Shown here: positions 1 through 64,000 of the stretch, piece by piece | Layout of the letters: every line of letters starts with the position of its first letter | How positions within the stretch are numbered: position 1 is the first letter of the stretch | Origin: an uncultured Clostridium sp. | GTDB taxonomy: Bacteria > Bacillota > Clostridia > TANB77 > CAG-508 | Assembly: GCA_946495905.1 (NCBI GenBank) | Contig: CAMMEP010000001.1 | Span: forward strand, 9,089 to 73,088 | Reading direction: 5' to 3' | DNA length: 64,000 bases | Translations under genes and position numbers: made by a program | Notes under the pieces: model-generated | What the model was told of the DNA's origin: nothing | The model's database searches: none | Seen by the model: only the letters and a program-made list of their open reading frames with translations

Positions 1-553
1 TTATAAAACTTGGAATGAAGAGAAATATTTTGGTTACTTAAATCAATTTAATTTACCAACTAACAAACTAATTAAAGAGTTTTCAAGTGGAATGAAAATG
101 AAACTAAAAATTGCAACTGCAATTTCTCATGAACCACAAATTTTAATATTAGATGAACCTACAAGTGGACTTGACCCAGTGGTAAGAAGTGAGATTTTAG
201 ATATCTTTAGAAAATACATAGAAGAAGATGAAACAAGATCTATATTATTGTCTACTCATATTACAACAGATTTAGAGCATATTTCTGACTATATTGTATT
301 TATAGAGAAAGGTGAGATTATTTTTAACTTACCAACTACGGATTTATTAGAAAATTATGGAATCATAAAATGCAGTAAAGAAGATTTTGATAAATTAGAT
401 AAAGCAGATTATATCAAATACAAAAAAGAAAAGTATCAGTATGAAGTCTTAACAGATGACAAATACAAGATAAAGCAAAAGTATAATATTGCAATAATTG
501 ATAAACCTTCTATTGAGGAGATTATGTTGTTATATATTAAGGGGGATAAATAA
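1..553 (+). CDS. ABC transporter ATP-binding protein, C-terminal part (5' end upstream of window)
   Basis: The frame is open from position 2 into the listed ORF. The translation contains the ABC signature SSGMKMKL and Walker B ILILDEPTSGLD. A permease gene starts 2 nt downstream. Confidence 0.8.
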   Translation, partial: YKTWNEEKYFGYLNQFNLPTNKLIKEFSSGMKMKLKIATAISHEPQILILDEPTSGLDPVVRSEILDIFRKYIEEDETRSILLSTHITTDLEHISDYIVFIEKGEIIFNLPTTDLLENYGIIKCSKEDFDKLDKADYIKYKKEKYQYEVLTDDKYKIKQKYNIAIIDKPSIEEIMLLYIKGDK

Positions 554-555
554 TT

Positions 556-1236
556 ATGAATATTATTAAAGGATTAATAAAAAAAGATTTGTATAATTTA
601 TCTAGCTATAAAATGTCTTTACTTATAGTTATTATATTTTGTGGAATTGCAATTATAGGTACAGGTAACATTAACTTTGGACCAATATTAATATGCACAA
701 TAATGGGAATGATTTCACTTTCTACATTTAGTTATGATGAAATGTCAAAATCGAATAAATATATTTTAACACTACCAACTAATAGAAAAGAAATAATAAA
801 ATCAAAGTATATTCTAGCAATTGGAGCGACTATATTAGGTGGGATATTAGGGATGGTTCTTACTATAATTATTGCTAACATAATGAATTATTTCAGACCT
901 GAAAATTTAATTAATTTAGATTACGAAAGTTTAATTGTATCTACTGTAGGAGGAATGTTTGGAATATCACTAATTCAAGCAATACAAATACCAAGTATCT
1001 ATAAATGGGGAGCTGAAAAAGGAAGAGTTCAAATGTTTATTTTAGTATTTATTTTAATCCTATTAGTACTTGGAATTGGATATTTGATAATGAATGCAAG
1101 TTTCAATATTAATCTAGAAACTATAGAAAATTTTATGAATCAATATGGATTAATATTACTAGTACTTCTTATGGCGATTATGTACCTTATATCGTATAAA
1201 GTATCAAATAAAATATATAGAAATAAAGAAGAGTAA
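556..1236 (+). CDS. ABC-2 type transporter permease
   Basis: 226-aa protein with multiple hydrophobic helices, coupled to the upstream ABC ATPase. Confidence 0.65.
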   Translation: MNIIKGLIKKDLYNLSSYKMSLLIVIIFCGIAIIGTGNINFGPILICTIMGMISLSTFSYDEMSKSNKYILTLPTNRKEIIKSKYILAIGATILGGILGMVLTIIIANIMNYFRPENLINLDYESLIVSTVGGMFGISLIQAIQIPSIYKWGAEKGRVQMFILVFILILLVLGIGYLIMNASFNINLETIENFMNQYGLILLVLLMAIMYLISYKVSNKIYRNKEE

Positions 1237-1241
1237 TAAAT

Positions 1242-1289
1242 AAAGAGAGGTTGAACTTTAAGAAAATTTTAAAAGTTCAATCTCTCTTT
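1242..1289. terminator. long perfect hairpin, likely bidirectional terminator
   Basis: AAAGAGAGGTTGAACTTT and AAAGTTCAATCTCTCTTT form an 18-bp stem. A T-rich tract follows on both strands. It sits between convergent genes. Confidence 0.55.
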
Positions 1290-1384
1290 ATTATAGAAGA
1301 TAACAAGGTCCTAAGGCACTTAGGATGCAATCTTTGCTTGCTATGTTTGGTCAGGTTCTTATCATTAAGCCTAAAAGTGAATTC

Positions 1385-2830
1385 TTAAACGGACATAATC
1401 CAAATAGATACAGAGCCACCGTTTACACGGAAATCTCCATTACCATTTTCATCAATTTCTATTTTATCTTTTATATTTCCAGTACAATCATAAAAAGTAG
1501 CGCCGGCGAATTTTGTTCCTACATTCATTACTTTATTTCCACCAGGACCATCACTTAGCAAGACAGCAAGTCCTGAATTTTTATGTTCCTCATCACCATC
1601 AAGTGTCCATCCAATAATATTAAAATTATCAAAATAATCTTTTAAATTTCCATAAGCATATTTTTTTCTAATGTATAAAGCAAGATTTAAAAAATCAGAT
1701 TTACTAACAATATTATTATGTGGTATGCCATAATAATCTCCATAAAAGATGCATGGAGTTCCTTGATTTCTAAGCAATATAATAGAATAGGCAAGAGGCT
1801 TAAACCAATCAGGTATCCACGATTCTAGGGATTGACCAGGCTGTGTGTCGTGATTATCAACAAAAGTAATTGCTTTAGCTGAATTTACTTGAACCAAAGT
1901 GCCATTTAAAATATTTCGCATATCATAATTACCACCATTATTAGCGGCATCTAAAAAGTTATAATGTAAAGGTACATCAAATAAACTCATTTCTGAATTT
2001 ACTTCATTTAAATAATTGGTTAGAATATTAATATCTCTTGACCAGTATTCTCCCACAGCAAATAAATCTTTTTGAGCATATTCTCTAAGATTTTCTAACC
2101 ACATTCTGTAAAAATCAGCACGAATATGTTTTACAGCATCTAATCTAAAACCATCTACATTTGTAAAATCTAAATACCATTTTCCCCAATTAGTAAGTTC
2201 TGTTACAACATCCAAATTATTTAAATCAATATCAGCACCCATTAAATAATCGTAATTACCATTTTCAGCATCTACCTGCTTATCCCAATGCTTTCCATAA
2301 AATTTATAAACAGACTTTTTATCATTTTTCTCATCCCAGTCTACTCCATGAAAATGTGTCCAATCCCATTTGAAAGCAGAATATTTATCACCTCTACCAG
2401 GAAAAGTATATTTGGTCCATGCAGATATTAATTTAGCAGGACTAATGGTATTATTTCTATTTGTTGGGTTTTCTTCCACAGCAATGACCTGCTCCAATTC
2501 ATCTGCTCCAAACTTATGATTTAGTACTGTATCGGCAAAAACCTTAATATTGTTCTTGTGCAATGTTTCGATGGCTTCTAAATATTCATCTTTGGTTCCG
2601 TATTTGGTTGAAATACTTCCTTTTTGATCAAACTCACCTAAATCGTATAAGTCATATACAGCATAACCAACGCCATTTATTCCATCTGAAGACTTATAGG
2701 CAGGTGGTAGCCATAAAGATGTTATACCAAGTTCTCCTAATTTTTGTGCATCTTGTTTTACTTTCTTCCATAAACTTGCATCATTTGGCAAATACCATTC
2801 AAAATATTGCATCATTGTTTCGTTATTCAT
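1385..2830 (-). CDS. cytoplasmic alpha-amylase (GH13)
   Basis: 481 aa. N-terminus QYFEWYLPNDASLWKKV, FADTVLNHK and GFRLDAVKHI are hallmarks of Bacillus-type GH13 amylases. No signal peptide. Confidence 0.9.
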   Translation of the reverse strand: MNNETMMQYFEWYLPNDASLWKKVKQDAQKLGELGITSLWLPPAYKSSDGINGVGYAVYDLYDLGEFDQKGSISTKYGTKDEYLEAIETLHKNNIKVFADTVLNHKFGADELEQVIAVEENPTNRNNTISPAKLISAWTKYTFPGRGDKYSAFKWDWTHFHGVDWDEKNDKKSVYKFYGKHWDKQVDAENGNYDYLMGADIDLNNLDVVTELTNWGKWYLDFTNVDGFRLDAVKHIRADFYRMWLENLREYAQKDLFAVGEYWSRDINILTNYLNEVNSEMSLFDVPLHYNFLDAANNGGNYDMRNILNGTLVQVNSAKAITFVDNHDTQPGQSLESWIPDWFKPLAYSIILLRNQGTPCIFYGDYYGIPHNNIVSKSDFLNLALYIRKKYAYGNLKDYFDNFNIIGWTLDGDEEHKNSGLAVLLSDGPGGNKVMNVGTKFAGATFYDCTGNIKDKIEIDENGNGDFRVNGGSVSIWIMSV

Positions 2831-2946
2831 TGTGACTTCACATCCCCTTCTTATTTACTCAGATTATATCATAATACAAAAAATGACGTCAAATTAATAA
2901 TAGTTTTAGATAAAATATACTTGTTAAAAAGAATTTTTTATGATAT

Positions 2947-3010
2947 ATTCCTAATTGGGGACAGGCACCAATTAGGAATATCCGGACAAAAAAGCCTGTC
3001 CCCAATTAGG
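2947..3010. promoter_or_regulatory. paired 19-bp inverted repeats TTCCTAATTGGGGACAGGC / GCCTGTCCCCAATTAGGAA with an alternative partner in between, abutting the RBS of the downstream gene
   Basis: Seen directly. The 3' arm ends 1 nt before the GGAGA RBS. A middle segment CCAATTAGGAA can pair with the 5' arm instead. A related motif recurs at 15793-15821 and 50466-50486. Confidence 0.4.
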
Positions 3011-3021
3011 AAGGAGAAAAA

Positions 3022-3624
3022 ATGAAAGTACTATTTGCAACAACAAATCCTGCGAAAGTAAAGAAGTATAAGGATTTATTAGCAGAAAAAGGCATTGAAT
3101 TAATTACAATAAAAGACTTAGACTTTAAATTACCTATTGACGAAAATGGTAAAGATGCTATTGAAAATGCATATATTAAAGCGAAAACTTACTATGATAG
3201 AACTAAAATTCCTACTATAGGAATGGATAATAATTTGTTTATAGAAGAATTGCCAGAAGAAAAACAACCTGGAACACATGTAAGAAGAATAAACGGAAAA
3301 GAACTAAATGACGAAGAAATGATAGAGTATTATACCAATTTAGTCAAGGAAAATGGTGGAAAATTAACAGCAAAATGGGTTTATGGAATGGTAATTTGCA
3401 GTAGAAAAAGTGTAAATAAGTTTACTTGGAGTAAAGATCATTTCTATTTTGTAGATAAACCATGTGAAAAGCGAAATCCAGGTTATCCATTAGATTCCAT
3501 TTCTGTAATGCCAGAAAGTAATAAATATTGGTTAGAATATCCAGAAGAATATAGGAAACAATATAACGAGAAGGACAATGTAGAAGAAGTAGTTCAGTTT
3601 ATTGTAAATAGTGTAAAGGAATAA
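3022..3624 (+). CDS. Ham1/RdgB-like non-canonical purine NTP pyrophosphatase family protein
   Basis: 200 aa. The N-terminus FATTNPAKVKKY resembles the Ham1 LATGNxGKxxE motif. ENAYIKAK and a PGxxxRR segment lie at family-typical positions. RBS AGGAGA. Confidence 0.5.
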   Translation: MKVLFATTNPAKVKKYKDLLAEKGIELITIKDLDFKLPIDENGKDAIENAYIKAKTYYDRTKIPTIGMDNNLFIEELPEEKQPGTHVRRINGKELNDEEMIEYYTNLVKENGGKLTAKWVYGMVICSRKSVNKFTWSKDHFYFVDKPCEKRNPGYPLDSISVMPESNKYWLEYPEEYRKQYNEKDNVEEVVQFIVNSVKE

Positions 3625-3742
3625 GAATATAATTGTCGAAATTAGAAATTATAATATAATGATAGAGCATGAAATATAATGGATTAATAAATTTAATTAT
3701 TTTCTAACCAGTTTTGTGCCTTGGAAAGGAATGTGAAGAAAC

Positions 3743-4531
3743 ATGAGAGAACTTGCTATGTGTGTTCAAAATAGTAATGAAAATGTGAGTATAGAAGATA
3801 CCATCTATGCCATAAAAAATGCAGGATTTAAAAATGTTTTTGTTCAATGGTATGATAAAGATTGGGAGTTTAGCCAGGAAGAGCAAGTAGCATTATGTAA
3901 AAAATTAGGACTTAATATTATATTTGCTCATTTAGGATACCAGAATATTAATTCTATTTGGGAAGAGGGAGAAGAAGGAGAAAGCCTAATAGAAAGATAT
4001 AAAACAGATATATGGAATTGCAAGCAAAATGGAATATCTTTGGTAATAATGCATTTAACATCAAAAAAAGTAGCACCAATGTATGGAGAAATTGGATTAA
4101 ATAGAATAAGAAAAATTACTGAGTATGCAAAAGAAATTGGAGTAAAAGTAGCGTTTGAGAATACAAGACTTAGAGGATATCTAGAATATGTATTGGGAAA
4201 TATTAAAGATGAGAACGTAGGACTTTGTTTTGATATAGGACATTATCACACACATTTCAATGATGAATTTGACTTTGAATTTTTTAAAGATAGAATATTT
4301 GCAGTACATTTACATGATAATGATAAAACAGGAGACTTACATCTGATGCCATTTGATGGAACAATAGATTGGAAAAATGGCATAAAAAAGTTAAAAGAAA
4401 GTAATTATGATGGGCCAATTACAATGGAGCTATGTTATAGATACGAGTATTTGAAAATGCCAATTGATGAATTTTATGAAAAAGGTTTTGAAGTAGGTAA
4501 AAAGTTACAAAAAATATTTGAAAAAGAATAA
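3743..4531 (+). CDS. sugar phosphate isomerase/epimerase (xylose isomerase-like TIM barrel) family protein
   Basis: 262 aa. The pattern of conserved E, H and D residues (FENT..., DIGHYH..., HLHDND) is typical of AP endonuclease 2 / TIM-barrel isomerases. Start could be 3743 or 3758. Confidence 0.5.
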   Translation: MRELAMCVQNSNENVSIEDTIYAIKNAGFKNVFVQWYDKDWEFSQEEQVALCKKLGLNIIFAHLGYQNINSIWEEGEEGESLIERYKTDIWNCKQNGISLVIMHLTSKKVAPMYGEIGLNRIRKITEYAKEIGVKVAFENTRLRGYLEYVLGNIKDENVGLCFDIGHYHTHFNDEFDFEFFKDRIFAVHLHDNDKTGDLHLMPFDGTIDWKNGIKKLKESNYDGPITMELCYRYEYLKMPIDEFYEKGFEVGKKLQKIFEKE

Positions 4532-4561
4532 GAAATGAATGGTTAGTCAAATTAGTAGGAA

Positions 4562-4599
4562 ATATGACATATATAAAGAATAATATATATGTCATATTT
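4562..4599. promoter_or_regulatory. perfect 16-bp inverted repeat AAATATGACATATATA-N8-TATATATGTCATATTT upstream of the acyl-CoA ligase gene
   Basis: Seen directly. It lies 29 nt upstream of the GGAGG RBS. No T-tract follows, so it is more operator-like than terminator-like. Confidence 0.35.
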
Positions 4600-4627
4600 A
4601 ATGAAATTAAAAAATGGAGGAAAAAGA

Positions 4628-6325
4628 ATGAATAAAGAAGTATTAAAAGTTACAGATTTAAAAGATATGTTAAATAAAACAGGAGAACTTTATGGGGATA
4701 GACCAGGATATAAAATAAAAATAGGTGAAGGAAAATATAAGGTATATACACATAAAGAAATAAGAGACATGATAAATTATTTAGGAACAACACTAATTAG
4801 TTTAGGACTAAAGGATAAAAGAATTGCTGTTATTGGAGAAAATAGATATGAATGGGAGTTAGCATATTTATCAGTTGTTTGCGGTACAGGAATAGTTGTT
4901 CCAATAGACAAATCTTTACCAGCAAATGAGCTAGAAGAAGTAATAGAAAGATCAGAAGTAGAAGCAATATTTTACTCTCAAAAATATGAAGAAATTATTG
5001 AAAAAATAAAATATAGCGAAAAAAATAAATTAAAACATTTAATATCAATGGATTTAGATTCTAACATAGAGGGAATATACTCACAAAAAGAATTAATAGA
5101 AGTTGGTAAAAAACTAATTGAAGAAGGAAACAGAGAATTTTTAGATGCAAAAATAGACCCAGAAGCAATGAACATTATGTTATTTACATCAGGTACAACA
5201 TCAAAATCAAAAGTAGTGGCTTTATGCCACAGAAATCTAGTATCTAACTTAATGGATTTTGCAACTGTACTAGATATTAATTCAAGTGACAGAATGTTAT
5301 CATTTTTACCATTACATCATGTGTTTGAATGCACAGTAGGAATGCTATATTCTTTATATATAGGAGCTGAAAGGTCATTCTGTGAAGGAATTAGACATAT
5401 TACAGAAAATTTAAATGAATACAAAATAACATTTGCTTCCTTTGTTCCTGCTATTTATGAAAGTATGTATAAAACAATCTTAAAAGGTCTTGAAAAAGAA
5501 GGAAAATTAGAGGCTGTTAAAAAATTAATGCAAGAAAACAGAAATAAAACAATGGCAGAAAAGAAAGAAATATTCAAAGATATTCATAATTTATTTGGAG
5601 GATGTGTACGATTATTTGTTAGTGGAGCAGCAGCACTAGACCCAGAAGTAGAAAATGCATTCAGAGACTGGGGTATTAATTTATGCCAAGGATATGGGCT
5701 AACAGAAACATCCCCAGTTATAGGTGTTGAAACAGACGAAAACTTTAGAGTAGGTTCAATAGGAAAGCCACTTCCACATATACAAGCAAAAATAGAAGAT
5801 GCAAATGAAGAAGGTATGGGAGAACTTGTTGTAAAAGGGCCAAACATAATGCTTGGATACTATGGTGATGAGGAGGCAACAAAAGAAGTATTAAATGATG
5901 GATGGTTTGCTACAGGAGATTTAGCAAAAATAGACGAAGATGGATACATATTTATTTGTGGAAGAAAGAAAAGTGTTATTGTTTTAAAGAATGGTAAAAA
6001 TATATTCCCCGAAGAAATGGAGAATCTAGTAAACAAAATAGAAGGAGTAAAAGAATCTTTTATATTTGGAAAGCAACAATCTGAAGATAAAGAGGATATC
6101 AAAATAAATGTAAAAATTATATTTGATAGAGAAATTATGAAAGAAGCATATAAAGTAGAAACAGATGAAGAAATACGTAAAGTTTTATCAGATAAAATAA
6201 AAGATATAAATAGCATAATGCCAAAATATAAAGCAATTAGAGGAATGATAATTTCAGAAGAGCCACTAATTAAAACTACAACAGGTAAAATAAAAAGACA
6301 AGCAAATTTAGATGCGATGGCATAA
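4628..6325 (+). CDS. long-chain fatty acid--CoA ligase (AMP-dependent synthetase/ligase)
   Basis: AMP-binding motif TSGTTSKSKVV, GYGLTET, GWFATGDLA and GRKKSVIVLKNGKNIFPEE. GGAGG RBS before ATG at 4628. The ORF could extend to 4589. Confidence 0.8.
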   Translation: MNKEVLKVTDLKDMLNKTGELYGDRPGYKIKIGEGKYKVYTHKEIRDMINYLGTTLISLGLKDKRIAVIGENRYEWELAYLSVVCGTGIVVPIDKSLPANELEEVIERSEVEAIFYSQKYEEIIEKIKYSEKNKLKHLISMDLDSNIEGIYSQKELIEVGKKLIEEGNREFLDAKIDPEAMNIMLFTSGTTSKSKVVALCHRNLVSNLMDFATVLDINSSDRMLSFLPLHHVFECTVGMLYSLYIGAERSFCEGIRHITENLNEYKITFASFVPAIYESMYKTILKGLEKEGKLEAVKKLMQENRNKTMAEKKEIFKDIHNLFGGCVRLFVSGAAALDPEVENAFRDWGINLCQGYGLTETSPVIGVETDENFRVGSIGKPLPHIQAKIEDANEEGMGELVVKGPNIMLGYYGDEEATKEVLNDGWFATGDLAKIDEDGYIFICGRKKSVIVLKNGKNIFPEEMENLVNKIEGVKESFIFGKQQSEDKEDIKINVKIIFDREIMKEAYKVETDEEIRKVLSDKIKDINSIMPKYKAIRGMIISEEPLIKTTTGKIKRQANLDAMA

Positions 6326-6337
6326 CAAATTAGAGAG

Positions 6338-6374
6338 AAAGCAGGTTATTAGTTGTAAATAACCTGCTTTTATG
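6338..6374 (+). terminator. rho-independent terminator
   Basis: AAAGCAGGTTATT-loop-AATAACCTGCTTT followed by TTTT. Confidence 0.6.
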
Positions 6375-6413
6375 ATACAATACAAAAAATATTAAAAATA
6401 AATGGGGAAATTT

Positions 6414-6959
6414 ATGGAAAAAGATAAAATATTAGGAGTAGTTTTAGGAATATTATATTATTACGTGCTTTCAAAGATTTTTTCATTCTTGATGCTTTTT
6501 GAATTCATAGGAGGAACCATAAGTGGCTTTTCTAAAATATTATTCTTTATCTGCTATATTGTTTTACCAATAGTTATTTTAGCAATGCCAGTTATAATAA
6601 AATTTAAGTATAACAAGAAATTTTATAAAGCAATTTTAGATAGCATTGTATTTGTACTTCTTTATATATCTATTTGGATAACGATATGCTCTTGTATTTC
6701 AGTGTACTTTGAAACATTTTCTACTTACAAATGGAGCAATGAAAACTGGCATCGTTTTAGAGGAGATATGGTTGAAGATTTAGAAGAAAGATATGATTTG
6801 AAAGGCATGACAAAAGATGAAATACATGAACTTTTAGGAAAAGAAGATGGATACTCTGAAGAAGATAATGCAATTAGTTATTATATAGGAGAAGCAATTA
6901 ATTATTATATCTATTTTGATGAAAATGATGTAGTTATATATGCACGACAGTTAGCATGA
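6414..6959 (+). CDS. membrane protein, paralog A of a tandem pair (N-terminal TM helices plus conserved C-terminal KWSNENW...YIYFDENDVV domain)
   Basis: About 45% identical to the next gene over its full length (MEKDKILGVVLGILYY vs MKKDKIFGIILGILYY). Start chosen by alignment with the paralog. Confidence 0.6.
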   Translation: MEKDKILGVVLGILYYYVLSKIFSFLMLFEFIGGTISGFSKILFFICYIVLPIVILAMPVIIKFKYNKKFYKAILDSIVFVLLYISIWITICSCISVYFETFSTYKWSNENWHRFRGDMVEDLEERYDLKGMTKDEIHELLGKEDGYSEEDNAISYYIGEAINYYIYFDENDVVIYARQLA

Positions 6960-7018
6960 GTAAGGAAAAAAGCATCCAGAGCGATGTCTACATATCTATA
7001 AGAAGTAAGGAGTAGCTT

Positions 7019-7591
7019 ATGAAGAAGGATAAAATATTTGGAATAATACTAGGAATATTATATTATGTTCTAAGTGCGATTTTCTATTTTTATTTGTTTA
7101 TTATTGAAGCTTTAGCAGGAAGTATAAGCGATTTCTCAAGCATACTGTTTTATATTTGTTATGCTGTTTTACCAGTTATTCTTTTAGCGATGCCTCTAAT
7201 ATTAAAATTTGCATTTAAAAAGAAATTTTATAAATCTATTATATATAGTATGTTTTCTGTAATTATTTATTTGATTATTTTAGTTATCATGACATTTGGT
7301 ATAAGACAATATTTCAAAACATTTTCAACAGAAAAGTGGAGTAATGAAAATTGGAATAGTTTTAGATATTTAATGATTGACGATTTAGAAGATACATATG
7401 ATTTAGTTGGAATGACGAAAGAAGAAGTACGAGCACTTTTAGGAGAAGAAGATGTAGAACTGGAATGGTTAATTACAGATTATGCAATTGGATATTCTGT
7501 AAGAAATGGATTTATGGATTGGTATTATTACTATATTTATTTAGATGAAAATGATGTGGTTGTACGAGCAGAACTTAATTATTGGGGATAG
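7019..7591 (+). CDS. membrane protein, paralog B of the tandem pair
   Basis: AAGGAG RBS. Same architecture and shared motifs as 6414-6959. Confidence 0.65.
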   Translation: MKKDKIFGIILGILYYVLSAIFYFYLFIIEALAGSISDFSSILFYICYAVLPVILLAMPLILKFAFKKKFYKSIIYSMFSVIIYLIILVIMTFGIRQYFKTFSTEKWSNENWNSFRYLMIDDLEDTYDLVGMTKEEVRALLGEEDVELEWLITDYAIGYSVRNGFMDWYYYYIYLDENDVVVRAELNYWG

Positions 7592-7606
7592 GAATGGAGG
7601 AAAGAT

Positions 7607-8029
7607 ATGGATAGAGTAATAAAGATTGGTTTAGGTATTATGATTAAAGATGGAAATAAAGTTTTACTAGGGCATAGATGCGAAAATTATGGAGATACAG
7701 GAGGAATCTATGAACCAGGAAGTTGGACTTTTCCTGGTGGAAAACAAGAGTATGATGAAACTATGTTTGAAGGAGCAAAAAGAGAAGTAAAAGAAGAAAC
7801 AAATTTAGAAATATCAGAATTGTCAATTTTTGGAGCTACAGATGATATTCAACCAAATAAACATTATATTACGATTCAAATAATTGCTAATAAATTTAGT
7901 GGAGAATTAAAAAATATGGAACCAACAAAACACAGTGAATGGAAATGGTTTGATTTAAATAATTTACCACAAAATTTATATACTCCAACTAGGGAATTTT
8001 TAGAAGAATATATAAAGAATAATAAATAA
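7607..8029 (+). CDS. NUDIX hydrolase
   Basis: Nudix box GGKQEYDETMFEGAKREVKEETNLE. Confidence 0.8.
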   Translation: MDRVIKIGLGIMIKDGNKVLLGHRCENYGDTGGIYEPGSWTFPGGKQEYDETMFEGAKREVKEETNLEISELSIFGATDDIQPNKHYITIQIIANKFSGELKNMEPTKHSEWKWFDLNNLPQNLYTPTREFLEEYIKNNK

Positions 8030-8048
8030 AATGTAAAGGAAGAATGAA

Positions 8049-8459
8049 ATGAAAAAGTTAAATGTAATTTTAGTATATAACAAAGAGGAAGATAAAATAC
8101 TTATGTGCAAAAGAGAAAAAGAACCATACAAAGGAAAATTCAATTTAGTTGGTGGAAAAGTAGAACAAAATGAAGATGAATTACATGCAGCATATAGAGA
8201 GCTACAAGACGAAACAGGAATTACAAATAAAGATATTATTTTAACAAATATTATGAATTTTGAATATAAAATGTCTGATATGGAATTAGAAGTTTATGCA
8301 GGAAAATTAAATAAAGATGTGAATTTAGTAGAAGAAGTAAACAAATTGTATTGGATGGATAGAAAAGAAAATTTTTTTGATATGAACAAGTTTGCAGGAG
8401 AAGGCAATATCGGGCATATGCTAGAACAAGCAGAAATATATAAAGATAAGTTGTTTTAG
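8049..8459 (+). CDS. NUDIX hydrolase
   Basis: Nudix box GGKVEQNEDELHAAYRELQDETGI. Confidence 0.7.
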   Translation: MKKLNVILVYNKEEDKILMCKREKEPYKGKFNLVGGKVEQNEDELHAAYRELQDETGITNKDIILTNIMNFEYKMSDMELEVYAGKLNKDVNLVEEVNKLYWMDRKENFFDMNKFAGEGNIGHMLEQAEIYKDKLF

Positions 8460-8562
8460 GGAGAAAAACTATGAAAAAAAATTCACGTGATTTATATTGA
8501 CAAAAAAGAACAAATGTTTTATACTATTAAATAGTAAACCAAACTGTGAAAGGAAATATAGT

Positions 8563-8949
8563 GTGCAAATTGTCGGTAAAATAAATGTGAATCAATTAGG
8601 TGAATATGCTGAAAAATTAATAACAGATGAAGTTATTTTAACTGAAGAAAGACTATATCAACATATACTTATCTATCATAAACGTGAATATGAAGAACTA
8701 AAAGCACATATAAAGGAAATTATAGAAAAACCAGATTATATTATTAAAGATAACAGACATAATGATACTATGATTTATTTAAAAGAGATAAAAGAAATAA
8801 ATAAAAAAGGTAGAGTTGTTATAAAATTAGCATTAGGAATAGATAAAGAACATAATAAAAATTCTATTATAACAATGATGAAGTTAAACGAAAGAACGTG
8901 GAAACAAACAGTTAGAAATAGAGGAAAAATTATCTGGAAAAAAATATAA
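8563..8949 (+). CDS. hypothetical protein (listed ORF begins at a TTG at 8497 that overlaps its own promoter; a GTG at 8563 with an AAAGGAAA RBS is the likelier start)
   Basis: TTGACA at 8498-8503, a 17-nt spacer and TATACT at 8521-8526 form a good sigma-A promoter inside the 5' end of the listed ORF. I recognise no protein family. Confidence 0.4.
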   Translation: MQIVGKINVNQLGEYAEKLITDEVILTEERLYQHILIYHKREYEELKAHIKEIIEKPDYIIKDNRHNDTMIYLKEIKEINKKGRVVIKLALGIDKEHNKNSIITMMKLNERTWKQTVRNRGKIIWKKI

Positions 8950-9095
8950 AAAGCTAGACAAAAATGAATAAATATAGTATAATTAGAGTACAATAAAGGT
9001 AGGTTATTTGAGGTGGACAAAAGTGCCATCCACACACCTGAATGGTCAAAAGAGATGCAGGATTTGGCACACCTGCCAAATAACCAAACAAGAAA

Positions 9096-9129
9096 GAGGC
9101 TATGTGAAAACATAGTCTCATATTTTTTT
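9096..9129 (+). terminator. rho-independent terminator
   Basis: GAGGCTATG-TGAAAA-CATAGTCTC followed by ATATTTTTTT. Confidence 0.5.
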
Positions 9130-9138
9130 AAAAAACTA

Positions 9139-9195
9139 TTGACAATTGAACAAACATTCAACTATAATATACTAAAGTTGAACAAATACTCAACT
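9139..9195 (+). promoter_or_regulatory. cadC promoter (TTGACA ... TATAAT) with two tandem ArsR/SmtB-type operator palindromes TTGAACAAACATTCAA (9146-9161) and TTGAACAAATACTCAA (9179-9194)
   Basis: Seen directly. The first palindrome sits in the -35/-10 spacer and the second just downstream of the -10. The architecture matches 12-2-12-type metalloregulator operators. Confidence 0.5.
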
Positions 9196-9231
9196 AAAAA
9201 TATAAATAAATCTAAAAGGAGGAAAGTGCAG

Positions 9232-9594
9232 ATGTCAAAAAATGAATTTATATGTGACTGCAATATAATCCATGAAGATGTAGTAAATAGAACACTAGCA
9301 AAAATGCCAGAGCAAGATGTATTTAATAAATTAGCAGAATTTTTTAAAATTATTGGTGATACTACAAGAACAAAAATTTTATTTGCATTAGATGAAAATG
9401 AAATGTGTGTATGCGATATAGCAAATGTATTAGGAATGAGTAAATCATCTATTTCACATCAATTAGGAACATTAAGAAGAATGGGTATTGTAAAATGTAG
9501 AAGAGATGGAAAAGAAGTGTATTATATGCTTGATGATGAACATGTAAAACAAGTATTTGAAGTGGGTATTGAGCATATTGAACATAGAAAATAA
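9232..9594 (+). CDS. cadC: ArsR/SmtB family metal-responsive transcriptional repressor (CadC-like)
   Basis: AGGAGG RBS. N-terminal CDC, the EMCVCDIANVLGMSKSSISHQL metal-site plus HTH, and a position directly upstream of a Cd/Zn P-type ATPase. The listed ORF's N-terminal extension (9013-9231) covers the promoter and is rejected. Confidence 0.8.
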   Translation: MSKNEFICDCNIIHEDVVNRTLAKMPEQDVFNKLAEFFKIIGDTTRTKILFALDENEMCVCDIANVLGMSKSSISHQLGTLRRMGIVKCRRDGKEVYYMLDDEHVKQVFEVGIEHIEHRK

Positions 9595-9619
9595 AGGATT
9601 AGAAAGGAATTCAAATTTT

Positions 9620-11461
9620 ATGAAAAAAGATGGAATTAAAATAATAATTGCTTTTGTACTATTCTTATTTGCAATGCTTGTAAAATTTCAAAATGTATGG
9701 ATAAATAATGGAATCTTTATTGTCAGTTATCTTATTGTAGGATTTGAAATTTTAAGAAAAGCGGTAAAGAATATTTTTAAAGGTAAAGTTTTTGATGAGA
9801 ACTTTTTAATGGCAATAGCAACTTTAGGAGCATTTGCAATTGGCGAATTTCCAGAGGCAGTAGCTGTAATGCTATTCTATCAAGTAGGAGAACTATTCCA
9901 AGACTATGCAGTAGATAAATCTAGAAAATCTATTGCTAGTTTAATGGATATTAGACCAGACTACGCTAATGTTGTTAGAGATGGAAAAGAAGAAAAAGTT
10001 AGTCCAGAAGAAGTAAAAATAGGCGAAACTATTCTTGTAAAGCCTGGCGAAAAGATACCATTAGATGGACTTGTGATAGAGGGAAAAACTACATTAGATA
10101 CAAAGGCCTTAACAGGAGAATCAGTACCAAGAGAAGTAGTAGAAGGAGAACAAATACTTAGTGGATGCATTAACTTAAATGGTGTTATTAAGGTAGAAGT
10201 GTCAAAAGAATTTGGAGAATCAACAGTAAGCAAAATATTAGATTTAGTTGAAAATGCAAGTAGTAAAAAAGCAAAATCAGAAAACTTTATTACGAAATTT
10301 GCTGCATACTATACACCAATTGTAGTGATTATTGCAATAATACTTGCCATTGTGCCACCACTAATCATGGAAGGAGCCAATTTCCAAGACTGGCTATATA
10401 GAGCATTATCATTCTTAGTGGTATCTTGTCCATGTGCATTAGTAATATCAATACCTTTAAGTTTCTTTGGAGGTATTGGTGGAGCTTCTAAAATGGGAGT
10501 ACTTGTAAAAGGTAGTAATTATTTAGAAGCACTATCAAATGCAGAAATAATGGTGTTTGATAAAACTGGTACTTTAACAGAAGGAGTGTTTGAAGTACAA
10601 AATGTTGAACCAATTGGAATTAGTAAAGAGGAGTTATTAAAAGTAGCAGCATATGCAGAATATTATTCTAATCATCCAATTTCAAAATCCATAAAAAAGG
10701 CATATAACAAAGAAATTGATGAAAAAGAAATTATAGATTCACAAGAAATTTCTGGAAAGGGAATTGAAGCAAAAATAGGCAATCAAGATGTACTTGCAGG
10801 AAATGAAAAATTGATGAATGAAAAAGGCATTGAATATGAAAAATGTACGCATATTGGAAGCGTTGTATATGTTGCAGTAGATGGAAAATATGTTGGGCAT
10901 ATTGTAATTTCAGATAAAATAAAAGAAGATGCAAAAAGAACAATAGATGAATTAAAGAAAAACAACATTAAGCAAACGGTAATGCTTACAGGAGATAGAA
11001 AAAATATAGGAGAAGCTGTTGCTAAAGAAATAGGAATAGATAAAGTATATACAGAATTGTTGCCAGACGGAAAGGTAGAAAAAGTAGAAGAATTACTAAA
11101 AACAAAATCACAAAAAGGAAAATTAGCATTTGTTGGAGATGGAATTAATGATGCACCAGTACTTGCTATGGCAGATATCGGAATTGCAATGGGAGGAATT
11201 GGAGCAGACAGCGCTATAGAAGCAGCTGATATAGTAATTATGACAGACCAACCTTCAAAAATAATAAGTGCAATGAAATTATCAAAAAAGACAATGCGAA
11301 TAGTAAAAGAGAACATTATATTTGCAATAGCAGTTAAAGTTTTAGTCTTGATATTAACTGCATTTGGCTTATCTAGCATGTGGCAAGCTGTATTTGCAGA
11401 TGTAGGAGTTTCTATTATTGCTATACTTAATGCACTAAGAGCCTTGAGAGTAAAGAATTGA
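9620..11461 (+). CDS. cadA: heavy-metal (Cd2+/Zn2+) translocating P-type ATPase
   Basis: CPC motif (SCPCALVIS), DKTGTLT phosphorylation site, GDGINDAP hinge and TGES actuator (TGESVP). The N-terminus is short, without an HMA domain. Confidence 0.9.
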   Translation: MKKDGIKIIIAFVLFLFAMLVKFQNVWINNGIFIVSYLIVGFEILRKAVKNIFKGKVFDENFLMAIATLGAFAIGEFPEAVAVMLFYQVGELFQDYAVDKSRKSIASLMDIRPDYANVVRDGKEEKVSPEEVKIGETILVKPGEKIPLDGLVIEGKTTLDTKALTGESVPREVVEGEQILSGCINLNGVIKVEVSKEFGESTVSKILDLVENASSKKAKSENFITKFAAYYTPIVVIIAIILAIVPPLIMEGANFQDWLYRALSFLVVSCPCALVISIPLSFFGGIGGASKMGVLVKGSNYLEALSNAEIMVFDKTGTLTEGVFEVQNVEPIGISKEELLKVAAYAEYYSNHPISKSIKKAYNKEIDEKEIIDSQEISGKGIEAKIGNQDVLAGNEKLMNEKGIEYEKCTHIGSVVYVAVDGKYVGHIVISDKIKEDAKRTIDELKKNNIKQTVMLTGDRKNIGEAVAKEIGIDKVYTELLPDGKVEKVEELLKTKSQKGKLAFVGDGINDAPVLAMADIGIAMGGIGADSAIEAADIVIMTDQPSKIISAMKLSKKTMRIVKENIIFAIAVKVLVLILTAFGLSSMWQAVFADVGVSIIAILNALRALRVKN

Positions 11462-11512
11462 TTTTTAAGAACACTCTTAGAAGTTCAAGTTCTTGAAATT
11501 TGAGACACTCAT

Positions 11513-11568
11513 AAAAATAAAAATTACTTCTTAAAAATATGGAGTAATTTTTATTTTTGTGATATAGT
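11513..11568 (+). terminator. terminator hairpin (16-bp perfect stem AAAAATAAAAATTACT / AGTAATTTTTATTTTT) fused to an extended -10 promoter TGATATAGT for the next gene
   Basis: Seen directly. A nearly identical cassette recurs at 14720-14780. Confidence 0.5.
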
Positions 11569-11603
11569 ATGAATATAATTTTAATTCAAAGGAGGAATTT
11601 TGT

Positions 11604-12176
11604 ATGAAAAAAGATTTAGGAGTAAAACCATTTTTATTTCCAATGCCAGTTTTAATGATAGCAACATATGGAGACAATGATAAAGTAGATGTTATGAACA
11701 TGGCATGGGGAGGAATTTGTGATAATAATAAAGTAGCATTAAATATAACAGAAACACATAAAACAGCAGAAAATATAAAGAAAAGAGGAGCATTTACAAT
11801 AAGCGTAGCAGATGTAGCTCATTTAGAAGAATCAGACTTTTTTGGAACAGCTTCTGGCAACACAATGGAAGACAAGTTTGAAAGAACAAATATGCATGCT
11901 ACTAAGAGTACAAGAGTAGATGCACCAGTAATTGAGGAATATCCTATTACATTAGAATGCAAAGTAGCCAAAATCCAAAATGATGAATTTGGTTTTAGAG
12001 TTATTGGCGAAATTGAAAATGTTTTAGCAGATGAAAATGTGCTAGATGAAAATGGAAAAGTAGACCCTACCAAATTAAATGCATTTGTATTTGACCAATT
12101 CCAAAATGGATATTATAAAATAGGAGAAAAAGTTGGTCAAGCTTGGAGTAGTGGAATGAAGTATATGAACAAGTAG
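11604..12176 (+). CDS. flavin reductase-like (FMN-binding split barrel) domain protein
   Basis: KPFLFPMPVLMIATYGDNDKVDVMNMAWGG matches the flavin reductase-like domain signature. Confidence 0.7.
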   Translation: MKKDLGVKPFLFPMPVLMIATYGDNDKVDVMNMAWGGICDNNKVALNITETHKTAENIKKRGAFTISVADVAHLEESDFFGTASGNTMEDKFERTNMHATKSTRVDAPVIEEYPITLECKVAKIQNDEFGFRVIGEIENVLADENVLDENGKVDPTKLNAFVFDQFQNGYYKIGEKVGQAWSSGMKYMNK

Positions 12177-12254
12177 GTAGAAATCATAATATAAAGTAGG
12201 CTTTGAATTCAATTTTCATAGCCTATTTTTAATCTAAAAAAATAAATAAGGATA

Positions 12255-12286
12255 TTGACTTAAAGTGAACTTTAAGTGATATATAT
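12255..12286 (+). promoter_or_regulatory. promoter with operator: -35 TTGACT, spacer holding the inverted repeat CTTAAAGT-GA-ACTTTAAG, then extended -10 TGATATATA
   Basis: Seen directly. The same architecture and a near-identical leader plus RBS occur before the cupin gene at 15831-15892. Confidence 0.45.
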
Positions 12287-12348
12287 AAAATAATGTTCAT
12301 TAGACAATTTTTCTTAAAATAATTATAAAAATAGAAAGGATGATTTGT

Positions 12349-13233
12349 ATGGAAAAATCAAAAGTATATTTTACAAAAGAAATAACACCGGAAAGTGTTG
12401 TAAAAATGTATGAGACATTAGGAATTAATTTGCCTGGAAAAGTAGCAATTAAATTACACTCAGGAGAACAAGGAAATCAAAATTATCTTAGACCAGAATT
12501 TGTAAAACCAATTGTAGAAAAACTAAATAGTACAGTAGTAGAATGTAATGCAGCATATGATGGAGCTAGAAATACAACAGAAAAACATAAAAAATTAATA
12601 GATGAACATCATTGGACAAAATACTTTGATGTTGATATTATGGATGAAGAAGGTCCAGATGTAGAACTTGAAATTCCAAACGGGAAAATTTTAAAGCAAG
12701 ATTTTGTAGGCAAGCATATAAATAATTATGATTCTATGTTGGTATTATCACATTTCAAAGGACATCCAATGGGAGGATATGGTGGAGCATTAAAACAATT
12801 GTCAATTGGTGTAGCTTCATCTGAAGGAAAAGCTTGGATACACTCAGCTGGGAAGTCAAAAGACCAATATACAATATGGGGAGATTTACCAGAACAAGAT
12901 AAATTCTTAGAATCAATGGCGGATGCAGCTTCTAGTGTAGTAAAACACTTTAATGGCAATATTGCATTTATTAATGTAATGTGTAATCTTTCTGTTGATT
13001 GTGACTGCTGTGCAGTTGCAGAAGAACCATGCATGAAAGATATAGGAATATTAGCAAGTTTAGACCCAATTGCAATAGATCAAGCTTGCATAGATTTAGT
13101 ATATAATTCAGAAGACCCAGGAAGAGACCACTTCGTAGAAAGAGTGGAAAGACAACATGGTATTCATACAATTGAAGCAGCTGCTGAGCTTGGATTCGGA
13201 ACAAGAGAGTATGAATTGATAAATATAGATTAA
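12349..13233 (+). CDS. DUF362-like domain protein, putative Fe-S cluster binding
   Basis: Cysteine cluster CNLSVDCDCCAVAEEPC and a glycine-rich GHPMGGYGGALKQLSIG segment, as in DUF362 proteins. RBS AAAGGATGA. Confidence 0.5.
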   Translation: MEKSKVYFTKEITPESVVKMYETLGINLPGKVAIKLHSGEQGNQNYLRPEFVKPIVEKLNSTVVECNAAYDGARNTTEKHKKLIDEHHWTKYFDVDIMDEEGPDVELEIPNGKILKQDFVGKHINNYDSMLVLSHFKGHPMGGYGGALKQLSIGVASSEGKAWIHSAGKSKDQYTIWGDLPEQDKFLESMADAASSVVKHFNGNIAFINVMCNLSVDCDCCAVAEEPCMKDIGILASLDPIAIDQACIDLVYNSEDPGRDHFVERVERQHGIHTIEAAAELGFGTREYELINID

Positions 13234-13278
13234 TTGTGCACCTGTTACTATATAATGGCTTAATTAAAAGATACTATA

Positions 13279-13466
13279 AAAGCCAGATAAGATGTATATT
13301 TCTCAAATTTTTAAGTCGCTTGTTGTCGAAACCATATAAGCACAATTTAAGAAAATATATTTTCTTAAATTGTGCTAGGTTTCTTCAATCGCACTCGCCT
13401 AAAAGGCTCGTTTGGTCGCTACGCGCTCCTACAAAAATTTTCTAAATATACATCTTATCTGGCTTT
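13279..13466. repeat. structured palindromic repeat, family 1, copy 1 (23-bp perfect terminal inverted repeats, conserved core, internal 17-bp hairpin)
   Basis: AAAGCCAGATAAGATGTATATTT ... AAATATACATCTTATCTGGCTTT. The core is ~90% identical to 31780-31921. Confidence 0.7.
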
Positions 13467-13526
13467 AAAGGACATACTAAATTAACTATTAAACAGTAAT
13501 GAACAAGTGTGATTAATGGAGGTATT

Positions 13527-14708
13527 ATGAAAACATTGTATTTTGACTGCTCAAGTGGAATTAGCGGAAATATGACACTAGGAGCTTTACTAGAGATTGT
13601 TGGAGATAATAATTATTTACTAGAAGAACTAAAAAAATTAAATGTAGATGGATATAGAATAGAAATATCAAATAAAGTTAAGAATGGAATAACAGGAAAA
13701 TATGTTGATGTTATCTTGGAAGATGATGAACATGAGCATCATCAGGAGCATGAACATCAGCATGCACATAGAAACTTGAATGATGTAAACGAAATAATAG
13801 ATAACAGTTCAATCGATGATAAAAGTAAAGAATTAGCTAAAAGAATTTTCCTAAGAGTTGCAAAAGCAGAATCAAAAGTACATAATAAGCCATTAGAAGA
13901 AGTGCATTTTCATGAAATAGGAGCAATTGATTCAATTGTTGATATTCTTGGAACAGCTATACTAATAAACAAAATAAATCCTGATAAAATAATGTCAAGC
14001 ATTGTAAATGATGGATATGGCTTTATAGAATGTGCACATGGAACAATGTCAGTTCCAGTACCTGCAACTAGTGAAATTTTTGCTTCTTCCAATGTGAAGT
14101 TTAGACAAATTGATGTTGATACAGAACTTGTAACTCCTACTGGTGCAGCAATTATAGCAGAACTTGCAGAAGAATTCACTACACTTCCAGCAATGGTTAC
14201 AGAAAAAATAGGTTGGGGAGCAGGCTATAAAGACTTAAAAATACCGAACATTTTAAAAGTATATTACGGAGAAATGGAGCAACAAAGTGAAAATTTTGTG
14301 GTAATGGAAACTAATGTGGATGATTGCAGTGGTGAAGTTCTAGCATATACATCAGAAAAATTATTTGAAAATGGTGCTTTAGATGTATTTTATACTCCAA
14401 TATTTATGAAAAAAGGTAGACCTGCATATAGATTATCTGTGGCATGTAGAAAAGAAGATATGTTTAAATTACAGAATATTATGTTCAAAGAAACCACAAC
14501 AATTGGAATTAGATATAGATTTGAATCAAGGACAGAACTAGGAAGAGAAATGGTTGAAATTGATACAAAGTATGGAAAACTAAAAGCTAAAAAAGTAACT
14601 AATGATGGAGAAACCTATGTATATCCAGAATATGAAAGTTTAAAAGAAATTGCAAAAAAAAGTAATATCCCTTTGAAAGAATTATATAAATTAGAAGAGC
14701 TAAAATAG
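13527..14708 (+). CDS. larC: LarC family nickel-pincer cofactor biosynthesis protein (DUF111)
   Basis: N-terminus MKTLYFDCSSGISGNMTLGALLE is the LarC/DUF111 signature. His-rich metal-binding stretch EHEHHQEHEHQHAH. No larA, larB or larE is adjacent. Confidence 0.75.
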   Translation: MKTLYFDCSSGISGNMTLGALLEIVGDNNYLLEELKKLNVDGYRIEISNKVKNGITGKYVDVILEDDEHEHHQEHEHQHAHRNLNDVNEIIDNSSIDDKSKELAKRIFLRVAKAESKVHNKPLEEVHFHEIGAIDSIVDILGTAILINKINPDKIMSSIVNDGYGFIECAHGTMSVPVPATSEIFASSNVKFRQIDVDTELVTPTGAAIIAELAEEFTTLPAMVTEKIGWGAGYKDLKIPNILKVYYGEMEQQSENFVVMETNVDDCSGEVLAYTSEKLFENGALDVFYTPIFMKKGRPAYRLSVACRKEDMFKLQNIMFKETTTIGIRYRFESRTELGREMVEIDTKYGKLKAKKVTNDGETYVYPEYESLKEIAKKSNIPLKELYKLEELK

Positions 14709-14719
14709 ACATTTGAATA

Positions 14720-14780
14720 AAAAAATAAAAGTACTTTACACAAAAGTGTAGAGTATTTTTATTTTTTGTGATATAGTTAG
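14720..14780 (+). terminator. terminator hairpin fused to extended -10 promoter TGATATAGT (second copy of the cassette at 11513-11568)
   Basis: AAAAAATAAAAGTACTTTACAC...GTGTAGAGTATTTTTATTTTTT followed by GTGATATAGT. The next RBS is AGGAGG. Confidence 0.5.
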
Positions 14781-14801
14781 TACATGTAAAAAGGAGGAGC
14801 T

Positions 14802-15434
14802 ATGAGTAAAAAATTAAATAATGACTTAAAAGAATATATAGAAGCTGAGATATTTCCACAATATAATAAAAACGAAGCAGGACATGGAATAAATCACATA
14901 AAAACAGTAATAGATAGAAGTTTGAAATTCGCAAAAGATTATGATGTAGATATAAACATGGTTTATACGATAGCTGCATATCATGATATTGGTCATTATA
15001 TAGATAGGAAAAGACATGAAATTATATCAGCTGAAATTTTCATGAAAGATGAGAATATGATAAAATTTTTCAATGATGAAGAAATAAAAATAATAAAAGA
15101 AGCAATAGAAGACCACAGAGCATCAAGTGACCATGAACCAAGGACTATTTATGGAAGAATAGTAAGTACAGCAGATAGAACTATTATTGATATTGATACT
15201 ACGATAAGGAGATCATATTCTTATGGTAAAAGAAATTATGTAGGAATATCAGAAGAAGAACAAATTGACAGAGTTTATAGTCATTTAAAAGAAAAATATG
15301 GCGAAAATGGATATGCAAAAGTGTATTTAAAAGATAAAGAATTTGAAGAAGCATTACAAAAATTAAGAAAAACTTTATCTAATAAGCAAGACTTTATGAA
15401 TAGAGTGAAAAGAGTAGTAAGTAAGATGGAATAA
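14802..15434 (+). CDS. HD domain phosphohydrolase
   Basis: H...HD motif (AAYHDIGHYIDRKRHE) with conserved downstream His and Asp residues. Confidence 0.7.
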   Translation: MSKKLNNDLKEYIEAEIFPQYNKNEAGHGINHIKTVIDRSLKFAKDYDVDINMVYTIAAYHDIGHYIDRKRHEIISAEIFMKDENMIKFFNDEEIKIIKEAIEDHRASSDHEPRTIYGRIVSTADRTIIDIDTTIRRSYSYGKRNYVGISEEEQIDRVYSHLKEKYGENGYAKVYLKDKEFEEALQKLRKTLSNKQDFMNRVKRVVSKME

Positions 15435-15459
15435 AGAAAATTAGAAAGGAAATAAGAAA

Positions 15460-15789
15460 ATGGCAACAATAGAAGATTTTCAAAAATTAGATATTCGAGT
15501 GGGGACAATAATAGAAGCAAGTAAATTTGAAAAAGCAAAGAAACCAGCATACCAACTAAAAATTGATTTTGGAGAAGAAATAGGAATAAAACAGTCTTCT
15601 GCCCAGATAACAGATTTATATAATTTAGAAGAATTAAAAGGAAAACAAATTTTAGCAGTAGTTAATTTTCCAGCAAGACAAATTGCCAATTTTATGTCTG
15701 AAGTATTAGTGCTTGGAACATATAGTAAAGATGGTGTGATACTTATTACTCCAGATAAGAAAGCAAAAAATGGAGATAAGCTTGGATAA
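15460..15789 (+). CDS. tRNA-binding domain protein (CsaA-like / EMAP fold)
   Basis: FQKLDIRVGTIIEA...LKIDFGEE...AVVNFPARQIANFMSEVLVLG matches the Myf/CsaA tRNA-binding domain. Confidence 0.7.
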   Translation: MATIEDFQKLDIRVGTIIEASKFEKAKKPAYQLKIDFGEEIGIKQSSAQITDLYNLEELKGKQILAVVNFPARQIANFMSEVLVLGTYSKDGVILITPDKKAKNGDKLG

Positions 15790-15792
15790 GTA

Positions 15793-15821
15793 AGCAATTG
15801 GGGACAGTCCCCAATTGCTTA
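15793..15821. promoter_or_regulatory. 13-bp-stem palindrome AAGCAATTGGGGA-CAG-TCCCCAATTGCTT (same GGGGACAG core as 2947-3010)
   Basis: Seen directly. An A-tract follows on + and a T-tract precedes on -, so it is not a canonical terminator on either strand. Confidence 0.4.
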
Positions 15822-15830
15822 AAAAAACTA

Positions 15831-15862
15831 TTGGCTTAAAGTAAGGTTTAAGTGATATATAA
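15831..15862 (+). promoter_or_regulatory. second copy of the operator-containing promoter (TTGGCT-spacer with CTTAAAGT..TTTAAG-TGATATATAAT)
   Basis: Leader and start context ATAGAAAGGATGATTTGTTATGGAAAA are almost identical to 12320-12355. Confidence 0.45.
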
Positions 15863-15892
15863 TAAATAAAAAGATAGAAAGGATGATTTGTT

Positions 15893-16318
15893 ATGGAAAA
15901 TGAAAAACAAGAACATGGTGGAATGTTTGGAATGGGAGAGCCAAATACAGCATTTGCACAATATTTTATAGGAAATTCATATTTAAAACCTCTAACTAAA
16001 CCAGGAGCTTCTGTGGTATCTATTGCTAATGTTACATTTGAACCAGGATGTAGAAACAATTGGCATATACATCATGCAAGCAAAGGCGGAGGACAAATAC
16101 TTATATGTGTAGAAGGAGAAGGTTGGTACCAAGAAGAAGGTAAACCAGCACAAAGCTTAAAGCCAGGAGATGTAGTTACAATACCTGCTAATGTAAAGCA
16201 TTGGCATGGTGCAAAAAAAGATTCATGGTTTTCTCATTTAGCAGTAGAAGTGCCAGGAGAAGATACTTCAAATGAATGGTGTGAACCTGTTAGTGATGGG
16301 GAATATAATAAATTATAA
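15893..16318 (+). CDS. cupin domain protein
   Basis: Two His-containing cupin motifs (NNWHIHHASKGGGQIL and PANVKHWHGA). Confidence 0.6.
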   Translation: MENEKQEHGGMFGMGEPNTAFAQYFIGNSYLKPLTKPGASVVSIANVTFEPGCRNNWHIHHASKGGGQILICVEGEGWYQEEGKPAQSLKPGDVVTIPANVKHWHGAKKDSWFSHLAVEVPGEDTSNEWCEPVSDGEYNKL

Positions 16319-16356
16319 TTAAAGATTAAAAACGAAAAACAATACAAACTTGTACA

Positions 16357-16389
16357 AAATAGAGGCTATTTTAGTCTCTATTTTTTTGC
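16357..16389 (+). terminator. rho-independent terminator
   Basis: AAATAGAG...CTCTATTT stem followed by TTTTTT. Confidence 0.5.
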
Positions 16390-16495
16390 AGCCATATTAT
16401 ATTAAAAAAATTAGGAAAATATTAGAGTAAAGTATCTTTTTTTTTACAAATATGATAGAATATTTGTTAATGAATATTACTAAGTGGAGGATTAA

Positions 16496-17173
16496 ATGAG
16501 TAGTTTTTATGAGTTTGTAAAAAATGATAAAACTATAATAGAAATTTATAAGCAAATACATGAATACGAAGACGAAGAGAAAGAACGTGCATACCATGAT
16601 TTAAATCATGTAATAAATGTAGCTGAATTAGTAAAAAGGTTGCTTGAAGCTTTAAATTATGACAAAGAATTTATTGATGAGGCACAGGTAGCAGCAATTT
16701 TACATGATACTGGATGTATAAAAGGTAAAGAAGGTCATCCATTCAGAAGTTATGAATATGCAAAGGACTATTTAGAAAAAAATAATATTAAGTTAAAGAA
16801 TCAAGAAATGGTATTGGATGCTATAAAAAACCATAGTAATGGATTCGATACTGATAATATTATTACACTTACGCTGATATTGGCAGATAAACTTGATGTA
16901 AAGAAAACAAGGATTAGTACAGAAGGATGCAAATTTGTTGGAAATAGACAATTCCAATATGTAAGTGACATTAATTTAAAAATAGATAAACATAATCTAA
17001 AAATCTACTTTAAGTGTGATCAAAAGATCAATTTAAAAGAATTAGAAGAATATTATTTTACAACAAAGATTTTTAAGGCAGTAAAGACTTTTTCTAAAAA
17101 GATGAATTTACAGCCAGATGTATTTGTAAATAATGAATCTTGGAAAGCTTTTTATAATCCAGATAGAATTTAA
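16496..17173 (+). CDS. HD domain phosphohydrolase
   Basis: LNHV...ILHDTGCIKGKEGH forms the HD metal-binding motif. GGAGG RBS. Confidence 0.6.
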   Translation: MSSFYEFVKNDKTIIEIYKQIHEYEDEEKERAYHDLNHVINVAELVKRLLEALNYDKEFIDEAQVAAILHDTGCIKGKEGHPFRSYEYAKDYLEKNNIKLKNQEMVLDAIKNHSNGFDTDNIITLTLILADKLDVKKTRISTEGCKFVGNRQFQYVSDINLKIDKHNLKIYFKCDQKINLKELEEYYFTTKIFKAVKTFSKKMNLQPDVFVNNESWKAFYNPDRI

Positions 17174-17240
17174 AGTAGCGAAATATAATACAGAATATCT
17201 AAAGATAAAGTTAACTTTAGTAAGGAGATGTTACTTAGGT

Positions 17241-17786
17241 ATGAATATAGAAAATGAATTAAAAGAAATTCTAATAGATAAATATAATGTTGAAGTTAAT
17301 GGAATTCAAAAAAATCTTCAATCAACTATTGGCAATGTATATATTAGTAATGATAATAAATATGTAATAAAAATATATAATGATATAGAACATACTATAA
17401 CAATGACAAATTTACATAATGATATGGAACGTAAATCTGTGTTACATTTTGACCTAACAAGAAATAACATATTTATTGATAACGAGCAAGAAAAAATTGG
17501 TTTCATTGATTTTGATGATGCAAAATTTGGTGCGTCCGTGTGTGATGTGGCTATATTAGTTGCAAACTTATTTTTTTCAAAATCTAAAGGTGCTAATTTA
17601 GAAGATATGCATAAATTTATAGATGCATATTACGAAGAAGATTTGAAAATAAAAGAAGTAGAAGTACCTAGAATAAAAGAATTTGCCTTAATGTGGATAG
17701 ATTATGTTTTAGACGGAAATGAGTTTGATGCAAGTACGACGGAAAGTTTTGAAGTAAGGAAGAAGCTAATAAATAGGCATTTATAA
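17241..17786 (+). CDS. phosphotransferase (APH/choline-kinase-like) family protein, unusually short
   Basis: Catalytic-loop and DFG-like motifs HFDLTRNNIFID ... IGFIDFDDAKFG. AGGAGA RBS before ATG at 17241. The region between the N-lobe and the catalytic loop is much shorter than in typical APH enzymes. Confidence 0.4.
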   Translation: MNIENELKEILIDKYNVEVNGIQKNLQSTIGNVYISNDNKYVIKIYNDIEHTITMTNLHNDMERKSVLHFDLTRNNIFIDNEQEKIGFIDFDDAKFGASVCDVAILVANLFFSKSKGANLEDMHKFIDAYYEEDLKIKEVEVPRIKEFALMWIDYVLDGNEFDASTTESFEVRKKLINRHL

Positions 17787-18023
17787 TAAACTTAAAATTA
17801 GGCTAGCTATTAACAAATAAAATCACTCTTTCATATAAGGTCATGATAGACTAAGCAAAGAAGAAACTTTAAAGGAAATATATAGATTGTTAAATGTATA
17901 AGAAGAAGTCTTTTTAGATTTCTTCTTTTTATGTGGATTATTTATTTAATCTGTGTTATACTTGATACGAAATTTTATATCGATAGGAATTATAAAAGAG
18001 CAATAATAAGGAGGAATACATAT

Positions 18024-19157
18024 ATGAGTAAACATTATTTTACATCAGAAAGTGTAACAGAAGGACATCCAGATAAATTATGTGATTTAATATCAGATAG
18101 TATTTTAGATGAATGTTTAAAACAAGATAAAGATTCAAGAGTAGCAGTAGAGACTTTTGCAGCTGGAAATACAATAACGATTGCAGGCCAAATAACATCT
18201 AAGGCAGAGTTTGATGTAGAGGAGATAGTAAGAAAAACAATACAAGAAATTGGTTATGATAATGCAGAAACTGATATGGATTATAAGACATGCAAGATAG
18301 ATATTAATATTACAAAGCAAAGTCCAGATATTGCTATGGGAGTAGATATTGGCGGTGCAGGTGACCAAGGAATTATGTTTGGCTATGCATCTGATGAAAC
18401 AGAAAATTACATGCCTTATGCAATTAACATGGCACATAAATTATCTAAAAGATTAACAGAAGTTAGAAAAAAAGGAATTATACCATATTTAAGACCAGAT
18501 GGAAAGGTGCAAGTGACAGTAGAGTATGAAGATGACAAACCAAAAAGAATAGAAACTATTCTTATTTCTACACAGCACAATGCAGAGATAAGCCAAAAAA
18601 CTTTAAAAGAAGATGTGATAGAATACATAATTAATGCTATTGTTCCAACAGATATGATGGACGAAAACATCAAAATATATGTAAACCCAACAGGAAGATT
18701 TGTAATAGGGGGACCATTAGGAGATACTGGACTTACTGGAAGGAAAATAATCGTAGATACTTATGGTGGATATGCAAGACATGGAGGAGGAGCTTTTTCT
18801 GGAAAAGATGCTAGCAAAGTTGACCGTAGTGCAGCATATATGCTTCGTCATATTGCAAAAAATATAGTAGCAAATGGGTATGCAAAAAAATGTGAAATAC
18901 AAGTTTCGTATGCGATTGGCATGAAAGAACCTTTATCAATCTATATTAATACCTTTGGAACAGGCAAAAAATCAGAGGAAGAATTAGTAGAAATGATAAA
19001 AAATAACTTTGATTTAACACCAAAAGGAATGATAGACTATTTAGGCTTACAAGAACCAATCTTTACCAAAACAACAAATTATGGACATTTTGGAAAAGAC
19101 AATTTGCCATGGGAGAAAATAATAGATTTGAGCTACGCAGAAAGGACACAGAAATGA
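18024..19157 (+). CDS. metK: S-adenosylmethionine synthetase
   Basis: [33 protein letters not shown] and [18 protein letters not shown] are canonical MetK motifs. AGGAGG RBS. The listed ORF's N-terminal extension is rejected. Confidence 0.95.
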
Positions 19158-21115
19158 ACTACAAAATAGTAAATGGCTCTATTTCGTTTGGGGCTGAAAC
19201 AATATTAGAAGAAATAAATTTTGAAATAAAAGAAAAAGATAAAATTGCTATTGTAGGTAGAAATGGAAGTGGAAAAACCACATTTTTAAAAGCGATAGTA
19301 GATAATTCTATGCTAGAAGAAGGAATTGGAGAGGAAAAATTTGGAGTATATAAGCAAGGTTCTCCTAGCATAGGTTATTTAAAACAAATGGAGTTTGAAG
19401 ATTCTAATGATACTATGCTAGATGAAATTTTAAAAGTATATGAACCAATTCTTAACTTAGAGAAGAAAATTGAAAAGCTAGCAAAGGAGCTACAAAACTC
19501 GCAAGATGAAAATTTGATTAAAGATTATACCAATTCTTTAGATAGATTTGAGCAAATAGGTGGTTATACTTACAAAAAAGAATATGAAATAGCGATTAAG
19601 AAATTTGGTTTTACAGAAGAAGATAAAGTTAAAAAGATGAATCAGTTTTCTGGAGGACAAAGAACTAAAATCGCTTTTTTGAAGCTACTACTTAGTAAGC
19701 CAGATATTTTGTTATTAGATGAACCAACTAACCATTTAGATATTACAGCAATAGAATGGTTAGAAGGGTATCTCAAAGATTATCCTAATGCGGTTGTAAT
19801 TGTATCCCATGATAGAATGTTTTTAGACCAGATTGTAAACAAAGTGTATGAAATAGAATATGCAACCATGACAGAATACGTGGGAAACTATACAAAATTT
19901 GAAGAGCAAAAAAGAGCGAATTATGAAAAACAGCGAAAAGACTATGAATATCAACAGGCAGAAATTAAAAGACTAAAAGCCATAGCAGATAGATTTAGGT
20001 ACAAGCCTACGAAAGCAAAAATGGCATTATCAAAATTAAAGCAAATAGAAAGAATGACAATAATTGAAGAACCAAGCAAATATGATTTGAAAACATTTCA
20101 TACGAATTTTGAGCTAAAGACAGAAAGTGGAAAGATGGTACTTACTGTAAAGAATCTACAAATAGGATATGATAACCCAATTTCCGAAGTATCATTTGAA
20201 CTTTTTAGAGGGCAAAAATTGGCTATTATTGGAGAAAACGGAATTGGAAAATCTACCTTGCTGAAAACTTTAAATGGAGATATACCAAAACTTGGTGGAG
20301 AATTCGAATTTGGATATCATGTAGAAAAAGGGTATTTTGACCAGCAAATGGAATTCTCTAATCCAGAAAATACTGTATTTGATGAGTTTTATGAAAGTTT
20401 TCCTAACCTTACAACAACGCAAATACGAACTATTTTAGGCACCTTTTTGTTCTCAGGAGAAGATGTATTTAAGAAAATAAAAGTATTATCAGGAGGAGAG
20501 AGAGGACGCTTACAATTATGTAAAATTTTCAAAAAAGGTCCTAATTTATTATTACTAGATGAACCAACCAACCATATGGATATTGTAGGTAAAGAAAGTT
20601 TAGAAAATATCTTAAAAGAATACAAAGGTACATTAATATTTGTTTCTCATGATCGATATTTTGTAAATAAAATAGCAGATTCTTTATTAATATTCGAGAA
20701 GGATAAAGTTACATATTTTAGTGGAACTTATGAAGAATATAGAAGGAAAAGTAAGGAACAAGAAGAAATAGCAGAGAATGCTGTTATACTTGAAAAGACA
20801 AGAAACACTAATATAAAATATGCAGTGCAGGAAAACGACATATCCGCTTCTAGTTCTAATAAGAAAGAAAATTCCTATTTTATAAATAAAGAGAAAAACA
20901 AAATGAAAAATAAGATTAGCAAATTAGAAAGTGAAATTGAAGAAAAAGAGAAACAGATTGAGACATTACAAAAAGAGATGCTACAAGAAGAAATAAGTAC
21001 AGACTATGTAAAATTAAAGGAATTGCAAGATAAAATTCAAGAGTTGAATAATGAAATAGAAAGCAAAATGTTAGAATGGGAAGAAATAAATACCCAATTA
21101 GAAAACTTTTCTTAA
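19154..21115 (+). CDS. ABC-F family ATPase (two ABC domains, no TMD; C-terminal coiled-coil tail)
   Basis: Two Walker A ([18 protein letters not shown]), two ABC signatures ([16 protein letters not shown]) and an inter-domain linker. The start overlaps the metK stop (ATGA). Confidence 0.85.
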
Positions 21116-21181
21116 TTGTCAAAATTTTATTCTTATGCTAGAATAAAAATGCAATAAACAGAAAAGAATGGAGAAAAATAA

Positions 21182-22618
21182 ATGAGAATAGGAATCGATA
21201 TTGATAATGTAATTTCAAACTTTAATGATGTCCTTTTGAAAGAATATTTAAAACATGATAAAGAGTTAAGAAATACGGGGATAATTGATAATTCTCCCTA
21301 CTATATAACAAAAGGAATGTTTGACTGGTCACAAGAAGAAAATGATGACTTTTACTATGCTAATATTCAAAGAATAGCAAAAAGTTTAAAACCCTTAAGA
21401 AATGCAAAACAAACAATTGATAAATTGAAGCAAGATGGGAATGAAATTTATATTATATCCTCACGTGATAATGGTGAATATATCAACCCATATGAAATGA
21501 CAGTCGAATGGCTTGAAAAATATGATATAAAATATGATAAGCTTATTCTTACAGATAAGTACCAAAAATGGCCAGTATGTAAAGAATATAAAATAGATAT
21601 TATGATAGAAGATAGTATAAGAAATTGTGAAGATATAGAAAATAACGGTGTTAAATGTTTCATTATGGACACAAGATATAATAAAGATGAAACAAGGTTT
21701 GAAAGGGTAAAAAATTGGAGAGAAATTTATTCGAAAATTTCTGAAAGGTATCCTAAGAAAGAAATCAATAAGATAAATGTAATCTTAGATACGGATACCT
21801 ATAATGAGTGTGATGACCAATTTGCAATTAGTTACCTCATAAAATCACAGGACCGCTTCAACATAGAAGCAATTACGATAGCTCCTTATCATCATGATAA
21901 TGATATAAACATAGAAGAAGGACAAGAAAAAAGCTATCAAGAAGCATTGAAGATTTGCAAATGGCTAAATTTTGATGGAGAGAATAAGATTTATAAAGGT
22001 TCAACGGACTATATCGAAGAAGGATATAATGAAGCTAATGATGCAGTAGAAAAAATAATAGAAATAGCAAGGAAAAAAGAGAAAACATATATTATAGCAA
22101 TTGGTGCAATAACAAATATAGCACTAGCAATAAAAAAGGCACCGGACATCATAAGCAAGATTGAAATAGTATGGCTTGGCGGTCATAGTCCACTTTATAT
22201 GAATAATGACGAATTCAATTTTAGACAAGATGTACAAGCTATAAAGGAGATCTTTGAATCAAAAGTTAATTTAACAATTATTCCTTGCAAAGGTGTTGCA
22301 TCTAACTTAAAAATATCAATATTTGAATTAGGACATTATTTAAAAGGAAAAAGTGAGTTATGTGACTATTTATGTGGCAGATTTTATAATGACGGAATAC
22401 ATGGAATTCAAATTAGAAGACCAATCTGGGATATTAGTGCAGTAGCATATTTAATTAATAAAAATTGGTTTGAGGAGCGAGTAATAGATTGCCCAGAAAT
22501 AAATAAAGATTTAAGTTATACTTTTAACAAAAATGGTAGAAAAATAACTATGGTAACTTATTTGAATTCGGATAAGATATACGAAGATTTATTTAGTAAA
22601 TTAGTAGAAAAAGGATAG
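21182..22618 (+). CDS. fusion protein: N-terminal 5'(3')-deoxyribonucleotidase-like HAD domain (NT5C family) plus C-terminal inosine-uridine-preferring nucleoside hydrolase (IUNH) domain
   Basis: N-terminus IGIDIDNV (DxDxV HAD motif). C-terminal domain starts VILDTDTYNECDD, the IUNH DxDxxxDD aspartate cluster. Confidence 0.6.
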   Translation: MRIGIDIDNVISNFNDVLLKEYLKHDKELRNTGIIDNSPYYITKGMFDWSQEENDDFYYANIQRIAKSLKPLRNAKQTIDKLKQDGNEIYIISSRDNGEYINPYEMTVEWLEKYDIKYDKLILTDKYQKWPVCKEYKIDIMIEDSIRNCEDIENNGVKCFIMDTRYNKDETRFERVKNWREIYSKISERYPKKEINKINVILDTDTYNECDDQFAISYLIKSQDRFNIEAITIAPYHHDNDINIEEGQEKSYQEALKICKWLNFDGENKIYKGSTDYIEEGYNEANDAVEKIIEIARKKEKTYIIAIGAITNIALAIKKAPDIISKIEIVWLGGHSPLYMNNDEFNFRQDVQAIKEIFESKVNLTIIPCKGVASNLKISIFELGHYLKGKSELCDYLCGRFYNDGIHGIQIRRPIWDISAVAYLINKNWFEERVIDCPEINKDLSYTFNKNGRKITMVTYLNSDKIYEDLFSKLVEKG

Positions 22619-22620
22619 AA

Positions 22621-23508
22621 ATGGAAGATTTATTAATAGAAAAAGATAATATAGAAAAAGCATTAGCATTTTACAATATAGATATAGAAGATTATAAAAA
22701 TAGGTGCTATAAATGTTTTGATGACATTCATAAGAATAATGAATTGAAAACCAGAATAAATAATGTACTGAAATTATTATATAGTCATGAAAGTGAACAA
22801 CTGAAATTATTATGGAACGAAAATGATTTGTGTAAATTTTTAGGAGAATCCTATAATAAATTTATTCATACCATTATACTCTTATCAGGTTATGAAATAC
22901 ATCAAGAAAACATGAATAAATATAAATTTGATACATATCAAGTTTTAGTACATAAAAACAGAGTGAAAGAATGTTTAATGAATGACATATATAATAGAAA
23001 ATTAGAAGGAATTAGGTTGTCTCAGGTTTTATGGGGAATATATTTCATAACTATTAGATTAATAGAAGTTGGAAGATTGCAGTATGAATATTGTAATAAT
23101 AAAAAAGGAGAATATATTAAAATACATATACCAAAAGGAGATAAACTACTTTATAATGAAGTATTGAATTCCATAAAAAATTCTAAAAAAGAAATAAATA
23201 AATACTTTAAAATACAAAATTACGAATATTATTGTGAATCATGGCTATTGAGTAAAGAAATAGCGAAACTATTAGATAGCAATTCAAATATTGCTAAATT
23301 TCAACAATTATTTGATATAACTGAAGGAAAAAATGCAATTAAGGATATTTTAAATTTCGTTTATGATTTGCAACATATAAATAGTTATTATGACTTACCA
23401 GAAAGAACAAGTCTACAATCAAAAATAAAAGACTTATTACTTGACGGGAAAGTAATTCACATTGGAATAGGAAAATTAAAAAATGATAAATTAATAATGA
23501 ATGATTAA
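22621..23508 (+). CDS. hypothetical protein (translationally coupled to upstream fusion gene)
   Basis: Start 3 nt after the upstream stop. I recognise no confident family. Confidence 0.45.
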   Translation: MEDLLIEKDNIEKALAFYNIDIEDYKNRCYKCFDDIHKNNELKTRINNVLKLLYSHESEQLKLLWNENDLCKFLGESYNKFIHTIILLSGYEIHQENMNKYKFDTYQVLVHKNRVKECLMNDIYNRKLEGIRLSQVLWGIYFITIRLIEVGRLQYEYCNNKKGEYIKIHIPKGDKLLYNEVLNSIKNSKKEINKYFKIQNYEYYCESWLLSKEIAKLLDSNSNIAKFQQLFDITEGKNAIKDILNFVYDLQHINSYYDLPERTSLQSKIKDLLLDGKVIHIGIGKLKNDKLIMND

Positions 23509-23520
23509 AAGGGGTAAAAA

Positions 23521-24129
23521 ATGAAATTAACAAGCAAAGAAGCAAAAGAAATACTAGAAAGTTACAGAGGGAAAACAATAAATGATAAATGGATAGACCA
23601 TTGTATTTATGTAGGAGATACAGCAGGAAAAATCGCTGAAGCTATAAAAGAAAAAGGATATATTATAGATGTTGATAAAACAATAACTCTTGGATATGTT
23701 CATGATATTGGAAAATATAGTGGTGAATCTCATGGACATGTTATGAGAGGATATAATTATCTAAAGGAAAGAGGATATGATGCAGAATATTGTAATATTT
23801 GCTTAACACATTCCTATTTGAATAATGATATTATTTGTACAGCTGGTGGTGTTCCGAATCAAAATGAGAATCCATTTCTAACAGAGTTTATAAAAAAACA
23901 TGAATACACAATGGAAGAAAAAATAATTAATTTGTGTGATTTGATGTGTCCACCAGGAGGAAGAGTATATACAATAGACAAGAGATTAATAGACATTATA
24001 ATTAGAAGAGGAGCTTATACAAATACGCAATACCATGTTAAAGAAACATATAAATTAAAAGAGTATTTTGATAATTTATTAGGTTATAATTTATATGATT
24101 TATTTCCAGAAATAAAAGATAACTTATAA
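23521..24129 (+). CDS. HDIG domain phosphohydrolase
   Basis: HCIYVGDTAG...VHDIGK...HGHVMRGY matches the HD/HDIG metal-binding motifs. Confidence 0.65.
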   Translation: MKLTSKEAKEILESYRGKTINDKWIDHCIYVGDTAGKIAEAIKEKGYIIDVDKTITLGYVHDIGKYSGESHGHVMRGYNYLKERGYDAEYCNICLTHSYLNNDIICTAGGVPNQNENPFLTEFIKKHEYTMEEKIINLCDLMCPPGGRVYTIDKRLIDIIIRRGAYTNTQYHVKETYKLKEYFDNLLGYNLYDLFPEIKDNL

Positions 24130-24166
24130 AGTACATAAAAAGATAAAAGTATAGGAGATGATATAA

Positions 24167-24943
24167 TTGAATACTGCAATTGGACTTTTAATTCCATTTT
24201 TAGGAACAATGCTTGGCTCTGCTATGGTATTTTTCATGCGAAAAGAAATTAATAAAAAATTAGAAAGGTTATTATTAGGGTTTGCAGCTGGAGTAATGAT
24301 TGCAGCTTCTATTTGGTCTCTTCTTATTCCAGCAATGGATATGGCAGAAGAACAAGGAGAAATAACTTGGCTTCCGGCAGCAATTGGTTTTAGTTTAGGA
24401 ATTCTTTTTTTACTTGCTTTGGACCATATCATACCACATTTGCATTTAAAGAAAAGTAAACCAGAAGGAATTAAATCAAAATTAAAAAATTCTACAATGA
24501 TGGTTTTAGCAGTAACTCTTCATAATATTCCAGAAGGAATGGCTACTGGAGTTGTATTTGCTGGATTAATGACACAAAATTCAGGGATTACTTTTGCGGG
24601 AGCGCTTGCATTAGCAATTGGTATAGCTATACAAAACTTTCCAGAAGGAGCTATTATTTCAATGCCATTAAGAGCAGAAGGAGTATCTAAACCAAAAGCG
24701 TTTCTATATGGAATGTTATCTGGAATAGTAGAGCCTATTGCTGCCGCTGTAACTATTTTAATTACAAGCACAGTGTTACCAATACTTCCCTATATATTAT
24801 CCTTTGCAGCAGGTGCAATGATTTACGTTGTAGTAGAAGAATTAATTCCAGAAGCACAAGAAGGCGAGCATTCCGACATTGGTACCATAGGAGTAGCAAT
24901 AGGTTTTGTGCTAATGATGGTATTAGATATAGCATTGGGATAG
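24167..24943 (+). CDS. ZIP family metal (zinc) transporter
   Basis: HNIPEG and FPEGAI motifs in TM helices, as in ZupT. Apparent TTG start with a GGAGATG RBS. Confidence 0.7.
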   Translation: MNTAIGLLIPFLGTMLGSAMVFFMRKEINKKLERLLLGFAAGVMIAASIWSLLIPAMDMAEEQGEITWLPAAIGFSLGILFLLALDHIIPHLHLKKSKPEGIKSKLKNSTMMVLAVTLHNIPEGMATGVVFAGLMTQNSGITFAGALALAIGIAIQNFPEGAIISMPLRAEGVSKPKAFLYGMLSGIVEPIAAAVTILITSTVLPILPYILSFAAGAMIYVVVEELIPEAQEGEHSDIGTIGVAIGFVLMMVLDIALG

Positions 24944-24964
24944 AAAATAAATAAGGAGAGAATC

Positions 24965-25960
24965 ATGTCACTAATTGAAGTAGAAAATTTAGTAAAAACG
25001 TATAAAATAATACAAAAAGATGATGGCTTGCTAGGATATTTTAAAAATTTAGTAAAGCCAAAATATAAAGAAATTACTGCAGTGAAGGGAGTTAATTTCA
25101 AACTAGAAGAAGGAGAATTGGTTGGCTATATAGGAGAAAATGGAGCAGGAAAATCTACTACGATAAAAATGCTTACAGGTTTACTTACACCAACCTCTGG
25201 TAAGGTTGTAGTAGATGGAATTATTCCATATGAAAAAAGAATTCAAAACAATAAAAATATAGGAGCTGTATTTGGACAAAAAACACAATTATGGTGGGAC
25301 TTGCCTGTTATAGAATCTTTTCAATTGATAAAACAAATGTATAAAATACCAGATGGGGAATATAGAAAGAATTTAAAGAAATTTACAGAGCTATTGGAAT
25401 TAAAAGAATTGTTAGATAAACAAGTTAAAAATTTAAGTTTAGGACAAAAAATGAGATGTGAAATTGCAGCTACTTTTATTCATAATCCGAAGATTGTATA
25501 TTTAGATGAACCAACTATTGGATTAGATGTATTTGTGAAAGAAAATATAAGGAAATTTATCAAAGATATTAATAAAGAGAAAAATACTACCGTAATTTTA
25601 ACAACACATGATTTAAAGGATATTGAGGACGTTTGCAATCGAATTATCTTATTAGATCAAGGAGAGATTATTTATGATGGAGAAAAACAGAAATTCAAAG
25701 ATGCGTATGGAAAATATATTTTTGCAGAGTTTGTTGTTAGTAATAAAAATAATTCACTTAATGAAAATATAAAAACAAGTACTTTTGAGATAATAGAAGA
25801 AACAGATACGAATATAAAGATTAGATTTAATCATGAAAAAATTACTATAATGCAAATTATGAATGAAATATCAAAATATTGCATGGTTGAAGACATACAT
25901 ATGAGAGAATCAGAACTAGAAGATATCCTAAAAGAAATATATAAAGGAGCACATCAATGA
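24965..25960 (+). CDS. ABC transporter ATP-binding protein (ABC-2 exporter type)
   Basis: Walker A GENGAGKST, signature LSLGQKMR and Walker B VYLDEPT. Confidence 0.85.
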   Translation: MSLIEVENLVKTYKIIQKDDGLLGYFKNLVKPKYKEITAVKGVNFKLEEGELVGYIGENGAGKSTTIKMLTGLLTPTSGKVVVDGIIPYEKRIQNNKNIGAVFGQKTQLWWDLPVIESFQLIKQMYKIPDGEYRKNLKKFTELLELKELLDKQVKNLSLGQKMRCEIAATFIHNPKIVYLDEPTIGLDVFVKENIRKFIKDINKEKNTTVILTTHDLKDIEDVCNRIILLDQGEIIYDGEKQKFKDAYGKYIFAEFVVSNKNNSLNENIKTSTFEIIEETDTNIKIRFNHEKITIMQIMNEISKYCMVEDIHMRESELEDILKEIYKGAHQ

Positions 25961-26748
25961 TAAAAACAATGTTAACATTAGCTAAAATGCAACTAAATCA
26001 ATATACTATCTATAAATCTAATTTCTATTTATTTAGTTTAAATCGATTGATGGAAGTAGTAGTATATTTATTTGTATGGCAAGCAATTTATTTGCAGACA
26101 GGTGATGCAGGAGGTTTTACTCTATCACAAATGGTCACTTATTATATTCTTGTAGTTTCCATAACCCCAATTGTATTATGGGGAGTTAACGAAGATATGG
26201 GGCATTCAATAAGAACAGGTAGAATTAATAAAGAGCTATTAAATCCAATATCGTATTTTAAATATTATTTTGGTGTGGATTTAGGAGAAATAGCTTTTGC
26301 AGTAGTAGTGGGAATTGCTGTATTCATTGTTTGTGCTATTTTTTGGGAAGTAACTCTGCCAGTAAGTTTTCTAAATTTTGTTATATTTTTATTTGTTATT
26401 TTATTGGGAATTCCTATTACTTTTTTCTTGCAAATGATTGCAGGAACGATTGGATTTTATTCAGAATCCATTTGGGGAATACAAATATTACGAAAATCTA
26501 TTATCTCCATATTTTCAGGAGTAATAGCACCGATTACCTTATTTCCACAGTGGTTCCAAAATATTGCGAATATACTACCATTTCAAGAATTAATTTATAC
26601 ACCAATTAATATTTGGTTGGGGGAATTTGATATGAGCACTTTATATTTTGTAATTTTAAAACAAATAATTTGGATTATTATTTTATATTTTGTATCTAAA
26701 AAATTCTTTGAACATGCTGTTAAGAAAATTACAATAAATGGAGGATAA
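25957..26748 (+). CDS. ABC-2 family transporter permease
   Basis: Hydrophobic 6-TM-like protein. ATGA overlap with the upstream ATPase gene. Confidence 0.6.
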   Translation: MIKTMLTLAKMQLNQYTIYKSNFYLFSLNRLMEVVVYLFVWQAIYLQTGDAGGFTLSQMVTYYILVVSITPIVLWGVNEDMGHSIRTGRINKELLNPISYFKYYFGVDLGEIAFAVVVGIAVFIVCAIFWEVTLPVSFLNFVIFLFVILLGIPITFFLQMIAGTIGFYSESIWGIQILRKSIISIFSGVIAPITLFPQWFQNIANILPFQELIYTPINIWLGEFDMSTLYFVILKQIIWIIILYFVSKKFFEHAVKKITINGG

Positions 26749-26821
26749 TAACAAAAAATGTAGTAATGAATACATTTATTTTGTGATAGAAATTAAATTA
26801 CTGTATAAAAGAGGGAAAAAA

Positions 26822-27604
26822 ATGAATAATGTAAAATTATATTTTTCTTTTTTAAAGACATCTTTAAAAGAAATGCTTATCTACCGATTAGATTGTGTGG
26901 TAGGAATGGTTTCGCAAATGGTTACACAGGCTGTTGAAATTATATTTATATGGATTGTCTTTCAAAACACGGAAAATTTAGCAGGATGGAATTTTAGTCA
27001 AATAATGCTATTATATGGGATTACACTATTATCATTAGGAATTGCTGATTTTTGCTTTGATGCTTTGTATGATATTGGACCAAAGTATATTCGAGAAGGC
27101 GAATTTGATAAAATTATGTTAAGACCAGTACATCCACTGATTTCTATTATAGGAGCATCAAAAGAATTTACATCACTTGGCTATTTCTTTTTAGGACTTA
27201 TTATTACAATAGTAATGCTTATAAAACTTGCAATACCAATTACTTTCTGGCTTATCTTGAAGATTGTATTTTTTAGCATTATAGGAGCTTTGATTATAGG
27301 CGCTATTAATACTATATTTAGTATAACATCCTTTTGGACGTATCGATCTAATGAATTTATTTGGGCTGCGAATAGAGTATACACTTTTGCGCAGTACCCA
27401 ATTGATATATATAATGGATTTATAAAATTTTTAATAACAGTAGTTTTACCATTTGCCTTTGTTGCATATTTTCCAACAATGAGCTACTTGGGATTTGATA
27501 AATATATGATATATTTATCGCCAATAGTTGCTATTGTTTTATGGATAATAGCAGTAAAGGTATGGAACATGGCATTAAACAAATATAGAAGTACAGGAAA
27601 TTAA
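26822..27604 (+). CDS. ABC-2 family transporter permease (second permease)
   Basis: Hydrophobic. RBS GAGGGAAAAAA before ATG at 26822. The listed ORF's N-terminal extension is unlikely. Confidence 0.55.
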   Translation: MNNVKLYFSFLKTSLKEMLIYRLDCVVGMVSQMVTQAVEIIFIWIVFQNTENLAGWNFSQIMLLYGITLLSLGIADFCFDALYDIGPKYIREGEFDKIMLRPVHPLISIIGASKEFTSLGYFFLGLIITIVMLIKLAIPITFWLILKIVFFSIIGALIIGAINTIFSITSFWTYRSNEFIWAANRVYTFAQYPIDIYNGFIKFLITVVLPFAFVAYFPTMSYLGFDKYMIYLSPIVAIVLWIIAVKVWNMALNKYRSTGN

Positions 27605-27613
27605 GGAGAATAT

Positions 27614-28222
27614 ATGAAAATAAGTGAAATGAAACAGGCTGTCTACCTATTAAATGAAGAGTGGAACTTAGGTAAAAAAGAGGCAAAAGCAGAAGGAAAC
27701 ATTTGTGCATGGATTTATTTAATGGGAATATTAGAAGAAAGTGAAGCAATAGTTACCTACAAAGAAAAAGGAAAGCTAATAGGATTTGCTGGTTATGCAA
27801 AGTGGAAATCAAAGAAACATTTATTAAGAAAAAAACTAGCTAAAATTTTTAAAATAATATTGTCTTTAAGCAGTAAAATTAAAGACAAAAAAGGTTTTAA
27901 ACAATATAGTAATAGCTATGATAACTATATGCCAAAAAAATATGATGGGTATTTTGATGGAGAAGTTTCTATTTTAATCGTGAAAAAAGAATATCGAGGT
28001 AAAGGAATTGGTGAAAATTTATTATTAGAAATATTTCAACTAGCCAAAAATGATAATATGAAGAATTTATCCATACTCACTGACGATTCTTGTAATTATA
28101 AATTTTACGAAAAACATGAATGCAATCAAGTATATAAAACTAAAATTAAAAATTTTGAGACAGATAAATTAGGAAACATACAAGAAGAAAACGCATATGT
28201 ATATGAAAGGAAATTAACATAG
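27614..28222 (+). CDS. GNAT family N-acetyltransferase
   Basis: Acetyl-CoA binding motif KEYRGKGIGENLLLEI. Confidence 0.6.
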   Translation: MKISEMKQAVYLLNEEWNLGKKEAKAEGNICAWIYLMGILEESEAIVTYKEKGKLIGFAGYAKWKSKKHLLRKKLAKIFKIILSLSSKIKDKKGFKQYSNSYDNYMPKKYDGYFDGEVSILIVKKEYRGKGIGENLLLEIFQLAKNDNMKNLSILTDDSCNYKFYEKHECNQVYKTKIKNFETDKLGNIQEENAYVYERKLT

Positions 28223-28262
28223 TAACTCAATAAATAGTAAGAAATATACTCAGATAAAACTT

Positions 28263-28306
28263 AGTCAACCAGTATGAAATAAAATTCATATTGGTTGACT
28301 TTTTTA
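28263..28306 (+). terminator. rho-independent terminator
   Basis: AGTCAACCAGTATGAA...TTCATATTGGTTGACT followed by TTTTTT. Confidence 0.6.
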
Positions 28307-28340
28307 TTATAATCATGTCATAAAAAACAAAAATCTTCTT

Positions 28341-28375
28341 TTGTCACTTACTTGTCACTTTTGAATTTGTATAAT
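28341..28375 (+). promoter_or_regulatory. tandem direct repeats TTGTCACTTAC / TTGTCACTTTT (11-bp periodicity) abutting a TATAAT -10: candidate response-regulator site driving the ABC transporter operon
   Basis: Seen directly. The same arrangement (TTGTCATTTTA/AAGTCACTTTA then TATAAT) precedes the paralogous transporter at 52461-52494. Confidence 0.45.
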
Positions 28376-28398
28376 AATACTAGAAAGGTGTGATAATA

Positions 28399-29067
28399 AT
28401 GGAAATATTGCGAGTAGAAAATTTAACGAAAGTTTATGGAAAAGGAGAATCCAAAGTTGTTGCAATTGATAATATTTCTTTTTCGGTACAAAAAGGAGAG
28501 TTTGTTGCCATTGTAGGAGCAAGTGGAAGTGGAAAATCTACTTTATTGCATTTAATTGGAGGAGTAGATAGACCAACAAGTGGCAAGGTATTTATTGATG
28601 GAAAAGATATTTATCAAATGAACGATGACAATTTAGCTATTTTTAGGAGACGACAAGTAGGATTAATTTACCAATTCTATAATTTAATACCAATTTTAAA
28701 TGTAGAAGAGAACATTACACTTCCTTGTGATTTGGATAATAGAAAAGTGGATAAACAAAAATTAGATGCACTTTTGCAATCTTTAGGATTAGAAGCACGT
28801 AGGAAACATTTGCCAAATGAATTATCTGGAGGGCAACAACAAAGGACATCGATTGGTAGAGCTATGATTACGAATCCAAGCATTATTCTTGCAGATGAAC
28901 CAACTGGTAATTTGGATTCAAAGGCAAGTGATGAGATTGTAAATTTATTAAAAAAATCGAATAAAGAATATAAGCAAACGATTATTATGATTACACATAA
29001 TATCGAGATTGCAAAAATTGCAGATAAGGTATTGAAAATTGAAGATGGAAGGATTGTAAAAAAATGA
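28399..29067 (+). CDS. ABC transporter ATP-binding protein (MacB/BceA-like)
   Basis: Walker A GASGSGKST, signature LSGGQQQR and Walker B ILADEPTGNLD. Confidence 0.85.
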   Translation: MEILRVENLTKVYGKGESKVVAIDNISFSVQKGEFVAIVGASGSGKSTLLHLIGGVDRPTSGKVFIDGKDIYQMNDDNLAIFRRRQVGLIYQFYNLIPILNVEENITLPCDLDNRKVDKQKLDALLQSLGLEARRKHLPNELSGGQQQRTSIGRAMITNPSIILADEPTGNLDSKASDEIVNLLKKSNKEYKQTIIMITHNIEIAKIADKVLKIEDGRIVKK

Positions 29068-31706
29068 TGAGTATTTTTACGAAGTTGACTTTGCGAAATT
29101 TAAAATTAAATAAAAAGAGAACGATTGGAACAATTATTGGGATAATGCTTTCGGTTTCTCTTATTTGTGCAGTGGCTGGAATGGCAACTAGTTTGCAGAA
29201 AAGTATGGTAGCTACAACAACGCTAGACACAGGATATTATCATCTAAAGCTTTCTAAAGTAATGCAAGAAGACGTAGAAAAGTTTAAAAATAATCGAGAT
29301 GTGAAAGATGTAAATGTAGTAAATGATGTTGGGTATTCGCTACTAGATGGTAGTACAAACAGCCAAAGACCTTATGTACATTTGTATTCCATGGATGAAG
29401 ATAGTTTTAATAACATGTGTCTTACCTTAGTGGAAGGAGAATATCCTAAAAATAGTAATGAAATCGCAATTAATGAGGATATATTAAAAAATTCTAGTAA
29501 AGAATATAAAATAGGAGATACCATAACTTTAAATTTAGGAGATCGATATGCAGGAGATGCGTATATTAATTCTGGATGGGATTATTTGCCATATGAGTAT
29601 GCCGCTTCTCCAAGTACTCTGGCAGATACAGAGGAAAATGAAAACGAGAATAATAATGGACTTGTGATAGATGAAAATCCCAGTGAACCACAAAGAATTA
29701 TTGAAGAAGAAATAAAAGTAGATTTTACAAAAGAATTTAAAATAGTAGGTATTGTATCCAACAATGATTCTCCTATTAGACGTATTTCATACATTACTGA
29801 TGCAGGATATGCGTGCATTACAAATGGTTTAAACGAAGGAGATAAAGATATTTATATTGCACTAAAGGACCCTAGCAATTCAGTAGAATCTATAAAAGAA
29901 ATGATTGGTATTGATTTAGCTTCTGATGAAATAAATGAAACAGACTATATTTATTCTATTAATTATGAGCTTCTACATTGGGAAGCATTTGAAGTAAGTG
30001 ATTCAACTGCTTCCATGATAGTGGCAGTAATTAGCGTGGCAATTGTCATTATTATGATAACAAGCATCTATTGTATTAAAAATGCGTTTTCTATTTCACT
30101 TACAGAAAAAATAAAAATGTATGGGATGCTATCTAGTGTAGGAGCAACCAAAAAACAGATTAAAAAGAGTGTAATACAAGAAGGTATGCTATTAAGTTTA
30201 ATTGGAATACCACTTGGGATTTTAGCAGGAATTCTTGCAGTCTATATCTTAACTATTGTTGTAGGCTATATCCTAGAAGGTATTGTAGAAGTAAAAATTG
30301 TGTTTAGTATTTCAGCCATTCCAATTATTGTATCCGTTATACTAGGATTGCTTACGGTATATCTATCTTGTTTATCAGCAGCGAAAAAAGCAAGAAAAAT
30401 AACTCCATTGGAAGCAATAAGAAGTACAAATGATATAAAAATTAATAGCAAAAAAATAAAGTCACCAAAAATAATAAAGAAACTATTTGGAATGGGTGGA
30501 GTAATAGCTTATAAAAATTTAAAAAGAAGCAAGAAAAAATATAGAACAACGGTTGTATCTATTGCAATAAGTGTATTTGTATTTATTGCAACTTCTACCT
30601 TGATAACGTATGCGTTTGAAGCGATGGGAGGATATTACGAAGAATATAATTATAATATAAAAGTAACATCCGGTACTAATGACGGAGAAGATCTTCTAGA
30701 AATAGTTCAAAATGAGAAGTTTGAAGATTATACCTTAATCTACAATGTGTCACATGAAAATGGATTTTCACTAATACAAATAGAAGATAAAAATATCTTA
30801 TCTGATTTTGCTTATCAAAGATTAGGAAGGGATGCAGATGAAACTTATAGGCCACAGATGACAGTTAAAGGCTTAAATAGTAAGGATTTTAAAGAATTCG
30901 TAGAAAAATTAAATTTGAATTATGAAGAAGTAAAAGATAAGGCAATACTAAATGATTATACAAATGTATATTTAGAAGACGGAACAACAATAAGAGGAAG
31001 AGTATATAATTACAAAAAAGGAGATACACTATCAGGCAATTTAGATGGTACAGATTATACCTTTACGATTGCAGAAATTACAGATGAAAAGCCAAGAGGA
31101 CAAGAAGGAACTTCGTATGGAAATGGTTGCATTATTATAAACAGAGATGAATACAAAGATAGTGTAAAATTTGTACCTACGGATTTAGCAATAAATATTG
31201 ACAATCCAACAGAAGTAGAAGAAAATCTAACTACTACATATCGTGATTCTTATGTTTCTAACATTGACAAACAAGTGAAATTTTATGAAGCAGTACGACT
31301 TTTAACTTCCATTTTTGCTTATGGTTTTATTGCTGTAATTACACTAATTGGAGTGACAAATATTTTCAATACATTAACCTCTAACATCGAATTAAGGCAA
31401 AAAGAATTTGCTATGCTAAAAAGTATAGGAATGACGAAAAAAGAATTTAATCGAATGGTAAATTTAGAAACGATATTCTATTCGTTTAAAGCATTGCTAT
31501 ATGGCATTGTTTTAGGATTAATTGCTTCCTTTGCTATTTACAAAGCATTTGCTAAGAGTTTAGATTATGGATTTATATGGCCGCTTCATGCGATACTAAT
31601 TTCTGTTGTATTTGTATTTATTATTGTGTTTATCATCATGCGATTTGCCATAAGCAAAGTAAATAAGCAAAATATTATTGAGACAATAAGAAAGGAAAAT
31701 GTGTAG
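29064..31706 (+). CDS. ABC transporter permease with two FtsX domains and large extracytoplasmic regions
   Basis: 880 aa. FtsX-type TM bundles at ~300-450 and at the C-terminus. ATGA overlap with the ATPase gene. Confidence 0.8.
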   Translation: MMSIFTKLTLRNLKLNKKRTIGTIIGIMLSVSLICAVAGMATSLQKSMVATTTLDTGYYHLKLSKVMQEDVEKFKNNRDVKDVNVVNDVGYSLLDGSTNSQRPYVHLYSMDEDSFNNMCLTLVEGEYPKNSNEIAINEDILKNSSKEYKIGDTITLNLGDRYAGDAYINSGWDYLPYEYAASPSTLADTEENENENNNGLVIDENPSEPQRIIEEEIKVDFTKEFKIVGIVSNNDSPIRRISYITDAGYACITNGLNEGDKDIYIALKDPSNSVESIKEMIGIDLASDEINETDYIYSINYELLHWEAFEVSDSTASMIVAVISVAIVIIMITSIYCIKNAFSISLTEKIKMYGMLSSVGATKKQIKKSVIQEGMLLSLIGIPLGILAGILAVYILTIVVGYILEGIVEVKIVFSISAIPIIVSVILGLLTVYLSCLSAAKKARKITPLEAIRSTNDIKINSKKIKSPKIIKKLFGMGGVIAYKNLKRSKKKYRTTVVSIAISVFVFIATSTLITYAFEAMGGYYEEYNYNIKVTSGTNDGEDLLEIVQNEKFEDYTLIYNVSHENGFSLIQIEDKNILSDFAYQRLGRDADETYRPQMTVKGLNSKDFKEFVEKLNLNYEEVKDKAILNDYTNVYLEDGTTIRGRVYNYKKGDTLSGNLDGTDYTFTIAEITDEKPRGQEGTSYGNGCIIINRDEYKDSVKFVPTDLAINIDNPTEVEENLTTTYRDSYVSNIDKQVKFYEAVRLLTSIFAYGFIAVITLIGVTNIFNTLTSNIELRQKEFAMLKSIGMTKKEFNRMVNLETIFYSFKALLYGIVLGLIASFAIYKAFAKSLDYGFIWPLHAILISVVFVFIIVFIIMRFAISKVNKQNIIETIRKENV

Positions 31707-31754
31707 CGGTAACAAATCTCGTTACTAAATAATGGTATTATTAAATTTTATTTA

Positions 31755-31946
31755 TGCAATCCAACTAGTATGTATGTTTCTCAAATTTTTTTGTCGCTTG
31801 TTGTCGAAACCATCTAACCACAATTTCAGGAAATAAATTTCTGAAATTGTGCTAGGTTTCTTCAATCGCACTCGCCTTTGAAAAGGCTCGTTTGGTCGCT
31901 ACGCGCTCCTAAAAATTCTCTAAACATACATACTAGTTGGATTGTA
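31755..31946. repeat. structured palindromic repeat, family 1, copy 2
   Basis: CAATCCAACTAGTATGTATGTTT ... AAACATACATACTAGTTGGATTG. The core is ~90% identical to copy 1. Stem differences are compensated. Confidence 0.7.
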
Positions 31947-32077
31947 AGACGAAAAGAAATCAAAACTATTATCTAGTAACCAAATCTCTGACGATTTTTA
32001 GAAAAATAGTGATAATGCCTAACAAATGTGGTATTATATAACTAAAAGTTCTTTTATGCTTATTGGAGGGAAATACA

Positions 32078-32731
32078 ATGCAAATCCTATTAGTAGAAGA
32101 TAATAAAGCTATAACAAAAGCGTTAACATATAATTTAGAGCAAAACAAATACAAAGTGCTAAGTGCAGAAAATATAGCAAATGCACAGAAAATGTTGGAA
32201 AAAGAAAAAATTGATTTAGTCATACTGGATGTTACACTTCCCGATGGAAATGGTTTTGATTTATACCAAACGATTAAAGAAAAATACAGCATAAGCACAA
32301 TTTTTCTAACAGCTAAGGACGATGAAAATGACATTGTAAAAGGCTTGGAATTAGGAGCAGAAGATTATGTGACAAAACCGTTTTCTACAAGAGAACTATT
32401 AGCAAGGATTAATAAAATTCTGTTAAGAAATAAAAAGAAAAATATTGTAAAAATAAAAGATATTACCTGTGACCTAGATAAAATGTGCATTTACAAAAAT
32501 AGTGAAGAACTAAATTTTTCTTCCTTGGAATTAAAAATACTAATGCTATTATTTACAAACTTAAATAAAGTAATAACAAGAGAATATATTATTGAAAAAA
32601 TATGGGATTGGACAGGTAACGATGTATATGATAATACGGTAACGGTATATATGAAGAGAATAAGAGAAAAACTTGGAACATCCATTATTACAACAGTAAA
32701 AGGAGTGGGATATCGAATTGATGAAGAATAA
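32078..32731 (+). CDS. OmpR-family response regulator
   Basis: Receiver domain (LLVEDNKA...DLVILDVTLPDGNG) plus a winged-helix output domain. Confidence 0.9.
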   Translation: MQILLVEDNKAITKALTYNLEQNKYKVLSAENIANAQKMLEKEKIDLVILDVTLPDGNGFDLYQTIKEKYSISTIFLTAKDDENDIVKGLELGAEDYVTKPFSTRELLARINKILLRNKKKNIVKIKDITCDLDKMCIYKNSEELNFSSLELKILMLLFTNLNKVITREYIIEKIWDWTGNDVYDNTVTVYMKRIREKLGTSIITTVKGVGYRIDEE

Positions 32732-33998
32732 AGAAAGCCTAAAAAGATATTTAATTATATTTTCTCTTATTTTTCTTGTTTTTGCTATTCTTTTTTTCGT
32801 CATGAATTGGCTACAATATAATCAATACACACAAAATGTAAATCTGGTAATAAATCAAATGGTAGCAGAGATAAAGAAACAGTATCCCGATGTAGATATT
32901 AATGAAATTATAAGTATACTAAATAATGACAATGGAGATACTAGTAATTTACTGGAAGAGTATGGAATCAATATACAAAAAGATTCTGCCATTATGCAAA
33001 ACAGCACGGATTATAATGTATTTGCTCTTATCTCTATTGGAATTCTACTTCTGCTATTCATTACAGTTTTTGTGATTTTTATTCTCTATCAAAAAAGTCA
33101 GAATAAAAAGATAAAAGAGATAACAAAATATATTGAAGAAATAAATAACAAAAATTATATGTTAGACATTGGGGAAAATAGCGAAGATGAATTATCAATA
33201 TTAAAAAATGAGTTATATAAAATAACAATAATGCTAAAAGAACAAGCAGAGAATTCGAAAAAGGACAAAATAAGTTTAAAAAAATCATTAGAAGATATAT
33301 CCCATCAATTAAAAACACCTCTTACCTCCATTACTATAATGCTTGACAACATATTGGACAATCCTAATATGGATGTAAATACAAGAAATGAATTTATGAA
33401 AGATATTTACCGAGAAATAGCAAATATAAACTTTTTTGTGCAATCTTTGTTAAAGTTATCTAAGTTTGACGCTGATACGATTGTGTTTAATGATAAAGAA
33501 GAAAAATTAAAAGATATTGTAGAAGAAGCGGTTAAAAATGTTTCTATGCTATGTGATCTGAAAAATATTGAGATAAAAAGTGGGGAGGAAAAAGAATTAG
33601 AGAATACTAAGAATCACAGTAATAATTTAGAAAAAGTAGAAAAAAAGGCAGAACAGAACCAAATAGTGGTTTGCGATTTAAAATGGCAGATAGAAGCGGT
33701 TACGAATATTTTAAAAAATAGTGTGGAACATTCCAAAGAAAATAGTAAAGTATATATTTCATATAATGAAAATAACATGTATTCGGAAATTGTAATAAAA
33801 GATGAAGGAATAGGAATTGATAAAGAGGATTTAAAACATATATTTGAAAGATTCTATAAAGGAAAGAATGCAAGTAAGGACAGTGTAGGAATTGGACTAG
33901 CTCTTGCGAAAACTATTATTGAGAAAGATAATGGATATATCATAGTAGAATCGGAATTGGGAAAAGGGACAACATTTTACATTCGATATTTAAAATAA
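32718..33998 (+). CDS. sensor histidine kinase
   Basis: Two N-terminal TM segments, H-box SHQLKTPLTSI and HATPase_c G-boxes (DEGIGIDKEDLKHIFERFYKG, GIGLALAK). Confidence 0.85.
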   Translation: MMKNKESLKRYLIIFSLIFLVFAILFFVMNWLQYNQYTQNVNLVINQMVAEIKKQYPDVDINEIISILNNDNGDTSNLLEEYGINIQKDSAIMQNSTDYNVFALISIGILLLLFITVFVIFILYQKSQNKKIKEITKYIEEINNKNYMLDIGENSEDELSILKNELYKITIMLKEQAENSKKDKISLKKSLEDISHQLKTPLTSITIMLDNILDNPNMDVNTRNEFMKDIYREIANINFFVQSLLKLSKFDADTIVFNDKEEKLKDIVEEAVKNVSMLCDLKNIEIKSGEEKELENTKNHSNNLEKVEKKAEQNQIVVCDLKWQIEAVTNILKNSVEHSKENSKVYISYNENNMYSEIVIKDEGIGIDKEDLKHIFERFYKGKNASKDSVGIGLALAKTIIEKDNGYIIVESELGKGTTFYIRYLK

Positions 33999-34099
33999 TA
34001 TTTATTTTTTTCTTTTTTTATGATAGACTATGTATGAAATAAAAAAGAAAGACAAAAAATATAGAAGAAAGAGAAATGTAGTAGGAGGAAATTAGAGTA

Positions 34100-35263
34100 A
34101 TGATTGATAAAAATATTTCTGAAGAGATTATACACATTGGGGCAAGTGATAAGAACTTAAAATTATTTGAAGGTCAATATGTTTTAAAAAATGGAATGAG
34201 CTATAATTCTTATATTATAAAAGATGAAAAAATTGCCATTCTAGATACCAGTGATGCGGGAGTAACAGAGGAATGGCTAAGCAATTTAGAAGAAGTGCTA
34301 GATGGAAATAAACCAGATTATTTAATTGTCTCCCATATGGAACCAGATCATGCATATAATATAGGCTTGTTAGCCAAAAAATATCCAGAAATGAAAATTG
34401 TTGGAAATAGTTTTACTTTTAATATTTTAGCTAATTTTTTCCCTATGGATATAACAGAAAGAAAAGTTATGGTAAAAGAAGGAGATATTCTTGATTTAGG
34501 TAAGCATAAACTACAATTTTTTATGGCACCTATGGTACATTGGCCAGAAGTAATGGTAACCTATGAGCAGACAGAAAAAATATTGTTTTCAGCAGATGCC
34601 TTTGGAAAATTTGGTTCATTAGATGCAGAGGAAGAATGGCTACCAGAAGCCAGAAGATACTATATTGGAATCGTTGGAAAATACGGAATGCAAGTACAAG
34701 CCTTATTAAATAAAGCAGCAACCTTAGATATTAAAATGATATGTCCATTACATGGTCCAATCTTAAAAGAAAATCTAGGATATTATATAGATAAATATAA
34801 AACATGGAGCAGTTACGAGCCAGAGGAAGAAGGAGTATTTATTGCTTGTAGCTCTATTTATGGTAATACTTTAAAGGCAGCAGAAAATATGGCAGAAATA
34901 CTAAAAAAACAAGGAGAAAAGAACGTAATACTAACAGACCTTACAAGAAACGATTGGGCAGAAGCTGTTGCCAATGCTTTTAAATATTCTAAATTAATTA
35001 TTGCAGCATCTAGTTATAATGCAGGATTATTTCCACCAATGGAGCATTTTCTAGGTCGTTTAAAAGAAAGAAATTATCAAAAAAGAACAGTAGGTATTAT
35101 TGAGAACGGTTCGTGGGCACCATCGGCAGGTAAATGTATGAAAAATATATTAAGTGATATGAAAGAAATAAAAATAGTAGAACCAATGGTTACCATAAAG
35201 TCTAGTATAAAAGAGGAAAATATAGTAGAGATGGAAAAATTAGCAAAAGAAATATTAAAATAG
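34100..35263 (+). CDS. flavodiiron protein (metallo-beta-lactamase-like plus flavodoxin domains; O2/NO reductase family)
   Basis: Di-iron site motif SHMEPDHAYN in an MBL fold, followed by a flavodoxin-like domain. 387 aa. Confidence 0.8.
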   Translation: MIDKNISEEIIHIGASDKNLKLFEGQYVLKNGMSYNSYIIKDEKIAILDTSDAGVTEEWLSNLEEVLDGNKPDYLIVSHMEPDHAYNIGLLAKKYPEMKIVGNSFTFNILANFFPMDITERKVMVKEGDILDLGKHKLQFFMAPMVHWPEVMVTYEQTEKILFSADAFGKFGSLDAEEEWLPEARRYYIGIVGKYGMQVQALLNKAATLDIKMICPLHGPILKENLGYYIDKYKTWSSYEPEEEGVFIACSSIYGNTLKAAENMAEILKKQGEKNVILTDLTRNDWAEAVANAFKYSKLIIAASSYNAGLFPPMEHFLGRLKERNYQKRTVGIIENGSWAPSAGKCMKNILSDMKEIKIVEPMVTIKSSIKEENIVEMEKLAKEILK

Positions 35264-35300
35264 GACTTAAATTGTCACAATTCACTGTTACCTTAATATC

Positions 35301-35450
35301 AAGAAGAAGTATATATTTTTTCTTTTTATTTCCGGCCCCCAACATCGTACAAACTGTAAATGCTCAATTTCATTTCGCTTAACAGTTTGTAAACTTGTCG
35401 GTCCCCACCTTAAGCACTCCAATAAAAAGAAAAAATATATACTTCTTCTT
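35301..35450. repeat. structured palindromic repeat, family 2, copy A (30-bp perfect terminal inverted repeats around a conserved core)
   Basis: AAGAAGAAGTATATATTTTTTCTTTTTATT ... AATAAAAAGAAAAAATATATACTTCTTCTT. Core: TCCGGCCCCCAACATCGTACAAACTGT...ACAGTTTGTAAACTTGTCGGTCCCCACCTTAAGCACTCC. Confidence 0.7.
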
Positions 35451-35599
35451 AAAAAATAGTCTGTGAATTTTACCATTTCAAATTCCATAAAATGTAAAAT
35501 TCAAAATGGTAAAATCTTGAAACTTACTAAAAAATGTGGTATAATATAATTTGTAACTCGTAGAAAAATGCATCGTCCAATTGGACAAAGGAGGACAAA

Positions 35600-35926
35600 A
35601 TGAGCAGTTATTGTAATTACTATTTTAGAGCAGAAGGAGTTTTACGTTCAATGCATATGAGTCAGCAATTGCCTGGCTTTGAGTATTTGAAAATGGCAGC
35701 AGCTATCTCGAAAGAAACTGGTATAACAGATACTAATCTTTTAATCGCAAGAATAGAAAAGGAGGTTATGCAGATTTCGTCTCGAGAAGTTGCTGAAAAA
35801 GAAAAAATACGAGAAGGACGCGGGATGGTTGAACAATCAATGATTGAAGCAATCAGAAGCGTAAGTTCTACGGATCGTAAAATTTCTTTATCAGATTTTA
35901 TAGATTTGATAGTAACTGCTATGTAA
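35600..35926 (+). CDS. hypothetical small protein
   Basis: Strong RBS AAAGGAGGA and an extended -10 promoter TGGTATAAT upstream. No recognised family. Confidence 0.45.
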   Translation: MSSYCNYYFRAEGVLRSMHMSQQLPGFEYLKMAAAISKETGITDTNLLIARIEKEVMQISSREVAEKEKIREGRGMVEQSMIEAIRSVSSTDRKISLSDFIDLIVTAM

Positions 35927-36053
35927 AAAATCTGGGAGGTAATAGTTTGACTCCTAGTTTTTTTAATAAATTTCAAGAAATATTTGTAAAATATTGCATA
36001 TAATTAACATAATATGATATACTGTTAAGCAAAATACAATTAAGGGGTAAAAA

Positions 36054-36965
36054 ATGCAAAAAATAGATTTACATATACATACAACAATGTCAGATGGAAG
36101 TTTAGCACCGAAAGAGATAGTAGATGAAGCTTATAAAAATGGTGTATCCGTTATTGCAATTGCAGATCATGATACAATAGATGCCTATACGGATGATTTA
36201 TTTTCTTATGCAAATAGTAAAAATATAAGGATTATTCCAGCAGTAGAAATATCTACAAAAACTGAAAAAGCAGGTATTCATGTATTAGGATATAATTTTA
36301 ATTTAAAAAATCAGCCTTTTAGAGAAAAATTGAGCAAAATAAGAAATGCTAGACATGACTATCTACACAATGTTTCTAAAAAAATAAACCAATTAGGTTA
36401 CTTTATAAATGTAGAACAATTGGATAGGATAGATGCTGTTACTAAAGCTCATATTGCTTTAGATGTTGTGAATAATGAAAAAAATAAAGAAATTCTCCTA
36501 CAAAATTTTGGCCACATTCCAAGCAAGGGAGAATTTATAGAAACAATAATGAATGAAAATTGTCCTGCGTATGTAAAAAAAGAAACAGTAACTCCGAAAG
36601 AAGCAGCAGAAATGATAAGAAAAGCAAATGGAAAAGTGGTTTTAGCACATCCTGTTGCATATGTTCATGAAGATAATTTTACAGATGAAGATATTTTAAA
36701 TATAATTAATGAAATGAAACCAGATGGACTAGAGGCAAATTATTTATATATAGATAGAAATAACAATATCTTTGATGAAACAGAAAAATGGAATAAATTT
36801 GCTAAAGAAAACAATTTATTTGTAACAGTTGGTTCAGATTTCCATAATAAAGATGGTATTAGACCAGAAATTGGTTTTGCAAATACAAATTTCGTTTTAG
36901 AAGATAATGTTGTAGATGAAATTATTAAAAATTTAAAATTCAGAGGAGATTTTGCAAATGTTTAA
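36054..36965 (+). CDS. PHP domain phosphoesterase
   Basis: [13 protein letters not shown]...IADHDT is the PHP domain metal-binding signature. Confidence 0.75.
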
Positions 36966-38913
36966 ATTACATTCAGAATATAAGCCAACAGGTGACCAAC
37001 CTAAGGCAATAGAATATTTATCAAATGGCATAAAAGAGGGCAAGAAATTCCAGACCTTACTTGGTGTTACAGGTTCTGGAAAAACTTTTACTATGGCAAA
37101 TATAATTCAGCAAGTTCAGAAACCAACATTGGTTTTAGCACATAACAAGACATTAGCAGGACAGCTATATAGTGAATTCAAAGAATTCTTCCCAGAGAAC
37201 AACGTGGAATACTTTGTAAGTTATTATGATTATTATCAACCAGAAGCATATATTGCATCATCAGATACATATATAGAAAAAGATGCTTCTATAAACGACG
37301 AAATAGACAAGCTACGCCATTCTGCAACAGCAGCATTGTTTGAAACAAGAGATGTAATTATCGTTGCATCTGTATCGTGTATTTATGGATTAGGTGACCC
37401 AATAGATTACGAACATATGATTGTTTCATTAAGACCAGGAATGCAAAAGGAAAGAAACGAGATAATGAAAAAATTGGTTACAATGCAATATAGTAGAAAT
37501 GAACTAGATTTCAAAAGAGGTACATTTAGAGCAAAAGGTGATATATTAGAGATATATCCATCAGATGAAAGTGAAAGTGCTATAAGAGTGGAGTTTTGGG
37601 GAGATGAAATAGAAAAAATCTCAGAAATAAACCCACTTACTGGAAAAGTGATTGCAACTAGAAATCATGTTATGATAGTTCCAAATTCACACTATGTTAC
37701 AACTCAAGATAAAATGGAAAGAGCAATAGGCACAATAGAAGAAGAATTACAAGAAAGAATAAAATATTTTAAAGATAATGGAAAATTAATTGAAGCACAA
37801 AGAATAGAAGAAAGAACAAACTTTGATATTGAAATGATGAAAGAAACAGGTTTTTGTCAAGGTATAGAGAACTATTCAAGACATATTAGTGGAAGAGAAC
37901 CAGGCAGTAGCCCTTTTACACTTTTTGATTATTTTCCAAAGGACTTTTTATTACTTATTGATGAATCACATGCTACTATTCCACAAGTAAGGGCAATGTA
38001 TAATGGAGATAGAGCAAGGAAAGAATCATTAGTTAAGTATGGCTTTAGACTTCCATCGGCTTTTGATAATAGACCACTTAAATTTAACGAATTTGAAGAA
38101 AGAATTAATCAGGTTATATTTGTTAGTGCGACACCAGCTGAATATGAAAAAGAGCATTCAAAAGAAAATGTAGTAGAACAAATTATTCGTCCAACAGGAT
38201 TGCTAGATCCAAAAATTGAAGTTAAACCTGTTGAAAACCAAATAGACGATTTAATAGAACAAATACGAGAAAGAGTAGAAAAGAAGGAAAGAGTTTTAGT
38301 AACAACTCTTACGAAAAAAATGGCTGAAGATTTGACTGCATATCTTGCTGGTATAGATATAAAAGTAAGATATATGCACTCTGATATAAAAGCATTAGAA
38401 AGAATGGAAATAATTCGTTCTTTAAGACTTGGAGAGTTTGATGTACTAGTAGGAATAAATCTTTTAAGAGAAGGTTTAGATATTCCAGAAGTTTCATTGG
38501 TAGCAATATTAGATGCCGACAAAGAAGGATTTTTACGTTCCGAGCGTTCTTTAATACAAACAATTGGACGTGCTGCTAGAAATACAGATGGAAAAGTTAT
38601 TATGTATGCAGATGAGTTAACAGAATCTATGGAAAAGGCAATATCAGAAACTAACAGAAGGAGAAGAATACAACAAGAGTATAACGAGGAACATGGTATC
38701 ACACCAAAAACTATTCAAAAATCTGTTAGAGATTCTATTAAAGCAAGTATTATAGAAGAAGCGGAGAGTAAATATAATATTGGCAAAGACGAAAGTATAC
38801 AAGATGTAATAAATAAATTAACAGATGAAATGCTTAAATATGCAGCAGCAATGGAATTTGAAAAAGCGGCAGAGTTGAGAGACAAAATAAAAGAATTAGA
38901 GAATGGGTTGTAA
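36958..38913 (+). CDS. uvrB: excinuclease ABC subunit B
   Basis: [23 protein letters not shown], helicase motifs and the C-terminal UVR domain ([20 protein letters not shown]). Confidence 0.95.
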
Positions 38914-39024
38914 ATTTAAGAATAACAATTGAAAAAATGAGCAAAATATAGTAAAATAAAAATGTAGTTTATTTAGGCAGATATTTACAGATATAATATT
39001 TTTTCTAGAAAGGTGGAATAAAAA

Positions 39025-39186
39025 ATGGGAATACTTGATATGAATGATACTTTTACAAATAAAATAAATAACAATTTTGAAGCTGCAAATGTAGACCAAT
39101 ATATTAATGGAGTAAAAGAACATGAACAACCATTAGTTGTGTTTGCAAATGAAGGAAAAAATGTAATATACAGAGAACAATTATAG
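39025..39186 (+). CDS. small hypothetical ORF (53 aa) inside the uvrB-uvrA insertion
   Basis: RBS AAAGGTGGAATAAAAAATG and a terminator immediately downstream. Not in the supplied ORF track because it is under 60 aa. Confidence 0.3.
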   Translation: MGILDMNDTFTNKINNNFEAANVDQYINGVKEHEQPLVVFANEGKNVIYREQL

Positions 39187-39208
39187 AATTATTATTCTAA
39201 AAAAGTTT

Positions 39209-39236
39209 CCCCGTTCGAAAACGAACGGGGATTTTG
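39209..39236. terminator. GC-rich hairpin terminator CCCCGTTCG-AAAA-CGAACGGGG plus ATTTTG, probably bidirectional
   Basis: Seen directly. It lies between convergent ORFs. Confidence 0.6.
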
Positions 39237-39243
39237 CCATTAA

Positions 39244-39507
39244 TCAATTATTTACGTTAAAATTGTTTTGCAAGGCTTTTATGGTATAGTCCAGCATTTG
39301 CTGAGCATCTTTACCTTTGGGATATTTCCAGTCGATATCACAAAGGAATCGCATATTTCCTTCGACGGGTGCAATTTTTTCTACCGAAAATCCGCCTTTT
39401 TCTAACTTTGAAATTTCACTGGTCCAAAGTTTGAGTGGCGCAGATGTTTCTCCAGCCTCGGCATAAATTTCTAACCGCTCTGTAATTGATAGTTTTTCCT
39501 GTGGCAT
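39244..39507 (-). CDS. hypothetical protein (87 aa from MPQEKLSITERL; the listed ORF's longer N-terminus is unlikely)
   Basis: RBS AAAGGAGGAAATTTTTATG precedes the ATG at 39507. Confidence 0.45.
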   Translation of the reverse strand: MPQEKLSITERLEIYAEAGETSAPLKLWTSEISKLEKGGFSVEKIAPVEGNMRFLCDIDWKYPKGKDAQQMLDYTIKALQNNFNVNN

Positions 39508-39729
39508 AAAAATTTCCTCCTTTAATAAAAATCGGATTACTAGGTTACTAAAAAATGTTAAACACATTCATGAGAACTATTATATCACTAATTTTACATA
39601 AAGTAAAGCGTATGAACTTATTAACCATTGTAATTATGGTTGCACAACTGGAAGGAAACTCAGAATGCTTGAGGCTGAATATTCAGATGTATCTGGATGG
39701 TCTCATGATAAATGGTAGCCAAGGATTAG

Positions 39730-39889
39730 TAAGATTAATTCTAGTTTCTTTTTTTATACAAATTCTTGTTTTTTATAATTCAATATAGTATTATATAGTA
39801 TAATAATAATGTCAAAATCAAATAAACATTTTCAAGGATTTCTATTGAAAAGTAGAAAATAATAATTATTAAAAAGGGGAAATTTATTT
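39730..39889 (+). repeat. direct repeat, copy 1 of the ~155-bp uvrA leader/promoter region
   Basis: About 80% identical to 40628-40778. Shared motifs: ATTAATTCTAGT-TCTTTTTTT, CTTGTTTTTTAT, ATATAGTATAAT, and the leader up to the start codon. Confidence 0.6.
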
Positions 39890-40597
39890 ATGAAAAAATC
39901 AGTAGTATTCTTTATTGTAATTGTGTTTATTATTTTATTTGGTATCTTATTTTTTTATATTTATCAATCTAATGCCAGATATTCAAGTGAAGATATTTAT
40001 AATTTAGTTCAAAAAGGTGTAGAAAATATGCAAGATATGCAAAATGTTTGTATTGAAAGAAAAAATCAATCGGCAGTTGTTAAATACTATTATAAAGGAA
40101 ATAAGGTGAAAAATTTAATTGAGGAAAATACCCTTGATAGCTCATTAAGTTATAGCATTATAGATTTAGACGAAGGAAAACAGTATATGGTTTCTGATAA
40201 AGAAAAATATATAGCTGTTGGAAAGGCAACTAGTATTGATAAGGGATTACAATATCTGGTTTTCAACTCAATTAATCCTAAAGGTGATAATATAAAAGTA
40301 GAGCTTTCGTATATTAAAGATGAAAAAATTGAAGGAAAAGATTGTATTTTTGTGAAGGAAGTAACTTATTATAAAACAGATGATGGTAGTTTTCAAACTG
40401 ATAGCGAATTAAGCGAAGAAATTAGCGCATACTGGATAGAAAAATCAACAGGTTTTGTTTTAGGTTATACTACTATTGAACCAACACAGACTGACGCAAC
40501 TCCAAAAGTTTGGATAAAGAATATAACATTTAACGAGGTAGTAGATAGTGATTTTGATTTACCCACCAATTATACAATATATGATAATACAAAATAA
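39890..40597 (+). CDS. hypothetical secreted/membrane-anchored protein (N-terminal signal anchor)
   Basis: N-terminus KKSVVFFIVIVFIILFGILFFYIY. Placed behind a duplicated copy of the uvrA leader. Confidence 0.55.
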   Translation: MKKSVVFFIVIVFIILFGILFFYIYQSNARYSSEDIYNLVQKGVENMQDMQNVCIERKNQSAVVKYYYKGNKVKNLIEENTLDSSLSYSIIDLDEGKQYMVSDKEKYIAVGKATSIDKGLQYLVFNSINPKGDNIKVELSYIKDEKIEGKDCIFVKEVTYYKTDDGSFQTDSELSEEISAYWIEKSTGFVLGYTTIEPTQTDATPKVWIKNITFNEVVDSDFDLPTNYTIYDNTK

Positions 40598-40627
40598 ATT
40601 ATAGACGCATATATTGCAGTTCTGACA

Positions 40628-40778
40628 CTAGAATTAATTCTAGTGTCTTTTTTTCTAATGCAAACTCTTGTTTTTTATGGGTTAATATAGTATAATAGTA
40701 ATGCTAAAAATCCAATAAATATTTCAAAAGATTTTTATTGGAAAATAAAAAGAATTATTACTAATAGGGGGACAGAAT
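40628..40778 (+). repeat. direct repeat, copy 2 (native uvrA leader) including the terminator hairpin ACACTAGAATTAATTCTAGTGT plus T-tract for the inserted gene and the uvrA promoter
   Basis: Seen directly. Confidence 0.6.
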
Positions 40779-43610
40779 ATGAATGATAAAATAGTAATAA
40801 AAGGAGCAAAAGAACATAATCTTAAAAATATAAATATAGAAATACCTAGAGATAAATTAGTAGTTATAACTGGATTGTCTGGTTCAGGTAAATCATCACT
40901 TGCATTTGATACACTATATGCAGAAGGGCAAAGAAGATATGTGGAAAGTTTATCTGCTTATGCGAGACAATTCTTAGGATTAATGGAAAAGCCAGATGTA
41001 GAATCTATTGATGGACTTTCTCCTGCAATATCCATTGATCAAAAAACAACTTCTAAAAATCCACGTTCAACAGTAGGAACTGTTACAGAAATTTATGATT
41101 ATATTCGTCTTCTATATGCCAGAATTGGTGTACCATATTGTCCTAAATGTGGTAAAAAAATAGAAAAACAAACCATAGACCAAATTATAGATAACATATT
41201 AGAGTTAGAGGAAGGAACAAGAATTCAAGTACTAGCACCTGTTGTAAGAGGTAGAAAAGGCGAGTTTGTAAAACAATTAGAGGAATTCCAAAAAGAGGGA
41301 TTTGTAAGGGCTAGAGTTGATGGCGAAATGATAGAATTATCTGATGACTTGCAGATTGATAGAAAAAAGAAACATAACATAGAATTAATTGTAGATAGAT
41401 TAGTTATAAAAGAAGATATAAGAAGTAGATTAACTGAATCTGTTGAAACTGCTCTAAAGCATGCAAATAATATAGTTATCATAGAAGATGTTACTCACAA
41501 AAAAGAGATGTTATTTAGTCAAAATTATGCATGTCCAGACTGTGGAATTAGTTTTGAAGAATTAACACCAAGAATGTTTTCATTTAATAATCCTTTTGGT
41601 GCATGTCCAAGTTGTACAGGTATTGGTTATTTAATGAAAATGGATGAAGACTTAATTATACCAGATAAAAATAAAACACTATATGATGGAGTAAAGGCAT
41701 TTGGTTCAAGTGTAATGAAACGTGGCGATACCATGGCTAAGATGTATTTTGAAAGTATTGCTAAACATTATGGAGTAGAGATTAAAGGAGTACCAATTAA
41801 AAAATTACCACGTGATTTCTTAGAAAAAATCTTATATGGTACTGGAGATGAAGAAATTTATTTTGAATATACTTCAGCAGCAGGAACAAGAAAGTTCACA
41901 GCTCCTTTTGAAGGAGTAATTCCAACACTTGAAAGACGTCATAATGAAACTAAATCACAAGGAATGCGTACTTTCTATGAAATGTATATGAGTGAAGCAC
42001 CATGTCCTGAATGTCATGGAGCAAGGCTAAAAAAAGAAAGTTTATCTGTTAAAGTAGGAGATAAAAATATTAATGAACTTACAGATATGTCCATTAACAA
42101 GATAAAAGACTACTTAAATTCTTTAGAATTAAATGCAAAAGATAGAATGATTGCAGACCAAATTTTTAAGGAACTTAATAAAAGATTACAATTCTTAATT
42201 GATGTTGGACTAGAATATTTAACATTATCAAGAAGTGCAGGAACTTTATCGGGTGGAGAGGCGCAACGTATTCGTTTAGCAACACAAATAGGTTCTGGAC
42301 TTACAGGTGTATTATATATATTGGATGAGCCAAGTATTGGTTTACATCAAAGAGATAATGACAAACTTCTAGCAACATTGAAGCATTTAAGAGACTTAGG
42401 AAACACAGTTTTAGTAGTAGAGCATGATGAGGATACCATGTATGCAGCAGATCAAATTATTGATATTGGTCCTGGTGCTGGTGTACATGGAGGAAATGTA
42501 ATGGCACAAGGTACAGCAGAAGAAGTAAAATTAGTACCGGATTCTGTTACAGGTCAATACTTAAGTGGTAGAAAGCAAATTTTAGTTCCGAAAAAAAGAA
42601 GAAAATCTAATGGGAAATCCATTGAAGTAAAAGGTGCAACAGAACATAATTTAAAAAACATTAATGTAAAGTTTCCTCTTGGACAATTTATTTGTGTAAC
42701 AGGAGTTTCTGGTTCAGGTAAAAGTACTTTAGTAAATGAAATATTATATAAAACAATTGCAAGGGATTTAAATGGTTCTAATGAAAAACCTGGAAAATGC
42801 AAAGAAGTAAAAGGACTAGAAAATATTGATAAAATTATTAATATTGACCAATCTCCAATTGGAAGAACACCACGCTCAAACCCAGCAACATATACAGGCG
42901 TTTTTGATATGATACGTGATTTATTTGCTGGTACAAACGAAGCAAAAATGAGAGGCTATGATAAAGGTAGATTTAGCTTTAATGTTACAGGTGGAAGATG
43001 TGAAGCTTGTAATGGAGATGGTATTTTAAAAATAGAAATGCATTTCTTGCCAGATATTTATGTGCCATGTGAAGTATGTAAAGGAAAAAGATATAATAAA
43101 GAAACATTAGAAGTTAAATATAAAGGAAAAACAATATCAGATGTACTTGATATGACGGTAGAAGAAGCATTAGAATTCTTTAAAAACCTACCAAGAATTA
43201 AAAACAAAATTCAAACTTTATATGATGTAGGATTAGGATACATTAAACTAGGACAACCATCTACAACTCTTTCAGGAGGAGAGGCACAACGTATAAAACT
43301 TGCAACAGAACTTTCTAAAAAAGCGACTGGAAAGACATTGTATATCTTAGATGAGCCAACTACCGGACTTCATATAGCTGATGTACATAGACTAGTAGAT
43401 ATTTTACAAAGACTAGTAGACACAGGAAATAGTATTATAGTAATTGAGCATAATCTAGACTTAATAAAAACAGCGGATTATATAATAGATTTAGGACCGG
43501 AAGGTGGAGATGGCGGCGGAGAAATTATCGCAGTTGGTTCACCAGAACAAATTGTAAAAAATGACAGAAGTTATACCGGTAAGTTTTTGAAAAAATATTT
43601 AGAAAGATAG
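40779..43610 (+). CDS. uvrA: excinuclease ABC subunit A
   Basis: 943 aa. Two ABC modules with [12 protein letters not shown] and [11 protein letters not shown] Walker A motifs and zinc-finger CxxC pairs. Confidence 0.95.
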
Positions 43611-43669
43611 TTTAATTTGTATATATATAATAATGGTGCTCTAAAATAGGGCACCATTATAAGTTGTAA

Positions 43670-44782
43670 CTACAATAAAAACCTTTGACTCTTAGCCAAA
43701 TTATAATTCCGGAAATTTGGATTATCGGTAACTTCTTTTACCACTTTAATAAAAGTAGGTATTCTAACAGTAGAATTCTCACTTGTGAGCTCTATTTCAA
43801 GAAGAGCTAAATCATCAGAAAAGTCGAACATATCGATTTCGAAGTATTGCTTATCATATACGAAACATACTCGTTTTTTGGTAATAGGAGAAGTAGAAGA
43901 ATCTACTTCGGATAAATACCGTAAATACTCCTTTTCTGAAATTTTCTTCTCGACTTCCACTCTTTTCAGAGAATTAACTTCTCTTTTCTCAGTTAGATAG
44001 TAAGAAAAATTACCATCTTGGCCACGTTGACGAATTCTACGTTCAACACCGTTTGAAGCTTTGAGGTACATCTGGACAATATCTACCACTGTTATAGTGG
44101 TATACTTAGAAAGAATTTTCAAACTTGGCATTTGAATCAAGTATTTCCGTTCAATCTCTAAAGGAACAGGTTCTCCAAGGAAAGAATAAATTTCATTCAT
44201 CAACCTGTCCATTTTACGTTGGAAATCTGTACTATTATCGATTACTCTCAAGTGACAATGACCAGTCCAATTGGATATGCCACGTCGGTCTAAATTAATT
44301 GCTTCCTCGGGAGTTTCGGTACGAGCATTATTATTTGCCAATGTATAATATTGTTCAGCACCATCAGCAGCAGTTACTAAATGAAAAACAGCATCATACC
44401 GGTCTCGAGCTTCTACTTCATTTGTAGAAAAATGAGATAAAATTTCTTCAAACTGTTTTTGCGAAACATAACTCTTGTTATCGATGATACCACGATCATG
44501 TACAATAACAATTTTTTCGGCTGGTAGCATATTGTATGCTACATTGCGATACAGTTTTTCTTTTTGTAACTGTTTTTCAAATACTACGTATTGAAATTGC
44601 AAAATATCCAAAGAGTTACCAAAAGGCCGAATTCCTGTGGAAATTAACTCAGTAGCAGTTTCTGGGACAATCATAACATAATATCCCCGGTTGCTAAGTT
44701 CCTGTTCAATGGTAGACAATCCCGTAGTCTTACCTGAACAAGGTCCACCTGTAAGTACAATTGTTTTTACTTGTTTGTACAT
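43670..44782 (-). CDS. fusion protein: N-terminal P-loop nucleoside/nucleotide kinase-like domain plus C-terminal CYTH (triphosphate tunnel metalloenzyme) domain
   Basis: Walker A LTGGPCSGKTT at the N-terminus. The C-terminal domain begins with the CYTH signature EIERKYLI. Confidence 0.65.
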   Translation of the reverse strand: MYKQVKTIVLTGGPCSGKTTGLSTIEQELSNRGYYVMIVPETATELISTGIRPFGNSLDILQFQYVVFEKQLQKEKLYRNVAYNMLPAEKIVIVHDRGIIDNKSYVSQKQFEEILSHFSTNEVEARDRYDAVFHLVTAADGAEQYYTLANNNARTETPEEAINLDRRGISNWTGHCHLRVIDNSTDFQRKMDRLMNEIYSFLGEPVPLEIERKYLIQMPSLKILSKYTTITVVDIVQMYLKASNGVERRIRQRGQDGNFSYYLTEKREVNSLKRVEVEKKISEKEYLRYLSEVDSSTSPITKKRVCFVYDKQYFEIDMFDFSDDLALLEIELTSENSTVRIPTFIKVVKEVTDNPNFRNYNLAKSQRFLL

Positions 44783-44924
44783 AAAAAACCTCCTAAATTA
44801 TTAGTGAGAGTTAATAAGTTACTATGTAAATATCATATAACGAAATAGTGCAAAAGTCAACAAATACAGGTAATACATATAAAAGACAAGAGCTCAATAC
44901 ATAAAGTATTGAACTCTTAAATAA

Positions 44925-45008
44925 TTAGTTATTTGTGTTATTGTTAGTTTTTTCTGAATTTTTATTGTTATTTCCTTTTTTATTATTCTTCTTATTATTT
45001 TCTGACAT
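44925..45008 (-). CDS. small ORF encoding a 27-aa Asn/Lys-rich peptide (MSENNKKNNKKGNNNKNSEKTNNNTNN)
   Basis: Strong RBS GGAGGTG 7 nt upstream of the ATG. A hairpin plus T-tract follows on the minus strand. It lies upstream of the P-loop-CYTH gene. Confidence 0.35.
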   Translation of the reverse strand: MSENNKKNNKKGNNNKNSEKTNNNTNN

Positions 45009-45154
45009 ATTGAAAGCACCTCCAATCTTATTAAAAGTATGTACCAAAATTTTAAATTTTATTCAAAATATAGTTACAATTTAGAGCTTAATGTTGTATT
45101 TTTTTTCGTTTATGATATAATTTTAAAAAATAAAATAATCAAGAGGAGAATATT

Positions 45155-45839
45155 ATGAATAATATAGTGATAGGAATAGAAGGATTGGTAGGTACAGGAA
45201 AAACATCTATTTGTAGAAAATTATTAGAGTATATACCCAATAGTATTATATTACATGGTGGAAATTTATATCGAGGAATTGTATATGCATTAATGCAATC
45301 CTCTGAGAATATAAATTTGGATAATTTAAAACAAAATTTAAAAAATATTAATATAAAAAACGTAATGGATAAACTAAAAGTGGAGTTAAAAATAGAAGAT
45401 AGAGAAAGCGTAATTTATGTGGACGGAAAAAAGATAGAGGAAGAAAATTTACAATCACAAGAAGCATCTATTGCTGTTTCGCTAGCAAGTGGAAGCGCAG
45501 ATAATTCTCATTTCTATAAATTTGGAGAAGAACTTATTAATATGTTTAAAGAAAATTTTAATCTTATTGTGTCTGGTAGAGATTTAATGAAAATATATCC
45601 TAGTCTAGATTATCATTTCTTTGTAACAGCAAGTTTAGAGGAAAGAATTAAGAGAAAAATGAATCAATATGCTGATTCCAATTATGAAGAAGTAAAACAA
45701 AATATTATGAAAAGAGATGAACTTCAAGAGAAAGCGCGGATACTACAGAAGATATCCTAACACAATTGAATTAGATGTAACCGATTGCCATTCAGTAGAA
45801 GAATCTACTTTAAAGTTATTAAAGTTTATTGAAATGTAA
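45155..45839 (+). pseudogene. cytidylate-kinase-like (Cmk family) P-loop kinase with an apparent +1 frameshift near 45750-45760
   Basis: N-terminus IGIEGLVGTGKTS...GNLYRGIVYALMQS resembles Cmk. The ORF stops at 45760, but the Cmk-like C-terminus TIELDVTDCHSVEESTLKLLKFIEM continues in another frame to 45839. Confidence 0.5.
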
Positions 45840-45950
45840 ATTTTTTAAGAGAAAAAATTAATGAAACAGGGCAACATTTGTTTCATTACTTAAAATTCTT
45901 GTGGATTTTGAAAGACTAATAAAAACGTAATAGGAGGTTAATGTTTCAAA

Positions 45951-47348
45951 ATGGAAAATTTGAAATTAAAAGCATTTGAAAATAACGTAAAAGGAAAAAG
46001 AATAGCCATAGTTGGACTTGGAGTAAGCAATATTCCACTAATTGATTATTTATATAATTTAATGGCTAAAGTAACAGTTTTTGACGAGAGAGAGGAAGAA
46101 AAGCTAGATAAAGAAGTAGTACAAAAAATTAGAGAATATAGGTTTGAACTAGTTACTGGAAAAAATGCATTACATTTTTTAAGAGGATTTAATATTATCT
46201 TTAGATCTCCAAGTTGTCTACCTACTACCTTACAATTAAAATCTGAACAAAAGAGGGGAGCTATTGTTACTTCTGAAATAGAAATGTTAATGAATACCTG
46301 TCCTTGTAAAATAATAGGCGTTACAGGAAGTGATGGTAAAACAACAACAACGACACTGATTTATGAAATATTAAAAAAAGCAGGATATCATTGCCATTTA
46401 GGTGGAAATTTAGGAATACCATTATTTACAAAAGTAAAAGATTTTAAAGAGGATGATATTGTAATATTAGAACTTAGTAGTTTTCAACTAATGGATATGG
46501 AGGTTAGTCCGGATATTTCTGTTATTACCAATATTTCTCCTAATCACTTGGATAAACACAAAGATTATGAAGAATATATTAATGCGAAGAAAAATATATT
46601 TACATTTCAAGATAAAACGGGAAAAGTAGTATTAAATTATGATAATGACATAACAAGAGAATGTAGTAAGGAGGCAGAAGGAAAAGTAGTATTTTTCAGT
46701 AGCAAAACCAAACTACAAGATGGAGTTATTTATGATGATGGCTATATTAAAAAATGCGAAGATGGTATAAGAGAGCATATCCTACAGACAAAAGACATCC
46801 ATTTGAGAGGAGTACATAATTATGAAAATATATGTGCTGCTATTGCTGCAACTTCTGATTTAGTAGATACACAAACACAAGTAGCAGCAATAAAAGAATT
46901 TAAAGGAGTAGAACATCGACTAGAATTTGTAAGAGAATTAGATGGTGTTAAATGGTATAATGATTCTATTGGAACGAGCCCTTCTAGAACAATTGCTGGT
47001 CTAAACTCTTTTGATGAAAAGATTGTTTTAATAGCTGGTGGATATGATAAGAATCTGGACTACCAACCATTGGCTAGGCCAATATTAGAAAAGGTTTCTA
47101 AACTTATTTTAATGGGAAAAACAGCTAAAAAAATATCAGATGCTGTGATGGAAGAAAGTAAAGCAGAAATGGGAGTTATCCCTATGCATAAATGTTATAA
47201 CTTAGAGCAAGCAGTTCAAAGAGCAAGAAGAATTGCTGTGCCTGGAGAGATAGTTCTATTTTCTCCTGCTAGTGCTAGTTTCGACATGTTTAAAAACTTT
47301 GCAGAAAGAGGAGAAAAATTTAAGGAATGCGTTATGAATTTGAAATAA
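45951..47348 (+). CDS. murD: UDP-N-acetylmuramoyl-L-alanine--D-glutamate ligase
   Basis: GVTGSDGKTTTTTLIYEIL P-loop. Mur ligase central and C-terminal domains. 465 aa. Confidence 0.9.
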   Translation: MENLKLKAFENNVKGKRIAIVGLGVSNIPLIDYLYNLMAKVTVFDEREEEKLDKEVVQKIREYRFELVTGKNALHFLRGFNIIFRSPSCLPTTLQLKSEQKRGAIVTSEIEMLMNTCPCKIIGVTGSDGKTTTTTLIYEILKKAGYHCHLGGNLGIPLFTKVKDFKEDDIVILELSSFQLMDMEVSPDISVITNISPNHLDKHKDYEEYINAKKNIFTFQDKTGKVVLNYDNDITRECSKEAEGKVVFFSSKTKLQDGVIYDDGYIKKCEDGIREHILQTKDIHLRGVHNYENICAAIAATSDLVDTQTQVAAIKEFKGVEHRLEFVRELDGVKWYNDSIGTSPSRTIAGLNSFDEKIVLIAGGYDKNLDYQPLARPILEKVSKLILMGKTAKKISDAVMEESKAEMGVIPMHKCYNLEQAVQRARRIAVPGEIVLFSPASASFDMFKNFAERGEKFKECVMNLK

Positions 47349-47519
47349 ATTATTTTTGTTTATGAAATTTCGTAAAAACTATATTTAAAGCCCAGCTATG
47401 ACTGTCATAACCTAAAAAATATACTGATTGTAACAAAATTTTGAATAATACCATATTATATATAAAGTTTTAAGGAGTATTTTTATCAAAATGCTTTTAA
47501 AAGAAAGGAATGAAATAAT

Positions 47520-48218
47520 ATGTATTATCAAAATTATGAAGATTATATGAGAAGTATATTGGGGTATCCAATTAGGCAGAATGAATACATAAATACGTTT
47601 GAAAATTGTAATATGAATGATACTATGCTTATGGATTATCCAGAGCAAACACCTAGATATAGTGATGAAATTATGGACTTATATCCAGAAATATACAAAA
47701 TAATTAATCCAATGGTTTGTAAAATTTGTGAGGCTAATACAAAACCAATTGATAGAGAACTTATTGAAAAAATGACAGATGAAATATATTTGAATATTGA
47801 AAGTGATCCATCTCTTGTAGAAAGCGATATTGTGAATGTAAGAGTGAACCTACCAAAGGAAAATGCAAAAGAGACAAATGCAAATTCATTAAAATCTACT
47901 CATACTTTGCCAACTTCCAATAGAATTCGCGACAATAGAAGTGAGAAAAAAGAAAACAGAGAAGAAAAGAAGGAAAGTACTCGTATTGAAAATAACGAGA
48001 ATAGACAGAGAAGTAGAAATAATACCTTACGAGATTTAATACGAATTCTTATATTAAATCGATTATTAGGTCGTGATATTCGTCCTCCTAGACCTCGTCC
48101 ACCACGTCCAGGAAGACCACCTTTTCCAGGAATGCCAGGACCAAATCCAAGACCACCAATGCGACCAAGGGATGTATATGCTAGTAATCCATATTTAACA
48201 AATGGAAATAATATATAA
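47520..48218 (+). CDS. hypothetical protein with Arg/Pro-rich low-complexity C-terminal tail
   Basis: The C-terminus RPPRPRPPRPGRPPFPGMPGPNPRPPMRPR is preceded by a charged Arg/Glu/Asn-rich region. Confidence 0.5.
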   Translation: MYYQNYEDYMRSILGYPIRQNEYINTFENCNMNDTMLMDYPEQTPRYSDEIMDLYPEIYKIINPMVCKICEANTKPIDRELIEKMTDEIYLNIESDPSLVESDIVNVRVNLPKENAKETNANSLKSTHTLPTSNRIRDNRSEKKENREEKKESTRIENNENRQRSRNNTLRDLIRILILNRLLGRDIRPPRPRPPRPGRPPFPGMPGPNPRPPMRPRDVYASNPYLTNGNNI

Positions 48219-48430
48219 TAGTAATAGTCAAAAATAGAGAATGTTTCTATTTATAAAATTTAAAAATTGGAAAAAAATTCTAAGATATGTAATTAAAAAT
48301 TGCATATCTTTATTTTTTTTGCAAATAATAAGAATATATTTGAAAATTTATTTTTGCTTAACTATTACATTAGAAAAGCATTTCAAATATGTAATTTTTA
48401 AATTGGAGAAAAATTTTGTAGGAGGTTTGT

Positions 48431-48868
48431 ATGAAAGTTAAAGATTGTATGTGCAAAGAAGTGGTTTTTGTAAAACCAGATTGTGATACTGAGGAATGTG
48501 CAAGACTTATGTGTGAAAATCATATAGGATGTATTCCAGTATGCGATGATTCTAAAAAAGTAGTTGGTTTAGTAACTGATAGAGATATTTTGTTACGAAC
48601 TGTAGGTTGCGGAAAAGATATAAAAAATACTCCAGTTAGTGACATTATGACTTGTAATGTCGCTTGGTGTAGTCCAGAGACAGATGTATGTGACGCAGAA
48701 AAAGTAATGGGAAATAATCAAATAAGAAGAATTCCTGTAATGGAAAACAATAAAGTAGTTGGAATGCTTACTCTAGGAGATTTAGCTAAAAATAAAAATG
48801 TTGAAAATAATGGAGTATATGCAACACTAGAAGATATTTGCGGTTGCGATAAAAAGAATGCTGAATAA
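48431..48868 (+). CDS. CBS domain pair protein
   Basis: Two CBS motifs (GCIPVCDDSKKVVGLVTDRDIL and IRRIPVMENNKVVGMLTLGDL). Confidence 0.8.
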   Translation: MKVKDCMCKEVVFVKPDCDTEECARLMCENHIGCIPVCDDSKKVVGLVTDRDILLRTVGCGKDIKNTPVSDIMTCNVAWCSPETDVCDAEKVMGNNQIRRIPVMENNKVVGMLTLGDLAKNKNVENNGVYATLEDICGCDKKNAE

Positions 48869-48928
48869 ACTTGCGATTTTGTAGTTATTTTTAAATTTAC
48901 AGTTTAAAGTATAATATATTACCAGATT

Positions 48929-49221
48929 GTAGTGCTTTCTAAAAAAGTGTTATATATCACAGTCGCCTTTTGTCAGAGCAATGTATATTTTAAGTTTATG
49001 TTTCCAGCCCCCAACTGCATAACAGTCTGTAGTAAAAATTACATTGGTTTTCGCTTATATTCTACCTTGAAGAAAAAACAAGTTTTTTCTTCAAGAGTAA
49101 TTTTTCCACAGACTGTAACTTGTCGGTCCCCACCTTAAGCACTCCATCATAAACTTAAAATATACATTGCTCTGACATTTTTGAACAAGCTATGATTCGT
49201 AACACTTTTAGAAAGCACTAC
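48929..49221. repeat. structured palindromic repeat, family 2, copy B (nested inverted repeats; the core carries an extra internal hairpin insert)
   Basis: Outer inverted repeat GTAGTGCTTTCTAAAAAAGTGTTA / TAACACTTTTAGAAAGCACTAC. Inner inverted repeat CAGAGCAATGTATATTTTAAGTTTATG / CATAAACTTAAAATATACATTGCTCTG. Core shared with copies A and C. Confidence 0.7.
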
Positions 49222-49355
49222 GTACTGGTATATTAAATAAAATTTAATGTATGCAAACCTAAGCAATAACAAGTATTTCAATTTTTCAATGCATAAAAAA
49301 CCCTTTTATGCATACAATAATGAAAAGGACAAGTTCAAAAAGGTGATTATTACAT

Positions 49356-50450
49356 ATGGTTATTGATATGAATTATTGGAATAAAGTAATAAAAAATATT
49401 GTTATTCTAGTTTTAAGTATTGTAGCAGTATACTTATTTTTTAGATTGGCAGTATTTTTCATGCCTTTTTTAGTAGCATTTATCATTTCACTAATGCTAG
49501 AACCAATAATCAGATTTATAATGAAAAAGACTAGGCTTACCAGAAAAGCAAGTTCTATTATTGTATTTATTTTAGCAATAGCAATACTATGTGGAATCTT
49601 GGTTTGGGCTGTAACTACACTGATAACAGAAGCTAGTAATTTACTTACAAATTTGAATTCCTATATCGATACAGGTTATCATTTTTTTCAAAAAATAGTA
49701 TCTAGTATTGACTTAAGTAAATTTAATATTCCTGAAGATGTAATGAATATTATTCAAAATTCCGGACTAGAATTTATCGATACCATAACAGAATGGGCTA
49801 AAGTAGCTTTAACTAAAGTTATTGATTTTATTACGTCAGTACCAACTCTAGGTGTATATTGTGGTATTACATTAATTGCTTTATATTTCATGTGCGTTGA
49901 TAAAATATATATGATTGATCAATTGGAACATCATTTACCAGAGACTTGGGTAAGACGAATAGGAGTTCATTTGAAAGCATTAATTAAATCCCTTGGTGGA
50001 TATTTAAAAGCAGAGCTTATTTTAGTTGTTATTTCATTTGTAATTTCACTAATAGGATTGTATATTTTCTACTTTATTGGATGGAATATACAATTCCCAT
50101 TAATAATAGCACTAGGAATAGCCTTTGTAGATGCTTTACCTATCTTTGGCTCAGGTACAGTTATGATTCCTTGGGCAGGCATTTTGGCTTTTTCAGGTGA
50201 TATAAAATTAGCCATAGGTGTATTTGTTTTATGGTGTATTATGAGTGTTGTAAGACAGTTAATAGAACCTCGTATTGTGAGTGGACAAATTGGAATACAT
50301 CCTATTTTTACCTTGATTGCAATGTATACTGGATTTCAATTCATGGGAGTCTGGGGCTTATTACTTGGACCTATTATTTTAATAATACTAAAAAATATTT
50401 ATGGAACATTAATAGATAGGGGAGTAGTTAAATCGATTTTGGAAAGATAA
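49356..50450 (+). CDS. AI-2E family transporter (UPF0118/YtvI-like integral membrane protein)
   Basis: 364 aa with 8 predicted TM helices. The conserved C-terminal region GPIILIILKNIYGTLIDRG is typical of the family. Confidence 0.65.
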   Translation: MVIDMNYWNKVIKNIVILVLSIVAVYLFFRLAVFFMPFLVAFIISLMLEPIIRFIMKKTRLTRKASSIIVFILAIAILCGILVWAVTTLITEASNLLTNLNSYIDTGYHFFQKIVSSIDLSKFNIPEDVMNIIQNSGLEFIDTITEWAKVALTKVIDFITSVPTLGVYCGITLIALYFMCVDKIYMIDQLEHHLPETWVRRIGVHLKALIKSLGGYLKAELILVVISFVISLIGLYIFYFIGWNIQFPLIIALGIAFVDALPIFGSGTVMIPWAGILAFSGDIKLAIGVFVLWCIMSVVRQLIEPRIVSGQIGIHPIFTLIAMYTGFQFMGVWGLLLGPIILIILKNIYGTLIDRGVVKSILER

Positions 50451-50528
50451 AGTGGACAAATACGCCTGTTCCCAATTTGGAAAGTACTTGAAATGTAAAG
50501 AAATATATGATATTATGGCTTCGGTGAT

Positions 50529-51212
50529 ATGATGAAAATCCTAATAGTAGAAGATAATAAAGTAATAGCAGATGGACTTAAATTTTCACTTGAAATTGAG
50601 AATTATAATGTCACTATTTGTGACAAAGTAAAAAGTGCAAAGAATGAGATTTTAAATAGTATATACGATTTAGTTATATTAGATATTTTGTTGCCAGATG
50701 GAGATGGAATTGAGCTTTGTCAATTTATCAAGGAAAATCTAGATATTCCAGTTATCTTTTTGACAGCGAAAGATTCAGAAGGAGATATTGTAAAGGGACT
50801 GAATGTGGGGGCAGACGACTATATCGTCAAACCTTTTAGAGTGGGGGAGTTAATAGCGAGAATAAATAATGCTTGTAGAAAATACAAAAAAGATAAGCAT
50901 ATGATAAAAATTCAAGATATAACAATCGATACAGAAAATATGAATATTTATAAAAATAATAAAGAAATTACTCTCACAAGCCTTGAATGGAGAATTTTAA
51001 ATACTTTATTAAACTCATTAGGTACTACTGTTAGTAGAGACAAATTATTAAATTTAGCTTGCGATATAAGAGGAAATTTTATTAATGATAATTCACTTAC
51101 TGTGTATATTAAAAGAATACGCGAGAAGTTAGAAGATGATGTAAATAATCCAAAAATAATTAAAACGGTAAAGGGAATAGGGTATAAAATAGAAAATGCA
51201 AATAGTAAATAG
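50529..51212 (+). CDS. OmpR-family response regulator (paralog of 32078-32731)
   Basis: Receiver plus winged-helix domains. Similar to the first response regulator throughout. Confidence 0.9.
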   Translation: MMKILIVEDNKVIADGLKFSLEIENYNVTICDKVKSAKNEILNSIYDLVILDILLPDGDGIELCQFIKENLDIPVIFLTAKDSEGDIVKGLNVGADDYIVKPFRVGELIARINNACRKYKKDKHMIKIQDITIDTENMNIYKNNKEITLTSLEWRILNTLLNSLGTTVSRDKLLNLACDIRGNFINDNSLTVYIKRIREKLEDDVNNPKIIKTVKGIGYKIENANSK

Positions 51213-52323
51213 TTTAAAAAATAAAACCGTAAAAAAATATTTAGTTTTAGCCATATTATCTGTAATTATTTTTACTTTGCTAATCTTTTGTATATTATTT
51301 TTTGTATACAACAATAATACAGAGCAAATATTAAACAGGTATGAAGTACAAGGCTTAAGCGAAAGTATGGCATTACAAGAAATAAATAGTAATTTATATA
51401 CTTATTTTTACATAGCTACTGGTGCTATTTTGATAATGCTGCTATTAGTGATATTTTACTTTTTCTTGGCATTAAATAAAAATGAGAAAGACACAAAAAA
51501 TATAAGAAAATACTTAAATGATATTGTAAATAACGACTATCAATTTGATATCGAAAATTTATCGGAAAGTGAAATAAGCAATTTAAAAGGTGATATCTAT
51601 AAAATTGTATTAAGACTTAAGGAAGAAGCAGAAAATTTAGCTAAAGATAGGGAAAATCTATCTAATTATTTAGCAGATATATCGCATCAAATACGAACAC
51701 CTCTTATGGCTATAAGTACGATGGTAGATGCTATTATAGAGAATGAAAACAAGTTAGATAAGGATACACGTAAATTCATATATGAGATTTCAAGACAATT
51801 AAATCAAATAAATTGGCTGGTAGACAATTTACTAAAAATGGCTCAATTAGATACTAAAATTGTGAATTTCAATAATGAAGAAACAAACCTAAAAAATCTT
51901 ATTGAAAAAATAGAAAAAAACATGAGTATCTTTTTAGAATTAAAAAATCAAAAATTAGTTACTGCTATTGATGGAAATATTTATTTAACTATAGATTCAA
52001 AATGGATGGCGGAAGCCATAGAAAATATCATAAAGAACTGTATAGAGCATTCAAAAGAGAATACGGAGATTGAAATAAAAGCAATACAAAATCCACTTTA
52101 TGTTCAAATAGAAATTAAAGACCATGGTACTGGAATAAGCAAAAAAGATTTACCTAGAATATTTGATAAATTTTATAAAGGAGAAGGAGCAAGTAATAAC
52201 AGTTTTGGTATAGGACTATCACTTGCCAAAAGCATAATCGATGGACAAAATGGAGAGATTACAGTAGAAAGTAAAGAAAATGAAGGAACTACTTTTGTCA
52301 TAAAATTGTATAAGAGTAAATAA
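51196..52323 (+). CDS. sensor histidine kinase (paralog of 32718-33998)
   Basis: Two TM segments, H-box SHQIRTPLMAI and HATPase_c motifs. Confidence 0.85.
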   Translation: MQIVNSLKNKTVKKYLVLAILSVIIFTLLIFCILFFVYNNNTEQILNRYEVQGLSESMALQEINSNLYTYFYIATGAILIMLLLVIFYFFLALNKNEKDTKNIRKYLNDIVNNDYQFDIENLSESEISNLKGDIYKIVLRLKEEAENLAKDRENLSNYLADISHQIRTPLMAISTMVDAIIENENKLDKDTRKFIYEISRQLNQINWLVDNLLKMAQLDTKIVNFNNEETNLKNLIEKIEKNMSIFLELKNQKLVTAIDGNIYLTIDSKWMAEAIENIIKNCIEHSKENTEIEIKAIQNPLYVQIEIKDHGTGISKKDLPRIFDKFYKGEGASNNSFGIGLSLAKSIIDGQNGEITVESKENEGTTFVIKLYKSK

Positions 52324-52460
52324 TTTCAAGGAGAAAATCAATATTGCAGATTTTCTCCGAAATTAATGACATACATAGCAAAAAGCTATGGACACTAATG
52401 TTTTATTAACTAATATTATAAACTATAATATGCCAGAAAATCAAGCAAAAAAATGTTAAA

Positions 52461-52494
52461 TTGTCATTTTAAAGTCACTTTAGGGAGATATAAT
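52461..52494 (+). promoter_or_regulatory. direct repeats TTGTCATTTTA / AAGTCACTTTA (11-bp spacing) plus TATAAT: candidate response-regulator site for the second ABC module
   Basis: Seen directly. Matches the architecture at 28341-28375. Confidence 0.45.
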
Positions 52495-52512
52495 CAATAG
52501 TAGGAGGGAGCC

Positions 52513-53190
52513 ATGGAAATTTTAAAAATAGAAAATGTAAAAAAAGAATATGCAAATGGAGATAAAAAACTATATGCTTTAGATGACATTTCATTAACGG
52601 TAAAGCAAGGAGAATTTGTTGCAATTGTTGGACCAAGTGGTAGTGGAAAATCTACTTTGTTACATATTATAGGAGGAATAGACAAGCCTACTAGTGGAAA
52701 GATACTTATAAATGGAACAGATATTTCTACTTTAAGGTCTGATAAAATGACAATATTTAGAAGACAAAATATTGGTATTGTATATCAATTCTATAATTTA
52801 ATACCAACGCTTAAAGCAGAAGATAATATTATTTTGCCAGTTCTGCTAGATGGAAAAAAGGTAGATAAAGAAAAAGTAGAAGAAATTATTCAATTGTTAA
52901 AGCTAGAAAATAGAAAGAATGCCATGCCATCTCAATTATCGGGTGGAGAACAACAGCGTGTCTCCATAGGAAGAGCTTTGATAAATAATCCAAGTATTCT
53001 CTTAGCAGATGAACCAACAGGAAATTTGGATAGTAATGCTTCAAAAGAAATTGTAGATATTTTTAAATATTACAACAAAACATATAAGCAAACTATATTG
53101 TTAGTAACGCATGATGAAAAAATTGCCTTACAAGCAGATAGAATTATCAAACTCAAAGATGGAAAGATTATTCAAGATGAGCAAAATTAA
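52513..53190 (+). CDS. ABC transporter ATP-binding protein (MacB/BceA-like, paralog of 28399-29067)
   Basis: Walker A GPSGSGKST, signature LSGGEQQR and Walker B LLADEPTGNLD. Confidence 0.85.
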   Translation: MEILKIENVKKEYANGDKKLYALDDISLTVKQGEFVAIVGPSGSGKSTLLHIIGGIDKPTSGKILINGTDISTLRSDKMTIFRRQNIGIVYQFYNLIPTLKAEDNIILPVLLDGKKVDKEKVEEIIQLLKLENRKNAMPSQLSGGEQQRVSIGRALINNPSILLADEPTGNLDSNASKEIVDIFKYYNKTYKQTILLVTHDEKIALQADRIIKLKDGKIIQDEQN

Positions 53191-53205
53191 AAGAGGTGGA
53201 TATTT

Positions 53206-55860
53206 ATGGGAGTAACTTGGAAACTAGCTTTAAACTATCTAAGAAATAATAAAAAAAGAGCTTTTATCATTGGTATATGTATTTTAATTTCTACTATTTT
53301 AATAACTGCTGTTTTGCTATTAATATCTAGTTATAAAGAATATATAATTACGCAAGCAAGAAATGAAGGTAACTGGGAGGTAGGATTTCGTAATATAACT
53401 TATGAAGAAGCATGTATCATAGAAAAACATAATAATGTAAAAGAAATTTCTGTTATGCATAATCTGGGAACCTATAAAAACATAAACAATACAGATGCTT
53501 ATTATATTTCTCCTTCTATTCTTGGCTGTGATGAAAATACAATGAAAAATTTAGTAAAGAATAATTTGTATTATGGAAGAATGCCAGAAAATTCAAATGA
53601 AGTAATGATTAATTCTAATAATAATTTGGATAAGGTAGGGGATACATTAGTTCAAACATTGGAAAATGGAGAAAATAAGGAATATACAGTGGTGGGAATA
53701 ATGTATTCGTATAATAATTTTTTTGAATCGAATCAAGTAATAACATTGCTAGATAGGGAAGTGCTAAAGCCAGATGATAAAGTTAACATCACTGTGCTTA
53801 GCTATAATATAAATGAAATATATAGTGATTATTATGACATCTATTATCAATTAGGATCATACAGAAATGAATATGGTTCAACACTAAATGATATGGTGCA
53901 GTATAATAAAACATTGTTAGAATATGAAAATGTTTTAGATTATACCTCTGATTTTCAGAAAAATATCTATACAGTAGAAGGCATTTTTATTGGAATAATT
54001 GTTGCTTGTTCTATGATTTTTATCTATTCTATTATTAATATTAGTGTAATAGAAAGAAAAAAGTACTTTGGGATTTTAAAATCTATAGGTGCAACTACAA
54101 AACAGATGAGAAGAAGTATACGAGTAGAACTGCTTATTATTTTATTAATAACAATACCATTAGGAATTGTTATAGGAATATGCCTGGACTTTCTATTAAT
54201 TACTATAATAAATAATATTTTGCCAGAAATTGCAACATCTTATAGTTCTATATTAAGAGCTTTTCAATCTAATGAGGAATTTAGATTAGCAATTCCAGTA
54301 AGTACAATTTTTATATCAATATTTATTGTAGTGCTTACTGTATACATATCATCCATTATTCCAATAAGGAAAGTCTCATGGTTACAGGCAATAAGCTTGA
54401 TAAAACAAAATAAAGAAAAAGTGCGAGTGAAGAAAAAAGTTAGTAAGAAAATGAAGAATATCAAAAATGTAGAATTTACTTTAGCTACAAAAAATATAGA
54501 AAGATATAAATCAAGATATTTTGCAATTATTATGTCATTAATTATTAGTATTGTACTAATTATTGTAAGCAACTATTATATTATTAATATAGCTTCAAAT
54601 ACAGATTTGACAGACTATAATTACTCTATAATAATTCAATATGATAGTGGTAAACACGAAAACCTTGTAGAGAAGATAATTGATGATATACAAGAAGCAA
54701 ATATTGCAGAAAAAGTTATCTCTAATAGTCGAAGAAGATATGCAGTATTAGTTAATACGAACAACATTAGTGATGAAGAGAAAGACTTTAGTAGAAAATT
54801 ATATGGGGAAGATAATTCATTTTTAGCTCATTATGATTATATTTTCAAATCGGATGAATATGATTATAGCGACCCTTCAGATATATATTGCATTTGGATG
54901 AATTTTCTAATGTTAAATGAAGATGCATATAATCAGTATTTGCATGAAATTGGAGTAGATGGACTAGAAGGAAATGAGTGTATTTTAGTGGATTTTATTC
55001 ATGAAAAAACAAAATATTATAATGGAATTCGTCTAACTAATTATAATGAGGGCGATGAGATAACCATAAGAAATGGAATGCCTGGTTATTCGAACGCAGA
55101 AAGATTACAAGAAGATAATGCAAAACTTACGATAAAAAAGATTACAGACAGAATTCCACAAAATTTAAGTTATGTAGAAAATGGTCCCCTTATTGTTGGA
55201 ACAGAAGAGACAATTAAGGAAATAGAGAAACAACTATGTGGAGAATATAAAATAGAATATCCAAATGAAATAAAATATGGTTACATTTCGCTTAAGGTAA
55301 ATAATATAAATACTACAAATGAGTTTATAGGATTTTTAAAAGAAAAATATGATTTAAATGATTATGATTATATTGATATAAATAACGATGATAATGATAA
55401 TAGCATACAAGGCAATGAAGAGGTATCGCAAGAAAGTATAGATAATGCTAATTTACTAAGAAATATATTTATTTATAGCTTTATTGGAATAATAACTTTA
55501 ATTGGAATCTTCAACATGTACAATGCAATAAACACGAATTTAGAAATTAGAAAAAGGGAAGTAGTAAGTTTAATTACAATAGGCATGGAAGAAAAACAAA
55601 TTAATAAGATGTTGCTTATCGAAAATATGGTATGTGGAATATTGGCATTAGTACTTGGAATTGCATTTGGTTTATTAGTTTCTTATATTGTGTATTTAAT
55701 TTGTATTGATTATACATGGTATCGTTTTGAAATTCCATGGATTTCCATTGCAATCAGTGTTGTTGGAATTATCATTGTAACTGCTATTTCTACAATCTAT
55801 TTAAAAAAGAAGATTTTCGCAGACAATCTTATAGAGGTATTGAAACAAGAAGAAATTTAG
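53206..55860 (+). CDS. ABC transporter permease with two FtsX domains (paralog of 29064-31706)
   Basis: 884 aa with FtsX TM bundles. Same operon organisation. Confidence 0.8.
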   Translation: MGVTWKLALNYLRNNKKRAFIIGICILISTILITAVLLLISSYKEYIITQARNEGNWEVGFRNITYEEACIIEKHNNVKEISVMHNLGTYKNINNTDAYYISPSILGCDENTMKNLVKNNLYYGRMPENSNEVMINSNNNLDKVGDTLVQTLENGENKEYTVVGIMYSYNNFFESNQVITLLDREVLKPDDKVNITVLSYNINEIYSDYYDIYYQLGSYRNEYGSTLNDMVQYNKTLLEYENVLDYTSDFQKNIYTVEGIFIGIIVACSMIFIYSIINISVIERKKYFGILKSIGATTKQMRRSIRVELLIILLITIPLGIVIGICLDFLLITIINNILPEIATSYSSILRAFQSNEEFRLAIPVSTIFISIFIVVLTVYISSIIPIRKVSWLQAISLIKQNKEKVRVKKKVSKKMKNIKNVEFTLATKNIERYKSRYFAIIMSLIISIVLIIVSNYYIINIASNTDLTDYNYSIIIQYDSGKHENLVEKIIDDIQEANIAEKVISNSRRRYAVLVNTNNISDEEKDFSRKLYGEDNSFLAHYDYIFKSDEYDYSDPSDIYCIWMNFLMLNEDAYNQYLHEIGVDGLEGNECILVDFIHEKTKYYNGIRLTNYNEGDEITIRNGMPGYSNAERLQEDNAKLTIKKITDRIPQNLSYVENGPLIVGTEETIKEIEKQLCGEYKIEYPNEIKYGYISLKVNNINTTNEFIGFLKEKYDLNDYDYIDINNDDNDNSIQGNEEVSQESIDNANLLRNIFIYSFIGIITLIGIFNMYNAINTNLEIRKREVVSLITIGMEEKQINKMLLIENMVCGILALVLGIAFGLLVSYIVYLICIDYTWYRFEIPWISIAISVVGIIIVTAISTIYLKKKIFADNLIEVLKQEEI

Positions 55861-55906
55861 AAAGAGAGCAAAAGGTTGCAACCCTTTTTGTGCTCTTTGA
55901 AAATAC

Positions 55907-56113
55907 TAGTTACAATTCACGGTTATTTTTGATCGGAGCAATGTATGTTTTAATTTTATGTTGGAGTGCTTAAGGTGGGGACCGACAAGTTTACAAACTG
56001 TTAAACTGAACGAATGTGAAGTTTTTACAGTTTGTACGATGTTGGGGGCCGAAAACATAAAATTAAAACATACATTGCTCCAACATTTTAGAATAGCCTG
56101 TGAATTGTAACTA
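55907..56113. repeat. structured palindromic repeat, family 2, copy C (opposite orientation to A and B)
   Basis: Inner inverted repeat GGAGCAATGTATGTTTTAATTTTATG / CATAAAATTAAAACATACATTGCTCC (26 bp, perfect). Outer inverted repeat TAGTTACAATTCAC / GTGAATTGTAACTA. The core is the reverse complement of the A/B core. Confidence 0.7.
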
Positions 56114-56206
56114 ATACTAATAAAACCATTCTGATTTAAACAAATGTGTTGAAAAAGTGTATAAAATGTGATACAATACATATAATAGATTAGGAGGTGT
56201 TATATT

Positions 56207-56476
56207 ATGGCTAAAACAGATACATTGCATATAAGAGTAGAACCAACAGTTAAAAAGAAAGCTGAAGAAACATTAAATGAATTAGGGATGTCAATCACTG
56301 AGGCTATTAATGTATTTTTAAACCAAGTTATATTAAATGATGGTATTCCATTCGAAATAAAGAAACCTAGACTAAATAAAGAAACTATACAAGCATTAGA
56401 AGATACAAGAAATGGAAAAAATTTGAGTAAGACATTTGAAAATGCAGATGAAATGTTTAAGAAGTTGGATAAATAG
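56207..56476 (+). CDS. dinJ: RelB/DinJ family antitoxin
   Basis: LHIRVEPTVKKKAEETLNELGMSITEAINVFLNQVILNDGIPFEI matches the DinJ/RelB ribbon-helix-helix fold. AGGAGG RBS. Confidence 0.7.
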   Translation: MAKTDTLHIRVEPTVKKKAEETLNELGMSITEAINVFLNQVILNDGIPFEIKKPRLNKETIQALEDTRNGKNLSKTFENADEMFKKLDK

Positions 56477-56749
56477 TGCTAAAAGTTAGATATAGTAATC
56501 AATTTAAGAAAGACTATAAAATGATGGTAAAAAGAGGTTATGATATTAATAAATTAAAACATGTTGTTCAATTATTATTAGAAGAGAAAAAATTGCCTGC
56601 TAAATATAGAGAACATTATTTAACAGGCAATTATAAGCGGCTTTAGAGAATGTCATATTCAACCTGATTGGCTTTTAATCTATACTATCGAAGACGAGAT
56701 ACTCACATTAACTTTATCTAGAACCGGCTCGCATACTGATTTATTTTAG
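56476..56749 (+). pseudogene. yafQ: YafQ/RelE-family toxin gene disrupted by a 1-nt frameshift (~56638-56641)
   Basis: GTG start overlaps the antitoxin stop. Frame 1 gives VLKVRYSNQFKKDYK...HYLTGNYKRL then a stop. The conserved C-terminus FRECHIQPDWLLIYTIEDEILTLTLSRTGSHTDLF continues in the +1 frame. Confidence 0.65.
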
Positions 56750-56774
56750 CGAGAACTTTGATATTTTATATGTT

Positions 56775-57317
56775 CTATAAAACAGTAGATGTGGTAACAA
56801 AGCTATCATCTGGTGGATATACATATTCATCCGTAGGCTCATCTACTACATTAATTTTTTCAATCTCTATAATAGGTATGTCACCATAATAATATCCTTT
56901 TGTAATAGTTCCTTCAATTTCTACCCAACGTCCAGATTCAAAATTGCTAGCTATTTCCGAATGACATAGAAAACCAACTACAACAGTTTGGAAGTCAGAA
57001 GATACTATCATGTCTCTTGCTAAAACAAATTGCTCATCTGTAAAATCATAAAGTCGATACACGTAACCAGTAAATTTAATTTTCTGTCCCACATAAGTAT
57101 CAATATCATAATGTACTTCCTGAAGCACATTAGTATAGTTCCTAGTTGTTAATTCAAAAGTTGTGCCTTCTAGATAAGTATCATTAGTTTTAAAAAAATT
57201 ATTAAAAATAACTCGATAACAAATAAAGACGGTAATTATTAAGATAATAACGCATAGTATTCCCATTAGAATTTTTGCTGTTTTATTCCCATTAATTTTA
57301 AAATTAAAAACAAACAT
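56775..57317 (-). CDS. hypothetical membrane-anchored protein
   Basis: GGAGG RBS. N-terminal TM helix ILMGILCVIILIITVFICY. Confidence 0.5.
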   Translation of the reverse strand: MFVFNFKINGNKTAKILMGILCVIILIITVFICYRVIFNNFFKTNDTYLEGTTFELTTRNYTNVLQEVHYDIDTYVGQKIKFTGYVYRLYDFTDEQFVLARDMIVSSDFQTVVVGFLCHSEIASNFESGRWVEIEGTITKGYYYGDIPIIEIEKINVVDEPTDEYVYPPDDSFVTTSTVL

Positions 57318-57424
57318 AAAAAACCTCCAAGTGTGAAAAACTTTTTTTCTTAAAGTTTATTATTCTATAAATATGTCTTAATAAAAAAATTATTCCTGTA
57401 TGATTATCTAGTAACTATAAACTA

Positions 57425-57616
57425 TAACGGCTCAGATGGGTAAACCTGTTTAATAGTATTAAAATTAGATATGTCCTGCAACGGGAGTTTTAATTAAAAA
57501 AATCTCGCTTCGTCCCGACGGAGCTCCCTGCTCCGCTCGATTTTTTAATTATAAACTCCCAGCGCGGACTTTAAATAATCTATACTATTAAACAGGTTTA
57601 CCCATCTGAGCCGTTA
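57425..57616. repeat. 192-bp imperfect palindrome (family 3): 35-bp perfect terminal inverted repeats, nested inner inverted repeat, GC-rich centre around GGAGCTCC
   Basis: TAACGGCTCAGATGGGTAAACCTGTTTAATAGTAT ... ATACTATTAAACAGGTTTACCCATCTGAGCCGTTA. Inner GGGAGTTTTAATTAAAAAAATC / GATTTTTTAATTATAAACTCCC. Centre TCGCTTCGTCCCGACGGAGCTCCCTGCTCCGCTCGA. Confidence 0.6.
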
Positions 57617-57758
57617 CTATAAATTTAAGAAAATTCTGATTCATACTTGCGGTTTTTACTAAAAAGTGATATAGTAACATAGTATTATTTTAGGTTAGGA
57701 CAAAGCAATATGAGATATGCTTGTTCTAAGGAAAAAACATTAGGAAGGAAGTAAAACG

Positions 57759-60503
57759 ATGGGATTATTTAAGACATATAGTGAGAAAGAGGTAAAAAGA
57801 GTTCAACCATTAGTAAAGAAAATTAATGAATTAGAACCAGATATGCAAAAATTATCAGATAAAGAATTAAGAGGTAAAACAGAGGAATTTAAAGGAAGAT
57901 TACAAAAAGGGGAGACCTTAGATGATTTATTGCCAGAAGCTTTTGCTGTTATGAGAGAAGCATCTAAAAGAGTACTAGGTATGAGACATTTTGATGTGCA
58001 ATTAATTGGTGGAATTATTCTTCATCAAGGTAGAATTGCAGAGATGAAGACTGGTGAAGGTAAAACATTAGTTGCAACACTTCCTGTATATCTAAATGCT
58101 CTAACAGGAGAAGGAGTACATGTTATTACCGTTAATGACTACTTAGCAAAAAGAGATAGTGAATGGATGGGAAAAGTATACAAATTTTTGGGATTAACGG
58201 TTGGATTGGCAATTGCAGGAATGAATCCTGGGGACAAGAAAAAAGCATATGCTTGCGATGTTACTTATGGAACTAACAATGAATTTGGATTTGATTACTT
58301 AAGAGACAATATGGTCATCTACAAAGAACAATTAGTACAAAGAAAATTAAATTACGCTATTGTGGATGAGATTGATAGTATTTTAATAGATGAGGCTCGT
58401 ACCCCTCTTATTATTTCTGGTAGAGGTGGTCAATCTTCTGATTTATATAAAAAAGCAGATAATTTTGTAAGAAAATTAACACCAAAAGTAATTATCGAAG
58501 AAGATGTTAAAGATTATGATCAGGCAGAAGATAATGAAAAATATGATTATGTAGTAGATTTAAAGGCAAAATCTGCAACACTTACCCAAAAAGGTATTGA
58601 AAAAGCAGAACGTGAATTTGGATTAGAAAACTTCAATGATATAGAAAATTCAGAGATAGTGCATAATGTAAATCAAGCATTACATGCACATGGAATTATG
58701 AAAAAAGATAAAGATTATATTGTAAAAGATGGCGAAGTTTTAATCGTAGATGAGTTCACAGGTCGTATTATGTATGGAAGAAGATATAACAATGGACTTC
58801 ATCAAGCTATTGAAGCTAAAGAGCATGTAAAAATAGCAGATGAATCTAAAACATTGGCTACTATTACATTCCAAAATTATTTTAGAATGTATGATAAATT
58901 GTCTGGTATGACTGGTACTGCTATGACAGAAGAAGATGAGTTTGAAGAAATCTATAAATTAGATGTTGTTGAAATACCAACTAATAAACCTATGATAAGA
59001 AAAGATCATCAAGACATTATCTATAAAAATGAGAATGCAAAGTTTAGAGCAGTAATTGAAGACATTAAGGAAAGTCATAGCAAAGGTCAACCTGTTCTAG
59101 TTGGTACAGTATCTATTGATAAATCTGAAAAATTGAGCAAATTACTTTCAAAGGAAGGAATTAAACATGAAGTATTAAATGCTAAATTCCATGAAAAAGA
59201 AGCTGCCATTGTTGCACAAGCAGGTAAATTTGGAGCTGTTACTATTGCTACGAACATGGCTGGTCGTGGTACTGATATTATGCTTGGTGGTAATAGTGAA
59301 TTCTTAGCAAAACAAGAAATGCAAAAATTAAGATATACTCCAGAGCAAATAGATCAAGCAACGGCATTCAATGAAACAGAAGATAAAGAAATATTGGATG
59401 CTAGAAAAAAATATAAGGAATTAGAAGAAAAATTTGATAAGGAAATCAAAGAAGAGAAAGAGAAAGTACTTGCAGCAGGTGGTCTTAAAATCATTGGTAC
59501 TGAAAGACATGAGTCCAGAAGAATTGACAATCAGTTAAGAGGACGTAGTGGACGTCAAGGAGATCCAGGTGAATCCAGATTCTATATTGGACTAGACGAT
59601 GATTTAATGAAAATTTTTGGTGGAGACATGATTACTAGAGTATATAATACTTTAGGTGCAGACGAAAACATGCCAATACAAGCCAAAATGATTTCTAAAG
59701 CAGTTGAAAATGCGCAAAAGAAAGTAGAAGGACGTAACTTTGCTATTAGAAAAAGTGTGCTTCAATTTGATGATGTTATGAACGCACAAAGAGAAATTAT
59801 TTATAAGCAAAGAAGAGAAGTTCTAGATGGTGAAAATTTAAAAGACAATATCCTAAAAATAATGGATACTGTTGCCACAGATACTGTTAATGCTTACGTT
59901 TCAGATGAAGGAATTAATAAAGAATCTTTAATTCAAGATTTAAATACAACTTTTGGTTTTTCTAATTTAGATTCTTTAAAGGAAAATAAAGTAGATAGCA
60001 ATAAAATAATAGAAGAATTAAAAGAAAAAGCTCATAATAAGTATGAGGAAAAAGAAAAGGATTTCGGAGAAAAAGTATTAAGAGAACTTGAAAGAGTTGT
60101 TATGTTAAAAATCGTTGATGAAAGATGGATGGAACATATAGATGCCATGGACGAACTAAAAGATGGTATAAGATTACAAGCCTATGGCCAAAAAGATCCA
60201 GTAGTTCAATATAGAATTGAAGGATTTGATATGTTTGATCAAATGGTTGCTGACATTCAATTAAATGTTATAAAAATACTTATGAATGCAAGAAAGAGGG
60301 AAGGTGCCCCAATAAGAAAAGAATCTGTAAAAATTACAGGGGAAGGCTTAGAGAATACAAATGTATCGTTAAAAGGAAACACACCAGCTACTGAAAAATC
60401 ACATACTCCAATTGTTAATACAGAGCCTAAAGTTGGAAGAAATGATCCATGTCCATGTGGAAGTGGGAAGAAATACAAAAATTGCTGTGGTAAAAATCAG
60501 TAA
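57759..60503 (+). CDS. secA: preprotein translocase subunit SecA
   Basis: 914 aa. DEAD motor motifs ([31 protein letters not shown]) and C-terminal zinc-binding [14 protein letters not shown]. Confidence 0.95.
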
Positions 60504-60732
60504 TATCAATAGTCGTAGCGATTTCTAATAAAGAAAAAAGTTTGAAAAATATATGAATTGTTGCCATTTTGTTGCCAAACTAAAATAAAATTGCTAGAAC
60601 CATTGAAAATACTGCATTTTATCTTGGCAACAAAAATGGCGACAAATTGAAACAATTATAATAACCAAAAAAGCTAACATATAGAAAGTGTTAGCTCATT
60701 TTTTATTTACTAAAAATTTGGAGGTAAAAAAT

Positions 60733-62000
60733 ATGGTTAGTGTAAGAAAAAGAGGAAATGTTTATCAATATCAATTTGATATTGCACCAGTTGATGGTAA
60801 AAGAAAGCGAATTACAAAATCTGGTTTTAAAACGAAAGGAGAAGCAGAAAAAGCAGGTATAATTGCTTATAATGAATATACACAGACAGGACATAATTTT
60901 ACACCAAGCACAATTTCCTACTCTGATTATTTAGATTATTGGTTGAAAGAACATTGTGAAATTAATCTAAGATACCATACAATACGAGCATATAGTAACA
61001 TAATAAAAAATCATATAAAACCCAATATTGGTTTCTATAGATTATCACAAATTACTACTTCAACATTACAAGAATTCATAAATAAAATATATGTAGAAAA
61101 AAGTTTTTCAAAAAATTTTTTAAAAAACATTTTAAAGGTATTAAAAACATCTTTTGCCTATGCAACAGATGTAGTAGGATTTGTAAAAGAAAATCCAGCA
61201 TTAAAAGTTAAATTACCAAAATATGATGTACCAGATCCTGATCCTGCACATATTTTTACAAAAGAGGAAATTGATATGATTTTGAATAGATTTAAAAAAA
61301 ATCATGCTTTCTATTACGCAGCTTTAACAGCATATTATACGGGATTAAGAGTTTCAGAAGTTTTTGCTTTAACATGGGATGACATAGATTTAGAGAATAA
61401 GACTTTAACTGTAAATAAAAATGTAATAGAAAAAATCATATTGGTAGCACACATGGCAGACACTTGAGCGGTAAAGCAAAAACTGTTTGGTATTTTGGTA
61501 ACTGTAAGACACCTTCTAGTTATAGAACTATAGATATAGGTAATACATTAGTAAATGCTTTAAAGGAATTCAAAGAAGAACAAGCAAGGCATAAAGAAGA
61601 ATATGGAGATTCGTATATGAAACATTATGCCAAAGAAGTTTTAAATCCATATACCAATAAACCAGAAACAAAAATTATTAATGCACTTGCTGAAATAGAT
61701 GTAGCACTTCCAGAGGTTAATTTAGTATTTGTAAAGAACAATGGAGTGTTTGAAGGTACTGCAACAGTCAAATATCCATTTAAAGTTATTCACTATGAAT
61801 TAGGAATTTTATGTAGATTTCATGACTTTAGAGATACACATGCAACAAAGCTAATTGAAAATGGAGCAGATGTTAAAGCAGTTGCTAAAAGATTAGGACA
61901 CAGTACAATTAGAACAACTTATGAAATTTATGTTAAAGTTACTAGCAAAATGGAATCGGATGTTGTTAATAAATTTGAAGAATATGCTATGTCAAAATAA
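60733..62000 (+). pseudogene. int: tyrosine-type site-specific integrase split by a frameshift in an A-run (~61430-61436)
   Basis: N-terminal arm-binding/SAM-like domain in 60733-61467. Catalytic domain (RFHDFRDTHAT...LGHSTIRTTYEIYVKV with the R, H-x-x-R and Y residues) in 61464-62000 in another frame. The frame switch coincides with GAAAAAATC. Confidence 0.7.
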
Positions 62001-62083
62001 AAAATTAAATTAATAGTAAACTACAGATTTGTAACATTATTACAAACTGTGGTTTATTTTTTTTGCTTTAAAAGGAGGTAAAA

Positions 62084-62545
62084 ATGGAAAGGTTAAAATT
62101 AGTAAAATCTTTAGAAAATAAAAAATTATATACAAGAGAAACGGCAAAAATGACTCTTGAAAATGTAATAAAACGAATTAAAGAAGCAAATAGGAATGAT
62201 GAATTTATTTATAAAATTACTAAAGCAGTCTTATTTGGTTCATATATAAATTCAAACAAAGAAAAAGTTGGAGATTTAGATATTGCAATATATATCGAAC
62301 TAAAAGATAAGTCTAAACCAGAGCTAGAACAAAATATGGAAAGAGCTAGTACATCTAATAGTTATGTACCATTCATATTAAAATTTATATATGGAAAAGA
62401 AGAAGTGTTTAAGTATATTAAAGACAAAAAACATATATTGCAATTACACGATGGAAATAAAGTTGATAAGGATTCAAAGGAACACAAAGAACCACTTAGT
62501 TATATATATTTTGATAAATACAAAATAATATATGAGGAGGTGTAA
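62084..62545 (+). CDS. nucleotidyltransferase (minimal Pol-beta-fold NTase) domain protein
   Basis: VLFGSYINSNKEKVGDLDIAIY matches the GS...D.D NTase signature. Confidence 0.55.
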   Translation: MERLKLVKSLENKKLYTRETAKMTLENVIKRIKEANRNDEFIYKITKAVLFGSYINSNKEKVGDLDIAIYIELKDKSKPELEQNMERASTSNSYVPFILKFIYGKEEVFKYIKDKKHILQLHDGNKVDKDSKEHKEPLSYIYFDKYKIIYEEV

Positions 62546-62549
62546 TAAA

Positions 62550-62651
62550 ATGTGGCAATTTCTTTTAGGATTATTTATAGGAGCAAATGTTTCACTTTTT
62601 CTATATGCAATTATATTAGCAGGAAAGAGAAGTGAAAATAGAGATGAATGA
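62550..62651 (+). CDS. small hydrophobic peptide ORF (33 aa, MWQFLLGLFIGANVSLFLYAIILAGKRSENRDE)
   Basis: RBS GAGGAGGTG 7 nt upstream. One predicted TM helix. Not in the supplied track. Confidence 0.25.
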   Translation: MWQFLLGLFIGANVSLFLYAIILAGKRSENRDE

Positions 62652-63454
62652 AGAAAATAAAATTGGTTATTATGCAATAATACCTTCTACAGTATTATTT
62701 AATGAAAGAATAAAGGCAAATGAAAAATTATTATATGCAGTTATTACAGTTCTATCTAACAAAGAGGGATATTGTTATGCTTCAAATACTTATCTAGGTA
62801 AACTATTAAAAGCCCAACCTCATACAATTTCTAAATGGGTATCACATTTAAAAAGTTTAGGTTTTTTATGTTTAGATATTATTAAAAATGATAAAGGCGA
62901 AATAATACAAAGGAGAATTTATCCAAATGATACCCCCCTATACGATAAATAGGACATACCCCTATTCGACAGATGGGACAGAGGGTATGTCCCCAAAAGG
63001 ACAATATAATAATATAATAGATAATAATATAAATAAAGAAAAGATAGATAGATTATTTAATTATATAATAGATAAAGAAAAAGAAATTCCAAAAGAATTT
63101 GTTAATGTTGATTTAAATGAAATAAATGTTGCATTAAAAAGATTTGATATGTTATATCCAAAACCAATTCTAGATATAATGTCTGAAGAAAATTTAGAAT
63201 CTGTAAAAAATATAACTTATATTATTGCTTTAATAGTTAAAAATAAATTATTTCATTTATCAAATAAAATAACGAGAGATAAACTCATACAGATATGTAA
63301 TGACTGTAAAGATAGAGAAAAACAAAATGAGGGAACAGAAAAAAGAATAGAGAATTTTATTAATTATTTTTATAAAAGCATAGAAAATGAATTAACGAAG
63401 GAAAGTAAAGGACCTTCTTTTTTTATGCCTAATAATGATGAAATTGAAATTTAA
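62632..63454 (+). CDS. phage/plasmid replication-initiator-like protein (winged-helix N-terminal domain), read as two ORFs (62632-62952 and 62927-63454) that a 1-nt change in a C6 run (62933-62938) would fuse
   Basis: N-terminus YYAIIPSTVLFNERIKANEKLLYAVITVLSNKEGYCYASNTYLGKLL...TISKWVSHLKSLGFL resembles RepA-N/replisome-organiser wHTH domains. The overlap region carries iteron-like repeats. Confidence 0.4.
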
Positions 63455-63516
63455 AGGAGGTGGTTTTATGCTCTAACTAATAAAAAAAATAAAATTAAAA
63501 AGAAAGGAGTTCGCCT

Positions 63517-63837
63517 ATGAAAATTTACAGAGTTATCTTCAAAAGTATTGATATAGATGAAGCTGACAACACACTAATAATTACAACTTTTCAAAATAGA
63601 GAGCTTGCTGAACAATACCTTAAAGAAAGAATTGAAGAACTAAAAGAACAAGAAGAAATTTTAAAACAAGATGATTATGTAACAGAAGAAAGAAAGAATT
63701 ATTACGAAAGATATTTAAATGGTAGAGGAATAGAAGATTCAGTATCAATATATCTTGAAGAAGATGAAACTTATGATGAAATAATGCTAAAAGAAAAAGC
63801 AGAAAGATTAGAAAAGGAAAATAATTATGAAATGTAA
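63517..63837 (+). CDS. hypothetical acidic coiled-coil protein
   Basis: RBS AAAGGAG. Glu/Lys-rich. No recognised family. Confidence 0.45.
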   Translation: MKIYRVIFKSIDIDEADNTLIITTFQNRELAEQYLKERIEELKEQEEILKQDDYVTEERKNYYERYLNGRGIEDSVSIYLEEDETYDEIMLKEKAERLEKENNYEM

Positions 63838-64000
63838 AGTTTTAATTGTTTTACTGATTTTAATTTGTATTATTGCTTTTTGCTTTTATATTTTTATTAT
63901 ATTTAATGACTTTCAAGAAAAAGAAGAAAGCAACAAAGATACTGAAAACCTTATAAAAGAAACAATAATAGTAAATGAAGAAACAGAAGAAAAAAACATT
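63827..64000 (+). CDS. hypothetical small membrane protein (3' end beyond window)
   Basis: ATG overlaps the end of the previous gene. MKCKVLIVLLILICIIAFCFYIFIIF is a TM helix. Confidence 0.35.
   Translation, partial: MKCKVLIVLLILICIIAFCFYIFIIFNDFQEKEESNKDTENLIKETIIVNEETEEKNI

Follow-up and report, generated by a model that had tools for sequence, protein, structure and literature searches.

Terminal inverted repeats, target duplications and long stem-loops, together with the lack of a transposase, define MITEs (PMC3184786). Bacterial examples, such as Chunjie of Geobacter and Correia/nemis of Neisseria, are small, non-coding and intergenic; they have terminal inverted repeats and a target duplication, form a stable long stem-loop and vary in presence between strains (Delihas 2011, PMC3184786). 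Chunjie is A+T-rich and 178-235 bp long, with 21-bp terminal repeats and a 9-bp target duplication; its predicted folding energy is about -98 to -130 kcal/mol (PMC3184786). The MITE-like element bcr1 of the Bacillus cereus group, a Firmicute lineage, is about 155 bp long, is flanked by direct repeats of 5 bp and has two stem-loops in a cruciform-like structure; its distribution differs between close strains, and base-pair compensatory changes keep its double-stranded structure (PMC3184786; Okstad 2004 and Klevan 2007, summarised there). Template switching makes and repairs perfect stems in single events (PMC8794818). This process, quasipalindrome correction, yields perfect stems and multi-base compensated changes without G·U intermediates, and is a mechanism rather than an element family (Monttinen & Loytynoja 2022, PMC8794818).

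Here we describe a repeat, family 1, with two copies in a 64-kb stretch of DNA (the window). Its closest analogues are fold-back MITEs such as Chunjie and Correia, together with bcr1. It resembles the bacterial MITEs in being small, non-coding and intergenic, in its terminal inverted repeats, target duplication and stable long stem-loop, and in a presence that varies between strains; like Chunjie it is A+T-rich. Its GTTAC... ends and 8-bp duplication differ from those of Chunjie and of Correia, whose target is TA. Its asymmetric centre, and not only its ends, is the most conserved part; its inner stems are perfect despite a 30% difference between copies; and no partner insertion sequence is known for it. 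In these three respects too it departs from Chunjie and Correia. With bcr1 it shares short direct repeats, compensatory base-pair changes and a distribution that differs between close strains, but the two have no sequence similarity, the family-1 stems are longer and perfect, and bcr1 is high-copy and transcribed whereas family 1 is low-copy. The stems look like products of quasipalindrome correction, a likeness of pattern only.

Results

Setting and extent of the repeat

The window has a GC content of 28.8%, and its genes are ordinary Clostridia-like housekeeping genes; uvrB, uvrA and secA lie further along it. Copy 1 sits between a DUF362 gene and larC, and copy 2 between an FtsX/MacB-type ABC permease gene and the response-regulator gene of a two-component system. 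The first-pass annotation had described both copies as intergenic, in the same orientation, between co-directional neighbours and without an ORF. We found the same setting; no ORF is conserved between copies 1 and 2, which contain only short ones, and a protein search with the concatenated six-frame translations of three copies gave no match.

The repeat had been described as a unit of about 190 bp. The unit is real, but this size is wrong: homology and inverted symmetry run about 35 nt further on each side, up to terminal repeats, and the unit is therefore 257-260 bp (Table 1), within the usual MITE limit (<~400 bp). For the same reason, the statement that the copies lack extended flanking homology holds beyond the terminal repeats but not for the roughly 35 nt per side that lie inside them. 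In a pairwise alignment, copies 1 and 2 were 84.6% identical over 214 nt.

From the outside inward, each element has a terminal repeat and an outer arm of about 20 nt that pairs loosely; next comes the 23-bp stem, which is perfect and encloses a 142-nt asymmetric core with hairpins of its own. This core is 90% identical between the copies, in line with the roughly 140-bp core at about 90% identity recognised before. The family-1 terminal repeats read 5'-GTTACTAWATAATGG ... CTATTA...AGTAAY. In copy 2 the ends are GTTACTA...TAGTAAC, with the first 7 bp perfect; comparing its terminus GTTACTAAATAATGG with the reverse complement of the other, GTTACTAGATAATAG, we found agreement at 13 of 15 positions. 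The 3' end of copy 1 has decayed to ...CAGTAAT, and its flanks (GTGCACCT and GAACAAGT) show no recognisable target-site duplication.

Table 1. Positions in the window of the family-1 copies, their parts and the other hairpin elements
Feature	Position	Strand	Remarks
Family-1 element, copy 1, 257 bp	13244..13500	+	extents from homology with copy 2
Left terminal inverted repeat, copy 1, GTTACTATATAATGG	13244..13258	+	14/15 identical to copy 2 terminus
Proximal stem 5' arm, copy 1, AAAGCCAGATAAGATGTATATTT	13279..13301	+	pairs perfectly with 13444-13466, 23 bp
Asymmetric conserved core, copy 1, 142 nt, with blocks GTCGCTTGTTGTCGAAACCAT, CTAGGTTTCTTCAATCGCACTCGCC, GGCTCGTTTGGTCGCTACGCGCTCC	13302..13443	+	
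Inner palindromic hairpin, copy 1, 17-19 bp	13339..13376		terminator-like on both strands
Proximal stem 3' arm, copy 1, AAATATACATCTTATCTGGCTTT	13444..13466	+	
Right terminal inverted repeat, copy 1, CTATTAAACAGTAAT	13486..13500	+	degenerate
Left target-site duplication, copy 2, CAAATCTC	31713..31720		single in the L031 empty site
Family-1 element, copy 2, 260 bp	31721..31980	+	extents from the empty site in L031
Proximal stem 5' arm, copy 2, CAATCCAACTAGTATGTATGTTT	31757..31779	+	pairs perfectly with 31922-31944, 23 bp
Conserved core, copy 2, 142 nt	31780..31921	+	
Proximal stem 3' arm, copy 2, AAACATACATACTAGTTGGATTG	31922..31944	+	
Right target-site duplication, copy 2, CAAATCTC	31981..31988		
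Hairpin element, family 2	~35274-35473		30-bp perfect stem
Hairpin element, family 2	~48920-49230		30-bp perfect stem
Hairpin element, family 2	55909-56111		28-bp perfect stem
Hairpin element	stems 57425-57459 / 57582-57616		35-bp perfect stem

Copy 2 is absent from an otherwise near-identical site

We looked up the exact proteins adjoining the copies in public assemblies. The response regulator 3' of copy 2 was present as an identical protein on 22 contigs. The spacer between the FtsX gene and the regulator gene measures 371 bp in the window and on most of these contigs, and 103 bp in contig L031 (Logan SRR13292356), from a sister strain. These 268 bp of extra sequence correspond to the 260-bp element and an 8-bp duplication. 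The L031 flanks are near-identical to those of the window and align with them base for base, without the element and without one copy of the duplication. The empty site reads ...GGTAACAAATCTCTGACG... (in the base-for-base alignment, ...GGTAACAAATCTCTGACGATTTTT...), and the occupied site in the window reads ...GGTAACAAATCTC[GTTACTAAAT...260 bp...CTAGTAAC]CAAATCTCTGACG... or, with the element ends set out, ...GGTAACAAATCTC[GTTACTAAATAATGG ... CTATTATCTAGTAAC]CAAATCTCTGACGATTTTT... Thus CAAATCTC, which is single in L031, flanks copy 2 on both sides in the window, and the whole fold-back, stems included, therefore came as one unit. A comparison of occupied and empty flanks had been proposed with the first-pass annotation; its outcome, a clean empty site with an 8-bp target duplication bordering terminal inverted repeats, bears out the earlier suggestion of a hairpin-forming MITE-like element.

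Copy 1 was identical, or differed by one SNP, in contigs L002-L009, L035-L043 and L052-L054, and the site was occupied in every same-species contig seen. Roughly 20 metagenomes contain the species, among them ERZ2641788, ERZ2916503 and SRR13292356. In relatives with 88-90% LarC identity, the DUF362-larC spacers are 83-158 bp long, unrelated in sequence and lack the element. We found no empty site for copy 1, as the same-species contigs are all occupied and the relatives' spacers are too diverged to align; its boundaries therefore rest on homology with copy 2. We conclude that copy 2 is a recent insertion, polymorphic in the population, and that copy 1, whose end and target duplication have decayed, is an older, fixed insertion.

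Perfect stems diverge about as much as the outer arms

Both copies have a perfect 23-bp stem with 142 nt between the arms. From base composition, we estimate that about 1e-5 perfect 23-bp inverted repeats no more than 400 nt apart are expected by chance in 64 kb. Folded as single strands, the copies gave z = -10.3 and -11.9 against dinucleotide shuffles. The stem probability and the fold z-scores together show that the structured repeat is real and not a product of chance. All seven differences between the 23-bp stems had been reported as compensated, and each is indeed mirrored by the complement on the other arm; the probability of compensation at 7 of 7, with the second-arm changes placed and chosen at random, is about 2e-9. 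Two finer claims of covariation fared less well. In the inner hairpin we found one clean compensated pair between the window copies, and one G·T or bulge; covariation does not extend throughout. In the small GCCT..AGGC hairpin, only the loop and length differ between the window copies; a C-G to T-A change does occur there in a third copy, L022, described below.

How does divergence vary along the element? Between copies 1 and 2, identity is 93% and 73% over the terminal 15 nt at the two ends, 57-59% in the outer arms and 70% (16/23) in the 23-bp stems; the core, at 90%, is far better conserved than the arms together, at 64% (Fisher p = 4e-6). The two outer arms of one copy are complementary to each other at about 70-75%, roughly what is expected for arms diverging independently at the between-copy rate, whereas complementarity in the inner 23 bp is complete (100%). 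A process specific to the inner stem must therefore be at work.

The stems themselves differ by 30% and the uncompensated outer arms by about 40%, which we judged to be equal. Stems would become as diverged as the arms if about half of all single mutations in one arm were copied into the other, but not if each change had to await two independent hits. Such equal divergence is predicted by the conversion of neutral mutations and not by slow compensatory evolution. Four of the seven stem changes are transversion pairs (A-T to C-G, G-C to T-A), which cannot pass through a G·U wobble intermediate. Across six elements of the window, the perfect stems (23, 23, 30, 30, 28 and 35 bp) add up to 169 bp with no mismatch and no G·T, whereas RNA helices normally contain some G·U pairs. 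Folding is equally good on both strands, with a slight advantage of the minus strand in three of the four copies.

We also searched Rfam, at gathering scores and at E <= 10. The element gave only chance matches to miRNA hairpins (E >= 0.03), so that this cmsearch-type check, like the first-pass annotation, which had recognised no known riboswitch, T-box, tmRNA or SRP motif, found no RNA family. The only Rfam match in the window is a skipping-rope RNA at 9003-9084.

Further copies and related hairpin elements

A metagenome scan with one 24-nt core block returned two loci, L022 and L021. L022 comes from another low-GC (27%) spore-former and is a full copy; over the core and inner stem its identity is about 82%, and it lies between uppP and dpaA, antisense to both. 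Its 17-bp stem includes one G·T and is homologous to the window stems over the inner 11 bp only, the outer 6 bp being unrelated to them. The L022 inner hairpin differs largely in sequence and still forms a perfect 12-bp stem. The blocks GTCGCTTGTTGTCGAAACCAT, CTAGGTTTCTYCAATCGCACTCGC and GCTCGTTTGGTCGCTACGCGCTCC are almost invariant in L022: between it and the window, the unpaired blocks of the core are near-invariant while the hairpins vary.

L021, a short element, has an S41 peptidase gene on one side and a tRNA on the other. It has the end GTTACAATTCACGG and a flanking repeat (AACTTGGT/AACTTGAC). Within it, an unrelated perfect 13-bp stem encloses a loop in which 43 nt are 100% identical to 13406-13448 of copy 1. 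L021 thus joins an end of the type found in a second family to a piece of the family-1 core.

That second family is represented in the window itself. An inverted-repeat scan revealed at least four more hairpin elements there (Table 1), three of which (at ~35274, ~48920 and 55909) make up family 2 and have a common core different from that of family 1. In the element at 55909-56111 the ends match perfectly over 12 bp (GTTACAATTCAC/GTGAATTGTAAC) and are flanked by a duplication of 8 bp (AAATACTA/TAATACTA); its end is the one also found in L021. Given these GTTAC...GTAAC-type ends and the 8-bp duplication, it moved in the same way as family 1. We conclude that family 1 belongs to a group of fold-back MITEs found locally, in which ends of the GTTAC...GTAAC type and 8-bp duplications go with interchangeable cores. 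A family-2 copy in contig L026 is chimeric: its 5' arm is that of the window, its downstream flank is different, and its 3' arm carries two substitutions and one indel. Hence imperfect stems do arise by recombination.

In all, we count two family-1 copies in about 81 kb of the species, one full copy elsewhere (L022) and one short derivative (L021). A core covariance model run over 347 kb (the window and related loci) found no further copies and one weak match, L021; 17 kb of extra flank held no other family-1 copy. The element gave no blastn match among plasmids and phages, and its terminal 45 nt and a family-2 element gave none or chance-level matches among plasmids. Four scans of viral contigs with core blocks were negative. 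A 21-mer scan of species-representative genomes returned only a chance match, in an ORF of an Oligoflexia MAG otherwise unlike the element. Short-read Logan contigs repeatedly start or stop inside the core, which suggests that more family-1 copies are dispersed elsewhere in the genome. We looked for a transposase or autonomous element with GTTAC ends; the window, about 350 kb of related loci and the collections of plasmids, phages and viruses yielded none.

Discussion

Taken as a whole, the observations are very probably best explained if the repeats are MITE copies, non-coding and mobilised in trans, whose stems would reflect concerted evolution of a palindrome. Small size, the lack of an ORF, terminal inverted repeats, target duplication and presence/absence polymorphism all identify a MITE. 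Against this reading stand the failure to find a transposase with matching ends in the loci and collections searched, the low copy number, the lack of a target duplication at copy 1, and a core better conserved than the arms, the reverse of typical MITEs. The sequence family appears to be undescribed, having no match in the collections searched; the kind of element is well known.

A transposase encoded elsewhere would move the element in trans. The mobilising enzyme would make 8-bp staggered cuts, which suggests one of the DDE type. The clostridial IS6-like elements (among them ISCpe7, ISCbo1 and ISTps1; clades VII and VIII) likewise produce 8-bp duplications, and their terminal repeats are longer and mostly do not start with GG (Harmer & Hall 2019, PMC6807381). 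They are a lead to a plausible source of transposase, the likeness lying in duplication length and host. The IS256, ISL3, IS66 and IS1595 families also make 8-bp duplications, and a duplication of this length is compatible with several DDE transposase families.

What keeps the stems perfect? Maintenance of the palindrome at the DNA level seems to fit them better than selection on RNA. During replication, template switching (quasipalindrome correction) would copy one arm from the other, and this concerted evolution of the two arms would give the compensated stem differences. Intra-strand templated repair within a DNA palindrome had been offered earlier as the non-selective alternative. The pattern is consistent with it, and because of the 169 bp without G·T, the transversion pairs, the neutral-like divergence and the strand symmetry we rate it the more likely cause. 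Template switching alone leaves two things unaccounted for, namely the perfection of only the inner 23 bp and the conservation of the core. Selection may contribute as well, favouring a hairpin in single-stranded DNA or in read-through RNA, and may be what confines perfection to the inner stem.

Might the repeats instead be a structured non-coding RNA gene or a cis-regulatory RNA, with stems kept by selection on the RNA and mobility incidental, or an RNA carried inside a MITE? Across three copies, 17 of the 89 predicted pairs have changed on both sides and still pair (three sequences only), the unpaired core blocks are near-invariant beside variable hairpins, the fold z-scores fall between -10 and -12, and three of the four copies are co-directional with the flanking genes. 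The three stem positions that are not Watson-Crick pairs, two in L022 and one in copy 2, are all G·T on the + strand, a weak hint of an RNA from that strand. However, no Rfam family matches even at E <= 10, gene context is not conserved, and the element is missing from the orthologous spacers of close relatives. The L022 copy is antisense to both neighbours, the minus strand folds as well or better, and no promoter stands out in scans that stay at background level. Zero G·U in the 169 bp of perfect stem from six elements, and the transversion pairs that make up most of the double changes, weigh on the same side. Selection on RNA structure, which the first-pass annotation had offered as one reading, is hence not supported as the primary identity of the repeat, with no Rfam family, no fixed context and strand-symmetric folding, and we consider an RNA of either kind quite unlikely, though the unusual conservation of the unpaired core speaks for it. 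Retron msr/msd was rejected, no reverse transcriptase gene being nearby, as was a riboswitch or leader serving larC or the response regulator, since relatives lack the element upstream of these genes.

The remaining accounts concern how the DNA came to be arranged. If the core were a smaller element inserted into pre-existing palindromes such as terminators or REP-like hairpins, the stems would come from the target; this would fit stems that differ between copies around a conserved core, the 43-nt core fragment of L021 inside the loop of an unrelated perfect 13-bp hairpin, and the unrelated outer 6 bp of the L022 stem. The L031 empty site has no palindrome, though, and stems, arms and core went in together between CAATCTC-type CAAATCTC targets. 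Moreover, the stems (16/23), outer arms and terminal repeats of copies 1 and 2 are homologous, and outside the hairpin of L021 lie a GTTAC end of its own and a flanking direct repeat. The empty site largely refutes this account for copy 2, and as a general explanation it is very improbable; a terminator invaded by the core was rejected for the same site, which has no hairpin. A palindrome derived from REP/REPIN or IS200/IS605 elements and moved by a Y1 enzyme (RAYT/TnpA) through single-stranded hairpins would also have a long hairpin with a conserved asymmetric centre, and the reverse strand of the core contains GTAGCGAC, resembling the GTAG tag of REPs, which have GTAG or CGTC at one end of the palindrome. 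Y1-mobilised elements are not known to make a target duplication, and they have subterminal hairpins, not terminal repeats. The clean 8-bp target duplication and true terminal inverted repeats of family 1 thus argue that it is not of this type; we saw neither a RAYT nor a TnpA gene in the window, and at 260 bp with AT-rich stems the element is unlike REPs, which are reported to be 20-40 bp and G+C-rich (PMC3184786; PMC3733652). We regard such an origin as barely conceivable. Finally, that only two copies, in the same orientation, lie in the window might point to a segmental duplication or to chance without mobility. Yet the homology ends exactly at the terminal repeats, other copies (L021, L022) sit in unrelated contexts and the chance expectation for the stems is negligible. 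The presence/absence polymorphism with its target duplication, seen at the L031 empty site, refutes this last account, whose probability is practically nil. An integron attC site was also rejected. The attC core-site consensus is GTTRRRY; the element's ends misfit it, and the flanking genes are housekeeping genes.

Within the MITE reading, the core is the part that fits least easily. Ordinary MITEs keep their ends conserved while the middle drifts, and core conservation beyond that of the arms hints at a function outside the simple MITE model. It is possible that the core is functional, as an RNA or a protein-binding site. It is also possible that hypermutable palindromic arms surround a normally evolving core, or that cores have recently been exchanged between elements, as the mosaic structure of L021 suggests. 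A bolder version holds that the core is a mobile structured RNA or protein-binding module carried between perfect stems of at least 23 bp, and/or that the stems are kept by template switching; we give this a small chance of being right. RNase III release of the core from read-through transcripts could be one use of such a module, and ends, stems and cores could then be shuffled between elements. Stems kept perfect by frequent template switching would amount to compensation driven by mutation, not by selection.

Read as MITEs, two structured intergenic regions of the window, together with four or more others there, are explained as mobile DNA and not as regulatory RNA. The case is also a caution that fully compensated stems alone are not evidence of a functional RNA. 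The hairpin elements mark insertion polymorphisms, as in the strain represented by L031; they are also substrates for recombination, as in the L026 rearrangement, and they break short-read assemblies. Stems that diverge at a neutral rate and are nevertheless perfect, around a conserved core, could represent either natural template-switch compensation or a functional module borne by a MITE. If template switching is the true cause, this genome would be a natural system in which to follow mutation-driven compensatory evolution.

Further hairpin elements

Three copies of a second family of hairpin MITEs lie in the window (see table), and they have in common the core ...CC(G/A)GCCCCCAAC...ACTTGTCGGTCCCCACCTTAAGCACTCC. 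Their perfect stems measure 30, 30 and 28 bp, with a stem sequence that varies from copy to copy. The inverted copy has ends of 12 bp that match perfectly (GTTACAATTCAC/GTGAATTGTAAC), and it is flanked by a duplication of 8 bp (AAATACTA/TAATACTA). The motif (A)TGTATRTTT is present in the stems of both family 2 and family 1, the 257-260-bp hairpin MITE. A third hairpin element encloses between its arms a GC-richer core of 122 nt containing ...CTCGCTTCGTCCCGACGGAGCTCCCTGCTCCGCTCG...; its stem includes CTGTTTAATAGT, an exact match to the 3' terminal region of family-1 copy 1 when that region is read as its reverse complement.

Intergenic spacers of the window and of related species also contain perfect hairpins that are based on GGGGACAG/CTGTCCCC or CCCCAACTGCACAATT motifs. 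The example in the window has 19-bp arms (TTCCTAATTGGGGACAGGC/GCCTGTCCCCAATTAGGAA). These hairpins are similar to the family-2 core in its 5' part, and they may constitute another small repeat family.

Features in the window and in public contigs (L-numbers)
Feature	Location	Strand or orientation	Remarks
Motif-built perfect hairpins	window 2948-3012; L012 9935-9970; L045 17810-17930; L024 1120-1160
Skipping-rope RNA (RF02924)	window 9003-9084	+	69.9 bits vs gathering score 36.7
Family-2 hairpin-MITE copies	window 35274-35473, 48920-49230, 55909-56111	third copy inverted	common core
Third hairpin element	window 57425-57616		perfect 35-bp inverted repeat; arms 57425-57459 and 57582-57616
Phage-type integrase	window 60688-61467 and 61464-62000		split in two ORFs
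Short mosaic element, ~130 bp	L021 150-330	minus	between S41 peptidase gene and tRNA gene
Family-2 element in L026	L026 6187-6460		orthologue of window 35264-35520

Other features of the window and of a sister strain

The skipping-rope RNA is the only Rfam family detected in the window. The split integrase lies directly downstream of secA; after it come small genes of the kind usually seen on mobile elements. This region (window 60688-64000) is a probable integrated element; in contigs L048 and L050 its continuation holds a sortase gene along with hypothetical genes. In the sister strain without family-1 copy 2, an additional VbhA/Fic toxin-antitoxin-like gene pair (L031 4791-5697) lies between the histidine kinase gene and the ODP/flavodoxin gene; the pair is not in the window.

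Copy number and possible exchange between families

Logan short-read contigs begin or end within the family-1 core, at window positions 13413, 13391 and 13368; the ends are those of L007, L010, L011, L023, L054 and L042. These ends point to more genomic copies with those k-mers.

The family-2 element in L026 has its 5' arm and core as in the window. Its stem is imperfect because the 3' arm differs from that of the window by two substitutions and one indel. The downstream flank, which holds a SpoU methylase gene, is also different from that in the window. This copy looks like a rearrangement via recombination between two MITE copies.

In the mosaic element of the metagenome contig L021, an end of the family-2 type (GTTACAATTCACGG) and a flanking repeat (AACTTGGT/AACTTGAC) are combined with a perfect, unrelated 13-bp stem and a 43-nt loop that is 100% identical to window 13406-13448. 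This element suggests that the MITE families swap modules.

Follow-up and report, generated by a model that had tools for sequence, protein, structure and literature searches.

We propose that three genes at positions 21182-24129 of the window, by which we mean the whole 64,000-nucleotide stretch of DNA from an uncultured Clostridium sp. that was analysed, form a module with which low-GC, uncultured gut Firmicutes would dismantle nucleotides in the cytoplasm and so provide bases and ribose for salvage, a reading to which we assign a probability of about 0.55. The first gene encodes a fusion of an NT5C-type phosphatase domain to a divergent IU-NH-family domain (IUNH), the second a GNAT_C protein and the third an HDIG phosphohydrolase. 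Comparison across genomes revealed that the recurrent unit is the fusion together with the HD gene, the GNAT_C gene being an accessory. We infer all the catalytic activities and substrates of the module from its sequences.

All three ORFs described in an earlier note on this DNA were confirmed on the + strand: gene 1 (21182-22618; 478 aa), gene 2 (22621-23508; 295 aa) and gene 3 (23521-24129; 202 aa). We regard them as genuine genes and not chance ORFs, since each has more than 100 full-length database clusters at 68-100% identity. The stop codon of gene 1 and the start codon of gene 2 are separated by a 2-nt spacer (TAG-aa-ATG), and the junction of genes 2 and 3 reads TAA, 12 nt containing AAGGGG, and ATG. 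A GGAG at about 21170 (+ strand) is the predicted ribosome-binding site of gene 1. In the 66-nt gap 3′ of the ABC-F gene lies a candidate sigma-70-like promoter (TTGTCA-17 nt-TG-n-TAGAAT; 21116-21144, + strand), a match to consensus alone, with 10/12 positions agreeing and the TG present. A riboswitch or other regulatory RNA before gene 1 was rejected, as the gap is too short for a riboswitch, and Rfam at gathering thresholds returned, as its sole match, a skipping-rope RNA 12 kb upstream and no riboswitch at the module. The whole region is co-directional and tightly packed, and a sequence scan detected no terminator-like sites within the trio or immediately 3′ of it. Automatic annotation labels these proteins by just one of two domains.

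The N-terminal domain of gene 1 (residues 1 to ~190; 21182-21751, + strand) belongs to the NT5C-type HAD phosphatases and is a predicted 5′(3′)-nucleotidase. Pfam NT5C (PF06941) matches residues 3-186 with 45.2 bits against a cut-off of 24.8 (E = 1.3e-11), and the DxDxV nucleophile motif is present as D6-I-D8-N-V. HAD motifs I (DxDx[V/T]), II (S/T), III (K) and IV (acidic pair) are all conserved in 16/16 fusions, in which D6, D8, S/T93, R95, K129, D139 and D144 are invariant or conservatively replaced down to 30% identity. The protein has no signal peptide, its catalytic DxD beginning at residue 6. Matches of the domain to PDB sequences are weak (E about 0.2-0.3; PNKP-type HAD, 3bwv), a divergence that makes a non-nucleotide phosphoester possible as its substrate. 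Its phage homologues are annotated as 5′ nucleotidase and adjoin a dNMP kinase. IU-NH family enzymes require the 2′-OH of the nucleoside, and the presence of such a partner argues for ribonucleotides and not deoxyribonucleotides as substrates, against the NT5C family name.

That partner, the C-terminal domain of gene 1 (residues about 197-478 plus stop; 21770-22618, + strand), is a predicted nucleoside N-ribohydrolase of a divergent IU-NH type. Pfam IU_nuc_hydro (PF01156) matches residues 200-434 (87.9 bits against a cut-off of 34.2; E = 1.2e-24), and a profile of the domain matches 23 solved nucleoside hydrolases (NHs) at E <= 1e-5, the best at 5e-16. The motif DTDTYNECDD, residues 203-212, matches the DxDxxxDD cluster responsible for Ca2+ and ribose binding and for the general base, but with an insertion that makes it two residues longer than the canonical form. 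All four Asp of this N-terminal cluster (D203, D205, D211, D212) are invariant in 16/16 fusions spanning 30-83% identity, as are N208, N312, E344, N346 and D417. In profile alignments to solved IU-NHs, N312, E344, N346 and D417 align to the GxxTN, EFN and HD motifs of 8qnd, 8ctm and 5tsq, D417 being the counterpart of the C-terminal Ca2+-binding Asp (Asp242 equivalent). Because W416 (W/F/Y in relatives) stands at the position of the catalytic-acid His (His241 of group I IU-NH), the residue pattern places the domain outside group I; Trp at this position is a hallmark of the purine-specific IAG-NHs. The NCBIfam equivalog cut-offs for E. coli RihA, RihB and RihC were missed, the best score being that for RihC (54.6 bits against 382). 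At E <= 1e-30 the subfamily comprises 256 clusters (50% identity), and its standalone members adjoin ribokinase, sugar ABC transporters and LacI regulators, supporting a true ribonucleoside-hydrolase role. The NT5C-IUNH fusion claimed in the earlier note, with the motifs quoted there, is thus upheld by Pfam scores above cut-off in both halves, and the catalytic residues kept in the predicted nucleotidase and the invariant metal and catalytic Asp of the predicted hydrolase agree with what it said of each.

Gene 3, in which an HDIG hydrolase had correctly been recognized, passes the cut-offs of both Pfam HD (40.2 bits against 22) and the NCBIfam HDIG domain (34.1 against 27.6). Its H...HD...D ligand set (H27, H61, D62, D140) is invariant in 17 sequences of 39-79% identity, along with K65, H73, H97, R155 and R162, and the extra invariant H73 and H97, together with an HDIGK motif, hint at a possible second metal site. 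The subfamily is strongly conserved and numbers more than 2,400 database clusters (90% identity). The AF2 model of gene 3 has a pLDDT of 69.1 with a poor C-terminal third, and Foldseek against the PDB returned generic HD matches (best E = 0.08), while a profile search of the PDB matched 1xx7 (E = 2e-4) and YqeK (E = 0.017) weakly. Gene 3 missed the cut-offs of the YqeK Ap4A hydrolase (TIGR00488; 17.6 bits against 70.15) and of TIGR00295 (48.5 against 172.35), and no Dgt/SAMHD1-type homology was found in NCBIfam, PADLOC, PDB sequence or Foldseek searches. The dGTPase-type HD enzymes are large, at about 450-600 aa. A second HD gene of the window (16496-17173) was considered as a paralogue of gene 3 and rejected, its similarity being limited to 60 residues around the HD motif, with no match to the HMM of the gene 3 HD family.

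The 295-aa product of gene 2 had been described as unrecognised, but Pfam GNAT_C (PF18164) covers it over model positions 1-141 of 142 with 117 bits against 22.8 (E = 8e-34), and among PDB sequences Tcp24/Dbv8 matched at E about 3e-6. In its AF2 model, whose quality is moderate (pLDDT 69.7), residues 8-143 form helices and an alpha/beta domain comes after them; Foldseek aligned this model to 4mfz, 6iix, 4mfk and 4q36 over ~295 columns with a probability of 1.00 and a TM of about 0.5. Sequence and model both identify gene 2 as an Orf11*/Dbv8-family protein with an acyltransferase fold, built of a helical N-domain and GNAT_C, and we predict it to be an acyltransferase. Orf11* (Tcp24) and Dbv8 are the acyl-CoA-dependent N-acyltransferases of teicoplanin and A40926 biosynthesis. 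Neither the window nor the related loci contain NRPS, glycosyltransferase or P450 genes, and no biosynthetic cluster is nearby. GNAT_C genes of this type adjoin an IUNH gene with a 2-nt spacer here and in loci L001-L011, L039 and L096-L099.

Across species-level genomes, the HD gene lies <=3 kb downstream of the fusion on the same strand in 28/41 and abuts it (<=60 bp) in 15/41, and about a third of fusion loci have no HD nearby. In the reverse direction, an intact IUNH gene was found upstream of HD in 46 of the 66 HD contigs; automatic counting gave 44 of these, and the other two are L166 and L171, in which the IUNH overlaps the HD start. About 13 further HD contigs carry NT5C with decayed IUNH remnants. 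One lineage has lost the IUNH domain to decay and retained the NT5C-HD pair, and the three steps are therefore not obligatorily linked. In favour of the association, L065 has IUNH, NT5C and HD as three separate abutting ORFs in a different order, an independent arrangement of these parts. GNAT_C was detected in 9/53 loci, usually abutting the IUNH gene when present, and at species level in 6/41 loci compared with 28/41 for HD. This low frequency is genuine, because an HMM search of all ORFs of the 53 loci recovered the same 9 GNAT_C loci as tblastn and blastp. The synteny expected for the trio therefore holds for the pairing of fusion and HD, in both directions, and fails for the trio as a conserved unit. 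An HD-IUNH fusion (P0257) was considered as a Rosetta-stone orthology link and rejected, since its HD is of a different subtype without detectable similarity to that of gene 3, and it lends conceptual support only. The flanks are otherwise unconserved, with no other family in more than 15/53 loci, and the loci around the module are arrays of many unrelated small hydrolases, which weakens guilt-by-association arguments. Queuosine or NAD-riboside salvage was also considered and rejected, as the neighbours include no recurrent tgt, queuosine-related, radical-SAM, PnuC or NadR-type gene. The fusion architecture had been called uncommon, but within its own lineage that description fails: of the 80 genome loci retained, 50 carry it, and its sequences fall into about 10 distinct clusters at 50% identity and more than 100 at 90% identity. 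It is common in low-GC gut Firmicutes MAGs.

With the fusion real, its residues intact and the HD partner conserved, the stepwise nucleotide-to-base route put forward in the earlier note appears to be the most economical reading, and housekeeping salvage, which it had kept as the conservative option, fits best. The core-chromosome context, which includes further genes of nucleotide house-cleaning (Ham1, NUDIX and other HD proteins), speaks for this reading. In such a route, the HDIG phosphohydrolase of gene 3 would trim a phosphorylated nucleotide to the nucleoside monophosphate, candidate substrates being an NTP, an NDP, a dinucleoside polyphosphate or a cyclic or 3′-phosphorylated nucleotide. 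The NT5C-type HAD domain, judging by family membership and intact motifs, would take the last phosphate to leave the nucleoside, and the IU-NH domain, from its family and intact ligands, would then hydrolyse the N-glycosidic bond to yield base and ribose, with a bound Ca2+ gripping the 2′,3′-diol of the ribose. The products could enter phosphoribosyltransferase salvage and ribose fermentation. Fusion of the second and third steps may mean that the nucleoside intermediate neither escapes nor gets re-phosphorylated. The acyltransferase encoded by gene 2 would be an optional add-on tied to IUNH in some lineages, which the core function would not need.

The gene content alone could in principle destroy nucleotides, and the earlier note had raised the idea of an anti-phage system in which the three enzymes would drain the (d)NTP pool to bases upon infection; one relative (L008) has a phage-like Gp3 gene about 6 kb off. 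This reading is hardly credible given the surroundings of the module. It occupies a core-chromosome position, with metK/ABC-F on one side, a ZIP transporter on the other and ABC transporters also nearby, and no sensor, toxin-antitoxin, nuclease, integrase or other defence or mobile gene flanks it, in agreement with the remark in the same note that canonical defence genes are lacking there; the single integrase of the window is about 36 kb away. PADLOC-DB v2 gave 0 matches for the three proteins and nothing relevant for the two neighbours scanned. The module is widespread by vertical descent within a single lineage, and a tblastn search of 50,697 phage and 72,556 plasmid records gave single-domain matches only, the fusion being absent. 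Moreover, the 202-aa HDIG protein has no similarity to dGTPase/SAMHD1-type enzymes, and unregulated nucleotide destruction would be toxic, with no regulator present. An explanation that we consider unlikely is that there is no pathway at all and that independent small enzymes have accumulated in co-directional hydrolase arrays, the fusion being bifunctional and HD and GNAT_C acting on unrelated substrates. The dense, terminator-free, co-directional arrangement of the region would agree with this, as would the genes that frequently separate the fusion from HD (Cof-type HAD, Peptidase_C15-like, PHP, His_Phos) and the incongruence of HD subtype with fusion phylogeny, whereby the fusions nearest to that of the window carry an HD 57-61% identical and more distant fusions one 75-80% identical. 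The slower evolution of HD compared with the fusion is likewise what a gene with a housekeeping role of its own would show. However, the association reaches about two-thirds in both directions despite unrelated flanks, fusion and HD directly abut or overlap in many species, the NT5C-HD pair is kept where IUNH decays, and the HD-IUNH fusion of P0257 arose independently.

More doubtful again is the possibility that the module disposes of one non-canonical, modified or toxic nucleotide and not of nucleotides in bulk. Candidates for its target are nucleoside-analogue antibiotics, either as such or phosphorylated, modified nucleotides released by RNA turnover, and NMN/nicotinamide riboside; after dephosphorylation by HD and NT5C, the target would be irreversibly destroyed by IUNH, and the acyltransferase, if present, would N-acylate an amino group of substrate or product. 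Although no result points to a particular substrate, the IUNH subfamily is divergent, with its insertion of two residues in the Asp motif and an aromatic residue for the catalytic His, and phosphatase and acyltransferase parts pair repeatedly. GNAT_C abuts IUNH through the 2-nt spacer even without NT5C, an NT5C-Acetyltransf_1 fusion lies immediately 3′ of HD in L092-L095, and P0191 joins NT5C and GNAT_C, but this last protein comes from one contig and could be a deletion artefact, and 35/41 species-level loci are without GNAT_C. The neighbourhood includes resistance-type genes (a ribosomal-protection-type ABC-F, an APH-like gene, GNATs, MFS and MacB-type exporters and a class-A beta-lactamase-like gene), and Ham1 and NUDIX house-cleaning genes are found within the same window; yet the resistance-type genes are not conserved beside the module in other genomes, and no modified-base-specific transporter, regulator or riboswitch is conserved nearby. 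Still less likely is the narrower proposal that the module is dedicated to the destruction of one harmful or modified nucleotide, such as a phosphorylated nucleoside-analogue antibiotic from gut competitors, with an acyltransferase acylating an amino group of its substrate or product in some lineages. If that were true, nucleoside-antibiotic resistance or house-cleaning would gain a system of a new kind, and GNAT_C proteins their first function outside glycopeptide biosynthesis.

Nucleotide dismantling for salvage, our preferred reading, would introduce no new principle of biology, and nothing supports the defence angle. If the activities hold, the module would offer a bifunctional enzyme that carries out two successive steps in the breakdown of nucleotides and has an HD phosphohydrolase as its dedicated partner. 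The module is confined to abundant, uncultured low-GC gut Firmicutes. It would help account for nucleobase and ribose supply in these bacteria and would be a first way into the function of three families that lack annotation, namely the His-less IU-NH, the HDIG subfamily and the Firmicute GNAT_C. The domain analysis also corrects the one-domain names given to these proteins by automatic annotation. Our literature search retrieved no paper on this fusion, on the HD subfamily or on GNAT_C proteins outside glycopeptide clusters.

Each protein resembles a known system and departs from it. The C-terminal domain of gene 1 shares its fold family with the IU-NHs of Crithidia fasciculata (1mas/2mas), Leishmania major (1ezr) and E. 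coli (RihA/B/C), and with solved IU-NHs it has in common the Asp cluster, the TN and EFN motifs and the C-terminal Ca2+-binding Asp. Its identity to solved NHs is about 20-25%, whereas the standalone relatives of its subfamily are far closer (E = 1e-40 to 1e-85). The subfamily differs from the solved enzymes by its DTDxxNExDD motif, in which the 2-residue insertion carries an invariant Asn, and by the replacement of the catalytic-acid His with Trp/Phe/Tyr, and the gene 1 domain also by its fusion to a HAD phosphatase. The N-terminal domain shares with the NT5C family (human cdN/mdN, bacterial 3bwv) an above-cut-off Pfam match, DxDxV and HAD motifs II-IV, but is highly divergent and faintly similar to PNKP-type 3′-phosphatases. 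YfbR (a 5′-deoxynucleotidase), YpgQ (an NTP pyrophosphohydrolase), OxsA (a stepwise tri-, di- and monophosphate hydrolase) and YqeK (an Ap4A hydrolase) are the top structural and profile matches of gene 3, albeit weak ones, and share with it a size of ~200 aa, an all-helical HD fold and the invariant H...HD...D, although gene 3 is a member of none of these families. Both domains of Orf11* (Tcp24)/Dbv8 (4mfj, 4q36, 4mfz, 6iix) align with the predicted structure of gene 2, but identity is just 16-17%, and those proteins belong to glycopeptide clusters while gene 2 is found in a gut Firmicute and not an actinomycete. As a whole, the module shares its net purpose, the release of a free base from a nucleoside monophosphate, with the non-homologous Amn and PpnN/LOG-type nucleosidases. 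These enzymes act on the nucleotide itself, splitting its glycosidic bond to yield ribose 5-phosphate, whereas in the module two unrelated domains would act serially and yield phosphate and ribose.

The locus holds, as the earlier note had it, three co-directional ORFs: gene 1 (21182-22618, + strand, 478 aa), gene 2 (22621-23508, + strand, 295 aa) and gene 3 (23521-24129, + strand, 202 aa). Read from the sequence, the TAG stop of gene 1 is followed after two bases by the ATG of gene 2, and the TAA of gene 2 is separated from the ATG of gene 3 by 12 nt that include AAGGGG. The 66-nt gap 5′ of gene 1 contains a candidate sigma-70-like promoter, TTGTCA-17-(TG)TAGAAT, and a GGAG ribosome-binding site, and no terminator-like hairpin was found between gene 3 and the ZIP transporter gene at 24167.

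Gene 1 had been read as a fusion of an NT5C-type HAD nucleotidase with an IU-NH-type nucleoside hydrolase (IUNH), and this reading stood: NT5C (residues 3-186, E = 1.3e-11) and IU_nuc_hydro (residues 200-434, E = 1.2e-24) both exceed the curated Pfam cut-offs, and the catalytic and metal-binding Asp residues are kept across an alignment of 16 full-length fusions with identity down to 30%. In the HAD half, D6 and D8 of the nucleophile motif, S/T93, R95, K129, D139 and D144 are invariant or conservatively replaced; D203, D205, N208, D211, D212, N312, E344, N346 and D417 are invariant in the IU-NH half. The fusion profile aligns with solved nucleoside hydrolases (E down to 5e-16), with DTDxxNExDD matching the canonical DxDxxxDD plus a two-residue insertion, ITN and EFN falling on the Thr126 and Glu166/Asn168 regions, and (W/F/Y)-D417 on His241-Asp242, so the ligands for Ca2+ and ribose are intact. 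Judged by its sequence, the N-terminal domain is divergent; no PDB sequence matched it better than E ~0.2, and the best matches, both weak, were a PNKP-type HAD phosphatase and the deoxyribonucleotidase 3bwv. Because the catalytic DxD starts at residue 6, the gene 1 product lacks a signal peptide and is cytoplasmic.

Gene 3 scores over the HD and HDIG model cut-offs and far under those of YqeK and TIGR00295. Its family is very conserved, the best 120 clusters being 78-98% identical and nearly all 202 aa long, and the residues H27, H61, D62, H73, H97, D140, K65, R155 and R162 do not vary among members with as little as 39% identity. No close characterised relative emerged when the AF2 model was run through Foldseek (best E = 0.08; 1xx7, PgpH, YpgQ, YfbR and OxsA) or when the PDB was searched by profile (1xx7, E = 2e-4; YqeK, E = 0.017), and gene 3 is a small standalone HD phosphohydrolase of a predicted nucleotide type. 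The HD protein occurs in at least three length or insertion subtypes, and its history does not match that of the fusion (loci L011, L012 and L018 versus L020, L027, L029 and L052): the fusions nearest to that of the window (76-83% identity) precede HD proteins only 57-61% identical, while the HD proteins beside more distant fusions (44-67% by domain) reach 72-79% identity, suggesting allele replacement or recombination inside the module.

The proposed synteny of the trio held for the HD partner and failed for gene 2. In the 41 loci where at least 1.5 kb of sequence follows the fusion, a gene 3 homologue lay within 3 kb downstream on the same strand in 28 and within 60 bp in 15, whereas a gene 2 homologue was present anywhere in the locus in only 6 and abutted the fusion in only 2, making it an accessory. 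We also started from the HD side, using its alignment to search metagenome contigs: in 46 of the 66 with sufficient upstream sequence an intact IUNH gene preceded HD, fused to NT5C in all but one (45/46). About 13 more contigs carried an intact NT5C ORF, then eroded IUNH fragments, then HD, and only ~4 showed no trace. The eroded form belongs to a lineage abundant in the human gut (L158, L160-L163, L167-L170 and L174; e.g., L161, 3974-5609), with frameshifted IUNH fragments of 81 and 52 aa, an intact NT5C ORF (194 aa if counted from the first ATG, or 210 aa if a TTG further upstream is the start) and an intact abutting HD gene, and represents domain loss from the fusion. That NT5C and HD survive the decay of IUNH suggests a tighter functional pairing between these two phosphohydrolases. 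In L065 (9983-12031) the parts occupy three separate ORFs that abut or overlap (IUNH, 288 aa; NT5C, 195 aa; HD, 197 aa; HD overlaps NT5C by 4 nt), and IUNH leads, opposite to its place in the fusion; P0257 is an HD-IUNH fusion (520 aa) with another HD subtype. Other architectures join NT5C to an MFS transporter (P0275, 591 aa) and IUNH to DUF4298 (P0348, 413 aa) or to AP_endonuc_2 (P0325, 575 aa), the last being the TIM-barrel family of the window's xylose-isomerase-like protein.

The 295-aa product of gene 2, listed as unknown, is in fact recognisable as GNAT_C (PF18164, residues 147-285, E = 8e-34). Its closest PDB sequences are Tcp24 (Orf11*) and Dbv8 (E ~3e-6 to 5e-5), the N-acyltransferases of teicoplanin and A40926, which depend on acyl-CoA and whose structures were determined with decanoyl- or octanoyl-CoA and teicoplanin. 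The AF2 model (pLDDT 69.7), in which an alpha/beta domain comes after an all-helical N-domain, matches 4mfz, 6iix, 4mfk, 4q36 and 4mfj over ~295 columns (Foldseek probability 1.00), with no other match below E = 0.1, which places gene 2 in the Orf11*/Dbv8 fold family. L008 (9446-10900) encodes a GNAT_C protein with an additional ~190-aa C-terminal domain without a Pfam match, whose counterpart in L011 (7606-8184) is a separate ORF adjoining the HD gene. Where found, GNAT_C mostly adjoins the IUNH gene, and this holds even in L096-L099, where that gene is 80% identical to the window's domain, lacks NT5C and has no HD within 5 kb, a pairing which suggests that the acyltransferase is linked to the hydrolase reaction or to what it yields.

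We propose, with a probability of roughly 55%, that the module dismantles nucleotides stepwise to base and ribose: HD would turn a nucleotide that carries more phosphates, or is a diester, into an NMP, the NT5C domain would convert the NMP to a nucleoside, and the IU-NH domain would split the nucleoside into base and ribose. The gene structure and the gene associations are observed, and every activity is predicted. IU-NH enzymes hold the ribose 2′,3′-diol via Ca2+, so ribonucleotides are more likely than deoxyribonucleotides to carry the flux, whatever the NT5C family name implies. In other phyla, IUNH-subfamily proteins that stand alone are encoded next to ribokinase, sugar ABC transporters and LacI regulators, the signature of ribonucleoside utilisation. 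That the proteins are instead independent enzymes encoded side by side seems unlikely: an HMM search of 53 loci found HD in 38 and GNAT_C in 9, and no other family recurred in more than 15, so the fusion-HD link is not mere inherited synteny. The remaining recurrent neighbours encode small hydrolases and transporters, namely His_Phos/CobC-like, HisJ-like PHP, Cof-type HAD, C26 glutamine amidotransferase-like, NUDIX, single-domain NT5C, P-loop kinase-like and MFS-like membrane proteins.

Somewhat less probable again, given the sparse occurrence of GNAT_C, is that the module serves the disposal of, or resistance to, one particular substrate and involves acylation. A very abundant lineage (L092-L095, 5618-6676) carries a 352-aa NT5C-GNAT fusion (Acetyltransf_1/7/10) right downstream of HD, split into two ORFs in L091 (5618-6665); this is a second, independent phosphatase-acyltransferase pairing. 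P0191, an NT5C-GNAT_C protein (483 aa) found on one contig only, may have arisen by loss of an intervening IUNH domain through deletion. In a close relative (L096-L099), a class-A beta-lactamase-family gene (6430-7245; Beta-lactamase2, E = 6e-51) lies two genes past the IUNH-GNAT_C pair, flanked by His_Phos and PHP genes. The anti-phage nucleotide depletion raised in the earlier note is very improbable: PADLOC matched none of the three proteins, the fusion was absent from the phage and plasmid records searched, and the window's only integrase fragments lie ~36 kb from the trio.

The window has a G+C of ~28% and nearly all its genes on one strand, and the presence of UvrA, UvrB, SecA, a MurD-like ligase, Cmk and MetK identifies it as core chromosome. 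The phage-type integrase (60688-61467 and 61464-62000, +) is possibly split into two overlapping ORFs, of 259 aa (arm-binding, SAM-like and start of catalytic domain) and 178 aa; G+C drops to 23.8% at 62001-64000, and the region is perhaps a pseudogene or the border of an integrated element. Directly upstream of gene 1 is an ABC-F gene (19109-21115, +) whose product passes the NCBIfam ribosomal-protection ABC-F cut-off (458 versus 380 bits) and is OptrA-like yet under the OptrA cut-off (704 versus 1450); in the gene calls of identical contigs it begins 4 nt before metK ends, and such a metK/ABC-F coupling is unusual. An APH-like phosphotransferase ORF (17133-17786, +) is apparently truncated at its N-terminus, with 181 aa in L001 and L002, of the window's strain type, versus 263 aa in L003 (3814-4605), a 246-nt difference, and may be decaying. 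Further nucleotide house-cleaning or phosphohydrolase genes encode Ham1/ITPase, NUDIX, two more HD proteins, PHP and the TIM-barrel protein (jointly 3022-3624, 7607-8029, 14802-15434, 16496-17173, 36054-36965 and 3743-4531). The sole Rfam match, a skipping-rope RNA (RF02924, 9003-9084, +; 69.9 bits, gathering score 36.7), lies just 5′ of a P-type ATPase ORF (9557-11461).

Contrary to what had been supposed, the fusion is not uncommon within its lineage: a word-indexed search yielded more than 120 clusters covering its full length (68-100% identity), and a scan of one genome per species found it intact in 50 of 80 kept loci, every time in a MAG of uncultured Firmicutes from a gut or animal source (the labels being Clostridia, Bacilli, 'Tenericutes', Clostridium sp. 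CAG:575, Firmicutes CAG:582 or Ca. Onthousia). An exhaustive search of 50%-identity representatives gave 256 clusters at E <= 1e-30, ~10 of them full-length fusions (31-62% identity) and most others standalone ~300-aa proteins of the same IUNH subfamily. Public records label relatives by one domain only, as '5′ nucleotidase, NT5C type' or 'nucleoside hydrolase'. In the literature searched and in database names we found no description of the NT5C-IUNH fusion, its conserved HDIG partner, a His-less IUNH subfamily with DTDxxNExDD, or a role for GNAT_C outside glycopeptide biosynthesis. The domains all come from known superfamilies, and what they are predicted to catalyse is textbook chemistry; unsurprising in principle, the module is well suited to functional assignment in uncultured bacteria that are abundant in the gut. 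Compared with group-I nucleoside hydrolases, the fusion has an aromatic residue where their catalytic-acid His stands, and in contrast to Tcp24 and Dbv8, gene 2 sits outside any glycopeptide cluster.

Follow-up and report, generated by a model that had tools for sequence, protein, structure and literature searches.

In bacteria, MITEs are recognised as small elements (generally <200 bp, up to about 400 bp) in which terminal inverted repeats surround a core and the insertion is marked by a target-site duplication; they contain no transposase gene, and their ends match an autonomous insertion sequence of the same organisms (PMC3184786). By this definition, the Correia/NEMIS elements of Neisseria, RUP of Streptococcus pneumoniae and bcr1 of Bacillus cereus are long-hairpin MITEs (PMC3184786). 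All of these are non-coding and about 200 bp long, with terminal inverted repeats around a core, a target-site duplication, tens of intergenic copies, a predicted long stem-loop and presence/absence polymorphism. The target duplication of Correia and RUP elements is TA. The REP/BIME and REPIN families are extragenic palindromes with module mosaics, nested hairpins and positions after genes; REP and REPIN sequences have neither terminal inverted repeats nor target duplications and rely on a Y1 transposase. Both features are also absent from IS200/IS605 elements. The ERIC/IRU sequences of enterobacteria, reportedly described by Wilson & Sharp in 2006, are said to be imperfect palindromes in transcribed intergenic DNA that are more conserved between species than junk DNA. 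Invertons are short segments between perfect inverted repeats, found in both orientations across related genomes.

Here, we analyse a repeat, Family-2, that is present three times in a window of 64,000 nucleotides, the whole stretch of DNA under study, from an uncultured Clostridium sp. (contig CAMMEP010000001.1). Family-2 has all the features listed above for Correia/NEMIS, RUP and bcr1, but it shows no sequence similarity to them, its interior is more conserved than its ends, almost its whole length is palindromic and its parent insertion sequence was not found; the duplication is 8 bp, unlike that of Correia and RUP. It also shares the features named for REP/BIME and REPIN. Unlike REP and REPIN, however, it possesses terminal inverted repeats as well as target duplications, and the related loci showed no Y1 gene. 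Family-2 may also resemble ERIC/IRU, in its similar size and in the variants with extra internal segments at fixed points, although the host belongs to another phylum and the sequence is unrelated. Like an inverton, the segment lies between perfect inverted repeats and is found in both orientations across related genomes; unlike an inverton, it has no promoter, its arms differ from copy to copy, it is not adjoined by a recombinase gene, and no mixture of orientations was seen in the contigs at the three window loci. We conclude that Family-2 is probably a non-coding DNA transposon of about 200 bp, a MITE that is almost wholly a foldback palindrome, in uncultured gut Clostridia.

Anatomy of the three copies

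The three copies were located where a sequence-only reading of the window had placed them, at 35301-35450 (copy A), 48929-49221 (copy B) and, inverted, 55907-56113 (copy C), and all three are intergenic, as it had stated. From the common core that it had described, the 22-nt block CGGTCCCCACCTTAAGCACTCC occurs exactly three times in the window (at 35399 and 49124 on the plus strand, and at 55963-55984 on the minus strand) and did not occur in any of 100 shuffled windows. The direct repeat CGGYCCCCAMC, proposed to be present twice per copy, was found six times, two in each copy, as compared to 0.13 expected. The core stands out as GC-rich, as had been noticed, because the G+C content of the window is only about 29%. 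The limits of the elements were corrected to 35274-35473 for copy A, 48949-49203 for copy B and 55909-56111 for copy C.

The members of the family follow a common layout. From the outside in, an 8-bp target-site duplication is followed by a terminal inverted repeat of 14–16 bp, a short spacer, the AT-rich stem P1 of 28–33 bp and a GC-rich core of about 90 nt enclosed by P1. In many copies the layer outside P1 reads GTTACAATTCACAG ... CTGTGAATTGTAAC, and the total length is then 193–204 bp. In the core, a 10-bp hairpin whose tip varies is flanked by two direct repeats of the form CGG(C/T)CCCCA(A/C)C. Read from left to right, it contains TT(C)CGGCCCCCAAC, a variable 4-nt spacer (ATCG or TGCG), the hairpin P3 (TACAAACTGT/ACAGTTTGTA), AACTTGT, CGGTCCCCACC and TTAAGCACTCC. 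The P3 tip of 20–25 nt is variable and usually self-paired (P4). The motif CCAAC is able to pair with GTCGG, with an invariant mismatch that is A.C as written and G.U on the opposite strand.

The inverted repeats that close each copy are perfect, with 100% complementary arms, as claimed in the sequence-only reading; their lengths, however, are 30, 30 and 28 bp in copies A, B and C, and not 30, 27 and 26 bp. These P1 arms lie at 35301-35330/35421-35450 in copy A, 48971-49000/49148-49177 in copy B and 55935-55962/56054-56081 in copy C. An additional outer layer of inverted repeats had been ascribed to copies B and C; it is present in both but not confined to them, since copy A has a decayed version.

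Copy A, on the plus strand, is 200 bp long as read from the sequence, which fits the 193–204 bp of complete copies. Its decayed terminal inverted repeats are GTCACAATTCACTG at 35274-35287 and CTGTGAATTTTAC at 35461-35473, and the two 30-nt P1 arms enclose the GC-rich core at 35331-35420. Within this core, also on the plus strand, the left direct repeat CGGCCCCCAAC (35333-35343) is followed by hairpin P3 (TACAAACTGT at 35348-35357 and ACAGTTTGTA at 35382-35391), which leads into the variable apical segment, by the right direct repeat CGGTCCCCACC (35399-35409) and by TTAAGCACTCC (35410-35420).

Copy B is a plus-strand element of 255 bp with terminal repeats GTTATATATCACAG (48949-48962) and CTATGATTCGTAAC (49190-49203) and direct repeats at 49005-49015 and 49124-49134. 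The compensated change in its central hairpin (ACAGTCTGT/ACAGACTGT) and its extra internal hairpin (49066-49079/49082-49095) were both confirmed. This B-type centre is not unique to the window copy but recurs in loci L044, L046, L052, L083 and L084. Outside copy B lies a palindrome at 48920-49230, with 25-nt arms (48920-48944/49206-49230) that are 88% complementary; it is unrelated to the repeat family, and copy B has its terminal repeats besides.

Copy C, on the minus strand, is 203 bp long and has intact terminal repeats (55909-55922 and 56097-56111), with the core inside the P1 arms. The earlier claim that the element contains no ORF holds apart from a mechanically called ORF of 91 aa (55906-56181, minus strand) that overlaps copy C and is probably spurious. 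Directly downstream, at 56207-56476, is a RelB antitoxin gene, followed by a YafQ-type toxin, according to their Pfam marks. A minus-strand mini-ORF of the element (GGAG, 8 nt, GTG GGG ACC GAC AAG TTT ACA AAC TGT TAA) was treated as a chance occurrence because neither B-type copies nor copies with TTTACAG preserve its length.

Host range and abundance

For the census, an exact 18-mer of the core was scanned against 185,579 species genomes. At least 93 loci were matched; 90 of the matches listed are real copies, some of them truncated or interrupted, and chance matches in GC-rich or coding DNA were seen at L049, L060 and L075. The real copies come from at least 17 species-level MAG assemblies of "uncultured Clostridia / Clostridium sp.", and one MAG contains at least 15 loci. 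When up to 2 mismatches were allowed, 102 copies were counted in the listed loci and the window. The proposal of a genuine repeat family was borne out: no fewer than 17 AT-rich MAGs of uncultured Clostridia carry the core, at 100 or more places in total. Beyond the copies by which the loci were ascertained, about one extra copy is present per 58 kb, and the window has three in 64 kb, a density that points to tens of copies in each genome and perhaps to as many as about 100.

The core 18-mer had no match in viral contigs, and BLAST of a full copy against plasmids and phages gave none either. A string search of the literature found no paper that mentions the core or the terminal-repeat sequences. 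The family is previously undescribed, abundant and unannotated in gut Clostridia. Several metagenome contigs, including L109 and L110, end inside copy C, showing that the repeat breaks metagenome assemblies. The analysis thereby documents an abundant repeat in poorly known Clostridia of the human gut, whose assemblies are broken by it.

Terminal repeats, target-site duplications and empty sites

Both GTTAC-type ends (GTTACAATTCACAG/CTGTGAATTGTAAC, with up to 4 mismatches) are present in 17 of the 88 copies among the loci listed. Complete copies measure 193–204 bp, except for two B-type copies of 240 and 255 bp and the copy at L039 of 216 bp. In the remaining copies the terminal repeats have decayed or been replaced, and other copies sit within different outer palindromes ("T2") or unique terminator-like hairpins. 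For copies without both terminal repeats, the mobile unit is undefined.

The 8-nt flanks of the 17 complete copies match at 8/8 positions in three (L003, L040 and L054), at 7/8 in two and at 6/8 in five, as compared to about 2.3/8 expected by chance from the AT-rich composition. Copy C in the window is flanked by AAATACTA (55901-55908) and TAATACTA (56112-56119), which are identical at 7/8 positions. An empty site of copy C had 0 matches in the metagenome collection, a scan with no positive control for the presence of the species.

Filled and empty versions of a site were found elsewhere. One locus was compared across four species, two of which (L087 and L036) show nothing there but the native terminator. 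In L027 the site is occupied by a sister element with ends of the same type and a duplication, GAACGAAA, that is single in the empty sites of L036 and L087. In L012 it is occupied by a Family-2 element that ends at the same base as the sister element. Further filled and empty pairs are L021 versus L007 and L015 versus L018. The insertions in these pairs closely follow a stop codon or a terminator hairpin, and copies in general are typically located 20–60 nt past the upstream stop codon or just beyond the native terminator, in either orientation.

Based on the terminal inverted repeats, the target-site duplications and the empty sites in related genomes, the three window copies are best read as a MITE. 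The size (193–204 bp, and 240–255 bp for the B-type) falls within the range of the class, the GTTACAATTCACAG/CTGTGAATTGTAAC ends and the 8-bp duplication are those of a MITE, and the 200 bp contain no ORF of relevant size and no coding signal. The sequence-only reading had set a catalogued IS or MITE end against its own proposal of a selected structure; the element is of that kind, a MITE, but not a catalogued one. The element inserts into intergenic DNA, usually after a stop codon or native terminator, and under the proposed mechanism it would be mobilised in trans by a DDE-type transposase encoded elsewhere that makes 8-bp staggered cuts.

No transposase is located near the window copies, in agreement with the sequence-only reading. 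In about 760 kb of related loci, we found no autonomous element bounded by the terminal repeats, no multi-copy transposase and no inverted GTTAC-type pair flanking an ORF; two distant pairs are the ends of separate elements, and the multi-copy protein clusters are unlike transposases in size and genomic context. An unpaired end in L028 is followed by non-coding DNA. Insertion sequences are often missing from MAGs.

The direct repeats around a hairpin had also been likened to the ends recognised by hairpin-dependent transposases. A HUH/Y1 enzyme of the type found in IS200/IS605 and REPIN/RAYT would then move the element as single-stranded DNA, which fits the nested hairpins and the direct repeats that flank one of them, and the orientation bias described below could reflect the direction of replication. 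The likeness is contradicted by the terminal inverted repeats and the 8-bp target duplications, since these are incompatible with transposition of the IS200/IS605 type. Moreover, the outer stems are free to vary in sequence, and no multi-copy transposase-like gene was found in the 760 kb. Movement by such an enzyme is extremely improbable.

Complementarity of the stems

The sequence-only reading had taken the compensated stem differences as covariation that argues for a selected RNA or DNA structure. Covariation statistics were calculated for 47 non-redundant copies, in which 92.4% of the cells are paired, versus 73.6% in shuffles and 35–40% when the partners are slid. Double changes were observed in 376 cells, versus 112 in shuffles, and none of 500 shuffles reached the observed value. 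All 24 of the 24 P1 pairs have double changes, with 1–29 double changes per pair and 0–3 one-sided changes. The stems are thus kept complementary, and that part of the claim stands at the DNA level; RNA is not indicated. Selection on an RNA should leave G.U intermediates on the strand of that RNA. Among approximately 2,950 P1 positions in 88 copies, 2,719 are Watson-Crick pairs, 24 are mismatches of the G.U type on one strand and 30 on the other. The absence of G.U intermediates and the symmetry between strands point to maintenance of an inverted repeat in DNA, and not to a strand-specific RNA.

Several substitutions and an indel separate the P1 stem of L072 from that of its orthologue L085, and every one of these is mirrored on the opposite arm, which fits templated correction from arm to arm. 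The "compensated" differences would arise and persist in the DNA, likely by such correction in combination with selection against mismatched palindromes. Striking covariation can thus stem from the upkeep of a DNA palindrome instead of selection on RNA, which calls for caution in the discovery of RNA motifs. In L004, P1 differs from the orthologues L026 and L058 by three A-to-G changes, all of which give a G.T wobble on one strand.

A structured RNA, original or co-opted, could nevertheless work in cis as part of the upstream gene's 3' untranslated region. It might, for instance, form a long hairpin that stops exonucleases or serves as a substrate of RNase III, with the unpaired C-rich loops as a binding surface. 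The folding z-scores of the copies, −8 to −15 on either strand, favour this reading. The stems, nearly devoid of G.U pairs and without strand asymmetry, speak against it, as do the negative searches: no promoter or terminator was found inside the element, no U-tract follows the stem and Rfam returned nothing specific. The element is not catalogued in Rfam, which was searched with all copies and the sister families at gathering and relaxed thresholds; the matches below threshold were generic long hairpins (miRNA precursors) only. Integron attC sites, dif/Xer sites and known self-cleaving ribozymes were rejected because their motifs did not fit on visual inspection and Rfam was silent. The sole Rfam family above its gathering score in the window is the skipping-rope RNA RF02924 at 9003-9084 on the plus strand (69.9 bits, E = 8e-15).

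Conservation in place and orientation

Conservation in place was measured from one orthologous pair per locus at 12 loci, excluding the ascertainment 18-mer. Identity is 97.2% in P1 and core and 93.7% in the flanks, most of which are coding (odds ratio 2.3, p = 1.5e-9), so that the flanks at orthologous loci change about 2.3 times as fast as the core and stems. The core alone is 98.4% identical between orthologues, and the variable tip is 58% alike among paralogues and 96% among orthologues. A neutral GC-rich segment in a genome of 29% G+C is expected to decay fast, and the slow change in place is not predicted for a purely selfish, decaying MITE.

The C-rich strand is sense to both neighbouring genes at 40.5 of the loci listed and antisense at 9.5, with orthologues collapsed (p = 2e-5). 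This bias of about 4:1, despite demonstrable flipping, argues for an orientation-dependent constraint. The GC skew per locus, tried as a means of separating transcription from replication as the cause, was too noisy.

The location 20–60 nt past the upstream stop codon, the sense bias of the C-rich strand and the conservation above that of the flanking genes are also what an RNA in the 3' untranslated region would lead us to expect. On the other hand, about 20% of the copies are antisense, the interior flips between species and large parts of the element have been lost in some strains, and a position after genes is also expected for any MITE under purifying selection in a compact genome. Taking these points together with the stem data, we regard the RNA reading as unlikely.

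Returning to the MITE, the conserved core would be required in cis, where it would serve mobilisation or else affect the upstream transcript in a manner that depends on orientation. It may thus represent a cis requirement for mobilisation, a co-opted 3'-UTR hairpin or an exchangeable cassette. The conservation of the core, the orientation bias and the exchange of cores described below are hints that a part of the element has been put to use, and could contribute to explaining how host functions arise in MITEs.

Deletions, inversions and replacement of the core

After insertion, the element behaves as an unstable palindrome and undergoes deletions between short direct repeats. The strain variants L098 and L099 lack 190 bp of copy B by a deletion between ATTTT repeats, and in L108 copy C has lost the 68 bp that separate its two direct repeats; the neighbouring proteins are identical in all cases. 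Only a remnant of the element is present in L061 where L021 has a full copy. Copies with central losses were also seen at L033 ~2460-2560, L033 1112-1173 and L061 5622-5686: a coreless chassis lies at L033 ~2460-2560, the P1 arms abut as a near-perfect palindrome in one coreless copy, and two others are remnants with central deletions. The possibility that the arms were copied from the target at insertion was rejected because the arms retained by two alleles with partial deletions are opposite ones, and their junctions show microhomology.

At 3 of 70 loci among those listed, species-level orthologues differ in the orientation of the interior. In L011, compared to L072 and L085, the inversion occurred by exchange between the outer arms, and in L020 versus L045 the breakpoints are exactly at the P1 arms, with flanks that are 99% identical. 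These cases, together with the perfect inverted repeats of 28–33 bp, would also be consistent with a phase-variable inverton in which a site-specific recombinase flips the P1-flanked core. The arms, however, have a mean ungapped identity of only 56% between copies, so there is no common recombinase site, and the core contains no promoter. At each of loci A, B and C, the strain-level contigs share a single orientation, and the inverted allele of copy B was unmatched in a metagenome scan that had no positive control. Close inverted repeats are moreover expected to invert without a dedicated enzyme. A dedicated inverton is accordingly highly unlikely, and the interior of the element inverts by exchange between its own arms.

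Occasionally, the core is also replaced by the core of another copy, as observed between the orthologues L007 and L061. A second pattern concerns the left direct repeat, which reads GGCCCTTTGGC instead of GGCCCCCAAC in L012, L014, L025, L029, L033, L051 and L081. The variant is spread over several unrelated P1 subfamilies, and the orthologues of L025 and L051 (L009/L050 and L079) keep the standard form. The recurrence of the same multi-base change suggests a repeated origin by a templated event or by conversion between copies. At the contig start of L036 (1-97), a Family-2 core is split at the tip of its central hairpin by about 75 nt bounded by GGGAAATTTGACA/TGTCAAATTCCC.

Sister families

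GTTAC-type ends and similar P1 arms carry three unrelated GC-rich cores, F1, F2 (Family-2) and F3. F1 is present in the window at 13279-13466 and 31709-31992, with a core of the form …GTCGCTTGTTGTCGAAACC…GGCTCGTTTGGTCGCTACGCGCTCC… and P1-like arms that resemble those of Family-2. One of these copies (~31724-31979) has the ends GTTACTAAATAATGG/CTATTATCTAGTAAC and a perfect 8-bp duplication, CAAATCTC. The cores of F1 and F2 both end in GCRCTCC beside the right arm. F3, with the core …GTCCTGCAACGGGAG…GGAGCTCCCTGCTCCGCTCG…, is located at 57425-57616 in the window, in L029 (~700-990), and in L015 and L016. The window copy has perfect 35-bp arms (TAACGGCTCAGATGGGTAAACCTGTTTAATAGTAT), and the same core in L015 and L016 has GTTAC-type ends.

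The combination of similar ends and arms with three unrelated cores raises the alternative that the GC-rich core forms an exchangeable cassette of its own. It would be either a very small element directed at the tip of the hairpin chassis or a module passed between chassis by gene conversion, in which case the direct repeats could be the footprint of an older insertion of the central hairpin. Consistent with this, a single genomic site carries an F2 core in L012 and an F1 core in L027, an F3 unit is nested in the F2 core of L029, L033 has a coreless chassis, the orthologues L007 and L061 differ in their core, and one strain variant of copy C is missing precisely what lies between its direct repeats. 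Yet MITE subfamilies with common ends and different interiors are frequent and can arise without a dedicated mechanism, plain deletion can account for both the coreless copy and the L108 variant, no solo core was seen outside a chassis, and no fused direct repeat was seen among 102 other copies. We consider a separate cassette quite unlikely. The broader version of this idea, in which the hairpin chassis is a carrier of exchangeable and invertible GC-rich cassettes (F1, F2, F3 and others) kept intact and oriented by selection, is speculative, and we give it a low probability. If true, the family would represent dispersed orientation-dependent modules for regulation or recombination, and the cores would move or convert from one hairpin tip to another through an as yet undescribed mechanism.

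The T2 palindrome is a recurrent terminator-like sequence, AAAAGGGGACGGGC…GCCCGTCCCCTTTT, usually within TTTGCAAAA…TTTTGCAAA, and is located at 2948-3012 in the window, at 690-760 in L045 and at 2456-2600 in L078. It was found alone, around other sequences or around a Family-2 unit, and forms the outer layer in L001, L004, L008, L011, L013, L026, L035, L056, L058, L059, L080, L085, L086 and L092. Compared with L072 and L085, L011 has the interior between the T2 arms in the opposite orientation.
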